Shown here piece by piece: positions 1 to 64,000 of a DNA stretch of 64,000 nt. The notes below the pieces were generated by a model. That model did no database searches. It saw nothing but the letters and a program-made list of their open reading frames with translations, and had not been told where the DNA came from. The stretch is from positions 4,992,001 to 5,056,000 of the forward strand of contig OY760175.1 of the NCBI GenBank assembly GCA_963663165.1. The letters are read 5' to 3'. The position numbers were made by a program, and so were the translations under genes. Source of the DNA: an uncultured Desulfospira sp. GTDB lineage: Bacteria; Desulfobacterota; Desulfobacteria; Desulfobacterales; Desulfobacteraceae. The stretch's first letter is position 1. The number at the start of each line of letters is the position of its first letter.

Positions 1-47
1 TGCAAATTTTTCTGCAACACAGCAGATGGGTGCCTTTTCGTTCAAAC
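1..47 (+). repeat. Partial copy of dispersed MITE-like repeat (family B; ...GCAGATGGGTG...TTTTCGTTCAAAC), truncated by window edge
   Basis: Closely matches reverse complement of 27716-27762; its 3' part resembles 38821-38858. Confidence 0.7.
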
Positions 48-71
48 ACTAAATATAAAAAGAGGTGATGC

Positions 72-1112
72 ATGAAATATTATGAAAAGAACAAGGCCGC
101 ATCCGTACCGGTTCAGGAAGCCGTGGGAAAAGTCCTGCTTCACGATATCACGCGAATTGTACCGGATCTGTTTAAGGGCCCCGAGTTTAAAAAAGGGCAT
201 GTCATCACCCCGGCAGATGTCAAGATTTTGCTGGATATGGGCAAGGAACATATCTATGTTACAGGACTTGAAAACGAAGTCCATGAGGATGAGGCCGCCC
301 TTTGCATTGCCCGGGCCGCTGTGGGACCCCATATCCGGCTCAGTGAGCCCCGGGAGGGCAAGGTGGGGCTCACGTCTCAGATTCTTGGTCTGCTCAGGGT
401 TAATGTGGAGGCCCTGTTTGAGCTGAACCGGATCCAGGATGTGATCTTTGCCACCCTGCACAACCGGCGGACCGTACAGCCGGGAGAGGAACTGGCCGGC
501 ACCCGGGTGGTGCCCCTGACCGTGCCCAAAGACCATCTTGAAACCGCCGAAGCGGTGTGCCGCAAATATTATCCCATTATTGAGGTGGCCCCCTTTAGAA
601 CCTGTGATGTGGGGGTGGTGGTCACCGGGTCCGAGGTGTTTCACCAGCGCATACGGGACGGGTTCGGCCCGGTGGTGACGGAAAAATTTAAGGGCCTGGG
701 ATCCCGGATTCTGGGAAAAAAGGTGGTGTCCGATGATATGGAGATGACCGTTACCGCCATCCGGGACCTGCTGGACAAAGGGGCTGATTTTATAGCCGTG
801 ACCGGCGGAATGTCCGTGGATCCGGACGACCTGACACCGGCGGCCATCCGGGCCGCCGGCGGCCGTGTGGTCACCTACGGCGCCCCGGTGCTGCCCGGTG
901 CCATGTTTATGCTGGCCTATATCGGTGATGTCCCGGTGGTGGGGCTGCCCGGCTGTGTCATGTATTGCCGGGCCTCTATCTTTGATCTGGTGGTGCCCCC
1001 GATTCTGGCCGGTGAAACCATAGACCGGGATGATATTGTCCGAATGGGCCACGGCGGCTTCTGCGCCAATTGCCGGGAATGCCGGTTCCCGGCCTGCAGT
1101 TTCGGCAAGTAG
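72..1112 (+). CDS. Molybdopterin-binding (MoeA/MoCF_biosynth-domain) protein
   Basis: 346-aa ORF; motifs VTGSEV, TGGMSVDPDDLTP, PVLPGAM, GLPG; C-terminal CxxCxxC..C; GAGG RBS. Confidence 0.85.
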   Translation: MKYYEKNKAASVPVQEAVGKVLLHDITRIVPDLFKGPEFKKGHVITPADVKILLDMGKEHIYVTGLENEVHEDEAALCIARAAVGPHIRLSEPREGKVGLTSQILGLLRVNVEALFELNRIQDVIFATLHNRRTVQPGEELAGTRVVPLTVPKDHLETAEAVCRKYYPIIEVAPFRTCDVGVVVTGSEVFHQRIRDGFGPVVTEKFKGLGSRILGKKVVSDDMEMTVTAIRDLLDKGADFIAVTGGMSVDPDDLTPAAIRAAGGRVVTYGAPVLPGAMFMLAYIGDVPVVGLPGCVMYCRASIFDLVVPPILAGETIDRDDIVRMGHGGFCANCRECRFPACSFGK

Positions 1113-1121
1113 GGAGAAATC

Positions 1122-2186
1122 ATGGGAAATTTATTATATAAGGAAGTAAAAACCGCATTGTCAAAAGACCGGCCCTTTGCCCTGGCCATGATTGTCAGCC
1201 ACAAGGGGTCCACCCCGAGGACATCGGGCTCCTGGATGCTGGTATGGCCGGATAAAACCATTGCCGGCACCATTGGTGGCGGGCTGGTGGAAGCCCGGGT
1301 CATGGATGCCTGTGTGGGCATGATGGATAAAGGGCGGTCCGTGATGGAGGACTTTCACCTGGACCAGGAGGCCAAAGCCGGCATGGACATGATCTGCGGC
1401 GGCAGCATGAGCGTTTGGCTGCGCAGTTTTGTGCCGCCGTTTTCAAAAGACCTTTTGGACGGATTTGAAACCATTGCAGGAATAGAGGACAAAGGAGACA
1501 GCGCCCTGGTCATCACCCGGATATCCGGCGGCACAGCCCAGGTGCCGGTGGTGCTTGAAAACGGCAGCACCGATGCCAATGCCCATCTTTTGCCCAAAGA
1601 CCTGCTGGACGATGCCGCAGACCAGGTCTTTTCCGGGCCTGGCATTTGGCGCATGGTGTACGGGCTGGACCAGTATATGGTTCAGAGGTTGATGCCCAAA
1701 GAAACCCTTTATATCTGTGGGGCCGGCCATGTGGGATTTCAGCTGGGCCGGGTGGCCCATATCACTGATTTTTCCACGGTGGTGGTCGATGACCGGCCCG
1801 AGTTTGCAGACCCCTCGCGGTTTCCCCATGCCCGCAAGGTCAAGGTGGTGCCGGAATTCATTTCTGTCTTTAATGGATTTCATGTGGATGAGAACAGCTA
1901 TATTGTTATCCTTACCCGGGGGCATCTCCATGACCAGATTGTTCTGGAACAGGCCCTTGCCACCCGGGCCGCCTATATCGGGATGATCGGATCACGCAAA
2001 AAAAGGGAACAGATCTACGGCAATCTCATGGAAAAGGGGATATCCAAACAGGCGCTGGATTCGGTTTACTCCCCCATCGGCACGGACATTAAAGCACAAA
2101 CCCCGGCTGAAATAGCCATCAGCATCATGGGGGAACTGATCTGTGTCAGAGCAGAGAACAGACAAGGCAAAGGGGAGAGCCGGTGA
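1122..2186 (+). CDS. xdhC: XdhC/CoxI family molybdoenzyme maturation factor
   Basis: GSTPR, GTIGGGLVE, MICGG, GAGHV, TRGH..D, YIGMIGS, PIG..I.AQTPAEIAISI motifs. Confidence 0.9.
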   Translation: MGNLLYKEVKTALSKDRPFALAMIVSHKGSTPRTSGSWMLVWPDKTIAGTIGGGLVEARVMDACVGMMDKGRSVMEDFHLDQEAKAGMDMICGGSMSVWLRSFVPPFSKDLLDGFETIAGIEDKGDSALVITRISGGTAQVPVVLENGSTDANAHLLPKDLLDDAADQVFSGPGIWRMVYGLDQYMVQRLMPKETLYICGAGHVGFQLGRVAHITDFSTVVVDDRPEFADPSRFPHARKVKVVPEFISVFNGFHVDENSYIVILTRGHLHDQIVLEQALATRAAYIGMIGSRKKREQIYGNLMEKGISKQALDSVYSPIGTDIKAQTPAEIAISIMGELICVRAENRQGKGESR

Positions 2187-3298
2187 CAGGCAAAGAAGGG
2201 ACCGGCATATCGGCCCTTATTCTGGCCGCCGGATTTTCCTCGCGCATGGCACCGGCGTTTAAACCCCTGCTGCCCCTGAATGGACGCCCCATGGTCTGTG
2301 CCGTGACCGACCTTTTTTACGGGGCCGGTATCCGTGATATCGTGGTGGTAACCGGCCATAACCATGGGCCGGTGGAATCAGCGGTGAAAAACAGTCCGGC
2401 CCGGGTGGTATTGAACCCGGATTATAGCTTGGGCATGTTTTCCTCCATCCGCACCGGGGTTAAGGCCATAGACCGGGAATCCCCGGGTTTTTTCCTGCTG
2501 CCCGTGGATATCCCGGCCCTGCGGTCGTCAACCCTGGCGCAGATAAAACAGGCCTTCCTGAAAAACCCTGAACAGCCGGTAATCCCCTGTTTCAACGGTA
2601 AAACCGGGCACCCCCCTTTGATCCCGGCTTCAGCCATAGCTTCCATTGAGCAGGCAGGGCCGGACAAAAGCCTTCGGGATATTCTCTTTGCCAAGGATTT
2701 TACCCGTCTTGCCCTTCATGACCGGGGCATTCTCATGGATGTGGACACCCCCACGGGGTACGAGGCGGTGAAAGCAAAATTTGAGAGAAAACAGATCCCG
2801 GACCGGGAGGAGTGCCTGTCCATGATTGAGGCTGAACTAAGGGGGGAGGAGGGCATCAAGGCCCATCTGCTTTTGGTGGAAAAGACAGCCATGGCCCTTT
2901 GCAACGCCCTGGTTCCGGCCCTGCCCGGCCTGAATCCGGATTTGGTCCGGGCCGGGGCCCTGCTCCACGATATCAAACGCAAATCCCCCCGTCATGACCG
3001 GGCCGGCGAGGAATTTCTGCTCGGGTTGGGATTTATTGAACCGGCCGCCATTGTCGGCGAACACATGACCCTTGAAAATCCAGGGGAAGATTTAGGGGAA
3101 AAGGAAATTGTCTATTTTGCGGACAAAGTGTGCGCCGGGACCTGCCTGGACCTGGATTATGAAGCAAGGTTCCAGAAAAAGGCCCGGGATTACCCCCAGG
3201 CCAAGGAAAGGATAACACAGCGACTTGAAACTGCTCGGTACATACATGCCCGGATCAGCGCCGTTACCGGCCGATCTGTCAAGGAAATTCTCAGCTGA
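2183..3298 (+). CDS. MocA-like Moco nucleotidyltransferase fused to HD domain
   Basis: N-terminal LAAGFSSRM..FKPLL, PVDIP, GHPPLI, DVDTP; C-terminal H..LLHDI..H..H..ADK HD-domain motifs; GTG start overlapping xdhC stop. Confidence 0.85.
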   Translation: MTGKEGTGISALILAAGFSSRMAPAFKPLLPLNGRPMVCAVTDLFYGAGIRDIVVVTGHNHGPVESAVKNSPARVVLNPDYSLGMFSSIRTGVKAIDRESPGFFLLPVDIPALRSSTLAQIKQAFLKNPEQPVIPCFNGKTGHPPLIPASAIASIEQAGPDKSLRDILFAKDFTRLALHDRGILMDVDTPTGYEAVKAKFERKQIPDREECLSMIEAELRGEEGIKAHLLLVEKTAMALCNALVPALPGLNPDLVRAGALLHDIKRKSPRHDRAGEEFLLGLGFIEPAAIVGEHMTLENPGEDLGEKEIVYFADKVCAGTCLDLDYEARFQKKARDYPQAKERITQRLETARYIHARISAVTGRSVKEILS

Positions 3299-3875
3299 AA
3301 CGCCCCTTGTCTGCCTGATGCGCCACGGCCGGATCCTGGATTCAGGCGATAAGCGGTTTGTCGGCCAAACCGATCTGCCCCTCAATACCGAGGGCAGGCG
3401 CCAGGCAGCGGCCTGGCAGGATATGTTCCATCAGATTCAGTTTGAGAAAATTTATGTGTCAGGGCTCCTGCGGACCCGGCAGACCGCCGAACTGTGCTGC
3501 CCGGGAAAACCTGTGACACCGGATCCGCGCCTCAATGAAATAGACCTGGGGGACTGGGAGAACTTAAGCTTTGACCAGGTAAAAGCCCAATTTCCAGATG
3601 ATTTTGAACAGCGGGGCCGGGATATTTACCATTTTCGCACACCCGGCGGTGAAAGTTTCAGGGACCTCAAAGAACGGGTGGCCCCGTTCTTTGAATCCCT
3701 GTTTTCCACAGCCGGCCCCGGGTCCGGCCCCACCCTGGTGGTCGCCCACAGCGGGGTGATCCGTGTGATGGCCTGTTTGTGGGGAAAAAAATCCTTTGAC
3801 CGCCTGCTGGACCTGTCCCCCCAATACGGACAGGTCTTTGTATTTACGTCTTGCAGCCCTCGCGGGGTTTGTTAA
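3246..3875 (+). CDS. Histidine phosphatase (phosphoglycerate mutase/CobC-like); start uncertain
   Basis: RHG catalytic motif, L.EID.G.WE, PGGES, VVAHSGVIR; ATG at 3246 overlaps upstream gene. Confidence 0.8.
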   Translation: MPGSAPLPADLSRKFSAETPLVCLMRHGRILDSGDKRFVGQTDLPLNTEGRRQAAAWQDMFHQIQFEKIYVSGLLRTRQTAELCCPGKPVTPDPRLNEIDLGDWENLSFDQVKAQFPDDFEQRGRDIYHFRTPGGESFRDLKERVAPFFESLFSTAGPGSGPTLVVAHSGVIRVMACLWGKKSFDRLLDLSPQYGQVFVFTSCSPRGVC

Positions 3876-3953
3876 AGGCCGTGAACCTGGGTTGTTCGCG
3901 GCCGGCTGACGGTCCGGGCAGTTCTCTTTTAATGCATGGGGGCCAGGCTAATT

Positions 3954-4442
3954 TTATTCATTAATCCGTTTGCCAATAATGGACAAACTGTATTCTTTCC
4001 CATCCATTTCAGCCACATTTGGAAGTTTTCCCCATTCTTCAAACCCAAAGGACTTGAAAAGCTTAAGGCTTGGAATATTGTGTGAAAAGATAAAACAAAC
4101 CACATTTTTTATCAAAAGCTTTTCCGTTTTTTCTAAAGATTGCGCTAACAGTAACCGGCCCAGGCCTTTTTTTCTGTATTCCGGAGAAATATAAATACTG
4201 ATTTCAGCCGTATGCTTATAGGCCGGCCGGCCATAGAATGATTGAAAGCTTACCCAGCCAACGACTTTGCCGTTTTCTTCATGAACCAATAGAGGCCTTT
4301 TTTGAGGGGTATGTTGTTTAAACCATTCTAATCTTGATTCGACAGATACTTCTGCGGTGTCTGCGGTTGATTGCCTTGTCGATATAGTCGTGTTGTATAT
4401 GGCGACGATATCTTTCAAATCTTTCTCTGAAGCATTTCTCAT
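3954..4442 (-). CDS. GNAT N-acetyltransferase (phosphinothricin/methionine sulfoximine acetyltransferase-like)
   Basis: IYN..I, RPAYKHTAEISIYI, RKKGLG, N.PS..LF...GF motifs; AT-rich relative to neighbours. Confidence 0.85.
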   Translation of the reverse strand: MRNASEKDLKDIVAIYNTTISTRQSTADTAEVSVESRLEWFKQHTPQKRPLLVHEENGKVVGWVSFQSFYGRPAYKHTAEISIYISPEYRKKGLGRLLLAQSLEKTEKLLIKNVVCFIFSHNIPSLKLFKSFGFEEWGKLPNVAEMDGKEYSLSIIGKRINE

Positions 4443-4474
4443 GTTATCTTTTTAATCGTTCTGTTTTTATTTTG

Positions 4475-4541
4475 TAACTATTCAGCGAATGCTGAAAAAG
4501 GATCAAAAACCAGGGCCCGTAACTGTTCATCAGTGCTTCAT
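4475..4541 (-). repeat. 67-bp dispersed element (family C), copy 1
   Basis: Reverse complement aligns without gaps to 55982-56048 (55/67 identical by hand count). Confidence 0.75.
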
Positions 4542-4626
4542 TTTTTAGTGTCTGGCTGGACAACCAAAGACGGTTCGGTTTCTGCCTTTAACAAATCAAT
4601 TTTACAGGAGGTTAACCGGTTCCGGG

Positions 4627-5319
4627 TTATGGCCGGTAAACGGTCGGATCAGGTATGCCCGCTTCATTAAATCCTTTTTTCCGGTGCAGGCAGGCGTCGC
4701 ACCGCCCGCAGGACCGGCCTTTCGAATCCGGATCATAACAGGAAATGGTCAAACCGTAGTCCACGCCTAAGGCATGGCCGGTCCTGATGATTTCGGATTT
4801 GGACATGCGGATTAAGGGGGTGTTGATTTTCAGGAAAACTTCGCCGGTGACCCCGGTTTTGGTGGCCAGGTTGGCCATGGTTTCAAAGGCCTTGATAAAT
4901 TCAGGGCGGCAGTCCGGATACCCGGAATAATCAACCGCCGTGACCCCGATAAAAATGGAGCACGCCTTGAGAACCTCTGCCCAGGCCATGGCATAGGAAA
5001 GAAAAATGGTGTTCCGGGCCGGGACATAGGTGACGGGGATTTCATCTGCCGTAAGCTGGTCCACCCGGTCGTGTTTGGGCACTGAAATATCATCGGTAAG
5101 GGCGGATGCCCCGAACTGCCGCAGGTCAATGTCAATAATTTTATGGTCTCTGGCGCCCAGGAACCGGGCCACTTTTCTGGCGGATTCAAGCTCCACCTGA
5201 TGGCGCTGCCCGTACCGAAAGCTTAAACTGTAAATCTCATTTCCCTCATCCTTTGCCAGGGCCATGGCCGTGGTGGAGTCAATCCCGCCACTGGAAAGAA
5301 CGACAGCTTTATTTTTCAT
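4627..5319 (-). CDS. queC: 7-cyano-7-deazaguanine synthase
   Basis: [39 protein letters not shown] motifs. Confidence 0.95.
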
Positions 5320-5341
5320 GGTTATAATATTCCTTATAAAA

Positions 5342-5370
5342 GCTATTAGCTGTTAGCCATTAGCTAACTG
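5342..5370. repeat. Short heptamer tandem repeat (TTAGCTG-type)
   Basis: gctattagctgttagccattagctaactg between queE and queC. Confidence 0.6.
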
Positions 5371-5377
5371 CTTTTCG

Positions 5378-6028
5378 TTATACCCCGCGTTGGTTTGGGT
5401 CCCATATAACCTTATGCTGCTGAATGGAAAGCCGGGCATTTAAACGGTCCTCCAGAATCCAGGCCGCAAGGTCCTGAAAAGCCACCCTGTCCCATACCGG
5501 TGACAGATGGATTTTATCTGCCGGCCTGTTTTGCAGGCGGGCCTGGATCATCTGTCTGGCAAACTCGTAATCTTCCCTGGAACCGATAACAAATTTTATT
5601 TCATCGTGGCGGGTCAGACGGGTCAGATTTTCGGTCAGAAAAGAGCCCTGTTCCCCCGAAGACGGGCACTTGACATCCAGAATGCGGATACACCGATGAT
5701 CAACGTCTTGAATGTCCCGGCTGCCGTTGGTTTCCAGCAGAACCTGATAGCCTTCTTCCAACAGGGTTTCAATCAGTTCCGGGGTCTGGGCCTGGATCAG
5801 GGGCTCGCCCCCGGTAATTTCTACCAGCGGACAGCCAAACGTGCGGACCTTTTCCCGGATGGTTTCAAGGGACATGGGCTTTGATTCTGACTCGTTTTTG
5901 GAATAGCGGGTGTCGCACCAGGCACAGTCCAGGTTGCAGCCGGACAGCCGGACAAATACGCAGGGCAGACCGGCAAAGGTGGATTCCCCCTGGAGGCTGT
6001 AAAAAATTTCACAGATGTTCAGGGCCAA
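5378..6028 (-). CDS. queE: 7-carboxy-7-deazaguanine synthase (radical SAM)
   Basis: EIFYSLQGES, CNLDCAWCDT, ITGGEPL, LETNG, QQHK. Confidence 0.93.
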   Translation of the reverse strand: MALNICEIFYSLQGESTFAGLPCVFVRLSGCNLDCAWCDTRYSKNESESKPMSLETIREKVRTFGCPLVEITGGEPLIQAQTPELIETLLEEGYQVLLETNGSRDIQDVDHRCIRILDVKCPSSGEQGSFLTENLTRLTRHDEIKFVIGSREDYEFARQMIQARLQNRPADKIHLSPVWDRVAFQDLAAWILEDRLNARLSIQQHKVIWDPNQRGV

Positions 6029-6409
6029 TCAAATCTCCCGAAAGGTTGAGCCGCATCCCGGGCTTTCAATCACCGTGACTTGTATGATTTTAATATGCTC
6101 AGTGTTTAAGCGCCTGGAAAGTTCACTGTACAGGAATTTTGACAGGTTCTCGGAGGTGGGGTTGACATTGGAGAATTCCACCACTTCATTAAGATTCGTG
6201 TGGTCCAGCTTGCTTAATACATCTTTGAGCACCCGTTTGACATCCCTGAAATCAATGCCGATGCCCAGTTTGTTAAGACGGGTACACTGGAGCTTGGCCT
6301 CCACGGTCCAGTTATGGCCGTGGAGGTTGGAGCAGTTCCCGTCATATCCCTTTAATGCGTGGGCTGCCGCAAAATGGTCGGTTACAAAAACTTCATAGAC
6401 GCCTGGCAT
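6029..6409 (-). CDS. queD: 6-carboxy-5,6,7,8-tetrahydropterin synthase
   Basis: FAAAHAL..YDGNCSNLHGHNW, LDHTNLN, NPTSENL; start placed at MPGVYEV. Confidence 0.93.
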   Translation of the reverse strand: MPGVYEVFVTDHFAAAHALKGYDGNCSNLHGHNWTVEAKLQCTRLNKLGIGIDFRDVKRVLKDVLSKLDHTNLNEVVEFSNVNPTSENLSKFLYSELSRRLNTEHIKIIQVTVIESPGCGSTFREI

Positions 6410-6591
6410 GGTCGATCCCCTTGATTTAGATTTTTTTGGGCCGGATATCACAAATGTATCATAAATTTGGTTTAGAATCCAAAAAGTCAAGGGACGGGCA
6501 GCTCAGAAACGTATTTATAATCCGACATTATATTTGGATGTTGCTGGTAAATTTTATAATGTAGAATCCTTACCGTCTTGCCCCTGCACCT

Positions 6592-6899
6592 CGCTATCGC
6601 TATCGATCGGGTCATGAGGTCGATTTTGATTTCGAGTTGCACGTCCGGACTGGAGGAATGTTTTAGACCAAGAGCTTTTTGTGGACCAGGTAGACATGGT
6701 GGACAAAGTGGACCCGCTAAAGGATTGAATGCACAATGTCCACACTGTTCACCAAGTCCACACTGTCCACAATTTGAATTGTTCCTGTGAAAACCATTTT
6801 CTTTCCGGTCCCGATAGCCCCGGTAGGGTGGACATAAGCGCAGCGTTGCCCACCATTGCCGGCTGGACCCATATTCAATTCCGATCCCGATAGCGATAG
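6592..6899. repeat. Nested inverted short-repeat mosaic including a GTAG-type REP-like palindrome (6823-6854)
   Basis: cgctatcgctatcg at 6592 vs cgatagcgatag at 6888; 4x GTGGAC-like (9-bp period, 6681-6713) facing 4x GTCCAC-like (6738-6770); GTAGGGTGGACA..TGCCCACC. Confidence 0.7.
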
Positions 6900-6956
6900 T
6901 GAGCGGTACCCCTGTTTGAACCGGCATTCGAAAAATTCAACTATTTTGAAGCTCCA

Positions 6957-7472
6957 TTATTCCTTTGGGAACCAGTCCGGAACGTGCAGGTCCTTTGCGA
7001 TCAGATAGTGGGGGGAGTAGGGTTTAATGTCGATTACCGGGCTTCCGTCAACCGCCTCCAGTCCTTTAACGTTAAGGACATTTCCTTTTATTTCTATCAG
7101 TTGGATGGCCGAGACCAGAACCGGGTTGGGCCGGGCCGGGCTGCATGTGGCAAAGATCCCCTGTTTGGGGATCTCTTTATTGCCCATGGGATGGACATGC
7201 TGTAATTTTCTTTTGTCCGGGTCGATCAAATGGGGCCAGTACAACACCAGAATATGGGAAAATGCCTCAAGTCCCTGGAGCAGGGGCGTCCAGGCATCAA
7301 ATATGTGAATTTCACTTAAGGTGTTCTGGATGCGCTCGTGTTCTTGCATCATGCTTTCAGCAGAAATTTCTGATGAGAGCCCGTCTTTTTGCGCTTTCAG
7401 GACAGGGGTTTTAATGGGGCTGCTTACTTTTCCCACCGGTTCCAGGGTCATGTCAGGCCAGGTTGCTTCCAT
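6957..7472 (-). CDS. tsaA: tRNA m6t6A37 methyltransferase TrmO/TsaA family
   Basis: GLEAFSHI, GIFATCSPARPNP, GLEAVDGSPVIDIKPY. Confidence 0.9.
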   Translation of the reverse strand: MEATWPDMTLEPVGKVSSPIKTPVLKAQKDGLSSEISAESMMQEHERIQNTLSEIHIFDAWTPLLQGLEAFSHILVLYWPHLIDPDKRKLQHVHPMGNKEIPKQGIFATCSPARPNPVLVSAIQLIEIKGNVLNVKGLEAVDGSPVIDIKPYSPHYLIAKDLHVPDWFPKE

Positions 7473-7486
7473 GGTGTCTCCTTAAT

Positions 7487-7553
7487 TTAGCTGTTAGCTT
7501 TTAGCTGTTAGCCATTAGCCTTTGGTTTCACCTGCTAACAGTTAACAGCTGAT
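7487..7553. repeat. Inverted heptamer array (TTAGCTG)n ... (CTAACAG)n
   Basis: ttagctgttagcttttagctgttagccattagcc...gctaacagttaacagctgat. Confidence 0.7.
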
Positions 7554-7692
7554 ATATAAAATAAATTCCCCTGCCGGTGTCAAGAAAATTTCAAAAGGAA
7601 GTTAAAGTGTGGTAAACAAACAAACTTGAAGGTATAGTAGGCCCGATAAAACCAATGGGGAAAACCATATTAAATAAGCAGGTTTAAAACAT

Positions 7693-8643
7693 ATGCACAA
7701 GATATTCATAGACGGACAGGAAGGGACCACGGGACTTGAAATCAGGGACCGGCTGCAAGACCGGGCAGACATTGAACTTGTAGAGATCCCCCATGACCGG
7801 CGCAAGGATATGGATTTAAAAAAACAGATCATCAACGCCTGTGACCTTGTTATTCTCTGCCTGCCCGATGATGCGGCAAGACAGTCTGTGGCCCTGGCCC
7901 AAGAGGGCACGACCCGGTTTATAGACGCTTCAACCGCCTTCAGGACCAGCAAAGACTGGGTATACGGCCTGCCTGAAATGGCCGAAGGCCAGCGCCAAAA
8001 GATCAAAGATGCCCCCTATGTGTCCAACCCGGGATGTTACCCCACCGGGTTTATCCTGCCGGTCAGGCCCCTGGTGGCGCTTAACATTATGCCCAAAGAT
8101 TATCCGGCAACGGTTTATGCCTTAAGCGGCTACAGCGGCGGCGGAAAAAAGCTGATCAATGCACATGAAACCTGCCCTCTCGAGCAGATGGACCAGATTG
8201 CGGCAAGGCCTTATGCGTTTAACCTTCAGCACAAGCATATTCCCGAGATGCAGACCTATACGGGGCTGTCCAATGCCCCGATTTTTTCTCCCCATGTGGG
8301 CAACTATTACCGGGGCATGCTGGTCAATGTCCCGGTGTTTCCAAGGCTGCTGAAGGGTCATCCAGGACCGGAAAGCATCCGGGATATATTGGCTAAATTC
8401 TATGAAACAGAGCCTTTTGTAAAGGTCATGGAAGGGCCGACCGAGCAATACCTGGACAAGGGGTTTTTGTCACCCCTTGGGTGCAACCAGACCAACCGGG
8501 TGGAGATTTTTGTTTCCGGCCACGGGGAACAGGTCCTTTTGACGGCCCGCCTGGACAACCTGGGCAAGGGGGCGTCCGGGGCAGCGGTCCAGAACCTGAA
8601 CATCATGCTCGGGGCTGATGAAACCCTGGGGCTGTCCGACTGA
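7693..8643 (+). CDS. argC: N-acetyl-gamma-glutamyl-phosphate reductase (type 2)
   Basis: FIDGQEGTTGL, DASTAFR, SNPGCYPTG, SGYSGGGK, DNLGKGASGAAVQN. Confidence 0.95.
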   Translation: MHKIFIDGQEGTTGLEIRDRLQDRADIELVEIPHDRRKDMDLKKQIINACDLVILCLPDDAARQSVALAQEGTTRFIDASTAFRTSKDWVYGLPEMAEGQRQKIKDAPYVSNPGCYPTGFILPVRPLVALNIMPKDYPATVYALSGYSGGGKKLINAHETCPLEQMDQIAARPYAFNLQHKHIPEMQTYTGLSNAPIFSPHVGNYYRGMLVNVPVFPRLLKGHPGPESIRDILAKFYETEPFVKVMEGPTEQYLDKGFLSPLGCNQTNRVEIFVSGHGEQVLLTARLDNLGKGASGAAVQNLNIMLGADETLGLSD

Positions 8644-8784
8644 GCTGCCGGGTTTTTCCATAAAATACTGCCGCTAACCTGGATCTAATCAGGGGCTAAT
8701 TGCCTGCTAACGAAAACCAGGTAAACCTTAACGGATCTGCATGCCGGATCGGCATATTATGGGAACATACCGGAGAAATACCAA

Positions 8785-9063
8785 ATGAAATGGACACCTT
8801 GTGTGATGATTCTGCTCTTTTTAGCCACCGGCTGCACCATGCGGCCGACCTCTTCTGACGGGCTGTTCGTCACTTTTAAGCACGGAAAGGCCCTGTTCCG
8901 TGTGGCCAAGGCCAAGGCCGAAGAAGAGTGTGAATCTTTGGGCAAGATGGCCAGACATGACCGGACCGACTGCACCCAGGATGCCTGCACCAGTACGTTC
9001 ATGTGTGTGGGCAACAGCAACACGATCGAAGCCAAAGAAAATAGCGAAACAGAGCAGAAGTAG
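8785..9063 (+). CDS. Small hypothetical lipoprotein
   Basis: 92 aa, signal peptide with LATGC lipobox, GGAG RBS upstream. Confidence 0.6.
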   Translation: MKWTPCVMILLFLATGCTMRPTSSDGLFVTFKHGKALFRVAKAKAEEECESLGKMARHDRTDCTQDACTSTFMCVGNSNTIEAKENSETEQK

Positions 9064-9107
9064 ATCAATGGGCTGAAGGTGGATAGGCCCACAAACGGGA
9101 AATTACT

Positions 9108-9698
9108 TCAGCCTAAATTCCGGTTGATAATGATGCCATGGGACCGGCCAAAATCCATGATCTGTTCGGGTTTAAAGCCGCCGGCCAGGTATACCTGACT
9201 GAAGGCGGGAACCGACAGCATGTAAAGAATATAGGAAAGGTGGCCCGAATAGCCGGTGCTGTCTATCTGCTGAAGTGCTTTGATGGCCTGCTGGCCGATG
9301 TCCATGATGTTTTTGTCCACGGCCGGAGGCGTTTCCATGCTGCAGATCCGGGCCGAGTAAATTCTGCGGCAGGAAAAGGGGCGGTATTCATAAATCATAC
9401 AGGCCTTGTTCTTCATTAGGAACGGGCAGGGAACGATTTTATTCTCTTCTCTTAATTTGATCTCTTTTCTAAAGGCTTTGGTCAGGGTTTTCTGCCGGGA
9501 TTTGGGCATTTTTTCCATGGCCTGCCGGATGTTCATCCCTTCTAAAGTGGTGATATCAATGCGGCCGGCAGATTCGCAGCAAAAGCTGCATCCGGGTTTG
9601 CAGACCTGAAGTTTTTTTAATTCTTTGGCAGACGCCTCAAATCCGGCATATATCTGTTCCAGGCCACCTATTTTTTCATCTATCGGATTTTTTAACAT
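9108..9698 (-). CDS. YkgJ family cysteine-cluster protein
   Basis: CKPGCSFCC ... CPFL..KACMIYEYRPFSCR. Confidence 0.85.
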   Translation of the reverse strand: MLKNPIDEKIGGLEQIYAGFEASAKELKKLQVCKPGCSFCCESAGRIDITTLEGMNIRQAMEKMPKSRQKTLTKAFRKEIKLREENKIVPCPFLMKNKACMIYEYRPFSCRRIYSARICSMETPPAVDKNIMDIGQQAIKALQQIDSTGYSGHLSYILYMLSVPAFSQVYLAGGFKPEQIMDFGRSHGIIINRNLG

Positions 9699-9784
9699 TC
9701 AATCTCTCTTTTTTCCGGCTACCAACAATTCCCGGGCTGTCCCTTGAAAATCTACACCAAAATCCTTATATTACGTTGTTTGCA

Positions 9785-9988
9785 TATAACGGTCACGGAC
9801 CGTCTTTGGTTATCCAACCAAGCATTGGTCCACAACAAAAAATGAAAGTTTTTTTAGAACTTTTGGTAAAACTTTCATATAACGGCCACGGGCCGCCTTG
9901 GTTATCCAACCAAGAACTGCCCACAACAAATATTGAAAGCACTCAACAGGTTGCTGAGTCTTTCATATAAAACGGCCCCGGGCCGCCC
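9785..9988 (+). repeat. Structured ~90-bp tandem repeat (family A), locus 1: two full units + partial third
   Basis: Units start TATAA(C) at 9785, 9878, 9966; core CTTGGTTATCCAACCAAG...CACAACAAA...TGAAAG-var-CTTTCA. Confidence 0.9.
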
Positions 9989-10029
9989 AAAACGATAAAG
10001 CTAATGGCCAAACGCCAAAGGACAATAAC

Positions 10030-10272
10030 ATGCCGATTTATGAATATAAATGCAAAAATTGCGGCAAGGATTTTGAAACCCTTGTCATGGGAAGCTTAAA
10101 ACCCGAATGCCCTGAATGCAGCAGCCAGGATCTCATGCGCCTGATGTCAAAATGCGGGTTTGTTTCCAAATCCACCGGCCCCGGGGGGCAAACCACCCAG
10201 AAAACAAGCGCGTCATCCTCGTCCTGTGCCGGATGTTCATCTACAAACTGCTCATCCTGCGGCATGGGGTAA
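10030..10272 (+). CDS. FmdB family zinc-ribbon protein
   Basis: MPIYEYKCKNCG..FE...CPECSS..L.RLMS; Cys-rich tail. Confidence 0.88.
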   Translation: MPIYEYKCKNCGKDFETLVMGSLKPECPECSSQDLMRLMSKCGFVSKSTGPGGQTTQKTSASSSSCAGCSSTNCSSCGMG

Positions 10273-10276
10273 CGGC

Positions 10277-11212
10277 ATGAAACAACATCTTCGCATCGGA
10301 ACCCGGGGCAGCCAGCTGGCCCTGTGGCAGGCCGGGTATGTAAAAGAGCGGATCGAAACATCTTTCCCTGAAACTAAGGTTGAGATCGTCATCATCAAGA
10401 CCACGGGAGACCGGATCACGGACCGGCCCCTGGCCATGGTGGGCGGAAAAGGCCTGTTTGTTAAGGAAATTGAGGCCCAGCTGTTAGACAAGAGCATTGA
10501 CCTGGCCGTTCACAGCATGAAGGACATGCCCGGGGACCTGCCCGAGGGACTTATCATCGGGGCGGTTCCGGAACGGGAAAATCCTTTTGATGTATTGATC
10601 TGCCGGGACAATAAAGACCTTTCAGATTATGCGCCCGGGGCCATTATCGGCACATCGAGCTTAAGACGGGCCTCCCAGCTCAAACATGTCCGGCCCGATC
10701 TTTCCATCAAATCCATCCGGGGCAACCTGGATACCCGGATCAAAAAACTAGCGTCCGGCGAATATGATGCCATTGTCCTGGCGGCGGCCGGATTAAAGCG
10801 CCTGGGCCAGGCGTCAGAAATTACCCAGTACCTTACGGAAAGCATCATGGTGCCGGCGGTGGGCCAGGGGGCCCTGTGCATTGAAACCCGTGAGGATGAT
10901 CCGGATACGGCGGCCATTGTCAGAAAGCTGGATCATGCCCCCACCCGGATCTGTGTCACGGGGGAACGCTCCTTTCTCAAACAGATTGAGGGGTCCTGCC
11001 ATATTCCGGTGGCCTGTTTTGGAAAAATGACAGACGATTCACAGGTTCAGCTGACCGCCGTGGTGGCTTCAGAAGACGGCAGCTGCCTGGTCAGAGAAGA
11101 GATTTTCTGTTCTGAACAGGAAGTTGGCGCATACGGGAAAAAACTGGCCGAACAGGTACTGGCCAAAGGCGGCAGACAGATACTGGAGACATTGAATTCA
11201 AATGACGGATAA
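10277..11212 (+). CDS. hemC: Hydroxymethylbilane synthase
   Basis: IGTRGSQLALWQA, GGKGLFVKEIE, AVHSMKD, IRGNLDTR; start at MKQHLR. Confidence 0.96.
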   Translation: MKQHLRIGTRGSQLALWQAGYVKERIETSFPETKVEIVIIKTTGDRITDRPLAMVGGKGLFVKEIEAQLLDKSIDLAVHSMKDMPGDLPEGLIIGAVPERENPFDVLICRDNKDLSDYAPGAIIGTSSLRRASQLKHVRPDLSIKSIRGNLDTRIKKLASGEYDAIVLAAAGLKRLGQASEITQYLTESIMVPAVGQGALCIETREDDPDTAAIVRKLDHAPTRICVTGERSFLKQIEGSCHIPVACFGKMTDDSQVQLTAVVASEDGSCLVREEIFCSEQEVGAYGKKLAEQVLAKGGRQILETLNSNDG

Positions 11213-12740
11213 AACAGGCAAGGTTTATCTTATCGGGGCCGGCCCGGGAGACCCCGGGCTTTTGACCATCAAGGCAAAAGAGTGCATTGAACAGGCGGAT
11301 GTGGTGGTCTACGATTACCTGGCTTCCCCTTTTTTACTGGAATATGCGGCCAAAGACGCTGAAGTTATTTATGTGGGAAAAAAGGGGGGAGACCATACCT
11401 TAACCCAGGATAAAATTAACCAGCTGCTGGTGGACAAAGCCGCAAAAGGGCTCACCGTGGCCAGGCTCAAAGGCGGTGACCCCTTTGTGTTCGGCAGAGG
11501 GGGCGAAGAGGCCCAGGAGCTGTTGTCCTGCGGTGTTGCCTACGAGGTGGTGCCGGGGGTAACCTCCGCCATTGCCGCGCCGGCCTATGCTGGTATTCCC
11601 GTAACCCACAGGGATCATACCTCTTTTGTCTCTTTTATCACAGGCCACGAAGATCCCACCAAAAAGACCTCGTCCATGCAGTGGGATGTGTTTGCCAGAT
11701 CCAATGCCACCCTGGTGTTTTTAATGGGGGTGAAGAATCTGGCCAATATTGTTGGCAAACTCATGGAACACGGCAAAGAACCGGATACCCCCGTGGCCCT
11801 GGTCCGATGGGGAACCACTTCCCGGCAGCAGACCGTGACCGGCACCCTTGAAACCATTGTTGATGAAGTCAAAAAAGCCAGGCTCAAATCTCCGGCCATT
11901 ATTGTGGTGGGCCATGTGGTGTCCTTGCGCAAAGAGCTTGCCTGGTTTGACAAAAGGCCCTTGTTTGGCCAAAAAATTGTCATCACCCGGGCCAGGGCCC
12001 AGGCCTCGGGTCTGGTATCCCGGCTGACCCAATTAGGGGCCCAGTGCATTGAAATTCCCACCATTAAAATTGTCCCGCCCCCGGACCTGTCCCCCCTTAA
12101 AAAAGCCATTGAAAACATTAAGGCGTATGACTGGCTGGTCCTGACCAGCGTCAACGGGGTGAAATCTTTCTTTGATACCCTGTTTGCCGTGGGAAAGGAT
12201 GTCAGGGCTTTAGGCCATCTCAAATTTGCCTGCATCGGTCCGGTGACCAAGGAACGGCTTGCCGATTTCGGCATCATCAGCGATATCCTGCCCGAGACTT
12301 ACCGGGCTGAGTCTGTGATTGAGGCATTTTCCAAAACCCGGATCCAGGGACAGAAAGTCCTGCTGCCAAGGGCCATGAAGGCCCGGACCATCCTGCCCGA
12401 AAAACTCACCGGCATGGGGGCTTTGGTGGATGAAGTGGCTGCCTATGAAACCGTACTGGATGACAGTGAAAAACAAACCCTTCTGGACCTGCTTGAAAAT
12501 CACAACATTGATGCCGTTACCTTTACCAGTTCTTCCACGGTATCCAACTTCATGACCCTGCTTGAAACGGAAAACGGACCTAATCTTATGAAAGACGTGA
12601 CCATTGCCAGCATCGGCCCCATTACATCGGATACCATCAGATCCTTTGGCCTTGAACCTGCCATTGAAGCAGACCCCTATACCATTGACGGCCTGGTAGA
12701 CAGCCTTCTATCCCATAATGCCATGGGAGAAGCGTCATGA
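11202..12740 (+). CDS. cobA: Uroporphyrinogen-III C-methyltransferase / uroporphyrinogen-III synthase fusion (CobA-HemD)
   Basis: GAGPGDPGLLT, RLKGGDPFVFGRGGEE; C-terminal ITRA..QA, FTSSSTV, IGPIT HemD motifs. Confidence 0.93.
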   Translation: MTDKTGKVYLIGAGPGDPGLLTIKAKECIEQADVVVYDYLASPFLLEYAAKDAEVIYVGKKGGDHTLTQDKINQLLVDKAAKGLTVARLKGGDPFVFGRGGEEAQELLSCGVAYEVVPGVTSAIAAPAYAGIPVTHRDHTSFVSFITGHEDPTKKTSSMQWDVFARSNATLVFLMGVKNLANIVGKLMEHGKEPDTPVALVRWGTTSRQQTVTGTLETIVDEVKKARLKSPAIIVVGHVVSLRKELAWFDKRPLFGQKIVITRARAQASGLVSRLTQLGAQCIEIPTIKIVPPPDLSPLKKAIENIKAYDWLVLTSVNGVKSFFDTLFAVGKDVRALGHLKFACIGPVTKERLADFGIISDILPETYRAESVIEAFSKTRIQGQKVLLPRAMKARTILPEKLTGMGALVDEVAAYETVLDDSEKQTLLDLLENHNIDAVTFTSSSTVSNFMTLLETENGPNLMKDVTIASIGPITSDTIRSFGLEPAIEADPYTIDGLVDSLLSHNAMGEAS

Positions 12741-13720
12741 TTTCCGGCGGCCGAAAGATCAATTACCTGCGGATATCGGTGACTGACCGGTGCAATTTCA
12801 GGTGCATGTACTGCGTTCCCAGCCAGAATTTCAACGTGATTACCCATGACCGGATTGCCCGGTATGAAGAAATTTTAAGAATCACCCGCCTGGCCTGTAA
12901 ACTTGGAATCACCAAGGTGAGGATCACCGGCGGGGAGCCCTTTGTCAGAAAAGGGATCATGTCTTTTCTCGAGGAAATCTGCGCCATTGAGCAGATTCAG
13001 GATGTGGCCGTCACCACCAACGGATCCCAGCTCAATGAAAACCGGCTGCGGGATTTGATGGATATGGGGATTAAACGGATAAATTTCAGCCTGGATACCC
13101 TGGAACCGGAAAAGTTCAAGCGGATCACCGGCCGGGACCGGTTTGATAAGGTATGGGAGGCCATCCAGACAGCCCATGAGATCGGAATGTCTCCTGTCAA
13201 AATCAATGTGGTGGCCCTGAGAGGGATTAATGACAATGAAATTCAGGACCTTGCCGGGCTGACCTTAAAATACCCTTTTCATGTCCGGTTTATTGAGTAC
13301 ATGCCCATTGGCGATTCAGAAGTTGAAAAACAGCAGCAGATTTTAACCCACGAGATTAAAGAACGGGTTGAGGCCGCCCACGGCAGCCTTACCCCTGTTT
13401 CAAAGCTGGCCAATGACGGGCCGGCCAAAAAATACCGGTTGCCGGATGCCCCCGGTGTGGTGGGCTTTATCACCCCCATCAGCTCCCATTTTTGCAGCGA
13501 ATGCAACCGGCTTCGGTTGACCTCACGGGGAACCTTAAGGCCCTGCCTGCTCAGGGATTATGAAGAGGATATTTTAGGGCCTGTCCGGGCCGGTGCCACC
13601 GATGAACAGCTTGAAGAAATCATCCGGACTGCAGTCAGAAAAAAGCCCATGAGCCATCACCTTGAAGATTCCAGTCCCGAGGAGATGCCCCACAGCATTA
13701 TGGCGTCCATTGGCGGATAG
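12737..13720 (+). CDS. moaA: GTP 3',8-cyclase
   Basis: YLRISVTDRCNFRCMYC, FCSECNRLRLT..G.L.PC, C-terminal IGG. Confidence 0.95.
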   Translation: MISGGRKINYLRISVTDRCNFRCMYCVPSQNFNVITHDRIARYEEILRITRLACKLGITKVRITGGEPFVRKGIMSFLEEICAIEQIQDVAVTTNGSQLNENRLRDLMDMGIKRINFSLDTLEPEKFKRITGRDRFDKVWEAIQTAHEIGMSPVKINVVALRGINDNEIQDLAGLTLKYPFHVRFIEYMPIGDSEVEKQQQILTHEIKERVEAAHGSLTPVSKLANDGPAKKYRLPDAPGVVGFITPISSHFCSECNRLRLTSRGTLRPCLLRDYEEDILGPVRAGATDEQLEEIIRTAVRKKPMSHHLEDSSPEEMPHSIMASIGG

Positions 13721-13891
13721 CTGTTTCATATGTAACTGTCCAGCAGTGCCCTTATTTTTTACAGGCGATTGCTCTGTATATATTTTCAGCCCTTCCGCCT
13801 TATGGTATAACGGCCATAATTGGTCCGGGAGCTGGCTTGAAGGTTAAGTCCCCGGCAATAAGCGCAGTAAACAAACCATTTAGGAGAAAGC

Positions 13892-14467
13892 ATGAAACAG
13901 TTTATCATCTCTTTGATTTTGGCCACGGCGGTTCTTTGTTTGGTCGGGCCTGCCCCGGCCGGTGCCGACAGCTATTCTTACACCCTTTCTGTGTTTAAAG
14001 ACTCCCCGGCGGTTCAGCCGTTTTTTAAAAGTGCCTACGGGTATGCGCTTTTTCCTACCATTGGAAAAGGCGGGTTGGTTGTGGGGGCGGCCTATGGTGA
14101 AGGACGGGTCTATAAAGGGGGAACCGCTGTGGGAAAGGTTGTTTTGTCCAAGGTCACTGTGGGGCTTCAATTGGGTGGACAGGCCTTTTCAGAAATTATT
14201 TTTTTCCAGGATAAACGGGCCTATGACGAGTTTACCACGGGCAGCTTTGAGTTTGATGCGTCTGCGTCAGCTGTGGCCATCACGGCGGCAGCCCAGGCCA
14301 AAGCCGGAACAGACGGCACAACGGCCGGTGCTTCTGCAGGCCCTGCCACAGGGGTCCAGGCCGAGACCAATTATCTAAAGGGCATGGCCGTGTTTATCCA
14401 TACCAAAGCCGGCCTCATGGCTGAGATGGCCGTGGGCGGCCAGAAATTTGAGTTTACACCATTCTAA
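13892..14467 (+). CDS. Ysc84/SYLF-domain (lipid-binding) exported protein
   Basis: Signal peptide; FP.IGKGGLVVGAAYGEG, GLQLGGQ, GLMAE.AVGGQKF. Confidence 0.8.
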   Translation: MKQFIISLILATAVLCLVGPAPAGADSYSYTLSVFKDSPAVQPFFKSAYGYALFPTIGKGGLVVGAAYGEGRVYKGGTAVGKVVLSKVTVGLQLGGQAFSEIIFFQDKRAYDEFTTGSFEFDASASAVAITAAAQAKAGTDGTTAGASAGPATGVQAETNYLKGMAVFIHTKAGLMAEMAVGGQKFEFTPF

Positions 14468-14475
14468 AGGCTTTT

Positions 14476-14536
14476 AGGCTGAAGGTGGTTAGGCTGAAGG
14501 GATCACAATAGTCTTATTTACCTTCAGCCTTCAGTC
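14476..14536. repeat. Inverted heptamer array (AGGCTGA)/(TCAGCCT), probable bidirectional terminator
   Basis: aggctgaaggtggttaggctgaagg...ccttcagccttcagtct between convergent genes. Confidence 0.6.
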
Positions 14537-15252
14537 TATTCACCTAAATAGGCTTCCCTGATTTTGGGATTCGACATCAGGGCTTTGGCATCATCTTCCA
14601 GGGTGATCTCCCCGGTTTCCATGACATACCCCCGGCTAGAGGATTGAAGTGCTAAGTTGGCATTCTGCTCCACCAGCAAAATGGTGGTGCCGTCCTCTTT
14701 GTTGATGTTTTCAATAATGTCAAAAATCTGTTGAATGATAATAGGGGCCAGGCCTAAGGAGGGCTCATCCAAAAGCAGCACCTTGGGCTTGGTCACCAAT
14801 GCCCTGGCAATGGCCAGCATCTGCTGTTCCCCGCCGGACAGGGTCCCGCCTTCCTGTTTGCGCCGTTCCCCTAAGATGGGAAACAGGTCATAGGCATGTT
14901 TGATGTCTTTGGCAATCCCGTCTTTGTCATTTCTATGGAACCCGCCCAGGATCAGGTTCTCTTCAACCGAGAGGCGCGGAAAAATCCGGCGCCCTTCAGG
15001 GACCTGGCAAAGCCCCATGGTGGGCAGCTTTTCAGGGGCCACTTTGTTGATGGCCTTGCCTTGGTAAAATACTTCGCCCTTTGTGGCACTGATAATGCCG
15101 CAGATGGTCATGAGGGTGGTGGATTTACCGGCACCGTTGGCCCCGATAATGGAGACGATCTCTCCGGGCATGACCTTTAAGGAAATGCCTTTTAAGGCCT
15201 TAATGGATCCGTAACCGGAGTGGACATCCGTTAATTCGAGAATGGGCTGCAT
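14536..15252 (-). CDS. livF: Branched-chain amino acid ABC transporter ATP-binding protein
   Basis: GANGAGKST, VPEGRRIF, LSGGEQQMLAI, LLLDEPSLGLAP. Confidence 0.93.
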   Translation of the reverse strand: MQPILELTDVHSGYGSIKALKGISLKVMPGEIVSIIGANGAGKSTTLMTICGIISATKGEVFYQGKAINKVAPEKLPTMGLCQVPEGRRIFPRLSVEENLILGGFHRNDKDGIAKDIKHAYDLFPILGERRKQEGGTLSGGEQQMLAIARALVTKPKVLLLDEPSLGLAPIIIQQIFDIIENINKEDGTTILLVEQNANLALQSSSRGYVMETGEITLEDDAKALMSNPKIREAYLGE

Positions 15253-15258
15253 TTTAGG

Positions 15259-16485
15259 TTATCCCTCCTTTTCCTCGGACCTTGTTCCCATGCGTTTGGC
15301 CGGAATCAGGCCGGCCGGTCTGAACAGCATCATAATGATCATGGTGGCGCCAAACACCAGCATCCGGTAAGCTTCAAACTGGCGGAAGGCTTCGGGCAGG
15401 GCAATAAGGGCGGCCACCCCCAGGATAATCCCCGGTATGGAGCCCATGCCCCCTAAAACAACCATGCAAAGCACCATGGCCGATTCCAGAAAGGTAAAAC
15501 TTTCCGGGCTGACAAACTTCATCCGGGCGGCAAAAAAGGCCCCGGCAAAACCGGCAAACACGGCCCCCATGCCATAGGCCATCAGCTTATAAATAAAGGT
15601 GTTCACGCCCATCAGCTCGGCAGCGGTCTCATCCTCCCGGATGGACTCCCAGGCCCGTCCCACCCGAGACATGTTGAGCCGGTGGACCCCAATGGCGGTC
15701 AGGACGGCCAACCCTAAGGCAAAATAGTAAAACATCTGAAGTTTTTTGACCCACATGGTCTCAAAGGAGATCCCGTTTTCAAACACAATTTTGAACCAGC
15801 CGATCCGGTCAAGGCCCAAGATGCCGTTGGGGCCGTTGGTCAGTTCCATCCAGTTGTTGAGGATCAGCCGGATGATTTCCCCAAACCCCAGGGTCACAAT
15901 GGCCAGATAGTCCCCGCGCATTCTTAAGGTGGGATACCCCACAATACAGCCGGCAATGCAGGCAAACAGGGCGGAAAAGGGCAGGCAGACCCAGAAGGCC
16001 AGGCCGTAGACCGTGTTGAGCAGGGCATAGGTATAGGCCCCGACCCCGTAAAAGGCAATGTATCCCAGGTCCAGCATCCCGGCCAGCCCCACCACCACAT
16101 TAAGGCCAAGTCCCAGACAGATATATAGAAGGACATTAATGGCCACATCCGTACCGTATCTTCCGGCAAACTGGGGGTAAATACAGGCGATCACCAGGAT
16201 TAACACCATCCAGACCCAGAAGGGCATGCCCGATGCTTTTGCTTTGGTCTGGCCGACAGCCCTGGACAATGGATTGGCAATAAAGTCCAGGTTTCCGCTG
16301 GTTTTCATTACATAGATCAGAAGACAGACAAAGGAGCCGGCCAGCATATAACTCCAGACCGTCAGTGTTTTCTGGAAGGTCAGGGTGCCGTCAGGATGGA
16401 TGCCCATCATGGGCCAGATCAGGCCCAGCAGCCAGAGCATGCCGATAACATATGGTTTCCAGATTTTTTTAAACTCTTGTATCAT
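15259..16485 (-). CDS. livM: Branched-chain amino acid ABC transporter permease
   Basis: GLNVVVGLAGMLDLGY, LRMRGDYLAIVTLGFGEI, VVLGGMGS. Confidence 0.92.
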   Translation of the reverse strand: MIQEFKKIWKPYVIGMLWLLGLIWPMMGIHPDGTLTFQKTLTVWSYMLAGSFVCLLIYVMKTSGNLDFIANPLSRAVGQTKAKASGMPFWVWMVLILVIACIYPQFAGRYGTDVAINVLLYICLGLGLNVVVGLAGMLDLGYIAFYGVGAYTYALLNTVYGLAFWVCLPFSALFACIAGCIVGYPTLRMRGDYLAIVTLGFGEIIRLILNNWMELTNGPNGILGLDRIGWFKIVFENGISFETMWVKKLQMFYYFALGLAVLTAIGVHRLNMSRVGRAWESIREDETAAELMGVNTFIYKLMAYGMGAVFAGFAGAFFAARMKFVSPESFTFLESAMVLCMVVLGGMGSIPGIILGVAALIALPEAFRQFEAYRMLVFGATMIIMMLFRPAGLIPAKRMGTRSEEKEG

Positions 16486-17380
16486 CTATATTCTCGCCCA
16501 TAATTCCGGTTGGTTTAAAATAAAGCACGCCGATGAGGATGATAAATGCAAACACATCCTTGTATTCGCCGGAGAGATAACCGGCACCGAAGATTTCCAC
16601 CATGCCGATGATCAGACCGCCGAGCATGGCACCGGTAATGTTTCCGATTCCGCCCAGAACGGCAGCGGCAAAGGCCTTGATGCCTGGAACAAACCCCATG
16701 TCGTATTTGACCGAGCCGTAATAAAGGCCGTACATGATGCCGGCAGCAGCGGCAAGGCCCGCGCCAATGGCAAAGGTTAAGGAAATAATCCGGTTGGAGG
16801 CAATGGCGACCAGAGCCGACATGGTCTTGTCCTGGGCCGTGGCCCGCATGGCCATGCCGATTTTGGTTTTAAATACCAGAATGTTAAGCCCCACCAGAAG
16901 GCAGGCCGTTAGAGAAACGATCATGATCTGAAGGTATGAAATGGAAATCATGCCAAAATCAAACCGCCCCTGGAACAGTTCACTGGGATAGACCGCATCA
17001 TAGACCCCCCGGGTCAGCATCATGCCGTTGGACAGAAAAATGGACATGCCCAGAGCCGACAAAAGTGCTGCCAGCCGGGATTCTTTTCTTAACGGCTTGT
17101 AGGCTATTTTTTCCACCCCGATGGCCAGGTAGGCGCAGTAAGCCATGGAAAGGACAAAGGCACCGGTCAGGCAGAGTACCGGGTGGGTTTCCATGGCCCC
17201 GATGCCGGCAAAGTAGGCTAAGACAACGGCGCCGATATAGCCGCCTGCGGCAAAAAATTCACCATGGGCAAAATTGATGAGCTGAATGACGCCGTAAACC
17301 ATGGTGTACCCTAAGGCAATCAGTGCGTACATACCACCGAGGGTTAACCCGTTAATCAACTGCTGAATGAAGTATTCCAT
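16469..17380 (-). CDS. livH: Branched-chain amino acid ABC transporter permease
   Basis: YALIALGYTMVYG...LINFAHGE, KAFAAAVLGGIGN. Confidence 0.92.
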   Translation of the reverse strand: MEYFIQQLINGLTLGGMYALIALGYTMVYGVIQLINFAHGEFFAAGGYIGAVVLAYFAGIGAMETHPVLCLTGAFVLSMAYCAYLAIGVEKIAYKPLRKESRLAALLSALGMSIFLSNGMMLTRGVYDAVYPSELFQGRFDFGMISISYLQIMIVSLTACLLVGLNILVFKTKIGMAMRATAQDKTMSALVAIASNRIISLTFAIGAGLAAAAGIMYGLYYGSVKYDMGFVPGIKAFAAAVLGGIGNITGAMLGGLIIGMVEIFGAGYLSGEYKDVFAFIILIGVLYFKPTGIMGENIDDTRV

Positions 17381-17407
17381 TATTTTCTTTTTATTATATT
17401 GTAGGCG

Positions 17408-17471
17408 ATTAGCTGTTAGCGCTTAGCGGCTGCGGCCCTTTAAAGGGTGGCTGCTGAGGGCTAACAGCTAA
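17408..17471. repeat. Inverted heptamer array (TTAGC..)/(..GCTAA)
   Basis: attagctgttagcgcttagcgg...gctaacagctaa. Confidence 0.6.
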
Positions 17472-17502
17472 TGGCGTTTCATGTTAAAAGGCGTGTAACG
17501 AA

Positions 17503-17539
17503 AATGCGGTTGATGCAATGGTTTGGCATCAACCGCATT
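17503..17539 (-). terminator. Perfect 14-bp stem downstream of livK (mRNA stabiliser or partial terminator)
   Basis: aatgcggttgatgc-N9-gcatcaaccgcatt. Confidence 0.6.
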
Positions 17540-17551
17540 GGATTTGACCGT

Positions 17552-18688
17552 TTATTTGATCAGGCCGTTGACCGGTTCCCAATAAGGGACAAATTTATCG
17601 CCCACTACTTTAAACGCAATGTAGGAAGAACCGGAATCTCCGTTTTCTTTAAACTTGACGTGCTTGGAAACGCCCTGGAAATCCAGCTTCATAAGTTCGG
17701 CCTTAACTTTGGCCGCGTCCGTTGTTCCGGCTGCTTTGATGGCCTTGAGCAGTGCAGTTGCCGCATCATAGGCATAGGTGGCATAGGCGGCAATTTTACC
17801 GTATTTGGGCACATACCGTTTTTCAAAGGCTTTGTATTCAGGGGTGGAGGGATCGGTATACCCGTAGGTCAGGAAAACGCCTTCAGATGCTTCTTTGGCC
17901 ACTTCCATGTACCGGGGCTGGAACACGGCATCCTGGGTCACGATCTGAGAGGTCATGCCCAGACGTTTGGCCTGGAGGGTCATCATGGCCGCAGGGGAAA
18001 ACCCTTGAAGAGACATGTAGAAGATGTCGGCATTTTTCTGTTTGGCCATGGTCAGGACAGCGGAAAAGTCTTTGTCGCCCTGGTTGACATGTTCATGGGC
18101 CACAATTTCCATGCCCATTTCTTTGGCGGCCTTTTCAACGCCGTCGGCCAGGCCCTGGGAATAGGTGGTTTTATCGTCAACAATAAAAACGGTTTTGGCC
18201 TTAAGCTGTTCTTTGAGGAATTTGGCTGCGGCGGGGGCCTGGTCGTCATCACGGCCGCACATGCGGAACATGTAGGGAAGGCCGCGGTCGGTTACCTTTT
18301 CATTGGTGGAGGCCGGGGTGATCATGATGATGTCTTCTTCATCCAGGGTTTCCGAGGCCGGGATGGTGGATGAGGAGCAGTACGCGCCGATAACACCGGA
18401 AACTTCTTCGTTGATCAGCTTGTTGGCTGCCGCAACCGCCTGCCTAGGGTCGCATGCCGTATCCTGGGGGACCAGCTGAATTTTATCGTATCCGGGGATG
18501 CCGCCCTGTTCTTCAAATACTTCAATGGCCGTCATAACCCCGTTTTTAATATCGGTCCCGTCAGATGCATAGGGACCTGTCAGGGGGCTCATGGAGCCGA
18601 TTTTCAAGGTTTTGGCATAAACCGACCCAAACAGAAAGGGAACCAGTATCAGTCCCATCACCATAGCTGAAACAACTCTTTTTTTCAT
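17552..18688 (-). CDS. livK: Branched-chain amino acid ABC transporter substrate-binding protein
   Basis: Signal peptide, PLTGPYA, DTACDPRQAV, GAYCSS, RDDDQ, DFSA. Confidence 0.9.
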   Translation of the reverse strand: MKKRVVSAMVMGLILVPFLFGSVYAKTLKIGSMSPLTGPYASDGTDIKNGVMTAIEVFEEQGGIPGYDKIQLVPQDTACDPRQAVAAANKLINEEVSGVIGAYCSSSTIPASETLDEEDIIMITPASTNEKVTDRGLPYMFRMCGRDDDQAPAAAKFLKEQLKAKTVFIVDDKTTYSQGLADGVEKAAKEMGMEIVAHEHVNQGDKDFSAVLTMAKQKNADIFYMSLQGFSPAAMMTLQAKRLGMTSQIVTQDAVFQPRYMEVAKEASEGVFLTYGYTDPSTPEYKAFEKRYVPKYGKIAAYATYAYDAATALLKAIKAAGTTDAAKVKAELMKLDFQGVSKHVKFKENGDSGSSYIAFKVVGDKFVPYWEPVNGLIK

Positions 18689-18706
18689 CTTTTCCTCCTA
18701 AGTTAA

Positions 18707-19474
18707 TTATTGGTTGGCCGGCTGACCGAGGTAAGCTTCAATTACCTTGGGGTTGCTCTGGATTTCCTGGGAATCCCCCTCGGCTATTTTTACCCCATGA
18801 TCAACACAGACAATATGATCACACACCCCCATGACCACTTTCATGTCATGCTCCACTAGCAATACATCAATCCCCAGGTCTTTTATTCTCATAATATCAC
18901 GCATCAGCTCGGAAGATTCAGACGGGTTCATGCCGGCAGCAGGCTCATCTAACAGCAGCACCTTAGGTTCCGAGGCAATGGCCCGGGCAATCTCCAGGCG
19001 TCGCTGAAGCCCGTAGGGCAGGCTGGATGCCACGGCATCGGCAAAGGCGTCCACGCCCATGAAGGACAGGGCCTCCATGGCCTTTTCCTTGATCCGGGCC
19101 TCCTCCCGCTTCTGGGACGGGGTCCGGAAAATGGAACCCACAATCCCTTTTGAAGTCCGGCAGTGCCGGGCCACCATAGCGTTTTCCACGGCGGTCATGG
19201 CGGAAAACAGCCGGATGTTCTGAAAGGTTCTGGCAATGCCTTTTTCAAAGATCACATAAGGGCGTTTGCCCAGGATGCTTTTCCCGTCAAATACCACATC
19301 CCCTTTGGATGCCTGGTAAACCCCTGTCAGGACGTTAAAAACCGTAGTCTTTCCTGCGCCATTGGGCCCAATCAGTCCGACCACCCGGCCGTTTCCGATG
19401 GTAAAGCTCAAATCCGAAAGGGCCAGCAGTCCGCCAAATCTTACGCTGATGTTTTTCAGTTCTAATGTTGCCAT
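18707..19474 (-). CDS. livG: Branched-chain amino acid ABC transporter ATP-binding protein
   Basis: FGGL.A, GPNGAGKTT, ARTFQNIRLF, LPYG.QRRLEIARA, LDEPAAGMN. Confidence 0.93.
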   Translation of the reverse strand: MATLELKNISVRFGGLLALSDLSFTIGNGRVVGLIGPNGAGKTTVFNVLTGVYQASKGDVVFDGKSILGKRPYVIFEKGIARTFQNIRLFSAMTAVENAMVARHCRTSKGIVGSIFRTPSQKREEARIKEKAMEALSFMGVDAFADAVASSLPYGLQRRLEIARAIASEPKVLLLDEPAAGMNPSESSELMRDIMRIKDLGIDVLLVEHDMKVVMGVCDHIVCVDHGVKIAEGDSQEIQSNPKVIEAYLGQPANQ

Positions 19475-19821
19475 AAAAGAATTTTAATCCGTAACTTTTG
19501 CACCTGGAATCGTCGCCGCTTTCCTAATTGCGTTGCGGCCGTCAGCCGTCAAAATATTGTTCCAAATGTCTTCAGAAAACGCTCTTAAAGAGCCCCATAG
19601 CTTGATCTTAAGCTATCCCTGTAGCCCATCTGCTTTTCATTGTCAATAACAAACCCGGGCGGTTTTATCCCCAAATCACTGGAAAACCGGGTGGCACCGG
19701 GTCAAAAAAATTATAATGGTCCAACCATCTGCACCCGCTTTGCGTAAATATCCGTTTCCTTTTTTGGTTAAATTATAGAGAACGGATGATGTCGGATTCC
19801 TCCGGACATGATCAACATATC

Positions 19822-19837
19822 AGCAAACCCAGTGCCA
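19822..19837 (-). promoter_or_regulatory. sigma54 (-24/-12) promoter of liv operon
   Basis: Minus strand TGGCACTGGGTTTGCT, exact TGGCAC-N5-TTGCT; AT-rich tract upstream. Confidence 0.8.
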
Positions 19838-20206
19838 GGCAAAATAGTTTTTTTAAATTTTAATATAAAGCTTTGAATTTTAAGTGAGTTAATTTAAACC
19901 GGAATTTTGGTGAAAAAATACCACAGGAATGAAGGAAATATAAACAAACAAAAATGTAAAATTAAATTTGTCGGATAAAGACATTTTTGAAATAAAAAAT
20001 TCGTGTGATACATGATCGGCATTGCTGGGCACTGAAAAGAAGGCGTGAAAAATAATTTTGATCACGTTTTTGTGTTTTTAGCGTGGGTCTTGCCGTGAAC
20101 GGCTGGTGTTTTAGCGTGTTGCGGCATAAGTGTAGCGAAAGTTAAATTTTTGCTTTACATTTGCATTGACATTGAATTATTCTGGGACAAAACAGGAGAT
20201 TTGAAT

Positions 20207-20842
20207 ATGCAGCCCCGGTTAACCCCCAAGCAGGAGACCGTGCTGGCCTATCTGAAGCAGGCCATTAAAAAAAACGGCACCACCCCCAGCCTTAGAAGTG
20301 CCGCCGCAGACCTTTCCATCAGCCACGCGGCCGTGGCCCAGATCCTCAAGACCCTGGAAGACAAGGGGCATATCCGGCGGGAGGGCCGGTATTCCAGGTC
20401 CATCCATATCCTTGCCCGGGCCGGAAGCCTGGATGCGGTTCACCGGCACAAGCAGATTCCCATCATCGGCCATATCACCGCCGGGCTGCCCATGTATGCC
20501 CAGCAGGAATGGGAGGGCAGTCTCCTGGTGGATGACGCCGTATATCCGGGGCCGGACCTGTTTGCCTTGAAAATCCATGGGTCATCCATGAAAAACGCCG
20601 GGATACTGGATCAGGATATCGCAGTCTGCCGTCCCCGGCAGTACGCCCGGGACCGGGAGATTGTTGTGGCCCTGATCCGCAATGAAGAGGCCACGGTAAA
20701 GCGATTTTTCCTCCATGGAGAAACCATTGAGCTGCGGCCGGAAAATCCGGATTTCCAGCCCCGGTTTTACGATTTTGACGAAATTTTGATACAGGGAAAG
20801 GTAATCGGTATTATCCGGCCGCCCCAGGGAATGGTGCCATGA
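20207..20842 (+). CDS. lexA: LexA repressor
   Basis: N-terminal wHTH (LT.KQ..VL, TPS), ITAG cleavage site, GSSM and ATVKR catalytic Ser/Lys; AGGAG RBS. Confidence 0.92.
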   Translation: MQPRLTPKQETVLAYLKQAIKKNGTTPSLRSAAADLSISHAAVAQILKTLEDKGHIRREGRYSRSIHILARAGSLDAVHRHKQIPIIGHITAGLPMYAQQEWEGSLLVDDAVYPGPDLFALKIHGSSMKNAGILDQDIAVCRPRQYARDREIVVALIRNEEATVKRFFLHGETIELRPENPDFQPRFYDFDEILIQGKVIGIIRPPQGMVP

Positions 20843-21669
20843 GTTTTGAAAGAGACCTTAACACCAGCTGCGAACTTCTGGTGGGAACCAGCGGGTATTC
20901 CTACTCTGAATGGGTGGATGCCGGGTTTTATCCTGCCGGGACCCATTCGGCTGACATGCTTTCCCGGTATGCCGCGGTATTTAAGGTAACCGAGCTTAAC
21001 TTCACCTGGTACCAGATGCCCAAGGCCCCGGCCATGGAACGTATGGCTGCCCGGGTGGCGGAAGGATTCCAATTCGCTGTTAAACTGACCCGGACCCTGA
21101 CCCATGAAATCCGTCAGGATCAGTGGCAGGGCCAGGCCAGGGAATTCTGCCAGGGGATAGAACCGTTAAAAGAGGCGGGAATGCTGTTGTGCGTTCTGAT
21201 TCAGTTTCCGCCGTATTTTAAGCGAACTGTTGATTCCCGCCGGTACCTGGCCCTCCTTCTGGATGAATTGGCCAGAACCGCTGACGTGTCCCTGGCTGTG
21301 GAATTCCGCCACCATTCCTGGGTCAATGACCGGGTATTTGTCGAATTTGAACGGCGCAGGATATCCCTGGTTACCGTGGATGAGCCGGACCTGCCCTATT
21401 TGTTTCCCCGGCTTGCCGTGGTCACCAGCCCGGATTTGTTTTACGTGCGTTTTCACGGCAGAAATCGCAACGGGTGGGGATCGGGCAGCATGCAGCAGCA
21501 GTTCGACTACCATTATTCAGAACCGGAGCTGGCAGAGTGGGCCGCTTTTGTTCAACAAAACATGGCGCCGGCAGCCCGTCAGGGGGTTTTATTTTTCAAC
21601 AACCACGTGCGGGGGCAGGCCCCGGCCAATGCACAAACGTTAAATAAGCTTTTAGCCGTTAGCGATTAG
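20839..21669 (+). CDS. DUF72 domain protein
   Basis: VGTSGYSY..W, ELNFTWY, QFPP.F, VEFRH.SW, YVRFHGRN, FFNN. Confidence 0.9.
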   Translation: MSFERDLNTSCELLVGTSGYSYSEWVDAGFYPAGTHSADMLSRYAAVFKVTELNFTWYQMPKAPAMERMAARVAEGFQFAVKLTRTLTHEIRQDQWQGQAREFCQGIEPLKEAGMLLCVLIQFPPYFKRTVDSRRYLALLLDELARTADVSLAVEFRHHSWVNDRVFVEFERRRISLVTVDEPDLPYLFPRLAVVTSPDLFYVRFHGRNRNGWGSGSMQQQFDYHYSEPELAEWAAFVQQNMAPAARQGVLFFNNHVRGQAPANAQTLNKLLAVSD

Positions 21670-21699
21670 CCATTAGCTTGGGGTGTCCTGCTAACAGCT
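21651..21699. repeat. Heptamer array overlapping the DUF72 stop codon
   Basis: tttagccgttagcgattagccattagc...gctaacagc. Confidence 0.6.
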
Positions 21700-21714
21700 T
21701 TCGCGAGAACCATC

Positions 21715-22914
21715 ATGGAACGGTCCATCATCCACCTGAACATTGCCGATTTTGCCGCAGCCGTAGAAACCCGGATGTCCCCGGGGCTTACCGGCTTCCC
21801 CCTGATCATCGCCCCTGCCGGAACGGCCCGGGCCGTTGTGTTTGACATGAACAACAAGGCTTTTGAGGAAGGGGTCAGAAAAGGCATGCCCCTGGTCCGG
21901 GCCTGCCGCCTGGTTTCCGGGGCTAAAGTCCTGCCGCCCCGGTTCAACCGGTATGGACAGGTCATGAGACAGATTGCCGGCAAGGCCCTGGCCTACACCC
22001 CTAAAGTGGAGCCGGGCCGGGAGGACGGCCACATTTTCCTGGATGTCACTGGCACCTCCAGGCTTTTCGGCCCGGCCGTGGATGTGGCCTTTCGCCTGAA
22101 AAAAACCGTTAAAAAAGACCTGGGCCTGGATCCTATCTGGTCCCTGGCCACCAGCAAGACCGTGGCCAAGGTGGCCACCCGCCTGGTCAAGCCCGTTGGG
22201 GAATACATTGTGGGGGCCGGAGAGGAGGAGGGGTTTTTATCCCCATTGCCTCTTTGTCTGATTCCCGGGCTTAAGCAGGATGAGCTTTCCCTCCTTAAAT
22301 CCTTTAATTTGTCAACGGTTGACGGGCTTAAGGGGCTAAGCCTGTCACAGCTGGAGGTTCCGTTCCCCGGCAGATCACGGATGGTTCATGACCTGCTTCG
22401 GGGCGTAGATCCCGCCCCGGTATTGCCGGATCAAATGGGGGCCGGAAACCGGGTCCGGGCCGGCCGGGAATTTGCCCGGGATACCAATGACCAGGAGGTG
22501 ATTAAGGCTGGTCTTTACGCTTTGGTAGAAGAGATCTGCATATCCCTTCGGCAGCAGGGACTGGTGATAAAATCCTTTCGCATTGTCCTGTCCCATTCCG
22601 ACGGAATTCAATGTTCCGCCAAAGGGAAGCTGACCCCGTGGGGGGATGCCGAGTCCGCCGTATTCAAGGCCTGCACCCGGATTCTGGCCCGGGCATGGAC
22701 CCGGCGGGTAAGGGTCCGCCATATGGAACTGATCTGTGAAAAGGCGATTTCCCCGGCCTTGCAGGGAGACCTGTTCGGTGAGCTGCCGGGCAAAAAACAG
22801 CTGGAACGGCAGGCCCGGCTGGCCCAAACCCTGGATAAAATCCGGGACAAATTCGGCCCTGGCGCTGTGAGGCCGGGGTTGGCGCTGGCGGGGGATGACG
22901 GCACCCCACGATGA
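21715..22914 (+). CDS. imuB: Y-family DNA polymerase homologue, probably catalytically inactive (ImuB-like)
   Basis: DinB-fold motifs (IIHL...FAAAVE, GV.KGM, KTVAKVA..KP.G) but catalytic acidic motifs degenerate; QGDLF clamp-binding motif; abuts dnaE2. Confidence 0.8.
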   Translation: MERSIIHLNIADFAAAVETRMSPGLTGFPLIIAPAGTARAVVFDMNNKAFEEGVRKGMPLVRACRLVSGAKVLPPRFNRYGQVMRQIAGKALAYTPKVEPGREDGHIFLDVTGTSRLFGPAVDVAFRLKKTVKKDLGLDPIWSLATSKTVAKVATRLVKPVGEYIVGAGEEEGFLSPLPLCLIPGLKQDELSLLKSFNLSTVDGLKGLSLSQLEVPFPGRSRMVHDLLRGVDPAPVLPDQMGAGNRVRAGREFARDTNDQEVIKAGLYALVEEICISLRQQGLVIKSFRIVLSHSDGIQCSAKGKLTPWGDAESAVFKACTRILARAWTRRVRVRHMELICEKAISPALQGDLFGELPGKKQLERQARLAQTLDKIRDKFGPGAVRPGLALAGDDGTPR

Positions 22915-25900
22915 TCCCCCTGAGCCTGAGATCCCATTATTCCCTCATGTGGGGAGTTCCGTCGATCAAGGAACTGTGCCGGCATGGGGCCGCCCTGGGG
23001 TATCGCCGCATGGCCCTGACCGATACGGATAACCTTTACGGCATGTGGGATTTTATTGCGGAATGCCGGTATAACGGTATTTCGCCCATTATCGGGGCTG
23101 AGGTCACGGACCCGGTTGAATCCCACAGGGCGGTCTGCCTGGTTAAAAACAGCCAGGGCTTTACCGGGCTGTGCCAGTTGCTGACCCGGCGCCACAGGGA
23201 TGAATCCTTTAATTTAAAACAACGCCTTCCCGAATTTTCCCAGGGGTTGCTGGTGCTGACCAAATCCCCGGAGCTGTTACGGTTCTTTCACAGTCATGAA
23301 GTGGATCTGGCCGCCTTTATGCCCCGGTGTCCGTCCGCCGGCCACCGGGACCTGATGGGGCTTTCCCGTAAACTTGGGCTGCCCGTGACGGCCGGGCCGG
23401 GCAGTTTTTTTCTCCACCCTGGAGATGCGGCGCTGCATGCCATGCGCCGGGCCATCGACCGGAATACCTGTGTAAGCCGCCTTGCCCCAGGCCAGGTCGC
23501 GCCGGACAATGCCTTTTGGGGTCCTGCCGGGCTTTATGAACAGCGGTTCTCGGCATTCCCACAGGTCCTGGAAACCAGCCGAAAGCTTGCGGAAAAGCTG
23601 GAATTTGAAGGGCCTGATTTTGGCATTGTCATGCCCCCGTGGCCCAAAGAGACCTGCCCGGCCCATGAGGTCCTGCGAAGAAAAACCCTGGAAGGGGCTG
23701 CCAAACGATATAAAACCCCGCTTGAGCCCCGGGTTGTCCAAAGGATCGACCATGAGCTGAACATTATCCAGCAGAAAAATTTTTGCTCCTATTTTTTAAC
23801 GGTCCAGGACATTGTGTCCGGGGCCTCCCGGATCTGCGGCCGGGGGTCCGGGGCAGCATCTCTTGTGGCCTACTGCCTGGGGATCACCAATGTCTGTCCC
23901 TTGAAACACGATCTGTACTTTGAACGGTTTCTTAACCCGGATCGAAAAGATCCGCCGGATATTGACGTTGATTTCGCCTGGGATGAACGGGACGACCTTC
24001 TGGAGCAGGTTCTGAACCGGTTTAAAGGGCACAGCGCCATGGTGTCAAGCCATATTCTGTTCCAGCCCCGGATGGCGGTCCGGGAGGTTGCCCGGGTTTT
24101 CGGCCTGCCTGACCGGGAAATTTCAAAAGTTTCCAAACGGATGCCCTGGTTCTGGAATCAGGATATGGTAGGCCTGGATCTGCTGGAATTTATTAAAAAA
24201 GATCCTAAATTTAAATTTACGGATTTTCCTGAACCCTGGCCAGAGATCATGGCCCATGCAAGGGCCCTTGTGGGAAGCCCCCGGCATTTGTCTGTCCATC
24301 CCGGCGGTGTGGTGATCACGCCTTCTCCCATTGACCATTATGTGCCCATTGAAACCGCGCCCAAGGGCATTGCCCTGATGCAGTGGGACAAGGACGGGGC
24401 GGAAACCGCCGGCTTAGTCAAGATCGATCTTCTGGGCAACCGGAGCTTAGGCGTGATCCGGGATGCGGTGGAAAGCATCCGGGTATCTGCCGGAAAATTT
24501 GACGATTTTGAGCAGATAGACCCGGAAGATGATCCCAAAACCCAGGAAACCGTGGCTGACGGCCGAACCATGGGCTGTTTTTATATCGAAAGCCCGGCCA
24601 CCCGCCTGCTCCAGAAAAAATCAAAGGTCGGGGATTTTAACCATGTGGTCATTCATTCCTCGATTATCCGGCCGGCGGCCAACGACTATATCAAGCTTTA
24701 CCTTGAGCGGCTCCACACCGGGGTTTGGGACCCTATCCACCCTCTGATCGGGGATCTTTTAGACGAGACTTTCGGCATCATGGTTTATCAGGAGGACGTT
24801 TCGAGGGTGGCGGTCCGCATGGCCGGGTTTGGCCATGCCAAAGCAGACGGTCTGCGCAAGATCATGTCCAAAAAGGACAAGACCCGGGAGCTGGCCGATT
24901 TTTACCGGCAGTTTGAGCTGGGCGCGGCCCGAAAAGGGGCCGGTCTCAAGGATATTCAGACGGTCTGGAACATGATTGTAAGTTTTTCCGGTTATTCCTT
25001 TTGCAAGCCCCATTCCGCCTCCTATGCAAGGGTTTCTTTTCAGGCGGCCTATTTGAAAACCCATTACCCGGCCCCGTTCATGGCCGCTGTTATCAGCAAT
25101 CAGGGCGGGTTTTATTCCACCTTTGCCTATGTGTCCGAGGCCCGTCGGGCAGGACTGGCCATTCTGGGGCCGGACGTCCAGGAAAGCAAAATCCGGTGGG
25201 AAGGAAAAGGCCGGAACCTGAGGGTGGGGCTGATGGCGGTAAAGGGGCTTGGCCGGGAGACCATGAACCGGATTATAACGGAGCGGGATAAAAGCGCTTT
25301 CACAGACCTGGAGGATTTCTTAAGCCGGGTTGGGCCCCGGAAAGATGAGATAACGGCCCTGATTCACAGCGGCTGCCTGGACCGGTTTGGCATGGAAAAG
25401 GGCCGGGGAGCGCTGTTATGGGCATCGGCCTGCCGGGCCAGGCCGGGTAAAACAAAACAGGTTAGGCCCTTTGAGCCCTCTTTGTTTGATGTTGCGGCAA
25501 TGGCGCCGGATCCGCCTGAACTTCCGCCGGACAACCCCATGGACCGGTTCAGGCAGGAATTCGGGGTGCTGGGGTTTTTATGCGCCTGTCATCCCATGGT
25601 TCTTTACAGGGAAGTTATTGAAAAGGAAAATTCAATTAAAGCTGACCAGCTGCCCGCCTGTGTGGGTCGGCAGGTGGTGTTTGCCGGATGGCTGATTTCC
25701 GGTAAGACCGTTCAGACCAAACAGGGGGAGCCCATGAAATTTCTTACCTTTGAAGATGAAACCGGCCTGGTTGAAACCGTGTTTTTTCCCCAACCCTATG
25801 TCCGGTTCTGCCACATGCTGACCTATGGCCGCCCGTATTTTCTCAAGGGAAAGGTCGAATCCGACTGGGGAGCCGTGACCCTGACCGTTTCTGTGACCTG

Positions 25901-25940
25901 GCCGGTTCCCGCCGGCAGGGATAAAAATTCAAAAATGTAG
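22911..25940 (+). CDS. dnaE2: Error-prone DNA polymerase III alpha subunit
   Basis: PHP domain (SHYSL, ALTD), GRGSGA.SLV, FERFLNP.R..PDIDVD, HPGG, YSFCKPHS, C-terminal OB fold; 1009 aa in a LexA-led cassette. Confidence 0.9.
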   Translation: MIPLSLRSHYSLMWGVPSIKELCRHGAALGYRRMALTDTDNLYGMWDFIAECRYNGISPIIGAEVTDPVESHRAVCLVKNSQGFTGLCQLLTRRHRDESFNLKQRLPEFSQGLLVLTKSPELLRFFHSHEVDLAAFMPRCPSAGHRDLMGLSRKLGLPVTAGPGSFFLHPGDAALHAMRRAIDRNTCVSRLAPGQVAPDNAFWGPAGLYEQRFSAFPQVLETSRKLAEKLEFEGPDFGIVMPPWPKETCPAHEVLRRKTLEGAAKRYKTPLEPRVVQRIDHELNIIQQKNFCSYFLTVQDIVSGASRICGRGSGAASLVAYCLGITNVCPLKHDLYFERFLNPDRKDPPDIDVDFAWDERDDLLEQVLNRFKGHSAMVSSHILFQPRMAVREVARVFGLPDREISKVSKRMPWFWNQDMVGLDLLEFIKKDPKFKFTDFPEPWPEIMAHARALVGSPRHLSVHPGGVVITPSPIDHYVPIETAPKGIALMQWDKDGAETAGLVKIDLLGNRSLGVIRDAVESIRVSAGKFDDFEQIDPEDDPKTQETVADGRTMGCFYIESPATRLLQKKSKVGDFNHVVIHSSIIRPAANDYIKLYLERLHTGVWDPIHPLIGDLLDETFGIMVYQEDVSRVAVRMAGFGHAKADGLRKIMSKKDKTRELADFYRQFELGAARKGAGLKDIQTVWNMIVSFSGYSFCKPHSASYARVSFQAAYLKTHYPAPFMAAVISNQGGFYSTFAYVSEARRAGLAILGPDVQESKIRWEGKGRNLRVGLMAVKGLGRETMNRIITERDKSAFTDLEDFLSRVGPRKDEITALIHSGCLDRFGMEKGRGALLWASACRARPGKTKQVRPFEPSLFDVAAMAPDPPELPPDNPMDRFRQEFGVLGFLCACHPMVLYREVIEKENSIKADQLPACVGRQVVFAGWLISGKTVQTKQGEPMKFLTFEDETGLVETVFFPQPYVRFCHMLTYGRPYFLKGKVESDWGAVTLTVSVTWPVPAGRDKNSKM

Positions 25941-26218
25941 ATTCCATGCCAACCCCAAAATCCGTTTGGGGCAGGCGAAATTATGGTATTGGCCGGGCAT
26001 TATGGCTATGGTGCAGGGGAAGGTCTGGAAATTTCACCATGGAGAATAAAAAAATATATTTTATTACAAAAACGTATTGGCAGTTCCGGTAGAAATGCAC
26101 ATTTTTGAAATTAAATTCACGAATTTTTGCTCATTCGATGGATTTAAGAATGGGGGTGCAAATTGAAAAATTGTATTTTCAAATGGTTAGGATGTTATAG
26201 GCCATATTTTGATGTTCA

Positions 26219-26234
26219 TGGCACATCATTTGCT
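26219..26234 (+). promoter_or_regulatory. sigma54 (-24/-12) promoter of amt
   Basis: TGGCACATCATTTGCT, exact consensus. Confidence 0.85.
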
Positions 26235-26417
26235 AGTTCTTGACAAAGGTATGTTCCACGAAAAAACAAAATTGGAAGGTGTCCGTACGCTGATTTTAGT
26301 TTGCCTGGGATAAGATGGCCGGGGTTTGGCAGCCGGCAGTTCCGGGCAGGTTTTAGGCAAATTATCTGAACACGGGCAGTTTTCACAAACCAGGAGACAA
26401 GAGTGAGGAAAAAAAGC

Positions 26418-27713
26418 ATGAAACTGAAACAGAGCCTGATGACCCTTGTAGTTTTACTGTTCAACGCAGTACCCCTTTTTGCAGCCGATGCCGCCCTGGA
26501 TTCCGGGGATACGGCCTGGGTGACCATTTCAACGGCCCTGGTCATGATGATGACCCCTGCAGGGCTCGCCCTTTTTTACGGCGGCATGTCCCGGTACAAA
26601 AACGTTTTGAATACCATGGCCATGACCCTGGTAGCTTACTGCCTGGCATCCGTGGTCTGGGTGGGATGGGGATACTCCCTGGCATTCGGCGAAAGTGAAA
26701 CCCTGCTCATCGGCAATTTAAAGCATTTCATGCTCGGCGGCATAACTACCGCTTCCCTTTCCGGAACCATCCCGACCTTAATCTTTGTCCTGTTCCAGAT
26801 GACCTTTGCCTGTATTTCCGTGGCCATTATCCTGGGGGCGGCCGTTGACCGGATGAAATTTTCTTCCTGGATCATCTTCTCTGTCCTTTGGATAACCTTT
26901 GTCTACGCGCCGGTATGCAACTGGGTCTGGGGCGGTGGGTGGATGCACAAAATGGGCGCACTGGATTTTGCCGGCGGAAATGTGGTGCATATTAATGCCG
27001 GGGTTTCCGGCCTGGTCCTGGCCCTGACCCTGGGCAAACGCAAAGGGTATGGCAAAGAGGCCATGATCCCTTCGAGTGTGACCTTTACAGCCCTTGGCGC
27101 CGCCCTGCTCTGGTTTGGGTGGTTCGGTTTTAACGCCGGGTCCGAACTGGCTGCGGACGGTGTGGCGGCTTCAGCGTTTATGGTTACCAATACAGCTGCC
27201 TCTGCTGCAGGCCTTGCCTGGCTTTTTATTGAATGGAGCATCAGCAAAAAACCCACCCTGCTGGGGCTTGCTTCAGGCGCCATTGCAGGGCTTGTGGGCA
27301 TTACACCGGCCGCCGGGTTTGTCACGCTTGGCGGGGCCCTGGTTATCGGGATTGTGGCTGGTGGTGTGGGATATTATGGTGTGGCCGTCCTCAAGCACAA
27401 ACTGGGATATGACGATTCCCTGGATGCATTTGGTATCCACGGCCTGTGCGGTATCTGGGGTGCCCTGGCCACGGGGCTTTTTGCCTCCCCGTCGGTTACC
27501 GAAGGTGCCGCAGGTCTTTTTTACGGCAATCCCGGACAGGTCTGGACCCAGTTGGTTTCCATCGTTGCCACCATTGCCTTCAGTGCCATTGCCACCCTCA
27601 TTGTCGTGTCTATTACCCGGATTCTCACCGGCGGCTTAAGGGTTGAAAAAGAAGACGAGCTCAGGGGTCTTGATAATGCCCTGCATGGGGAACGGGCCTT
27701 TGAAATTGAATAG
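26418..27713 (+). CDS. amtB: Ammonium transporter
   Basis: GLALFYGG, FQMTFA, DFAGGNVVHINAG, WFGWFGFNAGS, DDSLDAFGIHG, GLD..LHGE. Confidence 0.95.
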   Translation: MKLKQSLMTLVVLLFNAVPLFAADAALDSGDTAWVTISTALVMMMTPAGLALFYGGMSRYKNVLNTMAMTLVAYCLASVVWVGWGYSLAFGESETLLIGNLKHFMLGGITTASLSGTIPTLIFVLFQMTFACISVAIILGAAVDRMKFSSWIIFSVLWITFVYAPVCNWVWGGGWMHKMGALDFAGGNVVHINAGVSGLVLALTLGKRKGYGKEAMIPSSVTFTALGAALLWFGWFGFNAGSELAADGVAASAFMVTNTAASAAGLAWLFIEWSISKKPTLLGLASGAIAGLVGITPAAGFVTLGGALVIGIVAGGVGYYGVAVLKHKLGYDDSLDAFGIHGLCGIWGALATGLFASPSVTEGAAGLFYGNPGQVWTQLVSIVATIAFSAIATLIVVSITRILTGGLRVEKEDELRGLDNALHGERAFEIE

Positions 27714-27715
27714 TT

Positions 27716-27786
27716 GTTTGAACGAACAGTTGCCCGCCTGCTGTGCTGCAGAAAAATTTGCATATAGGGCAGCTGTTCGTCCCAAC
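27716..27786 (-). repeat. MITE-like repeat family B, internally deleted copy with terminal inverted repeat
   Basis: acgaacagttgccc (27722) / gggcagctgttcgt (27767); reverse complement matches 1-47. Confidence 0.65.
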
Positions 27787-27902
27787 ACCGGTTTTGGTCA
27801 GGGCAGTAAATTTTATAAGAAACTGGAGACAAGAAACAAGAGACAAGAGGGCGAAGCACCTGCGGTGCCCAATTTATAGTCTACCGTTGCTGGTATCTTC
27901 AG

Positions 27903-27963
27903 TTTCATTATTCGTTGTGGACGGTGCTTGGTTGGATAATCCAAGCCGTCCGTGACGGTTATA
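27903..27963 (-). repeat. Structured repeat family A, locus 2 (single unit, minus strand)
   Basis: Reverse complement identical over 50 nt to the unit starting at 28739. Confidence 0.88.
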
Positions 27964-27981
27964 AGAAATCTGACCGAACAT

Positions 27982-28043
27982 AAAAAAAGGGGGCTGCAAG
28001 GGTCTCCGGAGAAAATCCGGATGTTCTGCAGCCCCCTTTTTTT
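27982..28043. terminator. Bidirectional intrinsic terminator
   Basis: A7-GGGGGCTGCA...TGCAGCCCCC-T7 between convergent amtB and EF-hand gene. Confidence 0.75.
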
Positions 28044-28072
28044 CATGATTTGGGGGGAATAAAAATCTGGGA

Positions 28073-28708
28073 TTAAACCACGAGGCTGGAAAAAATGCTG
28101 TCGCCGGATGAATCCGCATCCCCTGCCAGAAGGCTCAAGAAATTGGCGTTGGCTTTTTCATAAGCGCTGATGGCAAAGGATGTAATCGAAGTCAAATCAT
28201 CTTCTTCCTCATCATCTTCTTCCGCCATGCCGCCGGGAGGCGGTCCACCGGCTGCTGCGCCGCCTTCAGGGGCCGAGGCCAGGTACGCTTCAAGTTCATC
28301 TTCACTGATGAAGCCGTCCCCGTCGCTGTCCGCCGTTGCAAACATCTCTTCGGTCAGGGGTGTTTCTTCGATGGACAGAAGGCCGTCCCCATCCTCATCA
28401 TCGGATTCCATAATGGAGGCCGCGTCCATTGCCGGAGGGGCCTGGCCAGGGCCTGCCGCCATGTAGGCTTCAAGTTCTTCCCGGGTCAGATAGCCGTCAC
28501 TGTCGCTGTCTGCCGTGTTGAACATGTCCTGGGACAGCGCGGTCTCTTCAAGGGTTAAAACCCCGTCGCTGTCGGCATCGTCCTGGGCAATGAGTTCTGC
28601 CGCGCTTTGGATCTGTTCGTAGTCCTGTGAAACCGAACTGGACTGGAGCATTCCCGAAGCGCTGGTCAGGCTGTACAAAATGGACTGTCCTACGCTGTTA
28701 ACATTCAT
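28073..28708 (-). CDS. Acidic EF-hand (Ca2+-binding) protein
   Basis: Four DxDxDG loops (DADSDGVLT, DSDSDGYLT, DEDGDGLLS, DSDGDGFIS) in two internal repeats; GGAG RBS. Confidence 0.85.
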   Translation of the reverse strand: MNVNSVGQSILYSLTSASGMLQSSSVSQDYEQIQSAAELIAQDDADSDGVLTLEETALSQDMFNTADSDSDGYLTREELEAYMAAGPGQAPPAMDAASIMESDDEDGDGLLSIEETPLTEEMFATADSDGDGFISEDELEAYLASAPEGGAAAGGPPPGGMAEEDDEEEDDLTSITSFAISAYEKANANFLSLLAGDADSSGDSIFSSLVV

Positions 28709-28738
28709 TGTGATCTCCTCTTGTCAATTTTGGTTCCG

Positions 28739-28882
28739 TATAACCGTCACGGACGGCTTGGATTATCCAACCAAGCACCGTCCACAACAAATATTGAAAG
28801 TCTTCTCAGGACGTTAGTGAGACTTTCATATAAACCGTCACGGACGGCTTGAATTATCCAACCAAGAACCGTCCACAACAAA
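28739..28882 (+). repeat. Structured repeat family A, locus 3 (one full unit + core of second)
   Basis: TATAACCGTCACGGACGGCTTGGATTATCCAACCAAG...CACAAC units at 28739 and 28829. Confidence 0.9.
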
Positions 28883-29286
28883 AGCAGTTGTACATATATA
28901 GCCTGAAGCAATAATAATGCCGATTTTATGGAAAGTATCCGGCAGCCGGTAAAAATCCCATGGGATTGCTCTATATTCCCGGGGGGAGAAGTTGGATGGA
29001 ATTTTTTTAAGAAACTTGATTACCCAAGATGGTGCAGCTGCCTGACGGTCCGGCATCCGCAAAAAGGCCAGTTTGAAGAAAAACAATCATATGGGACTAA
29101 ATTATTAAAAAAATGTCCCAAAGGTCTCAAAGCCCTTGCAAATAATCCCCAACCCGGCAGTTTCTGCTCAATGGAACCCGGAAAAATAATCCGGGTCAGG
29201 TCTGCGGCCATGCAATGGTATCTGAAAATGGCCATCAAGTTGATGGCCGCTTTAGAGATGTCGGCCTAAAGTGGCGGCCTGGAATG

Positions 29287-31560
29287 TTAAATTTTATCCA
29301 GGATTTCCCTGGCCTGGTCAGCGCCATTGAAGTCGGGTTGAAGTTCCAGGGCCTTTTTCAGGTATTTTTCAGCGTTTGTATAGTCCCATTTTTCGTTGTA
29401 CGCCAGGCCCAGATGAAAATTGAAAATGGGATTGCCGGGCTCTTTTTCAACGCAGTTTTTAAATTCCTCAATGGCGGAATCATAGACTTTGCGTTTGTAG
29501 TAGACCCATCCCAAGGTGTCCATGATGGCCGGCACTTCCCCGCCAAGTTCCCTGGCTTTGCTGGCAAGCTCTAACGCCACATTCATCTCTCTCTCCTGTT
29601 CAGCGTATAAAAAGGCAAGGTTGTTCATGGCCGGGATATAGTCCGGATTCAGCTCCAGGGCTTTTTTATAATGGGTTTCAGCCAGGTCGAATTTTTGCTG
29701 CTGTTCATAAAGGGTGGCCAGGTGGCTGTGAGGGGCGCCCTGGTCCGGTCTGTTTTCAATCAGTTGCTGGTAAAGCTTAATCTCCTGCTCTGTTTTGTTT
29801 TCTGAGTGGAGAATTTTGGCCATGGACAAGTAGGGCGAAATAAACTGGGGGTTCTTTTCTATTGAAGCCTGAAACATTTCCTTTGCCTGTTGAAGCCGGT
29901 CTGACTGGACCAGCAGATTGCCTTTCAAGTCCAGGACAATAGAGGTTGCAATGGGGTTTTCTGCTACCGCCTTGATCTGGATATCACATTTTTCAAGGGC
30001 GGGTTCAAGCTCCTTTTGGATGACATGAAGCCGGACAATATTGGTAAAGACATCCATCAGATAGGGGTTTATGGCAAGGGCCTTGTCATAGGCGGCCAGA
30101 GCCGCCTGGGGGTCATTCTGGGCCGCCTTGATATTGCCGAGCCTGAAATATGCAGCTGGCGCATTGGGGTCATCCTGGATTAAATCCTGATAAATGGATT
30201 CGGCCTGGTCAAACTCCTTTTGGGCACTGAGAATATTGCCCTTGAGCAGCAGGGCTTTGTAGTCTTTGGGCTTTAAGGCCAAAGCTTTTTCAATTTGGGT
30301 TAGGGCCAGGAAATAATCTTTGTTTTTAAAATAGGTGTCTGCCATGGCCAGTCTTGCCGGAAAATGGCGGGGGTTTTCTTCAAGGGCCTTGGACAGGTAA
30401 GTCATTGCCTGGTCACTTTCCCCTTTTTCAAGGAGCAGGGACCCGATGAAAAAATTATAGACATCAGAGTCGGGTTCGTCTTTTAAGAGGGACTGAAAAA
30501 TCCTTAAGGCCTCATCGTTCTTCTTCTGGGCCACCAGTATTTTCCCTTTTACGGTTTTGGCCTGGGGGAAATCGGGCCGGTCAGCCAGAACTTCGTCCAC
30601 GATGGTTTCGGCCTTGTCCAGATTTTTCTGGAGAAAATAGAAATCCGCATAGGCGGTTTTCAGCCCGGCATGGTCCGGTTCGATTTTTAAGGCTTCTTTA
30701 ATATATTTTTCGGCCTTGTCCGGCTGTTCAAGGGTGTTGTAAAATCTTGCGATCAGCATGTACGGCAATGGATTGTCCGGAGCAAGCTCAATGGCTTTTA
30801 AAAACTCTTTTTCAGCGGCTTCGGTTTCTTTGAGGCCGGAGAAAAAAGTGGCCAGCATGATTCTGGAATTTAGGTCCTCAGGTTTTTGCAGGACAAGATT
30901 TTCCAGTACGTTCCGGGCTTCAACGATGTCTTTACGGGACAGATAATATTTAAACAGGGTTTTGTAGGTGTTGATGTCATCGGGATCGGTCTCAAGGGCC
31001 TTTTTTAAAATTTCTTCGGCTTTTTCGTTCTTTTCCTGAGCCAGATAAAGCTGGGACAGGACCAGCATGGCTTTGGTCTGTTTGGGATCTAATTTAAGGA
31101 TGTTATCATAAACCGCCTCAACCGTTTCAAGGTCTTCCTTGTTGCTGCTTAACAGCCCTGCCTGAAGGTACAGGGCCTTGATGTTGTCCGGTTCTTTTTC
31201 CAGGATTTGGTCCAGCCTTTTCTGGCACTCGATTCTGCTTTTGGCCAAAAGGTAAAACGACGCCACCTGCAGCTTGGTGTCAAGGTTGTCCGGCTCCAAT
31301 TGTTCAAGTCTTAGCAATGCGGAAAACGCCTCTTTGGGCTTTTGCTGTTTTAAATAGGTTTGGGACAGAAGGCGGACTGCTTCCACAGACTTCGGGGTCA
31401 GTTGAATGGCGTTTTTCAACTGGATCTCGGCCTTTGCGAAATCTTCCTGGTCAAAATAACTTTTTCCTTCCTGAATAAATTTATCCGCTTTCTGTTGGTC
31501 TGAAGAACACCCGGCAACGACAAAAAGGACAACGGCAATCAAAAGGCAAAAACGTTTCAT
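29287..31560 (-). CDS. TPR-repeat lipoprotein (PrsT-like)
   Basis: VVAGC lipobox followed by many TPR repeats; C-terminal AMNNLAFL..DTLGWVYY. Confidence 0.85.
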   Translation of the reverse strand: MKRFCLLIAVVLFVVAGCSSDQQKADKFIQEGKSYFDQEDFAKAEIQLKNAIQLTPKSVEAVRLLSQTYLKQQKPKEAFSALLRLEQLEPDNLDTKLQVASFYLLAKSRIECQKRLDQILEKEPDNIKALYLQAGLLSSNKEDLETVEAVYDNILKLDPKQTKAMLVLSQLYLAQEKNEKAEEILKKALETDPDDINTYKTLFKYYLSRKDIVEARNVLENLVLQKPEDLNSRIMLATFFSGLKETEAAEKEFLKAIELAPDNPLPYMLIARFYNTLEQPDKAEKYIKEALKIEPDHAGLKTAYADFYFLQKNLDKAETIVDEVLADRPDFPQAKTVKGKILVAQKKNDEALRIFQSLLKDEPDSDVYNFFIGSLLLEKGESDQAMTYLSKALEENPRHFPARLAMADTYFKNKDYFLALTQIEKALALKPKDYKALLLKGNILSAQKEFDQAESIYQDLIQDDPNAPAAYFRLGNIKAAQNDPQAALAAYDKALAINPYLMDVFTNIVRLHVIQKELEPALEKCDIQIKAVAENPIATSIVLDLKGNLLVQSDRLQQAKEMFQASIEKNPQFISPYLSMAKILHSENKTEQEIKLYQQLIENRPDQGAPHSHLATLYEQQQKFDLAETHYKKALELNPDYIPAMNNLAFLYAEQEREMNVALELASKARELGGEVPAIMDTLGWVYYKRKVYDSAIEEFKNCVEKEPGNPIFNFHLGLAYNEKWDYTNAEKYLKKALELQPDFNGADQAREILDKI

Positions 31561-31886
31561 TGGAAAATTCCCCGTATTCTGGATATCTTTGGCTCTCATC
31601 CATCCAGGATTAAAAAAAGAACCGGTTATTTGGGTCCCGTCCCATTGGTTAAATTGCTAAAAAAATTTAAAGTTAGTATATGGCCTATTCCAGGGTTTGA
31701 ATCAAGGTTTTTCCACCACCAATCCGGGTATCGGCCTTCATCTGGCCGGTGCCGGGCATTAAAAGCGGTTGTTTTTTTTTACAGCAGGCCTTTGATACCC
31801 CTATGGGTTTTTTATTATGGGGTCTTGTTTTGATTAATCTCGTCAGATGGGATATGAAGATAATAAGTAAAATAAAGTATAGTCCA

Positions 31887-31926
31887 GCTAACCGCTAAAG
31901 GCTAATAGCTAACGGATAACCGTTAA
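31887..31926. repeat. Heptamer tandem array (GCTAACC-type)
   Basis: gctaaccgctaaaggctaatagctaacggataaccgttaa. Confidence 0.6.
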
Positions 31927-31946
31927 AAAATAACAAAGGAGTTCTA

Positions 31947-32759
31947 ATGACGGATCATCAATGTTCAGGGTGTTCGGGAGCGGTTCCGGACCGGCCCCTT
32001 GAAGGAGAAGAAGAAAAGCTGGTGGATCAGCTGATGTCAACCATGCTCCGGCCTGACGCCATTGTGGAGGAGGTTGTTCCCGGTCCTAAATTCATTGCGG
32101 TCAAAGCAGATGGGCGAGTGGGGCTGTCCTCCCTTCTTGGGGCTGCGCCAAAACCCGGAGAAGTGGAAACGGCCATGAATTGTGTGGGGAAATCAGTAAG
32201 GGACGGGGCGGCTTACTTGAAAGAATCCTCGCCGTTTTTAATTTCCCTGGGCGCGGGATGCCTCAATGCCGCTTATTGTCCTGATCCTGACCGGGTGAAC
32301 CCGTTAAATTATCCGGCCGACAGCCTGATAGAGACCTTGGGCAAAGACCGGAAAGTCGGGCTGGTTGGCGAATTTCCCTTTGTCAAAGATCTGGGAGAAA
32401 AAGTGGGGGAGCTTTTTTTGTTTGAACTCAAGCCGGTTGAGGGCAGCCTGCCCGAGGACCAGTGGGAAGAGGTATTATCCGGCCTGGATGTTCTGGCCCT
32501 AACCGGAACCACCCTGCTGACCCGGAAGATGGCCTGGTTTTTGTCCCGGGCCGCACAGGCAAAGATCATTATTATCGGGCCCAGTACCCCGTTTGCGCCG
32601 GTTTTGTTCAAACGGGGGGCGGACTATCTGTCAGGATCGGTAGTTACGGATTTTGAAAAGGTCAGGACCGGCATAGAAGCGGGCCTGCCCTTTAAAAAAG
32701 TAAAGAAAAACGGCGGCGTGGTATTCACTCAGTGGGACAATCCCTTGGGTAGCGTTTAA
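31947..32759 (+). CDS. DUF364 / Rossmann-like putative metal-binding protein
   Basis: S.GA..LNA, KVGLVGEFPF, FEL, LTGTTLL, GPSTP, GADYLSG. Confidence 0.75.
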   Translation: MTDHQCSGCSGAVPDRPLEGEEEKLVDQLMSTMLRPDAIVEEVVPGPKFIAVKADGRVGLSSLLGAAPKPGEVETAMNCVGKSVRDGAAYLKESSPFLISLGAGCLNAAYCPDPDRVNPLNYPADSLIETLGKDRKVGLVGEFPFVKDLGEKVGELFLFELKPVEGSLPEDQWEEVLSGLDVLALTGTTLLTRKMAWFLSRAAQAKIIIIGPSTPFAPVLFKRGADYLSGSVVTDFEKVRTGIEAGLPFKKVKKNGGVVFTQWDNPLGSV

Positions 32760-32797
32760 CCAGTGAGAGCGAATTTAAAAACAAAGGATTCATTTTC

Positions 32798-33565
32798 ATG
32801 TTAAAAAAAGAGATTCAGGACCAGGTGCTTATTGCCACCTTAACCGATCAGAAAACCAATGCCATTGACCTTGATACCCTAAGGCAGCTGGCTGAGGCAG
32901 TCAAAGAAGTTAATGCTGATCCGGCCGTCAAGGGCCTTGTCCTTACCGGAGAAGGACGGTTTTTTTCAAGCGGTTTCAGCCTGCCCATGTTCATTGATTT
33001 TAAAACCGCAGAAGATGTTGTGGATTTTTTTACAGAGGAAGAGGATACCCTTGTGGGCTTTTTCACTTGTTCAAAGCCGGTGGTTGCGGCCATGAACGGC
33101 CATTCCGCCGCCATGGGAATGATTCTGGCCATGGCCTCAGACTACAGAATTGCGGCCGACCACCCCAAAATCAAGCTGGGAATGAGTGAAATTAAGATTG
33201 GCCTGGCCCTGTCCGTTGCCCAGGCCGCCATCATGCGGTTTGGCCTGGATACCAACAAACGGTTCAGGGATGTCATGTATTTTGGTGAAATGGTTGACCC
33301 AAAATCTGCAAAGAAACTTGGAATGGTGGATGAGGTGGTTGAGCAGGCCTGTCTGATTTCAAGGGCCAAGGAAATTGTTTCCCTTTGGATTGATACCCCG
33401 AACCGGCCCTTTGTCCAGCTTAAGGCGTCACTTAAAAAGGACACGGTTGAGGCCATTAGAGCGGAGCTTGCCAGGGGTAAGTGGAAAGATGCGATGTCTG
33501 CTGCTTTGCTCAATCCGACTGTCAAGGCTACCTTGGAATTTGTTCAGGCATCCATGGAAAAATAA
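32798..33565 (+). CDS. Enoyl-CoA hydratase/isomerase family protein
   Basis: NAI, FFSSGFSL, KPVVAAMNGH, SDYR, E..IGL, GMVDEV. Confidence 0.85.
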   Translation: MLKKEIQDQVLIATLTDQKTNAIDLDTLRQLAEAVKEVNADPAVKGLVLTGEGRFFSSGFSLPMFIDFKTAEDVVDFFTEEEDTLVGFFTCSKPVVAAMNGHSAAMGMILAMASDYRIAADHPKIKLGMSEIKIGLALSVAQAAIMRFGLDTNKRFRDVMYFGEMVDPKSAKKLGMVDEVVEQACLISRAKEIVSLWIDTPNRPFVQLKASLKKDTVEAIRAELARGKWKDAMSAALLNPTVKATLEFVQASMEK

Positions 33566-33595
33566 TGTCTGGGTGGAAATCCGTGGTTGGGCGGC

Positions 33596-34249
33596 TTAAA
33601 CCCCGATGCCTAAGAACCTGGACCGTATCCTCTCCAGGTGGCGCACCAGATGGTCTTTTCTGGCCCGGCCAACCTGATCGGGCTGGTTCTCTTTTAACAG
33701 CCGGGAAAGATCGGTTAAATCATTTTGAACGGCGCCAACCTCTAAATTCCATGCCGTATTGTCCATTTTGAGCATGGTGAAATACCAGAGGCGAAAGGTT
33801 AACAGGTAGAGCCGTTCCGACATCTCTATTAAAAAGGGGTTGCCGGCGGCTTCGTGAAATATCTGCTTGATTTCCATGTCCAGATCTGCAAGGGCTCTGG
33901 GGTCTTTATGATCAACCAGGGCGTCGCACCGGGCCTGAAATTCATCCATCCGGTTCATCAGCGGCCGGGTAAACCGTTCAGCGGCCATGGTGCCGATGAC
34001 CCCCTCTAATTCCAGTCTGGCCTGGAACACATTGGTGATGGTGTTGATTTCCAGTTCGGAAACCTGGATGCCGGTCCGGGGAAGAATCCTAACCAGGTGT
34101 TCCCATTCAAGACGAAATAAAACCGTCCTTAAAGGCGTCCGGCTGACACCGAATTCTTTGGCCAGGACCTGCTCTTTTAAGATGGTTCCCGGGGGGGCTT
34201 CAAGGTAGATGATGCGGTCCCTGAGCCGATTATAAATATCCTGATTCAT
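33596..34249 (-). CDS. GntR family (FCD) transcriptional regulator
   Basis: wHTH LAKEFGVSRTPLR; AAGNPFL FCD motif. Confidence 0.9.
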   Translation of the reverse strand: MNQDIYNRLRDRIIYLEAPPGTILKEQVLAKEFGVSRTPLRTVLFRLEWEHLVRILPRTGIQVSELEINTITNVFQARLELEGVIGTMAAERFTRPLMNRMDEFQARCDALVDHKDPRALADLDMEIKQIFHEAAGNPFLIEMSERLYLLTFRLWYFTMLKMDNTAWNLEVGAVQNDLTDLSRLLKENQPDQVGRARKDHLVRHLERIRSRFLGIGV

Positions 34250-34367
34250 GGTATACCTTAATAATTCTTATGATTTTTTTTAAAAATATTTTAACCATCA
34301 TATTCTAAAATCATTTGATATTTCAAGATAATTTCATATTGACTTTAAAAATTTTTATAGTATACCA
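34249..34367. promoter_or_regulatory. Two candidate GntR/FadR-type operators in divergent promoter
   Basis: TGGTATACCT (34249) and TAGTATACCA (34358), each one mismatch from palindrome TGGTATACCA. Confidence 0.55.
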
Positions 34368-34413
34368 TAAAAATATTAAAATAATTATAATAAATAAAAC
34401 GAAAGGTTAAACA

Positions 34414-35691
34414 ATGAATGACAATATAACTCACGGACTCTGGGATGTGACGGCCAAAGACAAACCGTCTCTTGAACCATTCAAGGGCGTTCAAACAACG
34501 GATGTGGCCATTGTCGGCGGTGGATTTACCGGACTTTCCGCAGCCCTTCATCTGGCCCGGGCCCAAAAAGAATGCGTTATGCTTGAAGCAAAGCATGTGG
34601 GCTTTGGCGGTTCGGGAAGAAATGTGGGGCTGGTCAATGCCGGCCTCTGGCTCATGCCTGAGGATGTGGTCAAGCTGGTGGGGCCCCGGTATGGCGAACA
34701 GCTGATCCGGATTCTCGGGGCTTCGCCGGAGCTGGTCTACGGGATTATTGAAGAATATGGAATTGACTGTGAGGCCTGGCATTACGGGACCCTTCACTGT
34801 GCCGACTCCAGCGCCGGGCTGAAAAACCTTGAGCAAAGACAAGCCCAGTGGCAGGCCCAGGGGGCCCCGGTAAAACTGCTCAGCAAAGCAGAGGCCGCAG
34901 AAAAACTCGGCACTGACGTGTATCTTGGTGCCCTGCTGGATGAACGGGCCGGCACGGTTCAGCCTTTGTCTTACACCTATGGGCTGGCCAATGCCGCCTT
35001 AAAAGAGGGGGCTGCCCTGTATGAGCAATCCCCTGTTCAGGGACTGGAAAGGCAGGGAAACCTGTGGACGCTGACCACGCCGCAAGGGACCTTGACCGCA
35101 GAATCCGTTATTCTGGCGCTCAATGGGTATCCGGAGGCCGCCTTTGGAGAGCAGATGGGCAATATTGTTCCGTTTAATTATTTTCAATTTGCCACCCGTC
35201 CCCTGCCGCCAAAAATTCTTGAAACGGTCATCCCCGGGAAAAACGGGGCCTGGGACACCAATCTGATTCTCTCATCTTACCGGCTTGACGCTCAGGGAAG
35301 GCTTATTATCGGCAGTGTGGGAAGCCTTGACGGAATGGCAAAAGGGATCAATGAGGCCTGGGCAAAACGATCGGTTAAAAAAGCGTTTCCCCAGATTGAT
35401 GATGTCGAATTTGAATATGGCTGGTACGGCCGGATCGCCATGACCACCAACCATATCCCCCGATTTCATATCCTGGGCGACAACATGGCCATGGTCACCT
35501 GTTATAATGGCCGCGGCATAGGTCCCGGCACCGTTTTCGGTAAACTTCTGGCAGAATATATGTCCGGCGGGTCTGTTGATGATATTCCCCTGCCCGTATC
35601 TCAGGTTAAGCCGGTTGCGGGCCGGATGGCCAGGGGATTGTTTTATGAGACCGGATCACGGCTGTATCACTTTGTCCAAAGAAGACTTTAA
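34414..35691 (+). CDS. FAD-dependent amino-acid oxidoreductase (DadA/PuuB family, resembling L-pipecolate oxidase AmaA)
   Basis: GGGFTGLSAA, GGSGRNVGLVNAGLW, GTLH, AGTVQP..Y..GLA, YNGRGI. Confidence 0.8.
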   Translation: MNDNITHGLWDVTAKDKPSLEPFKGVQTTDVAIVGGGFTGLSAALHLARAQKECVMLEAKHVGFGGSGRNVGLVNAGLWLMPEDVVKLVGPRYGEQLIRILGASPELVYGIIEEYGIDCEAWHYGTLHCADSSAGLKNLEQRQAQWQAQGAPVKLLSKAEAAEKLGTDVYLGALLDERAGTVQPLSYTYGLANAALKEGAALYEQSPVQGLERQGNLWTLTTPQGTLTAESVILALNGYPEAAFGEQMGNIVPFNYFQFATRPLPPKILETVIPGKNGAWDTNLILSSYRLDAQGRLIIGSVGSLDGMAKGINEAWAKRSVKKAFPQIDDVEFEYGWYGRIAMTTNHIPRFHILGDNMAMVTCYNGRGIGPGTVFGKLLAEYMSGGSVDDIPLPVSQVKPVAGRMARGLFYETGSRLYHFVQRRL

Positions 35692-35692
35692 C

Positions 35693-35761
35693 AAAGACTG
35701 AAGACTCAAGGCAGATAGGCTGAAGGCTGTGCAACCCTTCAGCCTAACGGCCTTCAGTCTA
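35693..35761. repeat. Inverted heptamer array (AAGACTG/AGGCTGA)/(TCAGCCT), probable terminator
   Basis: aagactgaagactcaagg..aggctgaagg..ccttcagcct..ccttcagtct between convergent genes. Confidence 0.6.
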
Positions 35762-35766
35762 AACCC

Positions 35767-37044
35767 CTAAACCAGTACCTTTTCCAGCCCGGACACCAGA
35801 AAATCAATCTCTTCTTCAGTGATCACCAGGGGAGGGGAGATCCGGATGGTATGGCCGTGGCTGTCATTGGTCACGATACCGTGGTCCAGCAGTTTCCGGC
35901 AAAAATCCATGGCATTTCCCTCTTTGACCTCAATGCCGATAAACAGCCCTTTTCCCCTGACCTCTTTGACATGGGAAGATCTGGCCGCAACGGCCTCAAT
36001 TTTATCTTTAAGGATTTTTCCCTTTCTTTCGGACTGCCCTGCTAAGTCCTCTTCCTGAAACACTTTCAGGGAGGCGGTCCCGGCCACGCAGGCCAGGGGA
36101 TACCCCCCAAAGGTGGACCCGTCAGACCCCTTGGTGAAAATCATGTCCATGAGTCCGGCATTGGTGATGAACACGGAAAGGGGAACCAGTCCCCCGGACA
36201 GGGCCTTGCCCAGGATCACGCCGTCCGGGACAATTTTTTCATGCTCAAAACAAAATTTTTTCCCGGTCCGCCCCATGCCCACCTGGATTTCGTCACAGAC
36301 CAGGAGCAGGTCATGGTCATCAGAAATTTCCCTTAACCCTTTAAGGAAGCCATCCGGCGGAATGATCATCCCGCCTTCTCCCTGGAACGGCTCAACCAGG
36401 ATTCCGCATGTGTTGGCCGTGACGGCTTTTTTAACGGCATTCAGATTGCCGAACTCAACACTGACAAATCCCGGGGTCAGGGGGCCGAACCCTTCCTTAT
36501 ATTTTGGGGTCGAAGAAAAGGAAATCACGGAAATGGTCCGGCCATGAAAATTGTTGTTAAACACAATGATTTCCTGTTTTCCGTCAGGGATCCCTTTTTG
36601 CTTGAATCCATAATACCGCATGGTTTTAATGGCCGTCTCCACCGATTCCACCCCGCCGTTTTTGGGCAGCACCTTGTTGCCGTGATTGCCGAACCTTGGG
36701 CCCATTTGGGGAGCGAATTTGGCCGCCTCTGAAAGGAAAATCCCTAGGGGATCGGTATAGACCACATTGGAAAGAACCGAGGCATAATTGCCGATCAGGG
36801 CATCCATGACCGCATTGGTAATGGCCGGGTGATGGTGGCCGGGGTTGGCGGCGGAATAGGCGGCCAGGCAGTCCAGATACCGCTTGCCCTTATTATCGGT
36901 AAGCCAGCACCCCTTAGCCTGCCTTACCACCAGGTTGATCCGGTCGTAATGATGGGCCCCGAAATCCTGTTCAAGGCCGAATATGGTGGTATCCTTTTCA
37001 TTGGAAAAACCATTAAAGGAATGAATTTTGCGCATGCTTGTCAT
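35767..37044 (-). CDS. rocD: Class III aminotransferase, ornithine aminotransferase-like
   Basis: YLDCLAAYSA.NPGHHHP, NFHGRTISVISFS, EPFQGEGG, DEIQ.G.GRTG, GKALSGG, STFGG.PL. Confidence 0.8.
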   Translation of the reverse strand: MTSMRKIHSFNGFSNEKDTTIFGLEQDFGAHHYDRINLVVRQAKGCWLTDNKGKRYLDCLAAYSAANPGHHHPAITNAVMDALIGNYASVLSNVVYTDPLGIFLSEAAKFAPQMGPRFGNHGNKVLPKNGGVESVETAIKTMRYYGFKQKGIPDGKQEIIVFNNNFHGRTISVISFSSTPKYKEGFGPLTPGFVSVEFGNLNAVKKAVTANTCGILVEPFQGEGGMIIPPDGFLKGLREISDDHDLLLVCDEIQVGMGRTGKKFCFEHEKIVPDGVILGKALSGGLVPLSVFITNAGLMDMIFTKGSDGSTFGGYPLACVAGTASLKVFQEEDLAGQSERKGKILKDKIEAVAARSSHVKEVRGKGLFIGIEVKEGNAMDFCRKLLDHGIVTNDSHGHTIRISPPLVITEEEIDFLVSGLEKVLV

Positions 37045-37055
37045 GATGCACCTCC

Positions 37056-37126
37056 TTAGTTTAGCTATTGGCTTTTAGCCTTTAGCTATTAGCCGTTAAA
37101 AGCTAACGGCTAACGGCTAACCGCTT
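37056..37126. repeat. Inverted heptamer array (TTAGCNN)n-(NNGCTAA)n
   Basis: ttagctattggcttttagcctttagctattagccgtta..agctaacggctaacggctaaccgctta. Confidence 0.7.
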
Positions 37127-37130
37127 ATTT

Positions 37131-37919
37131 TCAATGCTCGCTTTGAATCAAATGGTAAATCTGTTTTTCTTCCATGGTCAGTTCCCGGCCCTGGTCCAGG
37201 ATCTTGTCCAGGAAGCAATGGTAAAAGTCATGTTTAAGGCTGTCCCGGCCGGCAATAACGAACCACGGGTTCCGGGTCCAGTTGACCGGGGAGCCGTTTT
37301 CGTTTCCCTGTTCAAATATCCCGGTCAGGGCCTGGGCTTTATCACCAACAATGTCAAAAGACCGGCCCCCGATAGTGCTGATCAGGGTTTCATGGCCCGG
37401 ATGGGTAACCTGAATTTCAAACTTTCGATCCACTTTTCCCATGGCAATGTACCGGATGGCTGCCCCTCTTTTTTGTGCTTTTTCCAGGTATGGCCCTAAC
37501 TGCCTGTCTTCGTCGGGAAAGAGCCTGACATAGAGTTCCTCTTGTGATGATTCGATCATTTCAATCGCCTTTTCCATCACGTTGTCATAACCGGTCAGGG
37601 TCCAGACAAACTCCAGGTTTTCCTTTTGAGAGGCTTTCCGGATCTGGGCTTCAAAGGCTGAAATGGTAGTTTCAAACCCTCTTTTTAAGCGGCGGATCAG
37701 TTCATCTGAGGGCAGGGGGGCGTAAAGGCCGGTATTGACTTCAACCACGTATCCTTTGGCGGTCAGATTCCTTAACACATCATAAATCCTGGACCGGGCA
37801 ATCCCCGAGAGTTTGCTTAGCTGAGAGCCGTTAACGGGATGATCTTTTATCAGGGCCATATAACAGGCAGCTTCATATTGTGAAAACCCCAGGTCTTTTA
37901 AATTTGAGTTGTTTTCCAT
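37131..37919 (-). CDS. TrmB family transcriptional regulator
   Basis: LGFSQYEAACY.AL, SGIARSRIYDVL..L..KG wHTH followed by effector domain. Confidence 0.88.
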   Translation of the reverse strand: MENNSNLKDLGFSQYEAACYMALIKDHPVNGSQLSKLSGIARSRIYDVLRNLTAKGYVVEVNTGLYAPLPSDELIRRLKRGFETTISAFEAQIRKASQKENLEFVWTLTGYDNVMEKAIEMIESSQEELYVRLFPDEDRQLGPYLEKAQKRGAAIRYIAMGKVDRKFEIQVTHPGHETLISTIGGRSFDIVGDKAQALTGIFEQGNENGSPVNWTRNPWFVIAGRDSLKHDFYHCFLDKILDQGRELTMEEKQIYHLIQSEH

Positions 37920-37930
37920 GTTTGTTTTTT

Positions 37931-37976
37931 CGGTTAATTTATTGTTGCTACCTTAATAGCAACAATAAATTAACCG
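37931..37976. promoter_or_regulatory. Perfect 20-bp inverted repeat just upstream of the TrmB gene
   Basis: cggttaatttattgttgcta-ccttaa-tagcaacaataaattaaccg. Confidence 0.7.
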
Positions 37977-38097
37977 GGGAATATTGTCAAGTTTAAACCC
38001 ATTGGATTCCAAAACAAAGAATTGACAATTCAGGTTGCCTGTGGGCATATAAACACTTTAATTAAAACCCGTCCAGGACAGCACAAAGGAGTTAAAA

Positions 38098-38661
38098 ATG
38101 GGAAATTTAAATAAGGTCATGCTCATCGGCAGGTTGGGCAGGGATCCGGAGATCCGGTACAGCCAGCAGGGCGCTGCTGTGGTGAATTGTGCCCTGGCCA
38201 CCACGGAATTCTGGAATGATAAAAACAGCGGTGAACGCCAGGAACGGACCGAATGGCACCGGATTGTGATTTTCGGCAAACAGGGGGAAACCTTTGAACG
38301 ATACATGTCCAAAGGCAGCCAGGTCTATGTGGAAGGCAGCCTTCGGACCACTTCCTATGAAAAAGAAGGCCAGACCCATTATTCAACGGATATCGTTGTG
38401 AGTAATTTTCAGTTTCTCGATTCCAAAGGCGGCGGCCAGAGCGGCGGCCAGAGCGGCGGTTATAACCAGGGCGGTGCTTATCCCCAGCAGGGCGGACCTC
38501 AACAGGGCCGACCCCAGCAGGGCGGGGGCGGATATCCCCAGCAAAACGGCGGACCGGCTCCCAATTCCAATAACTTTCAGGGGCACACCAGCCCGGGCAT
38601 GGCCCCGGACCAGGGGTTTAACGGCGGCAGCGCCATTCCCGATGACGATATCCCGTTTTAA
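38098..38661 (+). CDS. ssb: Single-stranded DNA-binding protein
   Basis: NKVMLIGRLGRDPE, TEWHRIV, KGSQVYVEG, Gly/Gln linker, DDDIPF tail. Confidence 0.97.
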   Translation: MGNLNKVMLIGRLGRDPEIRYSQQGAAVVNCALATTEFWNDKNSGERQERTEWHRIVIFGKQGETFERYMSKGSQVYVEGSLRTTSYEKEGQTHYSTDIVVSNFQFLDSKGGGQSGGQSGGYNQGGAYPQQGGPQQGRPQQGGGGYPQQNGGPAPNSNNFQGHTSPGMAPDQGFNGGSAIPDDDIPF

Positions 38662-38668
38662 GCTGAAT

Positions 38669-38858
38669 CGTTGCCCGGACAAATACCCATGTCTGGATGG
38701 CTCGTTAGAGGAGCTTTAGCTCACAAAGCGGCCAGAGGCAAGGCGTAACCTAAATAAAGGTCAGAAACCAGAAAAAGTATGGCAGCCGGAGCAACCTTTT
38801 GGTTGTGGGGATTGCCATTTTTCTGAAGCAAAGCAGATGGGTGACTTTTCGTTTAAAC
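38669..38858 (+). repeat. MITE-like repeat family B, long copy
   Basis: Contains GCAAGGCG and ends GCAGATGGGTGACTTTTCGTTTAAAC, similar to 22-47; left boundary approximate. Confidence 0.5.
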
Positions 38859-38863
38859 ACGAA

Positions 38864-38957
38864 TTAATCCCTGGGGCGTTCCTTACGCCAGCCCCTGGGA
38901 CTTTGATAATGCCGGCCCAGGACCACATGCCTGCGCCGGCGTTCCGGGTTTTTTTCT
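38864..38957 (-). pseudogene. Displaced, frameshifted 3' fragment of thermonuclease gene
   Basis: Encodes RNAGAGMWS/GRHYQSPRGWR versus RNAGTGMWSQGRRYQSPRIWR of 42902-43001. Confidence 0.85.
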
Positions 38958-38990
38958 CTTCTTGAAAGTACTGACATATTTCGGCTAAGA

Positions 38991-41900
38991 TTAAAACGGG
39001 AATCGAAAATTGATGCTGCCTGTGTGGTTCTTAAAGTCTTTTCGTGCTTCCATACGGTAATGCAGGGCAATTTCGAGGCCGGTTGAATGGTTTAGTTCAT
39101 AGCCTATTCCACCGCGATAAACAATTTCATCCGGACTATTGCCCCGGATCGCAAAAGAAGGCCCGCCTCCAGCATAGCTTGAAATTAGAGAAGATGTGTC
39201 AGCTAAGAAATCGTACCCGATATCGATACGGGCCGTCAGATTTTGATTCGATGCAACCGCATACTTAAGCCCGCCGCCGATGGAGGCTACCAGGCTATCT
39301 GCATCAGTGCCTTCCACTGACAGGTTCAGGCTGTCTGCCCCAGTTTCCTCATATCCCTCGACATCCAGGTAAATGTATTGGATTTTCAAAGATGTTGAAA
39401 GGGAAAGTTTTTCGTCTAAGGCCCAGGTCTTTATCAACTCACCGTCTAAAAGGGCATGTAGAGAATCATATTTGGCAGAAGCAATCCGGTTAATGTTACC
39501 AAAAAGAATATTTCTGTCCGATTCATTGGTGTTGAATCCAAGGGCTCCAATGAGATTCAATGTGAGTGTGTCTGTTATTTCGTTATTTGTGTACAGTGTG
39601 GCCTGCCAGGTTTTTACATCCTGAGTATGGGTTGCAATTGAAGAATCGCTATTGATATCGGATGTCCCGTAAGATAAGGCGGCACCAATTTGCAAGTTGG
39701 GATGGACCCGTCCATCCACGCCGATAACAAGTCCATAAGTATCGGCCGTATAACCGTCTATGCCATTGCGTTTATCCTGCTCTGTTCTCGAATAATAAGG
39801 CTTAATCCAGGCCATCCGGTCTTCAAAAACGGCATCTCCTGCGGACATGCCCCTGAAACCGGCCATACGGCTGCCGACCACCTGGACTGCACCGTTGACG
39901 GCCAGATCAAAGCCAATTTGATTTCCGGCCCCAGCCAATACCGGCACTATCTGGGCCACTGCCCGGCCTACCTGATTATTGGTGCCAAGGGCACTGAGTT
40001 CATTGAGAACAGTCTGCATATCGCCATTGGTTGTGCCGGTTTGAAAAAGATGATCCAGAACCCCTGCCGCTCCAGAGGCCAGTGGGCTGAAAACGGAACT
40101 GCTGCCTGAGACTGCTTCTGTGCAGGTCAGATGGCTTTTATAAATTAAATCGATGGCATTGTTATTAATGTAAGGGACAAACCTCCACATGGCACTATTA
40201 TAATTCACCGTAATTTCGTCAGAATCAGCAATTAGAATTCCTGCAGAAACGACATCCTGAAGAACATCATTTGCCTTTAGGGTGTTATCAGAGGACAATT
40301 CAACAGTCAGAGTGTTTGAATCACTGAAATCAGCTGTGCCGGTGACCACCAGTTTACCATAGTCGGCAATACCGCATGCTTCCAGCACAAGAGAGCCGTT
40401 TTCGGTCTGGGAATAATTGCCTTCGATCCTGCCGGTTTGTCCGCCGGTAACCGTCAGAACAGAATTATTGACAAAATAATTGCTATGGTTATCAGTATTG
40501 GCTGCATGGTTTAAGAAAGATGAGCCGGAATTCAGGGATAGTGTCCCGTTTAAAAAAACTTCAGAGCCTGTGTGGGTATGGACGCCGGCCAGAGAATAGG
40601 TGCTTCCCTGACCAATATATATGGTGCCGTCTGTGGACATGGCCCGGGTGACATTCAGATTGGCAGCAGCGTCTGCAATGGCGGCAAGACTTGTCGTGTC
40701 GCCGAACCCCTCCGGTACGCTTACCCCGTCAAATGTAAGTCCGCCGATGAAAAGATTTCTAAATTCGTTAGAGGTGCCGCTCAAGGTCGTCGATCCGCCG
40801 GCAAAATATCCGTCCCAACTGCCGTCTGACGAAGATGTAATACTGCCCCCCAAAGTGAGGGTAAAATTGGGGTCTACAGCCGTCATGTTCGCAGTTCCGT
40901 CCCTGTTTTTCGCATAACCGAATGTCAGGTGAGCGGTCCTTCCCGATGTCAGGTGAGCGGCCCATCCTGCACCGCTGTTGTGGATATCCCCGGCAATGTC
41001 AACCCCGTTGAGGAGGTGAAATACATTTTCTCCGGACGGTTGGTCGGAATCTCCCCCCGGCCCTATAAGATTATACATGGATTGGGAATGCAGGGCATAA
41101 GATCCTGACCCGGATGCTGAAATCCAACCTGACAGATGGACAGAATTTCCCCCGTATTCCAAATTGATCCCGTCTGCCCCGTCACCTGCGGCTGAAACAA
41201 TTCCTGAAATATTTAAAAAATTGTCACTGCTGGTAAAGATTCCGTGGGCTTCGGTTCCCGATGTGGAGACGGTACCGGACATGAGCAGATTGGTTCCGTA
41301 AACTATAATGCCATAGGATTGCGTACCAGAAGTCTGAATCGTTCCTGACACATCAGCACCTTCGCCAGGATTGAGGCCTGGATTTTGATAACCAGTGGTG
41401 GAGATGGTGCCGGACATGTCAAGATGTCCGGAAGCCTCTATGCAGGTCCCGTTATCGCCGGCACTGGAAACAATTCCGGATATGTTCAAATTACTGCTTC
41501 CCTCATCATGGATTCCCGTGTTGCCCAAAGATAAAACGGAACCGGAAATGTTGACCGTGTCCAGATAGGCGGTATGAATGTATCCGTTGACGGTTCCTGA
41601 AACGTTCAGCATGTCTGCGTAATACACCCCAATGCTCATCCCTGTGGAGTTTTTGGTATTCACAGTGCCGGAAATGTCTATAGTATTGCCGCCGTAATTA
41701 TAGATGCCGGGAGACGTCTCTCCGGATGTGGTGATGGTGCCGGACATATTGATATTTGTCCCGTACCCTGTATATAAGCCGTGCGCGTTTTCTCCAGCAG
41801 TCGTAATGGTGCCCGAGACGTTGATGTTATTTCCCGACACGGCAATAATTGCGTCTGCATATTTTCCCTGGGTGGTAATACTGCCGGTCAGGTTTATGTG

Positions 41901-42623
41901 GTTGTCATCGTAAGCATAGATTCCACTGGCACCTTTGGCCTGAGTTGAGATGTTGCCTGTAATGTCAATGCTGTTATCTGACTGGATGATAACGGCGTCG
42001 GACGCTGAACCGATGGCCTTTATTTCGCCGGATAGGCTTAATGTATTGCCCTCGTTGAGATAAACCCCCTGGGCACCGTCTCCGGTAATGTCGACCAAGC
42101 CTGATATGTCGATCTGGTTGTTGTTGTTGGCCTTGATTCCGAACAAAAAAGGCTGAGAGGGTCCGATAACGACCAAGTCATCTCCATATACAGGGATTCC
42201 CGAGCTTGGACGGTCAAATACATCCCCGATACCTTCCCCGGAAATATTGATAGTGCCGGCAAGGTTGATGGTAGAGTTGTTGCTTACCTGGATACCCATG
42301 GCGCCACTGCCCGAAGTGGAAATGGTTCCTGACACATTGATGTCGTTGTTGCTGCTTCCATAAACACCGCAATTTCCCGCCCCGGTTGTAGTGATCGATC
42401 CCCCAGCCTCAATGGTCAACGCCTCTCCCTGTGTAATGGGCCAGGGATTGGCAGGGTAAGTGGTACTGCCGTTGGTGCCTAAAGCCGCATCTGAAATGAC
42501 TAGGTCAGCCCGGATTGGAACAGGGGCAAGGAACAAAAGACAAATGATTAGACATAGCCTGGTACAAGTGGACAGTGGAAGTGACATTCTGAGTTGATTT
42601 ATGACTGGATCCGGTAAAAACAT
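38991..42623 (-). CDS. Autotransporter (type Va) with repetitive beta-helical passenger
   Basis: Signal peptide, ~24-aa ISG.IST.G..A.GI repeats, C-terminal barrel (W.KPY, GY.ADTYG...G.DG, ends RFPF); AAGGAG RBS. Confidence 0.9.
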   Translation of the reverse strand: MFLPDPVINQLRMSLPLSTCTRLCLIICLLFLAPVPIRADLVISDAALGTNGSTTYPANPWPITQGEALTIEAGGSITTTGAGNCGVYGSSNNDINVSGTISTSGSGAMGIQVSNNSTINLAGTINISGEGIGDVFDRPSSGIPVYGDDLVVIGPSQPFLFGIKANNNNQIDISGLVDITGDGAQGVYLNEGNTLSLSGEIKAIGSASDAVIIQSDNSIDITGNISTQAKGASGIYAYDDNHINLTGSITTQGKYADAIIAVSGNNINVSGTITTAGENAHGLYTGYGTNINMSGTITTSGETSPGIYNYGGNTIDISGTVNTKNSTGMSIGVYYADMLNVSGTVNGYIHTAYLDTVNISGSVLSLGNTGIHDEGSSNLNISGIVSSAGDNGTCIEASGHLDMSGTISTTGYQNPGLNPGEGADVSGTIQTSGTQSYGIIVYGTNLLMSGTVSTSGTEAHGIFTSSDNFLNISGIVSAAGDGADGINLEYGGNSVHLSGWISASGSGSYALHSQSMYNLIGPGGDSDQPSGENVFHLLNGVDIAGDIHNSGAGWAAHLTSGRTAHLTFGYAKNRDGTANMTAVDPNFTLTLGGSITSSSDGSWDGYFAGGSTTLSGTSNEFRNLFIGGLTFDGVSVPEGFGDTTSLAAIADAAANLNVTRAMSTDGTIYIGQGSTYSLAGVHTHTGSEVFLNGTLSLNSGSSFLNHAANTDNHSNYFVNNSVLTVTGGQTGRIEGNYSQTENGSLVLEACGIADYGKLVVTGTADFSDSNTLTVELSSDNTLKANDVLQDVVSAGILIADSDEITVNYNSAMWRFVPYINNNAIDLIYKSHLTCTEAVSGSSSVFSPLASGAAGVLDHLFQTGTTNGDMQTVLNELSALGTNNQVGRAVAQIVPVLAGAGNQIGFDLAVNGAVQVVGSRMAGFRGMSAGDAVFEDRMAWIKPYYSRTEQDKRNGIDGYTADTYGLVIGVDGRVHPNLQIGAALSYGTSDINSDSSIATHTQDVKTWQATLYTNNEITDTLTLNLIGALGFNTNESDRNILFGNINRIASAKYDSLHALLDGELIKTWALDEKLSLSTSLKIQYIYLDVEGYEETGADSLNLSVEGTDADSLVASIGGGLKYAVASNQNLTARIDIGYDFLADTSSLISSYAGGGPSFAIRGNSPDEIVYRGGIGYELNHSTGLEIALHYRMEARKDFKNHTGSINFRFPF

Positions 42624-42721
42624 TTTTTCTCCTTCAAAAAGAACAATTCAAGGGAACTCTCATGAACAACAGCTATACAGGAACAACAGTTACATAGGCC
42701 AACCCGGATATTTCACAAAGT

Positions 42722-42810
42722 GCTTTTGCCCCATATGCAAGGCACAGTCGGGAAAATTGTAGTGACTTTACCGCCACCGGACCGTAACGCAGCAGATCAG
42801 GCCTAAAAGC
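42722..42810 (+). repeat. Possible diverged MITE-like family B relative
   Basis: gcttttgccccatatGCAAGGCAC...AACGCAGCAGAT..aaaagc with imperfect terminal inverted repeat. Confidence 0.4.
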
Positions 42811-42901
42811 TTCTCCCAGGGGACAGCTTTTCGGAATTTTTTCGATAATAAACACAACCTCCCATAACAAAATTATTTGAAAAAGTCATGAGAAATCTAA
42901 G

Positions 42902-43546
42902 CTAATTTTTTCTGGGGTGACTTATTCGCCAAATCCGGGGACTCTGATAACGCCGGCCCTGGGACCACATGCCTGTGCCAGCGTTTCTGGCTTTTTTTTC
43001 TGCCTGAACGTATGGTTTCGAATTCAGGGTTTTGGGCTTTTTCCCCTGATAGACTTCGGCTAAGCCCGCCTTCACCATTTCCAGGTTAACATTAATGCCC
43101 TCGCAGAAAACCTCAGCCAGAACCCGGTTATAGCCACCGAGTCCATGGCTTTTGAGGAAAACCTGTTTTCCGTCCGTCAACCGGGATAAGAGGTTTTTGG
43201 CCTTCTGGCTGAAAGGCTGCCCTTCCTGTCCCCCATATCCGGTTTCAGGGGCATCAATCCCCACCAGGCGGATTTTTAATTTCAGCCCGGCCCCCTGCAC
43301 CAGAATGGTATCCCCGTCATACACCTTGACCACAGCAAACCGGCTTCCCTGTTGTGAGGCCCGGGTGACCTTTTCGCTGATCTCCTCGGTAACCTGATCC
43401 GGCATAACGCCTAATGGCGCCCCGGTATTGGAATAATGCCTGATCCCATCATCATCGGTCCAGGAATATACTTTTCCGGCTGTTGCCGTGGCCGGGCCGC
43501 CGAAAATGACCATGCAAAGGAAAAAGCCTGAAAAAAAACCTTTCAT
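42902..43546 (-). CDS. Exported thermonuclease (SNase) with N-terminal DUF4124-like domain
   Basis: VYSWTDDDG..HYSN; VYDGDT, IRLVGIDAPE, Y.R.LA.V, VN..MV..GLA, AR...GMW. Confidence 0.9.
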   Translation of the reverse strand: MKGFFSGFFLCMVIFGGPATATAGKVYSWTDDDGIRHYSNTGAPLGVMPDQVTEEISEKVTRASQQGSRFAVVKVYDGDTILVQGAGLKLKIRLVGIDAPETGYGGQEGQPFSQKAKNLLSRLTDGKQVFLKSHGLGGYNRVLAEVFCEGINVNLEMVKAGLAEVYQGKKPKTLNSKPYVQAEKKARNAGTGMWSQGRRYQSPRIWRISHPRKN

Positions 43547-43603
43547 AGTTTCTCTCCTAAGATGAGAGAAACTATAAAGGCTTCACGCTTTTCGGGCAAG
43601 GCC

Positions 43604-43630
43604 CGGGACAAAAATAAACTTTTTGTCCCG
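43604..43630 (-). terminator. Hairpin downstream of TonB receptor 1
   Basis: cgggacaaaaa-taaac-tttttgtcccg. Confidence 0.5.
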
Positions 43631-43652
43631 AAAATTTGATTTTCAAATCCGC

Positions 43653-45140
43653 TTAAAACGAAACATTTAAACCGATAAGCATATTGAATCCCGGAAACGG
43701 GTAGAATGTTTCACTGCCGGGATCACCATCGCCGGTGCCAACAACGCTCTGATCAAAAATGTTGTTCGCCGCTGCATAGAACTCAACCCGGCCGAATGTT
43801 TTTGCATACCGGGCATTTAAGACCCAATCGCCATCTTCTTCATTGGTGTTGGCATAGTTGAAATAGCGCTTGCCCGTATACACCGGATTAATTGAAATAT
43901 CGCCCAAAGTTTCGTGTCTATAGCCCAGCTTCAAGGCAAACATCATTTCCGGTATACCGGTCAGGTAATTTCCGGAATAATCCACGCCCCCGCTGATAAA
44001 CTCATCAAACTTAGACTCCTGCCAGGTGAAGCTGGCCGAAGCGTAAAAACCATGGGGCAACCTGGCATTGGCCCCCATTTCCACACCTGTGGTGCTGGTC
44101 TCTCCTGCGTTTTCATATTGTCCGGTCCAAAAGTTCGCAGTGGGCCTGACAAACTTATCGGTTACGTTTTGCCAGAAAACAGCCAGATTGTAGTCCAGCC
44201 AATGGGAAATATTGCCGCGAACACCGACTTCATAGGAATAGAGCTTTTCCGGGTTCAAATCACCATTGGTAAACCATTGCCGTAATCTTACCGGGCTTTT
44301 CATGCCGGTGTTAAATCCTGCAAACAGGTTTACTTCATCACACAATTGGTAGGTGAGGCCGATCTTGGGGCTCAAGGCGTTGTGTTTTGAAGACCAGGTG
44401 CTGGAACTTGCCATATTGGCTTCTTGCTCCAGATCAAAATAGTCGTATCGTATGCCGGCGGTAATGGTGAGGGCATCGGTTATTGCCAACTCATCTTGCA
44501 GATAAGCCGCATAACTGATGTCTTCCCGGGAAAAGTCCTGATTTTTGGCTATCAAGTCATGAAAACTGACGGCTGTATGCCTTATTCCATGAAGATCATG
44601 ATACCGATACTCGGCGCCAATCACCAGCTTGTTTGCCATGCCCCCGATGTCATGGTTAAAGGCCATGCGCACTTCCGGGTGCGCTACTACCGAATCAGCA
44701 CCCATATAATAATAACCGCTAAACATTCTCCAGCTAGTGTCCTGCGCTTCTATTTTGCACATGAATTCATGGGGCCCCAGGTTTTGTTCATATACAAGTG
44801 CGCCCAGGCTTGCTTCGTTTTCGGAATAATAATCAGGGCCGGTGTTCGGATTTTGGGTGGGATCTTCGTTAAATTGTTCCCGGGTCATGCCTGCCGTGTA
44901 ATTTCCTTTTGAATCCGTGTATGAACCATGAAAAGCAAGGGTGGAATTATTGTTCAGGGACCGCTTCACCGTGGTGTATACATTATTGATATCAAAATAC
45001 CCCCCGTCCTGATAAGAATCTTCGCGTGTTAAGGAGGCGTCAAGGTAGTATTCCCAATTCTCATTAGAACCATTGATCACGCTATAGGCATTGCCGCTCC
45101 CAAGGCTTGTATAGGCGACTCCGGCCTTGGCTTCCAGGGG
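43653..45140 (-). pseudogene. TonB-dependent receptor 1, C-terminal (barrel) part, IS-interrupted
   Basis: LQDE, TAGIRYD, SPKIG, L.PE..SYEVG, NNIFD, terminal Phe; joins in frame with 47614-48165 after IS removal. Confidence 0.9.
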
Positions 45141-45154
45141 GGGTGCATTCCCAT

Positions 45155-46555
45155 TTAGTGGCCTAAGCAAAGTGACCGAATTTGTATGAAGATATTGTCA
45201 GTCAAGATGTTCCACCTCCCGGAAAGGAGCTGACTCCTTAAGAACAACATTGATTCGGATGTTTCCGGTTTCCAGAATATACCCGGTGATTTCATTCTGA
45301 GATTTATAACCCGACGTATTGCACTTTCAACACAGCCGCTGCCAGTAGGTATTTTCAGGCTGCAGAACTGGCGATACTGCATTCTGTTTCGATTTTTCAC
45401 GAAGTAACTTTTAAATTTGGATAGTGCTTCTATGCGCCTTTTAGGGTACGTAATGTGTTTTACAATTTCTTTTCTAAGGTCTTTGAATCTGCCATCCCAA
45501 AGGAGGTTCTTCCAAGATTCTGCTATCCGGTTTCTTTCTTTTATAGGGATTCTCTTTGGCAATTTGTCCACGATTTCATGTAAATTCTGTTTTGCATGGG
45601 TGTAGTCGATTACCTCATAATAGGATTCGATTTCAAGCCGTTTGGCCAGCGGGCCTGTTCGCTTCCAATAGCTACGTGCACCGTCACAGCAGAAAACAAC
45701 ACGCTTGGCTTTGGGAATATCTAATTCACGCAAGTAGATCTCAAGAATATCAAAAGCGGCATCAATACCGCCCATTGTGGCATCATAAACCGGCAAGTGT
45801 TTTTTGGATATTGTGCCGTCCGGATCGACAATATGTATGACAAACTGAATGGGTTCTTTCCATTCAGCATGATATCCCTGCCGCTTTTGGCCTTTTGATT
45901 TACGTCCCCGTTTTGGCCTCCGTTCTCGAAGGCGACCGCCGTCGATACAAACCAGAACCGTTTTGCCACCAACGCGATCAGTATCTCCAAAAGATACCCG
46001 GCCACGCAGGGGCATAGCTTCCTGTGCAAGATTCATTGTTATGCGGCGTATGGTTTTGACATTTAAGTTGATTGCATGGTTTTCCAGGGATCTTCGGGCA
46101 ATTTCAAAAGAGGGACAGAGCAATGCTGCATGGACCACCGACGAAGCGAACAGCGTTGAACACCTGCCGATAAAACCAAGGTAATCAAGCCCAAAATGGC
46201 GGCCTGTCCCCTTTTGTCGTTTTTTTGTTTTAGGGCCTGGCCGTTGTTTGGAAACAACTTTTGAAAAGTAAGGGGATCGGATGCTCAGGGTAGTTCCTGT
46301 CAATAATCGAATGCTGCTGGGGCGGTATCCGTTGAAACGCAGTCCCTTTTTACCGGCACCAATTTTCAGTTCAGATAAAAGATCCGGGTCAGACAGTGCC
46401 TTTTCAATGACGGGAACCAGAAATGCTTCCACAATAATGAAGAGGCCGTTCCGTACCTGCTCACACAGGATATTAGCATTTTGATGGTTTTGGAAATCAG
46501 CTACGGCTTTTGTTAGAAGGGTTCGAATATCCCTTATAGTGGAAGCAAGTTTCAT
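45155..46555 (-). CDS. DDE transposase (ISKra4/ISLre2/UPF0236-like)
   Basis: CIDGG, CCDGA..W, DYTHA (DxxH), GSGCVESAIRRVI..RMK..G..W; stop codon inside the TIR. Confidence 0.85.
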   Translation of the reverse strand: MKLASTIRDIRTLLTKAVADFQNHQNANILCEQVRNGLFIIVEAFLVPVIEKALSDPDLLSELKIGAGKKGLRFNGYRPSSIRLLTGTTLSIRSPYFSKVVSKQRPGPKTKKRQKGTGRHFGLDYLGFIGRCSTLFASSVVHAALLCPSFEIARRSLENHAINLNVKTIRRITMNLAQEAMPLRGRVSFGDTDRVGGKTVLVCIDGGRLRERRPKRGRKSKGQKRQGYHAEWKEPIQFVIHIVDPDGTISKKHLPVYDATMGGIDAAFDILEIYLRELDIPKAKRVVFCCDGARSYWKRTGPLAKRLEIESYYEVIDYTHAKQNLHEIVDKLPKRIPIKERNRIAESWKNLLWDGRFKDLRKEIVKHITYPKRRIEALSKFKSYFVKNRNRMQYRQFCSLKIPTGSGCVESAIRRVINLRMKSPGIFWKPETSESMLFLRSQLLSGRWNILTDNIFIQIRSLCLGH

Positions 46556-46612
46556 GATCAGTCCTCGAATTGCAGGTTGAAAAATTACCTGTCATTTCGA
46601 TGACTGAAACCC

Positions 46613-47485
46613 TCAAGGTTGTGTGCATAGCTGCTTTTTATAATTGGAAGTCAACGGGTATACATAGATGTCTTTTATCGGCACCTGAAGTCTGTGGTGC
46701 CTGTCTTGACGGCTTCGCCCTTTGCTTTGACCAATTTTTTGCCAATTTGCCGCCTGGTAGCAAGTTCCGGCAAAGCGTGATCGATCCACGAAAGTTTCTA
46801 CCAGACAGATATCGTGACCATATTTAGCTGTCCAGTCCCGGCTCAGCCGCCTAAGACATGAACCCAGAATATGACTGGCAAGATGGGGAATTCGAATCCA
46901 TGGCAAAATCAAAAATCGGGTATTGTTGGTCGTCATATGCAGGTTCCTGCGACGAGCCGACCTATCCCAACCGATGAATCGGTCACGAGGGGCCGTTTTC
47001 CATGCTGCTGAGCCAAAAAGCAGGCAGGCAACCGGACGAGAATTGCGATCAAAAGCCATATACTTCATATGTTCTCCGACATACCCTTTACACCCAAGGT
47101 AATGATATCGATCCATAAGGCAATGGAATAAATCATCAATATCTCCACGGCCCGATACCGGTATCAATTGTATCGGGCGGATCTTACGCAAAGTGGTTTC
47201 TATCGGCTTACAATCATGGGGGACATCGGGAATACGCCGCTGACGGTTACCGCTATGACGGGCAACGGGAAGTGTGACCATCCCTTTTTGCTCAAGTTTT
47301 CTCAGCATGCTTCGACAGGCCATGTCCTTGAGCAGACCTTTTTCCGTGCGCCAATCCCAGCGAGCACACAATTCTTTGGATAAACGAGTGCGGTGCCAGG
47401 CGGGATTGTCGTTAATCAAATGGCGTATCGTTTGTATATCAACTTCTGAAAATTCACGTCCTTGAATGGTTAAAGTCCTGCTCAT
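46613..47485 (-). CDS. DUF4338 / Druantia DruA-like protein
   Basis: R..LS..LC..W.W, HYLG, RDRFIGW, NNTRFLILPW...HLAS.IL, ETFVD..RF.GTCY.AANW..IG..KGR. Confidence 0.85.
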   Translation of the reverse strand: MSRTLTIQGREFSEVDIQTIRHLINDNPAWHRTRLSKELCARWDWRTEKGLLKDMACRSMLRKLEQKGMVTLPVARHSGNRQRRIPDVPHDCKPIETTLRKIRPIQLIPVSGRGDIDDLFHCLMDRYHYLGCKGYVGEHMKYMAFDRNSRPVACLLFGSAAWKTAPRDRFIGWDRSARRRNLHMTTNNTRFLILPWIRIPHLASHILGSCLRRLSRDWTAKYGHDICLVETFVDRSRFAGTCYQAANWQKIGQSKGRSRQDRHHRLQVPIKDIYVYPLTSNYKKQLCTQP

Positions 47486-47613
47486 GCAAATCTATATAAC
47501 CTTTCATGAGCCAGGAGTCCAGCTTTTTTTGGGAGGGCAGAGTATTCAATGCAGCATGAAAAACGGAAAAATTGGATACATGTCAGTTCATGCCACTAAA
47601 TGGGATTGCACCC

Positions 47614-48165
47614 TTCCAGGGGTTTCTTTGCCTTCCGGGTAATGATGTTGATAACGCCGCCCATGGCCTGGTCTCCATATTCAGCCGATGGGGTTTTGAT
47701 GATCTCAATGCGCTCTATATCATGCACTGCCAGGCGCCCGGGCCTCATGGCGCCATTTCCATTATTGAGTTCTATGCCGTTGATCATCAACCTCATTCCC
47801 CACTGGGTAAGCTCACTGCCCCTGCTGCTCACCGAAATATCGATATCTACAGGACTGTGGGGGAGATACAGTCCCGGTATATTTAATTCCTGCAACAAGG
47901 TGAGCGCGTTGTAATGACCCGGATACTGTTCTATTTCTTCCCGGGAGACGACGCTGACATTGGTGGGTATTTTATCCACCTCGGTGCTCATCTTGGTTGA
48001 GGTGACGATTATATCGCCAAGATCAGTAGTTTTGGAATCTTCTTTATCATCCTGGGCCCACCCGGGCGGACAGGATAAAAGAAAGATCATTAGTGTGATA
48101 AAGGCAAGGTAAAATATTGATATACCAGTGCTGCTTAATTTTTTTTCCTTAACTGCATCAACCAT
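47614..48165 (-). pseudogene. TonB-dependent receptor 1, N-terminal (signal + plug) part
   Basis: Signal peptide, DIIVTS TonB box, IERIEIIK.P...YG..AMGGVINIIT plug motif. Confidence 0.9.
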
Positions 48166-48265
48166 GTTAAATTCCTTTCAGACCGTATCAAGTTGTTTTG
48201 AAATAACATTTTCATTTCAGATAATCATACGGAATAACATATATATGGGCAGTCTTTGACGCGGC

Positions 48266-48304
48266 TATCAGATCCGTTCAATTCTTTATCATCAGCGTTC
48301 ATTT
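48266..48304 (-). promoter_or_regulatory. 21-bp-period direct repeat, candidate AraC binding site for receptor 1
   Basis: tatca-gatc-cgttca (48266) and tatca-tcag-cgttca (48287). Confidence 0.5.
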
Positions 48305-48305
48305 T

Positions 48306-49310
48306 TTATACGGTTTCATTCTGACGGTAGTAACTTGGGGGCATGCCGAAAAAGTCCCGAAATGCTTTTGCAAAATGGCTTGAACTTGAATAGCCTAAAG
48401 TGTAAGCAATCTGTGTCATGCTCAAATCTTTATCTTCAATCATCAGCTTGGCCTTTTCGATGCGTTTTATACGAAGATATTCCATGGGAGATACGCCGAA
48501 CAGCTGGTTAAACCCATGGTATAGCTTTGTACGGGACACACCGATTGTCCTGGCCAGTTCCATTACATCGGGAGGAGAGGAAAGATTCTTTGACAGCAGC
48601 TCCCCGGCAAAGTGAAACCGGTCGGCATCGCCGGATCTGACAGATGAGTTATTTTGCTGCTTTTTCCCGGCCGGTCTGATCTGATCAAGTTTACAGGCAA
48701 TCAGTTCCATTGCCTTGCCTTCGATAAAAATACGACGGGCAGCCCCTTGGTAAGGACACGAAAAAAGCTGTTGCAAAATAACCCGCATGGAAGGTGTCAA
48801 AATCCCCTCGGCATGATAAGGTTCGTATACGGCTGTTCCGGAACCCGCTGAAATCTTTGGTTTAAAAGGGATTGAATCCATTTCTTCTTCCAATAAAGGA
48901 AAAAACAATGACGGTTCAATCAGGATCAGGACCTTGTGAATATGTGTTTCGGGCATATCTTTATGAGAATGCATCATGTTCGGTGAATAAAAGAACCCAC
49001 TGTCACCGGACTTCACAGTCAAGGGTTTTTTTAAACACTCAAAGCTTAATTCCGTGTGTCCTGAAAGACAAAAGCGGAAGCCAAATAAAGGCGAGGTGAC
49101 TTTGTTTTGACTGGTTAATAGCTGTAAGGTTTTGTAGTTGTGCAAGTATACAGTAAGGCCGCTTTTAAATCGGAACTCTTTCATTATCCCCGTTCCGATA
49201 TCGGGCCGGACGCCCCAGCATGTTTCAAAACCAGTGGTCTTTATCTTAATATAATCCGGCGAATCTACATTACTTCCCGGTTGTCGGCCGCCCCATTTTT
49301 TTCTATTCAT
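48306..49310 (-). CDS. AraC family regulator (PchR/YbtA-like)
   Basis: CPYQGAARRIFIEGKAMEL; C-terminal double HTH LAR.IGVSR..L..GF, IAY.LGYSSSSHFAKAF. Confidence 0.9.
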   Translation of the reverse strand: MNRKKWGGRQPGSNVDSPDYIKIKTTGFETCWGVRPDIGTGIMKEFRFKSGLTVYLHNYKTLQLLTSQNKVTSPLFGFRFCLSGHTELSFECLKKPLTVKSGDSGFFYSPNMMHSHKDMPETHIHKVLILIEPSLFFPLLEEEMDSIPFKPKISAGSGTAVYEPYHAEGILTPSMRVILQQLFSCPYQGAARRIFIEGKAMELIACKLDQIRPAGKKQQNNSSVRSGDADRFHFAGELLSKNLSSPPDVMELARTIGVSRTKLYHGFNQLFGVSPMEYLRIKRIEKAKLMIEDKDLSMTQIAYTLGYSSSSHFAKAFRDFFGMPPSYYRQNETV

Positions 49311-49560
49311 TTCTATCTCTTTGCAGCGTAAATTGGCCTGCTCTGCAGGTCTATGTTGAAAACAATCAAAAGAGCAACTTGCAAGTCTGGCATAAAAAAA
49401 GCCGGGAATTCCGGATGGAGTTCTTTTCTCCCGGCCTTCCTGGCTTTAACTATTGCTATTTAACTATTAATTAATTGTTTAGGATCAACGGTTTCAGTAC
49501 CGTTATTTAAGGATTATTGGGTATTATACTTTTTTGCTGGTGTCAAGATATATACTATAA

Positions 49561-51520
49561 CAGGAGTTTCGGAGATAAGCCTCTCGGGATTGCTGAACGC
49601 CTTTATTGATAAGCCTTTTCGGCTCTGCCTTTTGTAGTACCCCTCAAATCAAGCCGCCTTCTATGTTAAAAACCCTGTCAAATAGGGCTTTCTATTATTT
49701 TTCTCTTGACTTGTAAGACCCTACCATATACTATGAAGCATGGCACATTTCCACATTAAGAAGAAAAAAGGAAGACCCTACCTTTATGTGAGGGAGATCG
49801 CTCGGGTAAACGGCAAGCCCAAGGTCATTTCTCAAACCTATATTGGGTCACCGGATCGGGTAGCGGGCCTTGTGAAGGGACAGTCCCAGGAAATAACAAC
49901 CTTGAGGGCTGAAGAATTCGGTGCGCTGTGGCTGGCCCAGCAAGCAGATAAAGACTTTGATCTTTGCTCTTTGATTGATGAGATTATTCCACCTGCAGAT
50001 CGAGAAAAAGGACCTACAATAGGGGAATATTTCCTTTATTGTGTCTGGAATCGCATGATTGAGACCGCCAGTAAAAACAAATTGTCGGATTGGTATAAGA
50101 GAACCGCGATCCAGCATATACGCCCTGTCGATCTAAACGAACTCTCATGCAAACGATACTGGGACAAATGGGACCGGGTTGATGAAAAAAACTTAAACGC
50201 TATCATATCCAAGTTCTTTGAACGATTATGGCAGGTCGAAAACCCTTCTTCTGATTGCCTGCTATTTGACACCACTAATTATTATACCTTCATGGGAAGC
50301 CAAACCGAGTCAGAAATAGCGCGCAGGGGTAAAAACAAGGAAGGGAGGCATCATCTCAGACAGATCGGCCTTGGCCTTCTGGTTGCACGAGACACCAGGC
50401 TCCCTTTATTTTATTCGATTTATCCAGGCAACATTCATGATAGCAAACACTTTGAAGCGGTCATGGAGGCAGTGTTTGGGGTAGTATGCGCCCTGAACAA
50501 GACCAAAGAGCGGCTTACAATTGTTATTGACAAGGGAATGAATTCAGAAGGGAATTATACCTGGATTGACGAGCATTCCAGGGTCCATTTTATTACGACA
50601 TATTCCACTTATTTTGCCCAGGAACTTGCCACCATCCCACTCGACCAGTTTGAAATTGCAGATACTGCCCGAAACAGAAGGTTGATTGATGAAGAATGCC
50701 AGGATGAGTGTCAATTGGCACATCGGACCAAAAAAGAATACTGGGGCAAGGAGCGGGCAGTTATCATAACTTATAACCCCAGAACAGCCCGAAAGAAATC
50801 ATACACCTTTGAAAGCAAGCTTGATACGATCCGACAGGAACTGCTCTTAATGAGGGCCAAGGTGAAAGAAGGGGCCGTTCACTGGAAAAAAGCCGAGGAC
50901 ATACAAGCCAGATATATCCGGTTGTGTCAAAGGCTTCACATGGCCTCCGATTTATTTACTCTGAATTTTGAAACCTCAGAAGATGGCTTGAATATGAGCT
51001 TCCGAAAAGATCCATACATAGTGAAGCAAAAAAAAATGATGTTCGGTAAAAATATTATCATCACAGATAATACGGATTGGGCAACAAGAGACATTATTGA
51101 AGCGAGTTTAGACCGCTGGCAAGTTGAAGACCGCTTCCGTCTCAGTAAGAATGAGGACTTAGTCGGTGTGCAGCCGATCCGGCACTGGACTGACAGCAAA
51201 ATCAAATGCCATTTATTTACATGTGTGGCAGCCATGGTTTACCTGCGCCGAATTGAATTAAAACTAAAGAACTCCGGAATTGAACGGACAGCAGAGGACG
51301 TCATGGATGATATGAAGCATCTACATTCCATTTTGACGTTGCCGAAAGGTGCAAGAAAACCGACCAGGCGCCTTGAGACGCCGAGTAAGACCCAGGCCGA
51401 AGTCCTATCGGCCTTTGGCTATCATGTTAATGAAGGTGGGGTCTTACAGTCAGAAAATTGAGTTACGCCCGCCAAGCAAGGCTTTCGCCGAGCCATGCCC
51501 TCTTAACCACGAAACTCCTG
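49561..51520 (+). mobile_element. 1960-bp IS1634-family insertion sequence
   Basis: TIR caggagtttcg / cgaaactcctg (16/19 match when extended); 5-bp target duplication TATAA at 49556-49560 and 51521-51525. Confidence 0.9.
49740..51461 (+). CDS. IS1634 family transposase
   Basis: Y.Y.RE..RVNGKPK, LFDTTN, RGKNK.GR..L.Q, YPGN.HD, IDKGM.S, R..VE..FR..K, PIRHW.D..I..H. Confidence 0.9.
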   Translation: MAHFHIKKKKGRPYLYVREIARVNGKPKVISQTYIGSPDRVAGLVKGQSQEITTLRAEEFGALWLAQQADKDFDLCSLIDEIIPPADREKGPTIGEYFLYCVWNRMIETASKNKLSDWYKRTAIQHIRPVDLNELSCKRYWDKWDRVDEKNLNAIISKFFERLWQVENPSSDCLLFDTTNYYTFMGSQTESEIARRGKNKEGRHHLRQIGLGLLVARDTRLPLFYSIYPGNIHDSKHFEAVMEAVFGVVCALNKTKERLTIVIDKGMNSEGNYTWIDEHSRVHFITTYSTYFAQELATIPLDQFEIADTARNRRLIDEECQDECQLAHRTKKEYWGKERAVIITYNPRTARKKSYTFESKLDTIRQELLLMRAKVKEGAVHWKKAEDIQARYIRLCQRLHMASDLFTLNFETSEDGLNMSFRKDPYIVKQKKMMFGKNIIITDNTDWATRDIIEASLDRWQVEDRFRLSKNEDLVGVQPIRHWTDSKIKCHLFTCVAAMVYLRRIELKLKNSGIERTAEDVMDDMKHLHSILTLPKGARKPTRRLETPSKTQAEVLSAFGYHVNEGGVLQSEN

Positions 51521-51683
51521 TATAACCATGTTCTTTATCATTAATTAAAATATGATCTTGTTTACCAAATTTATTTAGTCTGATAGAATATATAATTGAC
51601 AGAATAAAATTTTTTATATACATGCTGTTCTTGCACATAAATCCTTAAAACCAAACGGTATGTCCCAAGCAGGATAAGGTTAA

Positions 51684-52676
51684 ATGAAGACGGTTCCCCT
51701 CACCAGACAACGCGGCAATGATACCCGGCAAAACGGCCCCATGCGTAAAGAATGCAATTTATTTGGATCTTACAAAGAAATCCCCCCGTCCCTGGGCGAA
51801 GGATATAGCAAAACAATCCCTCTTCTTTCAGGGGCTGTCCTTTGTATGGCGAATATAAGATACTTTGAGAATTATGATTATGAAATAGATGAAAAATTGC
51901 CTGATCTCGGGTTTGGTTTTTGCCTTTCAGGGCAAAATCATGCTAAAAATATTTTGAAACATAATTTTACCATTAATGAAAACCAAAGTTCATTTTATCA
52001 CCTGAAGGGGGAAAAAGGGGTATACCGGATTACCCCCAACGATCGTTTTATCAGTATAGGTATCATGATGCAGATGGATTTTTTCCGCTCTTTTATGGAG
52101 GAAGAGCAGCATTACCAATCAACGGCTCTTAGAAAGGTTGTTGAAAAAAAACGTTTGGATGCTTTCCGTTATGTTGATACGGTTACACCTCTCATGAGGC
52201 AAATCACCGAACAGATTTTGCTTTGCCCTTACCATGAGCCCACCCGCCGTTTCTTTCTTGAAGCCAAAGCAATGGAACTTATCTTTCACAAGCTCAAACA
52301 AATAGATTCCCTAAACATGCAGGCAAAAGGTGCCTTGCCCGGCAACCGGAAAAACCGGGATAAAATTTATATGGCAGAAGAGTTATTGAGAAATAACATG
52401 GACAATCCTCCCGGACTTCTCGAACTCTCCCGCTCGGTTGGCTTGTCCAGAACACAATTGTTGAGAGATTTTCAAGCCATATTCAATACATCTCCTTATA
52501 GCCATTTGCGAAACATGCGTCTTAGAAAAGCCAAAACCATTTTTTATGAAGGGGAAACCAATATAACCGAAACCGCTTATCTGATCGGTTATTCAAGTGC
52601 CAGCCACTTTACAAAAGCATTTAAACAACATTTTGGCACGACGCCAAGCTCTTATATCCGCACCTTACATTCTTAA
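51684..52676 (+). CDS. AraC family regulator (PchR/YbtA-like)
   Basis: CPY....RRFFLEAKAMEL; C-terminal double HTH, AY.IGYSS.SHF.KAFK.HFG. Confidence 0.9.
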   Translation: MKTVPLTRQRGNDTRQNGPMRKECNLFGSYKEIPPSLGEGYSKTIPLLSGAVLCMANIRYFENYDYEIDEKLPDLGFGFCLSGQNHAKNILKHNFTINENQSSFYHLKGEKGVYRITPNDRFISIGIMMQMDFFRSFMEEEQHYQSTALRKVVEKKRLDAFRYVDTVTPLMRQITEQILLCPYHEPTRRFFLEAKAMELIFHKLKQIDSLNMQAKGALPGNRKNRDKIYMAEELLRNNMDNPPGLLELSRSVGLSRTQLLRDFQAIFNTSPYSHLRNMRLRKAKTIFYEGETNITETAYLIGYSSASHFTKAFKQHFGTTPSSYIRTLHS

Positions 52677-52690
52677 TTTATCAGGGTTAA

Positions 52691-52719
52691 AATATCCTTA
52701 ACCGCTAAAAGAATATCCT
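52691..52719 (+). promoter_or_regulatory. 21-bp-period direct repeat, candidate AraC binding site for receptor 2
   Basis: aatatcct at 52691 and 52712. Confidence 0.45.
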
Positions 52720-52924
52720 CTGTCGATATCAAATTATTCCTTTCTTGTGCTTAAATTCAGATTGCATGACTCATCAAAGAATTTTTTTTCTTTAGAAGAA
52801 AATTGGGTATGCCATATAGAAATTTAAATTTTTCCACGGAGGAATCCGGCGGCAGTATGCTGACTATCCGTGGTGCTATTTCAGGCCCGTGATCAATTTA
52901 TTTTACACCAAAGGAGAGAAAGAA

Positions 52925-54997
52925 ATGTATTCTGGCAAACACTTGATGGTTGGATGGTCAATTTTCATACTGTTGGTTTTGAACTTTGGCGTGCCCGCTC
53001 TTGCACAAGAAAATAATGATGGGGGAATCCTACTCGAATCAATTACCGTAACGGCGGATAAAAGAGAAAAAGATATCCAGGATATCCCCGGCAGCGTGTC
53101 CGCATTAAATGACATCCGGATAGAGGAAGCCGGAATAAATGCAATAGACGATATTGATAAATATGTCCCCAATTTTGAGATTTATAGAACATACGGCTCT
53201 AACAGCTATCAGAGCATAAGAGGACAAAGTAATCTGATTGATTTCTCATCAGCAGTCGGCACATATATAGATGATGTGCCTAATTTTGGTTTTACCGGGG
53301 TAATGACAAGTCTCTTTGATATTGAGCGTGTTGAGGTTTTAAGAGGACCCCAAGGTAATTTATATGGAATGAACTCAGCGGGAGGGGTTGTAAATATCAT
53401 CACCAAAAAACCTGGAAATGTTTTCAAAGCTAAGGCGTTAGCAGAATACGGCAATTATAACTTGAGAGCTTTTCGTGCCGGGGTAAGCGGCCCTGTTGTT
53501 AAAGATAAGGTTTTTATCGGATTTACCGGATCATATCGAATACGTGACAGCTATATCGAAGAAGAGGGAGCAGATACCCATGAAGAGGAAATTTTTTCAA
53601 GCAGATTGCAGTTACGATGGGTCCCATCTGATGAAACAGACATTCTTTTTACCAAAAATCAGGATGATTATTATTGCGATTTCGATTCATGGGTCGTTCC
53701 GGGCTATGATGATTTCAAGATTAAAAATAGAGGACTCAAAGAAGGGGATGATATAACCGACAATGTATATTCCCTGAGAATCAAGCATCATACGTCTTGG
53801 TCGGATATTACTTCAATCACCGCTCTGGTGGACAATGACAAATACACTGATGCAGGAAAAGATTATAAAACAGGGGGTGATAACTTAAAGCATCGAATCA
53901 TGGACTTGGAAGATAATAGATTTCTTCAGGAGATCCGATTTGCTTCTGTGGATAAAACAAATAGCTTACAATGGCTTTTAGGCGGATTTTATCTGAACGG
54001 CACTCAAGATACATATTATAATATGCGCAGGGATACCGGTACTGCAGGTGCTCCTACCGGGGTCTATACAGATGATTACACCACAAGTAAAATCGACACA
54101 ACCACCTTTTCTCTTTTTGGTCAGGCTGATTATTTCTTTTGGGAAAAGTTTACGTTCACAACTGGTGTACGATTCGATTATGATGAAAAAAAATCTGATT
54201 TTTATCACAACAACAGGGGAGCGGTGACTGCAGATTATGTGGATTCCGAAACTTGGACCAGTTTTTCACCGAAAGTTGCTCTCGATTACCGGATCAATAA
54301 TTCTGCCATGACTTATATCAGTGTAGCAAGAGGGTACAAAGCAGGCGGTTATGCTACTTGCTCTTCAATGGGCGATACTCCAGATTTAGCCAAGTTTGAT
54401 CCGGAATATGCAATATCTTACGAAGCCGGTATCAAAACAAACTGGTTGAATAACAGACTTATCGCAAACATGAGTATGTTTTATTCAACTGTGGATGATA
54501 TCCAGGTTTTATATATTAATCCGGACAGTACCTTTGGGTTGAGAAATGCCGCCGAAGCGACAATGTGGGGAATTGAGGCAGAGTTAAATTTTCGTCCGAT
54601 AACCGGTCTGCAGATCATAGGATCTTTGGGCACACTTGAAACGGAATTTGAGAAACACGAAGAAACTGCATACGAGGGGAATGACGTTCCCTTTGCTCCG
54701 AAATTCAATGCAGGATTAATTGTCCAGTATAACGCATCATGGGGGGGATACATACGAGCAGAATCTGTTTGGCATGGCAAAAGTTTTTTTGACGAGTCCA
54801 ACACATACAGTCAGGATGATTATATCGTATCAAATGCAAAGATTGGGTATGAAATAGGAGCCCTGAATATCAATGTATATGTAAACAATATCTTCGATAA
54901 AACATATTATACTATTTACAATTACGGAAGCGGTGTCGAAAAAGCGGTAACCGGCACCCCCCTTACCTGTGGCGTTCAGGCGACAATAAGATTTTAA
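52925..54997 (+). CDS. TonB-dependent receptor 2 (FyuA-like)
   Basis: Signal peptide, ESITVTA.KRE, DIERVEVLRGPQG.LYG.N..GGV.NI, RGYKAGG, NNIFDK.Y, terminal Phe. Confidence 0.92.
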   Translation: MYSGKHLMVGWSIFILLVLNFGVPALAQENNDGGILLESITVTADKREKDIQDIPGSVSALNDIRIEEAGINAIDDIDKYVPNFEIYRTYGSNSYQSIRGQSNLIDFSSAVGTYIDDVPNFGFTGVMTSLFDIERVEVLRGPQGNLYGMNSAGGVVNIITKKPGNVFKAKALAEYGNYNLRAFRAGVSGPVVKDKVFIGFTGSYRIRDSYIEEEGADTHEEEIFSSRLQLRWVPSDETDILFTKNQDDYYCDFDSWVVPGYDDFKIKNRGLKEGDDITDNVYSLRIKHHTSWSDITSITALVDNDKYTDAGKDYKTGGDNLKHRIMDLEDNRFLQEIRFASVDKTNSLQWLLGGFYLNGTQDTYYNMRRDTGTAGAPTGVYTDDYTTSKIDTTTFSLFGQADYFFWEKFTFTTGVRFDYDEKKSDFYHNNRGAVTADYVDSETWTSFSPKVALDYRINNSAMTYISVARGYKAGGYATCSSMGDTPDLAKFDPEYAISYEAGIKTNWLNNRLIANMSMFYSTVDDIQVLYINPDSTFGLRNAAEATMWGIEAELNFRPITGLQIIGSLGTLETEFEKHEETAYEGNDVPFAPKFNAGLIVQYNASWGGYIRAESVWHGKSFFDESNTYSQDDYIVSNAKIGYEIGALNINVYVNNIFDKTYYTIYNYGSGVEKAVTGTPLTCGVQATIRF

Positions 54998-55182
54998 TAT
55001 AAACGGTCACGGACCGTCTTTGGTTATCCAGCCAAGCATCGGTCCACAACAAAAAATGACCGTCTTTTCAGCTTGCTAGCAAGACTTTCTTATAACGGCC
55101 ACGGGCCGCCTTGGTTATCCAACCAAGAACCGCCCACAACAAATATTGAAAGAACTCAAAAGGTTGCTGAGTCTTTCATATA
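54998..55182 (+). repeat. Structured repeat family A, locus 4 (two units)
   Basis: Units at 54998 and 55091, same order of variants as locus 1; begins immediately after the receptor stop codon. Confidence 0.9.
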
Positions 55183-55272
55183 AAAACAACCACAGACGGA
55201 TTGTTTGTTAACCCTGGTCCGTCCAATTTTTCAGCCTTTTGGGGGACTTCCTTATAAAAAAGAGGATTAGGA

Positions 55273-55905
55273 ATGTATAGAAAACAAAAAATATGGGCAG
55301 TGGCAATAACAATTGGCATGAGTCTTTTTCTATCGGGCAGCGTTCAAGCCGAAACCTCAAGTAATATTTTCAGTGATTGGCAGGGCGAATTCATGAGCAG
55401 GGAATTTGTTAATGAAACCCCTGAAATGGATGCGGTTTACAAAAAAGTGGTCATTGAAGCCAAAAAGTTTGATAAAAATTATACCAAAGCCCAGGTCAGG
55501 GATATTTTAAAAGGAAAAGCGCACACGAGTTTTTGTCGTATTTCCTTAAAAGCGGATGTCATTTCTTTTTATGATGAAATGGGGAATGCGGTGGAACACC
55601 GGTATAAAGCAACCGGAACCGTACCGGATATTTTTGGAAAACAGCAATTTGAATGGCATGCCTTTGAAGCTGTGGGCAAAGAAGCTGAGGGCTCTGAATA
55701 CAGGTATATCCTTATGCTTAAAATTCATCAGCATAAAAACGGCCAGCCCCATTTCCATCTCAGGTACGGCAGCAAGGGGGCCAGGGAACTGACCGGCTTG
55801 TATGGCATGAAAAATTGGTGGCCCACAATGGTCAGGCCTGATTTTGATGTGAGCGCTTATATAAGCAACCTCAATCCTAAAATAATGGCCAGATTTTTGC
55901 CTTGA
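55273..55905 (+). CDS. zinT: ZinT/AdcA-like periplasmic metal-binding protein
   Basis: Signal peptide, SDWQG.F.S, HFHLRYG, NWWPT motifs. Confidence 0.7.
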   Translation: MYRKQKIWAVAITIGMSLFLSGSVQAETSSNIFSDWQGEFMSREFVNETPEMDAVYKKVVIEAKKFDKNYTKAQVRDILKGKAHTSFCRISLKADVISFYDEMGNAVEHRYKATGTVPDIFGKQQFEWHAFEAVGKEAEGSEYRYILMLKIHQHKNGQPHFHLRYGSKGARELTGLYGMKNWWPTMVRPDFDVSAYISNLNPKIMARFLP

Positions 55906-55981
55906 AATTGTGAAATCATACAATTATCAGGGTCGGAAATATGAAAGATTCGATCCTGATAACTCAATGGGCTAAACAAAT

Positions 55982-56048
55982 ATGAAGCACTGATGAGCAG
56001 TTACGGAACCTAATTTTCGCTTATTTTTCATCATTAGCCGAATAGTTA
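55982..56048 (+). repeat. 67-bp dispersed element (family C), copy 2
   Basis: Colinear with reverse complement of 4475-4541. Confidence 0.75.
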
Positions 56049-56175
56049 AAAATAAACAATTTTGACAAAAAAACGGAAGATTTTGATATCCGGGCCTGCT
56101 CCAAAAGGGTTATCCTTTCCTCCGCATTTATCATTATTAGACATGACAGGGCGTTTGAGCAAAAACAATAACATC

Positions 56176-57192
56176 ATGAAAAAAATACCTGAAATCCGCC
56201 ATTCATGGGCCCGGATCTATTCACTTCTGAGAATGGATCCGGCCGGGAATGTCCTGGTTACCGCCATTAAACAAAAAATATTTGACCATCTTGGGGAGCC
56301 TGAGTCTTCCGATCATATTGCCCGGCTGTTAAACTCCCATCCCCGGAATACCAAAATTTTTCTTAATGCACTGGCTGGCGTGGGGGTCATTCACAAAAAA
56401 AACGGGCAGTTTTTCAACACCCCTGAAAGTGATGCCTTTCTGGTCAGTACAAGCCCATCGTACTTGGGGAAGTTTTTCTGCCGTGTCCGGTATTTTTTTA
56501 CACGGTGCCGGTCATCGGAACATATGGAATCCCTGCTCATAAACGGCCCGGAAAACAAAACAGGCACCCGAGATGACGCCGAGTGGGTAGCCTATACCCG
56601 GCAGGCATCGGCCCACCAGTTTTGCGGACCGGCACAGAGAACTGCAAAATTTTTAGCTTCCCTGCCCGAATTTTCAGGCATGAAGAAAATGCTTGATCTC
56701 GGGGGAGGGGCGGGTTTTTACGCCATGTTAACGGTTTCGGCCCACAAAACCATGACAGGCGTTGTTTTTGACCTTCCCCCGGTAGTTGCCGTTGCCCGTG
56801 AATTCATCAGGGAATACGGGTTCTCAGACCGGGTATCCACCATGGGAGGCGATTATACCACAGACCCTTTGGGGGATTCCTATGACCTGGTTTATGCCGG
56901 GGGTACCCTCAATTTTGCCAAGGTCCATATTGATACGGTGTTTCGAAAAATATATACGGCCCTTAATCCGGGCGGCGTTTTTATATCCCAGCATGGCTCA
57001 GTTTCCCGGGACCGGACTGAACCGGGGGATCAGGTTCTGGATTTTTTGTTTGACGAGCTTAACGGGATGGATATCATCTTTCCCAAAGGCATGATTGCCA
57101 ACGCAATGAACCGTGCCGGTTTCAAGTCCGTAACCAGCACGGCCCTAAAAAGTGAATTTGGGAAAGCGGACATTGATATTGCCAGAAAATAA
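56176..57192 (+). CDS. SAM-dependent methyltransferase (methyltransf_2 with dimerisation domain); start uncertain (ORF open from 56062)
   Basis: LDLGGGAG, VFDLP.V, GGDY, YDLV, ALNPGGVF. Confidence 0.85.
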   Translation: MKKIPEIRHSWARIYSLLRMDPAGNVLVTAIKQKIFDHLGEPESSDHIARLLNSHPRNTKIFLNALAGVGVIHKKNGQFFNTPESDAFLVSTSPSYLGKFFCRVRYFFTRCRSSEHMESLLINGPENKTGTRDDAEWVAYTRQASAHQFCGPAQRTAKFLASLPEFSGMKKMLDLGGGAGFYAMLTVSAHKTMTGVVFDLPPVVAVAREFIREYGFSDRVSTMGGDYTTDPLGDSYDLVYAGGTLNFAKVHIDTVFRKIYTALNPGGVFISQHGSVSRDRTEPGDQVLDFLFDELNGMDIIFPKGMIANAMNRAGFKSVTSTALKSEFGKADIDIARK

Positions 57193-57202
57193 AACCAAAG
57201 AA

Positions 57203-58411
57203 ATGATAATGACTAAACTTACCTGCCCCAAATCAATCCTTGTTTTCCTGTTTGCATTGATTGTTATTCTTTCTGTGTCAAAGGTTGCCCCATGTGATGA
57301 TACCGGTTTTACCACAACAAAAGACCACAGGGGAAAATCCGTCAGGATCCCCAAAACCATCAACCGGGTGGCAACCATCAGCGACGGCATGATCGCACAG
57401 GTTATGACCCTCTTCGGTGTGGCCGAAAAAATTGTTGCCACCGGTTCTGAATGCATTCCCAGGACATGGACCCCTACCTACCCGGGAGCCGGGGAAAAAA
57501 AATATACATACCATGGGGGCATGAATACGGCGACCTATCTGAATCCCCGGCTCATGGATGTTCCCCTTATTGCAAGATACGGCTCTGCCATCAACTATGA
57601 AAAACTGGCGGTTCTCAAGCCGGATCTTCTCATTGCCCGCATGGGCTCATGTACCCTTGCCGCAGGCCGGGATGTGGTGGAAAAAAGCCTTGATCTGGTG
57701 GAATCCTTAGGGATACCGGTGGTAATGCTGTCCGGTCCTGAATCCGCAAAGGCCCCTGACGTTTCAAGCATGTACCGTGAAATCTACTTGCTGGGAAAGG
57801 TGTTCGGCAAAGAGGGCCAAGCCAGACAACTGGTTGATTTCCTGGAGCAAACCCTTGGATTTATTAAGAACCGGACAGACCGTATCCCGGATGCTGACAA
57901 AAAGAATATCCTGTTGTTGGGGCTTTCCCCCAAAGCCAGAACTAACGGCGCAGCAGGGCATGCAAAAGGTGCCGGCACCCTTCAGGGCTATTTTTTGAGC
58001 GAGTTTGTCAATGCAGCGAATGCCTATGAAGGACCGGGGGCATGGGTAGTTCTAAATGCTGAGCAGATCCTTTCACTTGATCCTGATGTTATCATACTCA
58101 TTACAGACTGGGGGTACCATCCCCCACAGGAACTTTACGAAGCCCTTTATTACCAGAGCCTTAGACATCTCAGGGCAGTGAAAACCCGCCGCGTGGCAGC
58201 CCTTCCTTTTACCCCCTGCAACTGTGAAAAAAGACTTGAATTTCCCATAGACGTTATGATTATGGCAAAAACGGCCTACCCCCGGCTGTTTAAGGATATC
58301 GATCTTGGTGACTGGATTCTTAAATTTTATCAGGGCCTTTACGGCATTGATGTCCAGGCGGCAAGAGGGCTTATGGACTGTCAGTGGGTAGACTGGGCCT
58401 TATCTGAATAG
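57203..58411 (+). CDS. ABC transporter substrate-binding protein (Fe-siderophore/cobalamin class III type)
   Basis: Signal peptide, D..G..V.IP..I.RV, NYEKL..LKPDL, EQI..LDPDVI, L.AVK..RV. Confidence 0.85.
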   Translation: MIMTKLTCPKSILVFLFALIVILSVSKVAPCDDTGFTTTKDHRGKSVRIPKTINRVATISDGMIAQVMTLFGVAEKIVATGSECIPRTWTPTYPGAGEKKYTYHGGMNTATYLNPRLMDVPLIARYGSAINYEKLAVLKPDLLIARMGSCTLAAGRDVVEKSLDLVESLGIPVVMLSGPESAKAPDVSSMYREIYLLGKVFGKEGQARQLVDFLEQTLGFIKNRTDRIPDADKKNILLLGLSPKARTNGAAGHAKGAGTLQGYFLSEFVNAANAYEGPGAWVVLNAEQILSLDPDVIILITDWGYHPPQELYEALYYQSLRHLRAVKTRRVAALPFTPCNCEKRLEFPIDVMIMAKTAYPRLFKDIDLGDWILKFYQGLYGIDVQAARGLMDCQWVDWALSE

Positions 58412-58517
58412 CTGGGCAATATGAAAACGCTCTTTGTCCCCCTGAAGCTCATGGATAAAAAAATTATGGGGAGCTTTAAATATGCCTCACCCTCAGTGGA
58501 CTATGGTGATCTGAATT

Positions 58518-60194
58518 TTATGGTAAGTCCCGGTGAGTGGAATGGAGGCTTTTGTCATGGATGATGTTCCACGTCAAATTATATGATTTTAAGTACTTAT
58601 TAAGTCTTGAAGTGTCGTCTGAAGTTTTTTTCCTTTTCCGGGAACAGGAAAACAATCGTATACCTGCCTCGGAACGGGTGGTGCTGTCCATACAGACCTT
58701 TATGGTGCTTTCCAGTTGAATTTTTTCAAACAAATCCAGTTCCCTTGCAATTTCCAAAGAAAAGAGATCAATCAAAGGGAAATGGGATTTGGGTTTATCC
58801 GTCAAAATTGATGAACCGGTATTTTTGTTTTTCCATAAAGCAGAGAGCAGATCAATCTCTTTTTGGACAATGTTGTCGTCGATGACACCATGGAATGAAT
58901 ATGTGATCATTCGTTCCAGCGAACCTAAAAGACTCCTGAAATTATTCGGCCACACAGCATACTTTGATGAGGCAAAGGTCAAATAGGTTTTCCTGGCGGA
59001 GGGAAGGAATTCGGCAAAGATTCCTCTTTCTTCGGCTATGCGTTGCAGTTCATAATCAATATTCGGCTCAATGTCCTCGGGGCGCTGGCGCAAGGAGGGA
59101 AGTTCAAAATGCCAGAGATTGATCCGGGAAAGCAGATCCCCACGAAAGTGTCCGGCTGAAACCGCCACAGAAAGGTCTTGGTTGGTTGCACAGATAAGCT
59201 GGAAGTTGCTGTTTACTTCCGTATCCGACCCAAACGGGATGAAACGTTTTTCCTCTATTGCCTTTAGCAGCATGACCTGCATGTCCACAGACAGTTCTCC
59301 GATTTCGTCAAGAAATAAAATACCATTGTCCGCAGTCCGTAAAAGCCCTTTGCGGTTTATGATGGCGCCAGTATAGGACCCTTTTACATGACCAAAAAGC
59401 GTTGACATGGCGCTAACTCCGTGCAGGGTTGCGCAGTTTATTTCCACGAACCCGCCTGAAACCATGCCCCGCTGAACACGCAGCTCATAAATTTTCCGGG
59501 CAAGTTTGGATTTTCCCGACCCTGTTGGACCGGAAAACAACATCGGGGCAATGGAGTGGGTCGCCACGTGTTCAATGTCCTTTATCAACGAGTTGAAGGC
59601 GTGGTTTTTTGTTTTTATGGATGATTTCAGATAGTCCAGTGAGTCGGTCCTTTTCCGTTCAAAGGAACCGAGTTCGGAGATCCATTTGCTGACGGCACAA
59701 TCATAAATTTCAATTTTTTTTTCGTGGTCCCGAACACCATGTTTCTGGGGTGAGCGAAGGTGAAGAATTTTCAGTGGAAGTTTGCGCGCGTTGATGAGGG
59801 TCGCAAGCATGAACGCATGGAGGAAAAGATTGCCCGGCCCGAAATGAAAATAGTAATCTTCTTTTTGGGTATTAAAGGTAAAACCTTCAAAATAATGGCA
59901 GAAAAATCGGTAAAATTCACCGATATTTGACGATGAAAAATCCTGGTTCAAGGTTGACGGGACCGGTGTGATTTCAGACTCAGGAGATATCTCCAGCAAG
60001 TCGTTTTGAAGCGTTTCTATATTTTTTATCTGGGAGGCGCTGACAAAATAGTTCAGCTTGCGGATAAAAAAATTTTTCACACCCATCAGTTCAGTCAATG
60101 GACGCCATTGTTTCCATCGGTTCTGATCCGTGGCCATGTCATGATCTTTGGAAATGGTGCTGAATACGACGATGTCTTTTTCGATGGTTTCCAC
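58518..60194 (-). CDS. rtcR: RtcR-like sigma54-dependent activator (N-terminal RtcR/CARF domain, AAA+, HTH)
   Basis: RW..WRP, ISPE, F...KEDY..H, LKS.I.T.N..FN..I, GPTGSGKS, NCATL.G..AMSTLFGHVKGSYTGA, RINLW.F.LP, LDLF...QL, RL.KYL...LTW, colinear with remembered E. coli RtcR; GTG start. Confidence 0.85.
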   Translation of the reverse strand: METIEKDIVVFSTISKDHDMATDQNRWKQWRPLTELMGVKNFFIRKLNYFVSASQIKNIETLQNDLLEISPESEITPVPSTLNQDFSSSNIGEFYRFFCHYFEGFTFNTQKEDYYFHFGPGNLFLHAFMLATLINARKLPLKILHLRSPQKHGVRDHEKKIEIYDCAVSKWISELGSFERKRTDSLDYLKSSIKTKNHAFNSLIKDIEHVATHSIAPMLFSGPTGSGKSKLARKIYELRVQRGMVSGGFVEINCATLHGVSAMSTLFGHVKGSYTGAIINRKGLLRTADNGILFLDEIGELSVDMQVMLLKAIEEKRFIPFGSDTEVNSNFQLICATNQDLSVAVSAGHFRGDLLSRINLWHFELPSLRQRPEDIEPNIDYELQRIAEERGIFAEFLPSARKTYLTFASSKYAVWPNNFRSLLGSLERMITYSFHGVIDDNIVQKEIDLLSALWKNKNTGSSILTDKPKSHFPLIDLFSLEIARELDLFEKIQLESTIKVCMDSTTRSEAGIRLFSCSRKRKKTSDDTSRLNKYLKSYNLTWNIIHDKSLHSTHRDLP

Positions 60195-60450
60195 CTTTTA
60201 CGCCCTTTTAACAAAAAATCATTAACCGGCAAGAGTGCCAAATCAAGGCAAACCCAATCACGCCGGTTAGGCAATCTGATTGTTTCAACCCAATAACAAG
60301 ACGCGGCTTCAACAATAAGTTACTGGCAATGGCCTTATTTTTTACAGAATATTTTCTGATTGTACAGAATTATTTCCGGTGTCATATGCGGGTGATAAGT
60401 TCGTCTATCGTAATATATCGTTATTATTGGATAATATTATATCAACGAAA

Positions 60451-60466
60451 CGGCATATATTTTGCT
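60451..60466 (+). promoter_or_regulatory. sigma54 promoter of flavoprotein-ferredoxin-TRAP operon
   Basis: CGGCATATATTTTGCT, GG-N10-GC spacing, ~70 nt before the ATG. Confidence 0.7.
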
Positions 60467-60535
60467 ATTTTTATAAGTACAAGCCCATACCGGCAAGGTT
60501 AATAAGTTGTGCCGTAATTGAAATAAGGAGGTGCT

Positions 60536-62188
60536 ATGCAAGTTACGAAAAAGAACTGGGGGAATTTGTATGAAGTAGATGTGCTGATTCTCGGAACCGG
60601 CGCTTCAGGAATGGGGGCTGCTTTACAGGCGTCAGAACAGCAAGCCGACGTGCTTATGGCAGGCAAGGGAACCTTGGAGAGTTCCGGCTCATTAGGGGGC
60701 GGAAATGATCATTTCATGGCCATTCTGGATACGGATGAGCCAAATGACAACAAGGAAGCTTTTGTAAATTTTTACATGAAATCGGCTTTTGGCTATAAGA
60801 AAGAGCAGTTAGAGCAATGGCATGCCGCCATAAAACCCTGCCTGAAAACCCTTGATGAAGTTGGAACTAAATACTTACTCAAGCCCGATGGAACACGATT
60901 CAGGTCTGTCGGTTTTGGCCAGCCCGGCGCATGGTGGTTGAACATCATCAACGGAAAAACCATCAAACGCAATTTGGCCAAAAAAATTCGGAGCCTGGAT
61001 GTCAATGTCCTGGATAACTTTCAAATCACCAGAATGTTCACAAATGAAGGGCAGTTTACCGGATGTATGGGATTCGATATCTTGAGCGGCGAAGTCAGTG
61101 CCATCCAGTGCAAGGCGGCAGTAAACTGCCTGGGATGGCACGCCCAGCGGGTTACCAACAATTCGACATACAATCCCTTTAACTGCTGGTTTACGCCCTT
61201 CACTACCGGCAGCTATCTTGTACAGCCGTACGAAATAGGGGCATCCATTATCAACGCTGATATTGCGACCCGCGCAACCCTCCTGCCGAAAGGATGGGGG
61301 GCACCCGGAATGAACGGGATCAATAACATGGGGGGACACGAACTCAATGCGCTTGGAGAACGTTTCATGGGTAAATATGACCCAATGATGGAAAACGGAA
61401 AGCGGATTAACCAGGTTTTGGGAACCTATCAAGAGCAGATTGAGGGCAAGGGCCCCCCATTTTACATGGACATGCGGCACTTTACAGAAGAAGAAGCCCA
61501 CCACCTGCAATATGTACTGATGCCTGCAGACAAAGAAACGTATCTGGATTACTGCAAAGCCCGTAATATCGATTTTAAGAAAACGCTTCTCGAAGTGGAG
61601 GTTGGCGAACTCAGCCTGTCAGGGATGCTGGTTGCAGATGAGCGCATGGAAACTTCCGTAAAAGGGCTTTTTGCAGGATGCAATTTTACAAGTTTTTCAG
61701 GAGCGATGTGCGGCGGTTATGTTGCCGGATTTCACGCTGTCAATGCCGCCCGGGAGACCGCCATTGGCCAGCTGGGTGAAAATGAGATAATGGATGAAAA
61801 ATCCCGGGCCATGGCCCCGCTTGGCCGAAAGCTGTCAAATGCTTTTTCCCAGCTTGATTTTGAAAATCCGATACGGCAGGTCATGGATTATTATGGGAAG
61901 TACCGGCGCAATATGGCCGGAATGTCCCTGGCGTTGGAAAAGCTTTCCCTGATTGATAGCTACAAGGAGCGGGTCAGTGTAAAAAATTTGCATGAGCTTA
62001 TGCGCCTGCACGAGTCATACGACATTCTTGCGTTGTGCCGGATCCATTTGCATGCCTGCCTGCAACGCAAGGAAAGCGGGCGCGGGATGTTTCAAGTTTC
62101 GGATTACCCCGATTTGGATCCTGAATTATCCAAGGGACTCGTGGTTCAGAAAAAGAACGGCGAACCTGTATATTCATGGAGCAGCTAA
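60536..62188 (+). CDS. FAD-dependent oxidoreductase, AprA/SdhA/NadB superfamily (APS reductase alpha-like)
   Basis: DVLILGTGASG..AA, SGS..GG.DH, N.LGERFM..Y, TSV.GLFA, R.ESG...DYP. Confidence 0.82.
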   Translation: MQVTKKNWGNLYEVDVLILGTGASGMGAALQASEQQADVLMAGKGTLESSGSLGGGNDHFMAILDTDEPNDNKEAFVNFYMKSAFGYKKEQLEQWHAAIKPCLKTLDEVGTKYLLKPDGTRFRSVGFGQPGAWWLNIINGKTIKRNLAKKIRSLDVNVLDNFQITRMFTNEGQFTGCMGFDILSGEVSAIQCKAAVNCLGWHAQRVTNNSTYNPFNCWFTPFTTGSYLVQPYEIGASIINADIATRATLLPKGWGAPGMNGINNMGGHELNALGERFMGKYDPMMENGKRINQVLGTYQEQIEGKGPPFYMDMRHFTEEEAHHLQYVLMPADKETYLDYCKARNIDFKKTLLEVEVGELSLSGMLVADERMETSVKGLFAGCNFTSFSGAMCGGYVAGFHAVNAARETAIGQLGENEIMDEKSRAMAPLGRKLSNAFSQLDFENPIRQVMDYYGKYRRNMAGMSLALEKLSLIDSYKERVSVKNLHELMRLHESYDILALCRIHLHACLQRKESGRGMFQVSDYPDLDPELSKGLVVQKKNGEPVYSWSS

Positions 62189-62214
62189 AATATTTTTACA
62201 TGAAAGGAATTAAA

Positions 62215-62427
62215 ATGCCTCCTGTATTTAAAGATGAAGAATGTATCCGTTGCGGTATGTGCGTTCGCGACTGCCCGGCGTATATTTTGGAGATGGATGA
62301 CAGTAACGGGGACTTGCCGCATGTAATAGAGGAATACAAGCTCGAATGCTGGCACTGTGGAAACTGCCGAATCAGTTGCCCAAACAATGCCATTACGTTT
62401 GAGTTCCCCCTTTATACTTTGGTGTAA
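62215..62427 (+). CDS. 2x[4Fe-4S] ferredoxin (AprB-like)
   Basis: MPP...CIRCGMCVRDCP ... ECWHCGNCRISCP..AI. Confidence 0.88.
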   Translation: MPPVFKDEECIRCGMCVRDCPAYILEMDDSNGDLPHVIEEYKLECWHCGNCRISCPNNAITFEFPLYTLV

Positions 62428-62466
62428 GACAAACAATCTGCCATACCGAAAAAGGAGACCGAGAAA

Positions 62467-63552
62467 ATGAAAAAGTTTTGCGTATTGGGAATTTTTATTA
62501 TCATTATGGCCTTTTCCATTACGGTTCCGCTCCATGCGGCACCGGATTTTATCCTCTCTTTTAACCTGGCAATCCCCCCGATTCACAACCGGTGGAATAT
62601 GGCCCTGAAACCTTGGGCAGAAGAAATCATGAAGCGCAGTGAAGGCCGCATTCTCATTGAACCCTATTTTGCCCAGGCCCTGAGCAAACAAGAAGAAGTG
62701 GCTGAGTCGGTCCGGTCAGGCGTAGCCGATATCGGGGAAGCGACTTTTACGGTACGCGGGTTGGGAAGGTTCCCTTTTCATGAACAGCTGATTAATTTAA
62801 CAAAACCCAGCAATTGTACCCGTGATGCAGCCAGCCTTGTCAAAGAACTCCACAACGCATTCCCTAAAGAGGCAATGGGGGATGTGGCAGGGACCAAACT
62901 ATTGTTTTTAGAAGGCCATTCGGTGGGGATGCTAATCGGCTCCAGCAAGAAGCCGGTAAAGACATTGGAAGACCTGAAGGGGTTAAAGCTGGGGGTGTCC
63001 GGTGGGGGAATCCGTCTGGAACGGGCCAAAAAACTGGGCGCAACCGTGGTCGGCATTACGGTTCCGGACATGTATATGTCCATTGAAAAAGGCATTATTG
63101 ACGGCGCTGTCGTTGACTGTGAGTTGCTAGTTTCCCGGAAACTGGGTGATGTCATCAAACACTTGACGCTTATAAACATGGGGGGCAGTGTTTTTTACTG
63201 TGTAATGAACCAGGATACATTTGACCGAATGCCTCCGGATTTGCAAAAAATTATTGATGATGTTTCCCGGGAGGTCGCACCAAAACTATTTTATAACTTT
63301 TGGGAAAGGATGCAATATGTAAGCCTTGAAAAATGGGAAAAGGAAATGGGCGGAAAGCTCTATATGCTGTCTGATGCGGATTATGCCAAAGCGGATGAAC
63401 TGGTTGAGCCGACCTTTACCGAATGGGTTAAATTTTCAAAAACAAAAGGCCTGCCTGCTGAGGCTATTTTGAAAAAGTATCGGGAGCTTGAGAGCCGTTT
63501 CATGGAACCTTGGGCAAAATCAAAAGCGGCCCAGTTTGTAACCGGAGGATAG
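62467..63552 (+). CDS. dctP: TRAP transporter substrate-binding protein
   Basis: Signal peptide, S.GR..I, G.ADI, PV..LEDLKGLK, LGA, Y..IEKG.IDG, MN......MP.DLQ. Confidence 0.88.
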   Translation: MKKFCVLGIFIIIMAFSITVPLHAAPDFILSFNLAIPPIHNRWNMALKPWAEEIMKRSEGRILIEPYFAQALSKQEEVAESVRSGVADIGEATFTVRGLGRFPFHEQLINLTKPSNCTRDAASLVKELHNAFPKEAMGDVAGTKLLFLEGHSVGMLIGSSKKPVKTLEDLKGLKLGVSGGGIRLERAKKLGATVVGITVPDMYMSIEKGIIDGAVVDCELLVSRKLGDVIKHLTLINMGGSVFYCVMNQDTFDRMPPDLQKIIDDVSREVAPKLFYNFWERMQYVSLEKWEKEMGGKLYMLSDADYAKADELVEPTFTEWVKFSKTKGLPAEAILKKYRELESRFMEPWAKSKAAQFVTGG

Positions 63553-63678
63553 ATAAAAGGGAATAGATTTTGGCGGCAAAAAGGCAACAAACGAAGCGCT
63601 TATGGTTTTAGACGCAACCGCCATTTAAACCGTAGCACAATCGAAAAAGCACCGGGAATTTCTTTTAGGAGGAACATC

Positions 63679-64000
63679 ATGGAGATGCATCATCAAATGT
63701 CGAATTTTTCCCGTAAACAAGATCCATTGCATACAATTGTTCTTGCTGTTCGTGCATTGAAAAAAATTCAGCCGCTGTGCAAGTGGCTGAGTACCATCGG
63801 CATGTATTTTTTCTTGATCATGGTGGCCATTACGTTCCTGGATGTGTTTCTTCGGTATTTTTTCTCCAGTCCGTTAAGCGGGACTATTGAGCTAACTGAA
63901 TTCTTTATGGTCGTGGTGTTCTTTTCATCCGTTGCCTATACTCATTGGATCGGCGGCCATATCTCAATGGATATCATTACGGGAAGGCTTCCCCCTGAAA
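63679..64000 (+). CDS. dctQ: TRAP transporter small permease (DctQ or DctQM fusion), runs off window
   Basis: Manual translation from ATG 63679 (AGGAGG RBS): DVFLRYFFSSPLSGTIELTE..AY...GGHISMD. Confidence 0.8.
   Translation, partial: MEMHHQMSNFSRKQDPLHTIVLAVRALKKIQPLCKWLSTIGMYFFLIMVAITFLDVFLRYFFSSPLSGTIELTEFFMVVVFFSSVAYTHWIGGHISMDIITGRLPPE

Follow-up and report, generated by a model that had tools for sequence, protein, structure and literature searches.

What is the roughly 90-base unit that is repeated in tandem near position 9785 of the window, a 64,000-nt stretch of the genome of an uncultured Desulfospira sp. (contig OY760175.1), and by what means does it spread? The first-pass annotation described four loci with seven cores and a fragment, held that the structure of the unit is selected, and proposed either a two-state structured RNA or a single-stranded DNA hairpin element of REP/BIME type. 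All four loci, the seven cores and the fragment could be located in the window, together with an eighth, degenerate copy that had been overlooked, a hairpin module on the minus strand that adjoins another repeat family (approximate bounds 4530..4585). The inner motif has seven matches in the window for 0.82 expected, a number reached in none of 100 shuffles, and the folds of the units gave z values of -3.2 to -5.7 (8/8 folds). An Rfam search of the window yielded no match at gathering score. As had been stated, the neighbouring genes of the window include no protein gene common to the surroundings of all loci.

At locus 1, on the plus strand, an AA core (9788-9789) precedes unit 1 (9790..9880), which consists of a hairpin module with a CACAAC box at its end (9790-9836), a 6-nt spacer, a subterminal inverted-repeat stem (9843-9877) and TAT, a layout found again in the autonomous element described below. 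Unit 2 (9883..9972) follows head to tail via AA, with its hairpin module at 9883-9927, its stem from 9934 and a terminal A run at 9969-9972. Behind it comes the degenerate head of an older unit (9973..9985). Since this head stands alone at the orthologous site of a sister genome (G001), it probably belonged to the insertion target of locus 1. Locus 2 is real, but the extent first given to it (27903-27963) was too short: it is a complete 144-bp unit on the minus strand (27958-27815) with a long internal stem variant, and spans 27811..27958 with its terminal A run. Locus 3 is real as well and holds one complete unit on the plus strand (28744..28831), whereas its second unit (28835..28879, plus) is limited to the left-end hairpin module and lacks the right half. 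At locus 4, unit 1 (55004..55093, plus) begins right after the stop codon of a TonB-dependent receptor gene and is followed by unit 2 with a terminal A run (55096..55186, plus); the same two variants, in the same order, make up loci 1 and 4, as reported. In G001, the sites of loci 1, 2 and 3 are empty and that of locus 4 is filled, the match covering the full 3112-base query.

A profile built from the seven window cores was run on the whole 6.74-Mb source genome (G000), and returned 325 matches at E<=10, 291 at 0.01 and 267 at 1e-5. The copies form 250 clusters, namely 187 single, 53 double, 8 triple and 2 quadruple. Among 24 further genomes from this taxonomic family, 6 also contain the repeat; none of the 16 more distant genomes searched does. 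Units start directly after ..TAA (T in 117, A in 131 and A in 130 of 133 solo left flanks) and end with TTTC-A/T-TATAA, then A in 115 of 119 cases. Between these limits, a hairpin module of the form C-x-CAYG-x'-loop-x''-CACAAC is followed by six bases and by the stem TGAAAG..CTTTCA. The interior of this stem had been called variable; it is rather one of few recurrent types, of 31, 33 or ~90 bases, common to many loci. AAC occurs twice per unit, in direct orientation. In integron attC sites, inverted R boxes (AAC ... GTT) bound the stem, and attC was rejected on the ground that the AAC boxes are here direct.

Could these units be REP or BIME repeats spread by a RAYT or by another HUH transposase, of the IS200/IS605 or IS91 type? 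They are palindromic, exist in hundreds of copies and are mostly extragenic, 134 of 139 parsed arrays of G000 lying outside long ORFs according to simple ORF calls. They also show GTGG before the bottom-strand stem and no terminal inverted repeats. REP and BIME sequences associated with a RAYT form inverted pairs that flank the RAYT (Y1) gene. Here, however, 59 of the 63 multi-copy clusters of G000 are arranged head to tail, with 55 of 71 same-strand spacings measuring 88-94 bases, and the copies show no replichore strand bias in this genome. Not one of the 14 Y1/RAYT loci (PF01797) of the genome is flanked on its two sides by the repeat, the closest single copies being ~0.7, 1.1 and 1.6 kb off, and the IS91-type loci are 1.9-44 kb away from the closest copy. 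As the ends of the unit moreover match an IS110 element, this reading is largely refuted and we give it hardly any credence. Partners of the IS200/IS605 and IS91 types were searched for, and none proved linked to the repeat. The genome does contain a RAYT-like gene (L012, G000:C1:1953030-1956389) whose flanks bear GTAG-type palindromes of its own, distinct from the repeat studied here.

The IS110 element is encountered at the right ends. G000 has 299 right-end motifs, 71 of which lack an upstream hairpin module, and three of those 71 terminate one larger element of 1744 bp (1.74 kb), present in three copies with identical ends, all outside the window. This helper element encodes a protein of 419 aa with a PF01548 match and an NF033542 score of 237.9 bits (cut-off 140). 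Like other IS110-family recombinases, the protein combines an N-terminal RuvC-like DEDD domain with a C-terminal catalytic serine domain; it matches the structures of IS621 and ISCro4 (PDB 8wt6, 9t56), and its residues D22/E73/D109/D112/S310 are invariant in 11 of 11 aligned homologues. Its closest named homologues are from Desulfobacterales. One of the helper copies (G000:C1:4366462-4368205, L034/L037) interrupts a large kinase-like gene, and another is itself interrupted by a different IS.

From the AA core inwards, the left end of the helper consists of four bases, CATG, a small hairpin, CACAAC, six more bases and TGAAACACT; the right end is AGTGTTTCA-TATA-AA. The repeat unit has the same layout, except that in the helper a gene is placed inside the stem: the TGAAA/TTTCA stem of the miniature is the subterminal inverted repeat of the helper, and the covarying hairpin is its left end. 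At the junctions of both helper and miniatures the core is AA on both sides, without a long target duplication, although A runs make it hard to count the A's exactly; the core is AG, AA or AT in distant clade members. One helper copy directly precedes a degenerate unit in G000. In the related genome G005, all five full-length homologous elements lie directly behind repeat units, and two are also followed by units, which is not the case of a sixth, partial match. The identity between the inverted repeats of the miniatures and those of the resident IS is limited to five bp, TGAAA/TTTCA, and no autonomous element with the exact miniature inverted repeat was found. G001 contains many units, yet no match to the helper transposase. 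In the distant clade members L133, L139 and L142, short gene-less units with the same ends were seen beside the full element.

The comparison with G001 was based on 43 fetched stretches of that genome. Of 45 parsed arrays of G001 and 131 of G000, 25 and 12, respectively, were placeable and the remainder was not. G000 lacks 14 of the 25 placed G001 arrays, and G001 lacks 5 of the 12 from G000, which gives 19 empty sites among 37 placed arrays, 10 of the 19 aligning within 6 bases on both sides. They place the insertion point immediately behind ..TAA; both junctions carry AA, to which the right one mostly adds one to five A's, within the limit that a flank identity of 80-99% sets to base-exact reading. 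Altogether, the shared ends, the empty orthologous sites and the full element inside the G005 arrays point to an IS110 miniature rather than to a REP sequence or a new RNA. The units are short, non-coding, multi-copy and provided with the ends of an autonomous IS, as MITEs are, and they are almost certainly non-autonomous IS110-family miniatures bearing both ends of an IS of the same genome. The first-pass annotation had named a match to an IS end as evidence against its own interpretation, and the unit is indeed made of the two ends of an IS110-family element.

What, then, of the three-way covariation initially described, in which the central segment x' would pair with x upstream or with x'' downstream, the three changing together? 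The upstream half stands firmly: x:x' is perfect in 127 of 150 parsed units of G000, 73 of 75 of G001 and 15 of 25 of G005, and six different complementary x/x' types recur across genomes. The downstream half is mostly imperfect, with x':x'' perfect in 23 of 150, 25 of 75 and 15 of 25 units of the same genomes, and at least 4 of 5 pairs formed in 121 of 150, 72 of 75 and 24 of 25; in mosaic units the triple is broken. A C-C mismatch interrupts the x':x'' stem of the most frequent miniature type (100/210). In the autonomous elements the situation is reversed. Upstream, at least four pairs can form in just 1 of 46 left ends, whereas in the left-end stem 121 of 138 inner pairs are Watson-Crick (46 distinct ends, loops of 7-14 nt) against a null of 66 with a maximum of 83, covariation being judged by pair counts and by permutations whose nulls ignore kinship. 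The two alternative pairings hence exist in miniatures, and the upstream one is confined to them. Absent from 45 of the 46 autonomous left ends, it is not needed for the basic mechanism. By these counts, the left-end hairpin of the autonomous elements is kept by compensatory change, which supports the earlier statement that the structure is selected and that the unit is a single-stranded DNA hairpin element. This hairpin is much longer in miniatures than at autonomous ends.

Two mutually exclusive pairings are also what one would expect of a two-state structured RNA kept for regulation. Such a reading would further benefit from the recurrence of the six x/x' types across genomes although autonomous ends lack the pairing. 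On the other hand, no Rfam family matches, arrays occur in all four orientations to the neighbouring genes (46/35/33/20, simple ORF calls), and copies are present or absent between sister genomes as insertion polymorphisms. We thus consider a regulatory RNA very improbable. The upstream pairing of the miniatures may reflect selection or template switching, and the units may have secondary effects on transcripts.

If the units are IS110 miniatures, they are likely copied and inserted in trans by the RNA-guided recombinase of that family, and the region behind the transposase gene would yield a two-loop bridge RNA. The helper gene is followed by a long non-coding region of ~370 nt, downstream of the transposase gene as in the IS1111 group. 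In 27 sequences, a conserved structured RNA segment is predicted with two conserved stems and 11 pairs, 6 of which show two-sided changes, whereas the single-sequence fold of the helper RNA is no better than shuffles (z -0.74). As judged by covariation, this predicted RNA contains segments that match both target and donor, as in the IS110 family. A miniature nested in the helper was considered as the source of these non-coding motifs and rejected, since the motifs change with the flanks of each element. The predicted RNA is found downstream of its gene within one clade of 23 rows (support 100/100) and also, separately, in L192/L193/L197, and upstream in most other relatives, including 51 of 55 distant ones; from this distribution, it has moved relative to the gene at least twice.

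The target loop would read both target strands in the usual way. The target-left guide (g1) copies the left flank and core. Across 27 distinct RNAs it matches at 93 of 108 positions (null 38, maximum 62), and for the three bases adjoining the core at 78 of 81; for flanks with three A's, the register was set by the base that follows the core. On the other strand, the 5' side of the target loop corresponds to the reverse complement of the right flank, as is canonical, in 75 of 160 positions in the distant clade (null 47, maximum 64), this figure being the best of 18 registers and including seven rows that stem from a single element; the near clade shows a weak target-right guide (p 0.005-0.25 over 4 registers). 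The g1 of the local helper is ATAT-AA and equals the element's own right end, which accounts for the stacking of units: new copies would land at the ends of old ones, and arrays would grow. The terminal A run lengthens with array size (mean 4.2, 5.1 and 5.6 for one, two and three units; rho 0.28, p 0.002, 126 arrays), and we infer that longer A runs fit such landings. The left flanks of the 126 G000 arrays are mainly TAT (44), AAT (28) or ACT (27), with C coupled to A (p 5e-6). In 55 of the 126, AAT or ACT stands before the core and mismatches the resident guide, so that other helpers or loose targeting must be assumed. ACT and AAT flanks match the guides of other clade members, and several helpers have probably acted over time. 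No end-to-end joint was found in the contigs of 4 public runs (X1, X4, X6, X16), contigs being assemblies that drop rare forms; the RNA run among them, X16, contained diverged relatives only.

The donor guides are of a different kind. The right-end guide (g3) is a copy of the right end and core. Of 40 distant elements, in which the right end was parsed independently of the guide, 24 match at 7/7 and 32 at 6/7 or better, 7 of the 40 rows being copies of one element. The near-clade figure of 177/180 is not relied on, as the right end was there picked by guide match and 10 loci were dropped. The inner guide (g2) copies the box that follows the left-end hairpin. Its positions 4-5 agree with the box in 24 of 24 cases over 12 distinct distant RNAs (null 14.7, maximum 22); g2 was located solely via the neighbouring RNA stem, and these RNAs come from the 22 loci, of 78 distant ones, that yielded both parts. 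When near and distant elements are taken together, 48 in all, the match is 90 of 96 (null 66.7, maximum 83), with apparent mis-parses left in and only positions 4-5 tested, because the parser fixes positions 2-3. On our reading of the tree, box and g2 change together on at least five branches. Both donor guides are direct copies of one strand, and the inner site lies 20-50 nt inside the left end. Reading of opposite strands of a duplex donor adjoining the core, as in IS621, was not found, and no segment complementary to the variable bases beside the left core was seen in the aligned RNAs.

That the two donor guides read one and the same strand, with a hairpin between their sites, points to a single-stranded donor folded back on itself. 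The donor is probably gripped as a hairpin rather than as a double helix. Both donor-loop guides would pair with the bottom strand, one with the right end and AA core, the other with the ACAAC box inside the left end. Once the ends are joined, this strand would fold into the inverted-repeat stem, a bubble and the left-end hairpin. The fold-back arm would replace the absent partner strand, and the two guide sites would face each other across the bubble, restoring the normal geometry of the donor loop. An analogy can be drawn with integron attC sites, which act as a folded strand. In natural head-to-tail junctions the bottom strand is the more stable one in 53 of 57 cases, by a mean of just 1.15 kcal/mol; pairing of the inverted repeats is seen in no more than 37 of the 57 bottom-strand folds. 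The release of a single-stranded circle by IS621 (10.64898/2026.08.31.748434) and the excision and insertion of one strand by CazIS110-1 (10.1101/2025.10.25.684509), as described in the accessible parts of these reports, would by analogy fit a fold-back donor.

The same IS110 miniature could nevertheless be served by an ordinary duplex donor, or by the right-end half-match alone, the hairpin and inner guide only modulating efficiency or acting elsewhere. In ISPpu9, mutation of the left palindrome did not stop circle formation in end-point PCR (PMC12288879), and IS621 manages with donor half-matches (10.64898/2026.08.31.748434), according to the available text of both sources. Within G000, at least two miniatures are without the hairpin module and begin with the inner AAC (C1 56089, plus; C1 5704167, minus), which suggests occasional crossover at the box. 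The stem mismatch of the commonest miniature type also counts against the fold-back donor, which needs that stem. What speaks against a duplex donor is that the 46 autonomous ends maintain the stem by compensatory change and that no segment able to pair with the variable bases beside the left core was seen in the aligned RNAs. On balance, we regard a duplex or half-matched donor as unlikely, and favour the fold-back donor. More broadly, we propose that in a wide IS110 clade (Thermodesulfobacteriota, Chloroflexota, Bacillota and others) the donor loop would read a self-folded strand. The excised single-stranded circle would be ready for insertion without second-strand synthesis, so that 90-base miniatures could reach hundreds of sites, and the second, competing hairpin of the miniatures, beside the crossover, would switch the end from bound to released and back. 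To this overall reading we assign a probability of roughly 0.55.

A parallel can be drawn with ISPpu9 and MITEPpu9 (the ssr9 module) of Pseudomonas putida KT2440, where an IS110 element and a gene-less module with its ends are found adjoining and in tandem (PMC12288879). As given in Tables S4 and S5 of that paper, ISPpu9 resembles the present helper by a long left box, in which a palindrome follows the 2-nt core at a distance of a few bases, and by a right box composed of the inverted-repeat motif, 5 nt and the core. MITEPpu9 differs by its 8 copies, small RNA gene, AG core and REP target, compared with the ~250 sites seen here, and in the accessible part of the paper the donor guides of ISPpu9 are not mapped (PMC12288879). 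From what is available on IS621 and ISCro4, these share with the helper the DEDD and serine recombinase, a two-loop RNA, a 2-nt core and a target loop reading opposite strands (PMC11208160; PMC13626964; 10.1101/2025.05.14.653916). There, each loop reads both strands of a duplex beside the core (PMC11208160), whereas here both donor guides represent one strand with a hairpin between them, and the RNA of the helper subclade is downstream of the gene, unlike in IS621 and ISCro4. The IS1111 group, with its seekRNA, is close by its subterminal inverted repeats, its downstream non-coding region and a target loop in which the top-strand match comes before the bottom-strand one (PMC11187229). According to the accessible text of that source, its inverted repeats are of 11-13 bp and stand 7 bp inside the left end and 3 bp inside the right one, which is not what the helper displays, with 9-bp repeats and, in place of the 7 bp, a 30-nt left extension containing the hairpin (51-53 nt in miniatures). 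Expanded IS110 loci have been described in which tandem non-coding units lie beside IS110 genes (n = 468), with left-donor matches at the unit boundaries; these are local expansions, and the available text mentions neither a dispersed miniature family nor a hairpin donor (10.64898/2026.08.14.744561). Finally, a DNA hairpin aids recognition by the IS110 recombinase of ISPpu10, but it is situated in the target in the portion of the report at hand, and here in the element's own left end (10.64898/2026.03.19.712850).

IS110 miniatures (MITEPpu9), tandem IS110 non-coding units and the target hairpin of ISPpu10 are accordingly already known from these partly available sources. The literature searched, in which subscription journals are largely uncovered, contained no description of a same-strand fold-back donor or of the present repeat family in the accessible parts of its reports (including PMC13626964, PMC13604230, 10.64898/2026.10.21.760802 and 10.1101/2025.05.14.653916); the supplements to 10.64898/2026.10.21.760802 (bridge-RNA clusters) and 10.64898/2026.08.14.744561 (repeat units) may include the clade. 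The current development of bridge recombinases for genome editing assumes that duplex DNA is what both guide-RNA loops read. If a clade with a folded-strand donor exists, it would explain how single-stranded IS110 excision products are inserted, and hairpin-capped single-stranded donors would suggest themselves as cargo. The 90-base miniatures represent a minimal end pair, with hundreds of natural variants for mapping the important bases. An IS110 element can also give rise to a REP-like genome-wide family, and some repeats called BIME-like may be misassigned.

Several other features were seen in the window. A second repeat family, at 4464-4545 and 55978-56059, often abuts miniatures elsewhere in the genome and is probably another small mobile element. 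Short tandem heptamer or decamer repeats, some in inverted pairs, occur at 5334, 7482, 17390, 21640 and 37056 as well as at 14461 and 35702. A LexA-like repressor, a DUF72, an ImuB-like and a DnaE2-like gene in a row at 20150-25940 compose a damage-inducible mutagenesis cassette, and a DDE transposase gene (PF01609) lies at 49740-51461. At 43653-48165, a TonB-dependent receptor appears to be split: its plug (47596-48165) and barrel (43653-45170) are separated by 2.4 kb of sequence bounded by inverted ends of 29 bp (45134-45162, 47592-47620), whose ORFs encode a DruA-like protein (PF14236) and a 466-aa protein without Pfam match.

Follow-up and report, generated by a model that had tools for sequence, protein, structure and literature searches.

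Why does a homologue of the RNA-repair regulator RtcR stand opposite a set of transport and redox genes in an uncultured Desulfospira sp.? The known relatives of the RtcR-type switch sense broken RNA. In the window, by which we mean the whole 64,000-nucleotide stretch that was analysed, the regulator gene (58518-60194, minus strand) faces a four-gene operon on the plus strand. The operon encodes a flavoprotein with the AprA/fumarate-reductase fold (60536-62188; FAD_binding_2, PRK08275-like), a 70-residue 2x[4Fe-4S] ferredoxin with two CxxCxxCxxxC motifs (62215-62427; Fer4 dicluster), the TRAP solute-binding protein DctP (62467-63552) and a 643-residue permease whose reading frame begins at 63679, crosses the window end at 64000 and stops at G000:C1:5057610. 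A previous sequence-only reading had given the order as flavoprotein-ferredoxin-dctP-dctQ opposite RtcR. The layout was correct, but the last gene is a DctQ-DctM fusion rather than dctQ, and DctP, DctQ and DctM are all present in a complete TRAP set.

Profile searches agreed with the description of the regulator as a full-length RtcR homologue. The 558-residue protein, which likely starts at a GTG at 60194, matches the RtcR family PF06956 (residues 9-182 of the scanned stretch, E 1.6e-20, above the Pfam cut-off) and the sigma-54 AAA+ domain PF00158 (E 1.4e-45), followed by an RtcR-type C-terminal DNA-binding domain. On the NCBIfam equivalog NF038308 it scored 551 bits, below the cut-off of 650; a related regulator from genome G765 scored 604 and a canonical RtcR of G566 scored 779. 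The CARF-AAA+-HTH architecture is shared with RtcR of E. coli and Salmonella (operons rtcBA and rsr-yrlBA-rtcBA), whose AAA+ domain is 59% identical and whose C-terminal domain is 41% identical to that of the window protein. Identity in the CARF domain is 28%, however, whereas canonical RtcR proteins of the host's order reach 53-57%. The AAA+ loop reads GSYTGA instead of GAFTGA, as it does in one other of 25 aligned relatives, with GAFTGA or GSFTGA in the remaining 23; the activity of the window regulator is therefore only predicted.

The regulator belongs to a clade that is set apart from canonical RtcR with support of 100/99 (IQ-TREE). Our main survey covered 401 Desulfovibrionaceae genomes, in which we looked for the clade regulator and the flavoprotein orthologue. 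The orthologue was present in 15 genomes and the clade RtcR in 14 of these; the sole exception has a PAS sigma-54 activator in its place. Fourteen of the 18 clade members in this survey are directly divergent from the flavoprotein gene, one is found at the edge of a contig and the other three are in rearranged loci. One of the rearranged regulators is convergent and 15 kb off, at the opposite end of an enlarged operon that keeps the activator box (see below) in its promoter. The trees of the regulator and the enzyme resolve into the same main groups. The adjacency is thus not unique to the host genome, and the separate RtcR clade linked to AprA-fold/TRAP genes that a phylogeny with neighbourhoods was meant to find does exist. 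The carriers are sulfur-respiring bacteria, gut species among them; since most are related gut Desulfovibrionaceae, they are not independent. At the phylum level, 401 genomes around the host gave only three weak matches, all of the canonical type. Scanning metagenomes with the CARF alignment gave 597 pattern matches, none of which was confirmed as a relative; relatives were recovered by a flavoprotein scan instead.

The promoter elements named previously were all located in the intergenic region. A predicted sigma-54 -24/-12 site, CGGCATATATTTTGCT (GG-N10-GC), occupies 60451-60466 on the plus strand, the repeat TACAGAAT occurs at 60343 and 60363, and the palindrome CAGAA-N4-TTCTG lies at 60345-60358. 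We assign two candidate activator boxes here: box 1 (60343-60360), a palindrome of the TCAGA-N6-TCTGA type centred 99 bp away from the sigma-54 site, and the weaker box 2 (60363-60380; three mismatches), centred at 79 bp. Clade promoters have the sigma-54 site and a tandem TCAGA-N6-TCTGA box in common, and the spacing pair of 97-100 and 78-79 bp recurs across many homologous promoters. The sigma-54 site is present in 28/28 orthologous promoter rows and the box, at one mismatch or fewer, in 24 of them (16 of the 19 distinct rows), as compared with 0/10 unlinked flavoprotein homologues at the same threshold and 0/17 canonical rtc promoters. Scored by a matrix built from homologous promoters, the window box ranked first over all positions of the 6.74-Mb genome, at 23.4 bits against 13.9 for the runner-up among 334 sigma-54-like sites; this rank, like the within-clade counts, is partly circular because the consensus was picked after the promoters, including that of the window, had been viewed. 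Counted inside the window only, the box is no commoner than chance would give (three matches at one mismatch or fewer, 1.23 expected; 12 of 100 shuffles reached the window's count), so its significance derives from conservation in homologous promoters and not from window counts. From this co-conservation we infer that the promoter would depend on the clade activator.

The structure model indicates that the N-terminus of the regulator (59640-60194, minus strand) keeps the CARF fold. The model has a pLDDT of 68.9, and its top 22 fold matches are all CARF or CRISPR-ancillary proteins, the best with Z 12.8 and rmsd 2.8 over 131 aligned residues; matches in the ESM Atlas carry generic names, and their CARF scores of 0.81-0.82 are no more than leads. 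The pocket appears remodelled. It has FST after strand 1 and, after strand 4, HFGPGNLFLH in contrast to the canonical HITTGTHVAQ, which places the clade motif GNxFxH where canonical RtcR has an invariant TTGTH. T113, T114, T116, H117 and Q120 are invariant in 16/16 canonical rows, and G118, N119, F121 and H123 in 25/25 clade rows. The canonical motif G-x-LG-x-x-LD is substituted in every clade row, as is ITTGTHVAQ, the W-x-x-W-R-P motif is retained in part, and the C-terminal NDADRLRKYL has become DDTxRLNKYL. To our knowledge, the CARF domains with a tested ligand are readers of cyclic oligonucleotides or RNA ends that act in defence or RNA repair.

The flavoprotein has the AprA/fumarate-reductase fold and is not a true APS reductase. 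On TIGR02061 its best stretch scored 41.5 bits, compared with a cut-off of 641.75 and 937 for the real aprA of the host. Foldseek showed that it shares the APS/PAPS reductase fold (E 2.3e-21, 23% identity), and its closest solved relative is the PAPS reductase of Methanothermococcus thermolithotrophicus (8A8O, E 1.6e-36). It has the FAD-binding Trp motif and a two-cluster partner ferredoxin in common with AprAB and 8A8O, but the histidine loop of 8A8O falls in a gap of the sequence alignment and the arginine aligns to a non-basic residue. We take these His and Arg residues to bind sulfite, as in the A. fulgidus enzyme. The model is poor around the active site (pLDDT below 50 at 235-311 and 351-385), and the operon, unlike AprAB loci, contains neither sat nor qmo. 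The label "APS-reductase-like" therefore holds for the fold but not for family identity. The ferredoxin gene follows that of the flavoprotein in orthologous loci as well, and its product is likely the electron-transfer subunit. The flavoprotein family, whose members now go under the name of APS or fumarate reductase, has expanded in sulfide producers of the gut, with 10 matches in G765 and five in G479.

The best solved-structure matches of DctP by sequence are 5I5P, 4N6D, 4NAP/4PGN, 7NR2 and 4P56 (E 1.6e-28 to 1.5e-22), which we take to be binders of aromatic acids and from which the window protein differs in lacking the strand-6 arginine. This residue is conserved in 96.8% of 6,142 DctP sequences (PMC5812351); it is a glycine in the window protein and the column is without Arg in all 11 aligned sequences, in each of which R42 and R224 are invariant. 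Loci of the Taurinivorans type have a DASS symporter in place of DctPQM. The operon of G765 holds an aminotransferase and a 2-hydroxyacid dehydrogenase gene between those for ferredoxin and DctP and continues with PTB, butyrate kinase and IorAB. RNA-library contigs span most of the G765-type region, though level, strand and induction are not readable from contigs. The IorA cluster WCP94_004022-4030 of B. wadsworthia was considered as the same operon and dropped, as its neighbours differ. Passages from PMC12125255 and PMC12814064 contain nothing on the flavoprotein/RtcR locus. A second RtcR-like clade adjoins arrays of hydrolases; these were considered as sulfatases that would point to a sulfate-ester signal and rejected as such, having scores far below the sulfatase cut-offs and Thr at the nucleophile place of C/S-x-P-x-R.

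Could the clade RtcR still regulate a distant rtcB in trans? The concern that a sole RtcR might do so was right about the regulator, which is the only RtcR in the host genome (96.7% complete), and this genome has one intact rtcB. That gene lies 1.1 Mb away, however, with no sigma-54 site in the 300 bp upstream and no box within 400 bp (best 0.8 bits), which argues against the drive. The clade is also kept in genomes with no RtcB match, two of them of single-contig size. RtcB was not found in nine of the ten other carriers tested, which is weak evidence since most are draft genomes, and in the tenth it adjoins a second, canonical RtcR. The window was correctly said to lack rtcB and rtcA, and rtcA was not found anywhere in the host genome; the locus thus has no divergent rtcB/rtcA operon under a sigma-54 promoter of the kind associated with the RtcR family. 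We regard regulation of rtcB in trans as extremely improbable. It is very unlikely, too, that another sigma-54 activator drives the operon while the RtcR-like gene is degenerate or simply travels on a mobile cassette. The genome has about 50 sigma-54 AAA+ matches, related operons are under PAS activators, LysR or IclR, and G002, a genome from the same genus, lacks the cassette at the corresponding position; but the linkage holds at 47-60% regulator identity and through rearrangement, the box follows the regulator and not the enzyme family, and the CARF domain carries invariant residues specific to the clade.

A different alternative is that the CARF domain is still a nucleotide sensor, for 2',3'-cyclic phosphate RNA ends or for APS, PAPS or AMP, and that the operon scavenges nucleotide-sulfate from neighbours. 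The retained CARF fold, the binding of adenylates by solved CARF domains, the partial W-x-x-W-R-P motif and the kinship of the enzyme with PAPS reductase are all consistent with this, as is the better growth of B. wadsworthia with 10 mM APS reported in PMC11610557. Nevertheless, the threonine-rich motif is substituted throughout the clade, the histidine loop appears to be missing from the enzyme, the host has its true aprA elsewhere, and the aminotransferase, hydroxyacid dehydrogenase and IOR genes of the G765 operon do not fit such a role. We consider this alternative unlikely.

Instead, the clade regulator, a descendant of the RtcR of RNA repair, probably serves the neighbouring operon as its dedicated activator and so controls nutrient uptake and redox functions. 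The conserved linkage, together with a distant rtcB that has neither sigma-54 site nor box, supports the proposal that a CARF activator has been repurposed to control the flavoprotein/TRAP operon. As in E. coli and Salmonella, the regulator gene lies back to back with a sigma-54 promoter that has boxes upstream, but the box sequence differs and the targets are metabolic genes with no rtcA or rtcB link. We propose that the regulator would occupy the two boxes 80-100 bp upstream of the promoter and be kept inactive by its CARF domain, as happens in RtcR of E. coli. A small organic anion would be imported via DctPQM, or via the DASS symporter in the Taurinivorans type, and the anion or its product may bind the remodelled pocket. 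The ligand-bound pocket would then free the AAA+ domain and the sigma-54 promoter would open, while the flavoprotein would convert the imported compound with the ferredoxin as its electron wire.

The chemistry is less certain. Our tentative choice, at somewhat under even chances, is that sulfite is released reductively from an organosulfur compound built on an amino- or 2-oxo-acid skeleton; it is weakened because the histidine loop appears absent and the arginine aligns to a non-basic residue, and because the genes of the system in Taurinivorans muris show hardly any expression on taurine, sulfolactate or thiosulfate. A redox change of a sulfur-free organic acid, possibly aromatic, is conceivable though doubtful, some other chemistry is rather unlikely, and a nucleotide substrate quite improbable. 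Of the solutes guessed from sequence, a sulfur compound stays plausible and a nucleotide is now unlikely.

RtcR-like CARF activators lacking an Rtc operon are already in print, beside restriction-modification and CoCoNuT defence loci, where they are co-oriented and proposed to still sense RNA ends (PMC4012209, PMC11090510). In the literature we found RtcR homologues outside Rtc operons only beside defence systems, whereas the clade described here accompanies transporter and oxidoreductase genes. The database label RtcR on these regulators is misleading. Speculatively, and with less than an even chance by some distance, the CARF domain may be a non-nucleotide metabolite sensor and the AprA-fold enzyme may free sulfite from a host or dietary sulfur conjugate without ATP sulfurylase, as an unrecognised respiratory substrate of Bilophila, Taurinivorans and relatives, with RtcR recruited to catabolism more than once, the second clade being the other case. 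A clade with the CARF fold, a swapped pocket and catabolic targets would extend CARF signalling to metabolism. With activator, box and promoter defined, metabolites can be screened in a reporter assay, and the inducer would probably point to the substrate of this orphan flavoprotein family.

The host genome holding the window is a single contig of 6.74 Mb. The ORF at 58518-60194 on the minus strand matched the RtcR N-terminal domain (PF06956, E 1.6e-20) and contains a sigma-54 AAA+ domain; on the RtcR equivalog model it scored 551 bits, under the 650 cut-off. Divergent from it are the genes for an FAD_binding_2 flavoprotein, a 70-aa dicluster ferredoxin and DctP, in that order, followed by a fused DctQM of 643 aa whose stop lies 1.6 kb past the window end, facing a convergent prmA-like gene. 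The sequence-only reading had the divergent gene order right, but the last gene, which it called dctQ, is the DctQM fusion. That reading had also placed the sigma-54 element (60451) and both TACAGAAT repeats correctly.

The flavoprotein-linked regulators, the window protein included, formed one side of a branch supported at 99 in FastTree (63 and 54 rows) and at 100/99 in IQ-TREE (25 selected rows), and are thus a separate clade. Sixteen rows were taken as canonical RtcR, nine because rtcA or rtcB was seen adjoining and seven because their CARF domains are 53-58% identical to the E. coli one; two of them carry what we take to be the rsr label. Against E. coli RtcR, the identity of the window protein is 28% in the CARF domain and 59% in the AAA+ domain. 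It would work as RtcR does, yet it fell outside RtcR on three membership tests.

The species-genome scan with the flavoprotein returned 18 loci; in the metagenome scan, where 171 stretches were confirmed, the best 80 gave 78 loci that were kept. The divergent regulator-flavoprotein-ferredoxin layout also occurs in loci L005, L006, L034-L040, L068, L072 and L095, of which several are near-copies and L095 looks chimeric. The metagenome contigs L074 and L095 join the 5' part of one flavoprotein type to the 3' part of another and are probably chimeric assemblies. A profile from seven CARF domains was then run against 401 Desulfovibrionaceae genomes. Since the carriers are kin and many are drafts, the counts are given without a statistical test: 33 genomes had matches; 18 of them, at E <1e-40, stood clearly apart from the rest, and in 14 of these 18 the flavoprotein was directly divergent from the clade regulator. 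The adjacency is therefore not unique to the host. The regulator of G714 is at a contig edge, and the layout is rearranged in G765, G755 and G774. In G765 the regulator is convergent and sits beyond the end of an enlarged operon, with 15 kb between it and the flavoprotein start; in G755 and G774 only flavoprotein fragments lie beside it. Conversely, with up to three candidates scored per genome, the flavoprotein was found at E 1e-215 or better in 15 of the 401 genomes, 14 of which have the clade; in the remaining one, G459, a PAS-domain sigma-54 activator lies upstream instead.

A sigma-54 site was present in all 28 orthologous promoter rows. The counts and rank of the palindromic box upstream of it are partly circular because the consensus was picked after the window site had been seen: TCAGA-N6-TCTGA with at most one mismatch occurred in 24 of the 28 rows (16 of 19 distinct promoters), and a matrix from 24 sites of 16 homologous loci, the window left out, gave 60343-60360 the top rank in the whole host genome and, among its 334 sigma-54-like sites, a score of 23.4 bits, with the next best at 13.9. 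The box is often paired, with centres 97-100 and 78-79 bp from the sigma-54 site (99 and 79 in the window). The control sets are a cleaner test: at the same threshold all 10 of the remoter flavoprotein homologues lacked the box, and so did the 17 canonical rtc promoters, among 18 examined, that have a sigma-54 site. Canonical RtcR promoters of the host's order (L023, L024 and L025, upstream of rtcR) drive a non-coding, conserved stretch holding a tRNA-like element, and then an SPFH/Band 7 gene. At L167:500-2610, contigs over the regulator gene from four RNA libraries of two studies end about 110 bp or less from its stop codon, which hints weakly that this regulator has a discrete transcript.

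RtcR is a CARF-repressed activator of RNA repair that answers damaged tRNA (PMC9650030, PMC7790460). Whole-genome searches of the host returned one RtcR copy and no match for RtcA. Its only rtcB (L003:1420-2619; G000:C1:6162387) stands alone 1.1 Mb from the window locus, with no rtcA, rtcR or sigma-54 site nearby. That the regulator might serve this distant rtcB is in keeping with its being the sole RtcR, but rtcB lacks both the box and, within 300 bp, a sigma-54 site. RtcB was not found in nine of the ten clade carriers tested, among them G479 and G719, whose loci are on contigs of whole-genome size. In the tenth, G677, a second RtcR lies divergent from rtcB, and its CARF domain is 55% identical to the E. 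coli one; this is apparently a case of one cell with two regulators for two jobs.

An AlphaFold model of the CARF domain was built from six sequences (pLDDT 68.9). Its top 22 structure matches were all CARF or CRISPR-ancillary proteins (best Z 12.8, rmsd 2.8 over 131 residues). The CARF ligand pocket lies where strands 1 and 4 end (PMC4012209), and both places differ between the clade and canonical RtcR. After strand 4, all 16 canonical rows have T113, T114, G115, T116, H117, V118 and Q120, and all 25 clade rows have G118, N119, F121 and H123; after strand 1 the clade has F8 in 25 and T10 in 24 of 25. The fold is retained, and the pocket is rebuilt. Because the clade has new invariant residues, we infer that its pocket was selected for a different ligand rather than decayed.

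Regulator and enzyme trees showed the same main groups in 14 pairs, with an identity rank correlation of 0.71, the pairs not being independent. The clade is rare in the host's family (1 of 36 other genomes). The cassette is absent from the prmA neighbourhood of G002, a genome of the same genus, and the genes adjoining prmA there lie more than 20 kb away in the window. The cassette thus sits where gene content varies, and it was probably acquired by transfer. A variable region, 38000-58400, lies between a trmB-like gene and the cassette; it is missing from the corresponding place in G002 and includes a block encoding AraC, a TonB receptor, a ZinT-like protein, a methyltransferase and a binding protein. 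The ORFs at 45158-51458 are presumably transposases, and three co-oriented ORFs at 20839-25937 have N-terminal sequences that we take to resemble a DUF72, DinB/ImuB and DnaE2 mutagenesis cassette.

The label APS-reductase-like held only for the fold: the flavoprotein is closest to PAPS reductase 8A8O (E 1.6e-36; 23% identity by structure), but it fails the aprA model, and a true aprA is present elsewhere in the host. The GGHG loop of 8A8O, whose histidine binds sulfite, aligns to a gap in the window flavoprotein. The FAD-binding tryptophan named in PMC10322725 is kept. The window DctP is without the strand-6 arginine found in 96.8% of DctP sequences (PMC5812351), and two other arginines are invariant. 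For B. wadsworthia, AprAB-like genes and growth with APS are described, with no gene-level match made to the window locus (PMC11610557).

Most carriers have the enzyme and transporter only; therefore the flavin step must pay by itself. As all named carriers respire sulfate or sulfite, sulfite release by the flavoprotein is the most economical guess, held tentatively and a little short of even. The G765 operon has a 2-hydroxyacid dehydrogenase and an aminotransferase between ferredoxin and dctP, then a second dehydrogenase, phosphate butyryltransferase, butyrate kinase, an MFS exporter and IorAB. Such a set resembles oxidative amino-acid fermentation, which suggests that the product may be an amino, 2-oxo or 2-hydroxy acid. 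Distant homologues adjoin TRAP, TTT, CitMHS/DASS and NMT1-type ABC transporters, as well as UbiD, esterases and dehydrogenases, and so fit a family of substrate-specific organic-anion oxidoreductases in which sulfur is not singled out. The AprA-fold flavoprotein family is expanded in G765 (10 matches) and G479 (5; E 1e-20 or better), often with its own transporter and regulator.

One clade member, P0279, is recorded under Taurinivorans muris. Annotations for this species (PMC10507020, Supplementary Data 1) are rtcR for TAUVO_v1_1747 (1656 bp), FAD-binding protein for 1749 (1665 bp), Fe-S for 1750 (213 bp) and sodium:sulfate symporter for 1751; by gene length and order, these genes would be locus L039. 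The FAD gene stood at 0.4 TPM on taurine, 1.3 on sulfolactate and 2.1 on thiosulfate, without a proteome value, and the same table has no RtcB entry (PMC10507020). At these levels the operon looks tightly off and not induced by any of the three substrates.

RtcR-like proteins away from rtc have been published beside restriction and CoCoNuT systems (PMC4012209, PMC11090510). A literature search, mostly at the level of listings and with few subscription journals in its coverage, did not turn up any account of a metabolic operon under an RtcR-like regulator. A second non-canonical clade comprises three proteins in G566 and G512, divergent from sulfatase-fold hydrolases and inside arrays of these (L152:2380-5891, L153:4762-11834 and L155:1-13009). 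A sigma-54 site was found at the directly divergent hydrolase in 3 of 3 cases and in none of seven other stretches checked in the arrays. These regulators have a GAYTNA/GAYTHA loop and an LPPGRG pocket motif, and the hydrolases have Thr at the nucleophile position. Further non-canonical RtcR-like proteins, seen without genomic context, are P0129, P0130, P0133, P0134 (named from Desulfovibrio litoralis), P0136 and P0141, and they may mark more recruitments of RtcR. For the window regulator, we hold with good confidence that it is a dedicated metabolic activator with a well-defined regulatory anatomy, at a locus that is real and conserved.
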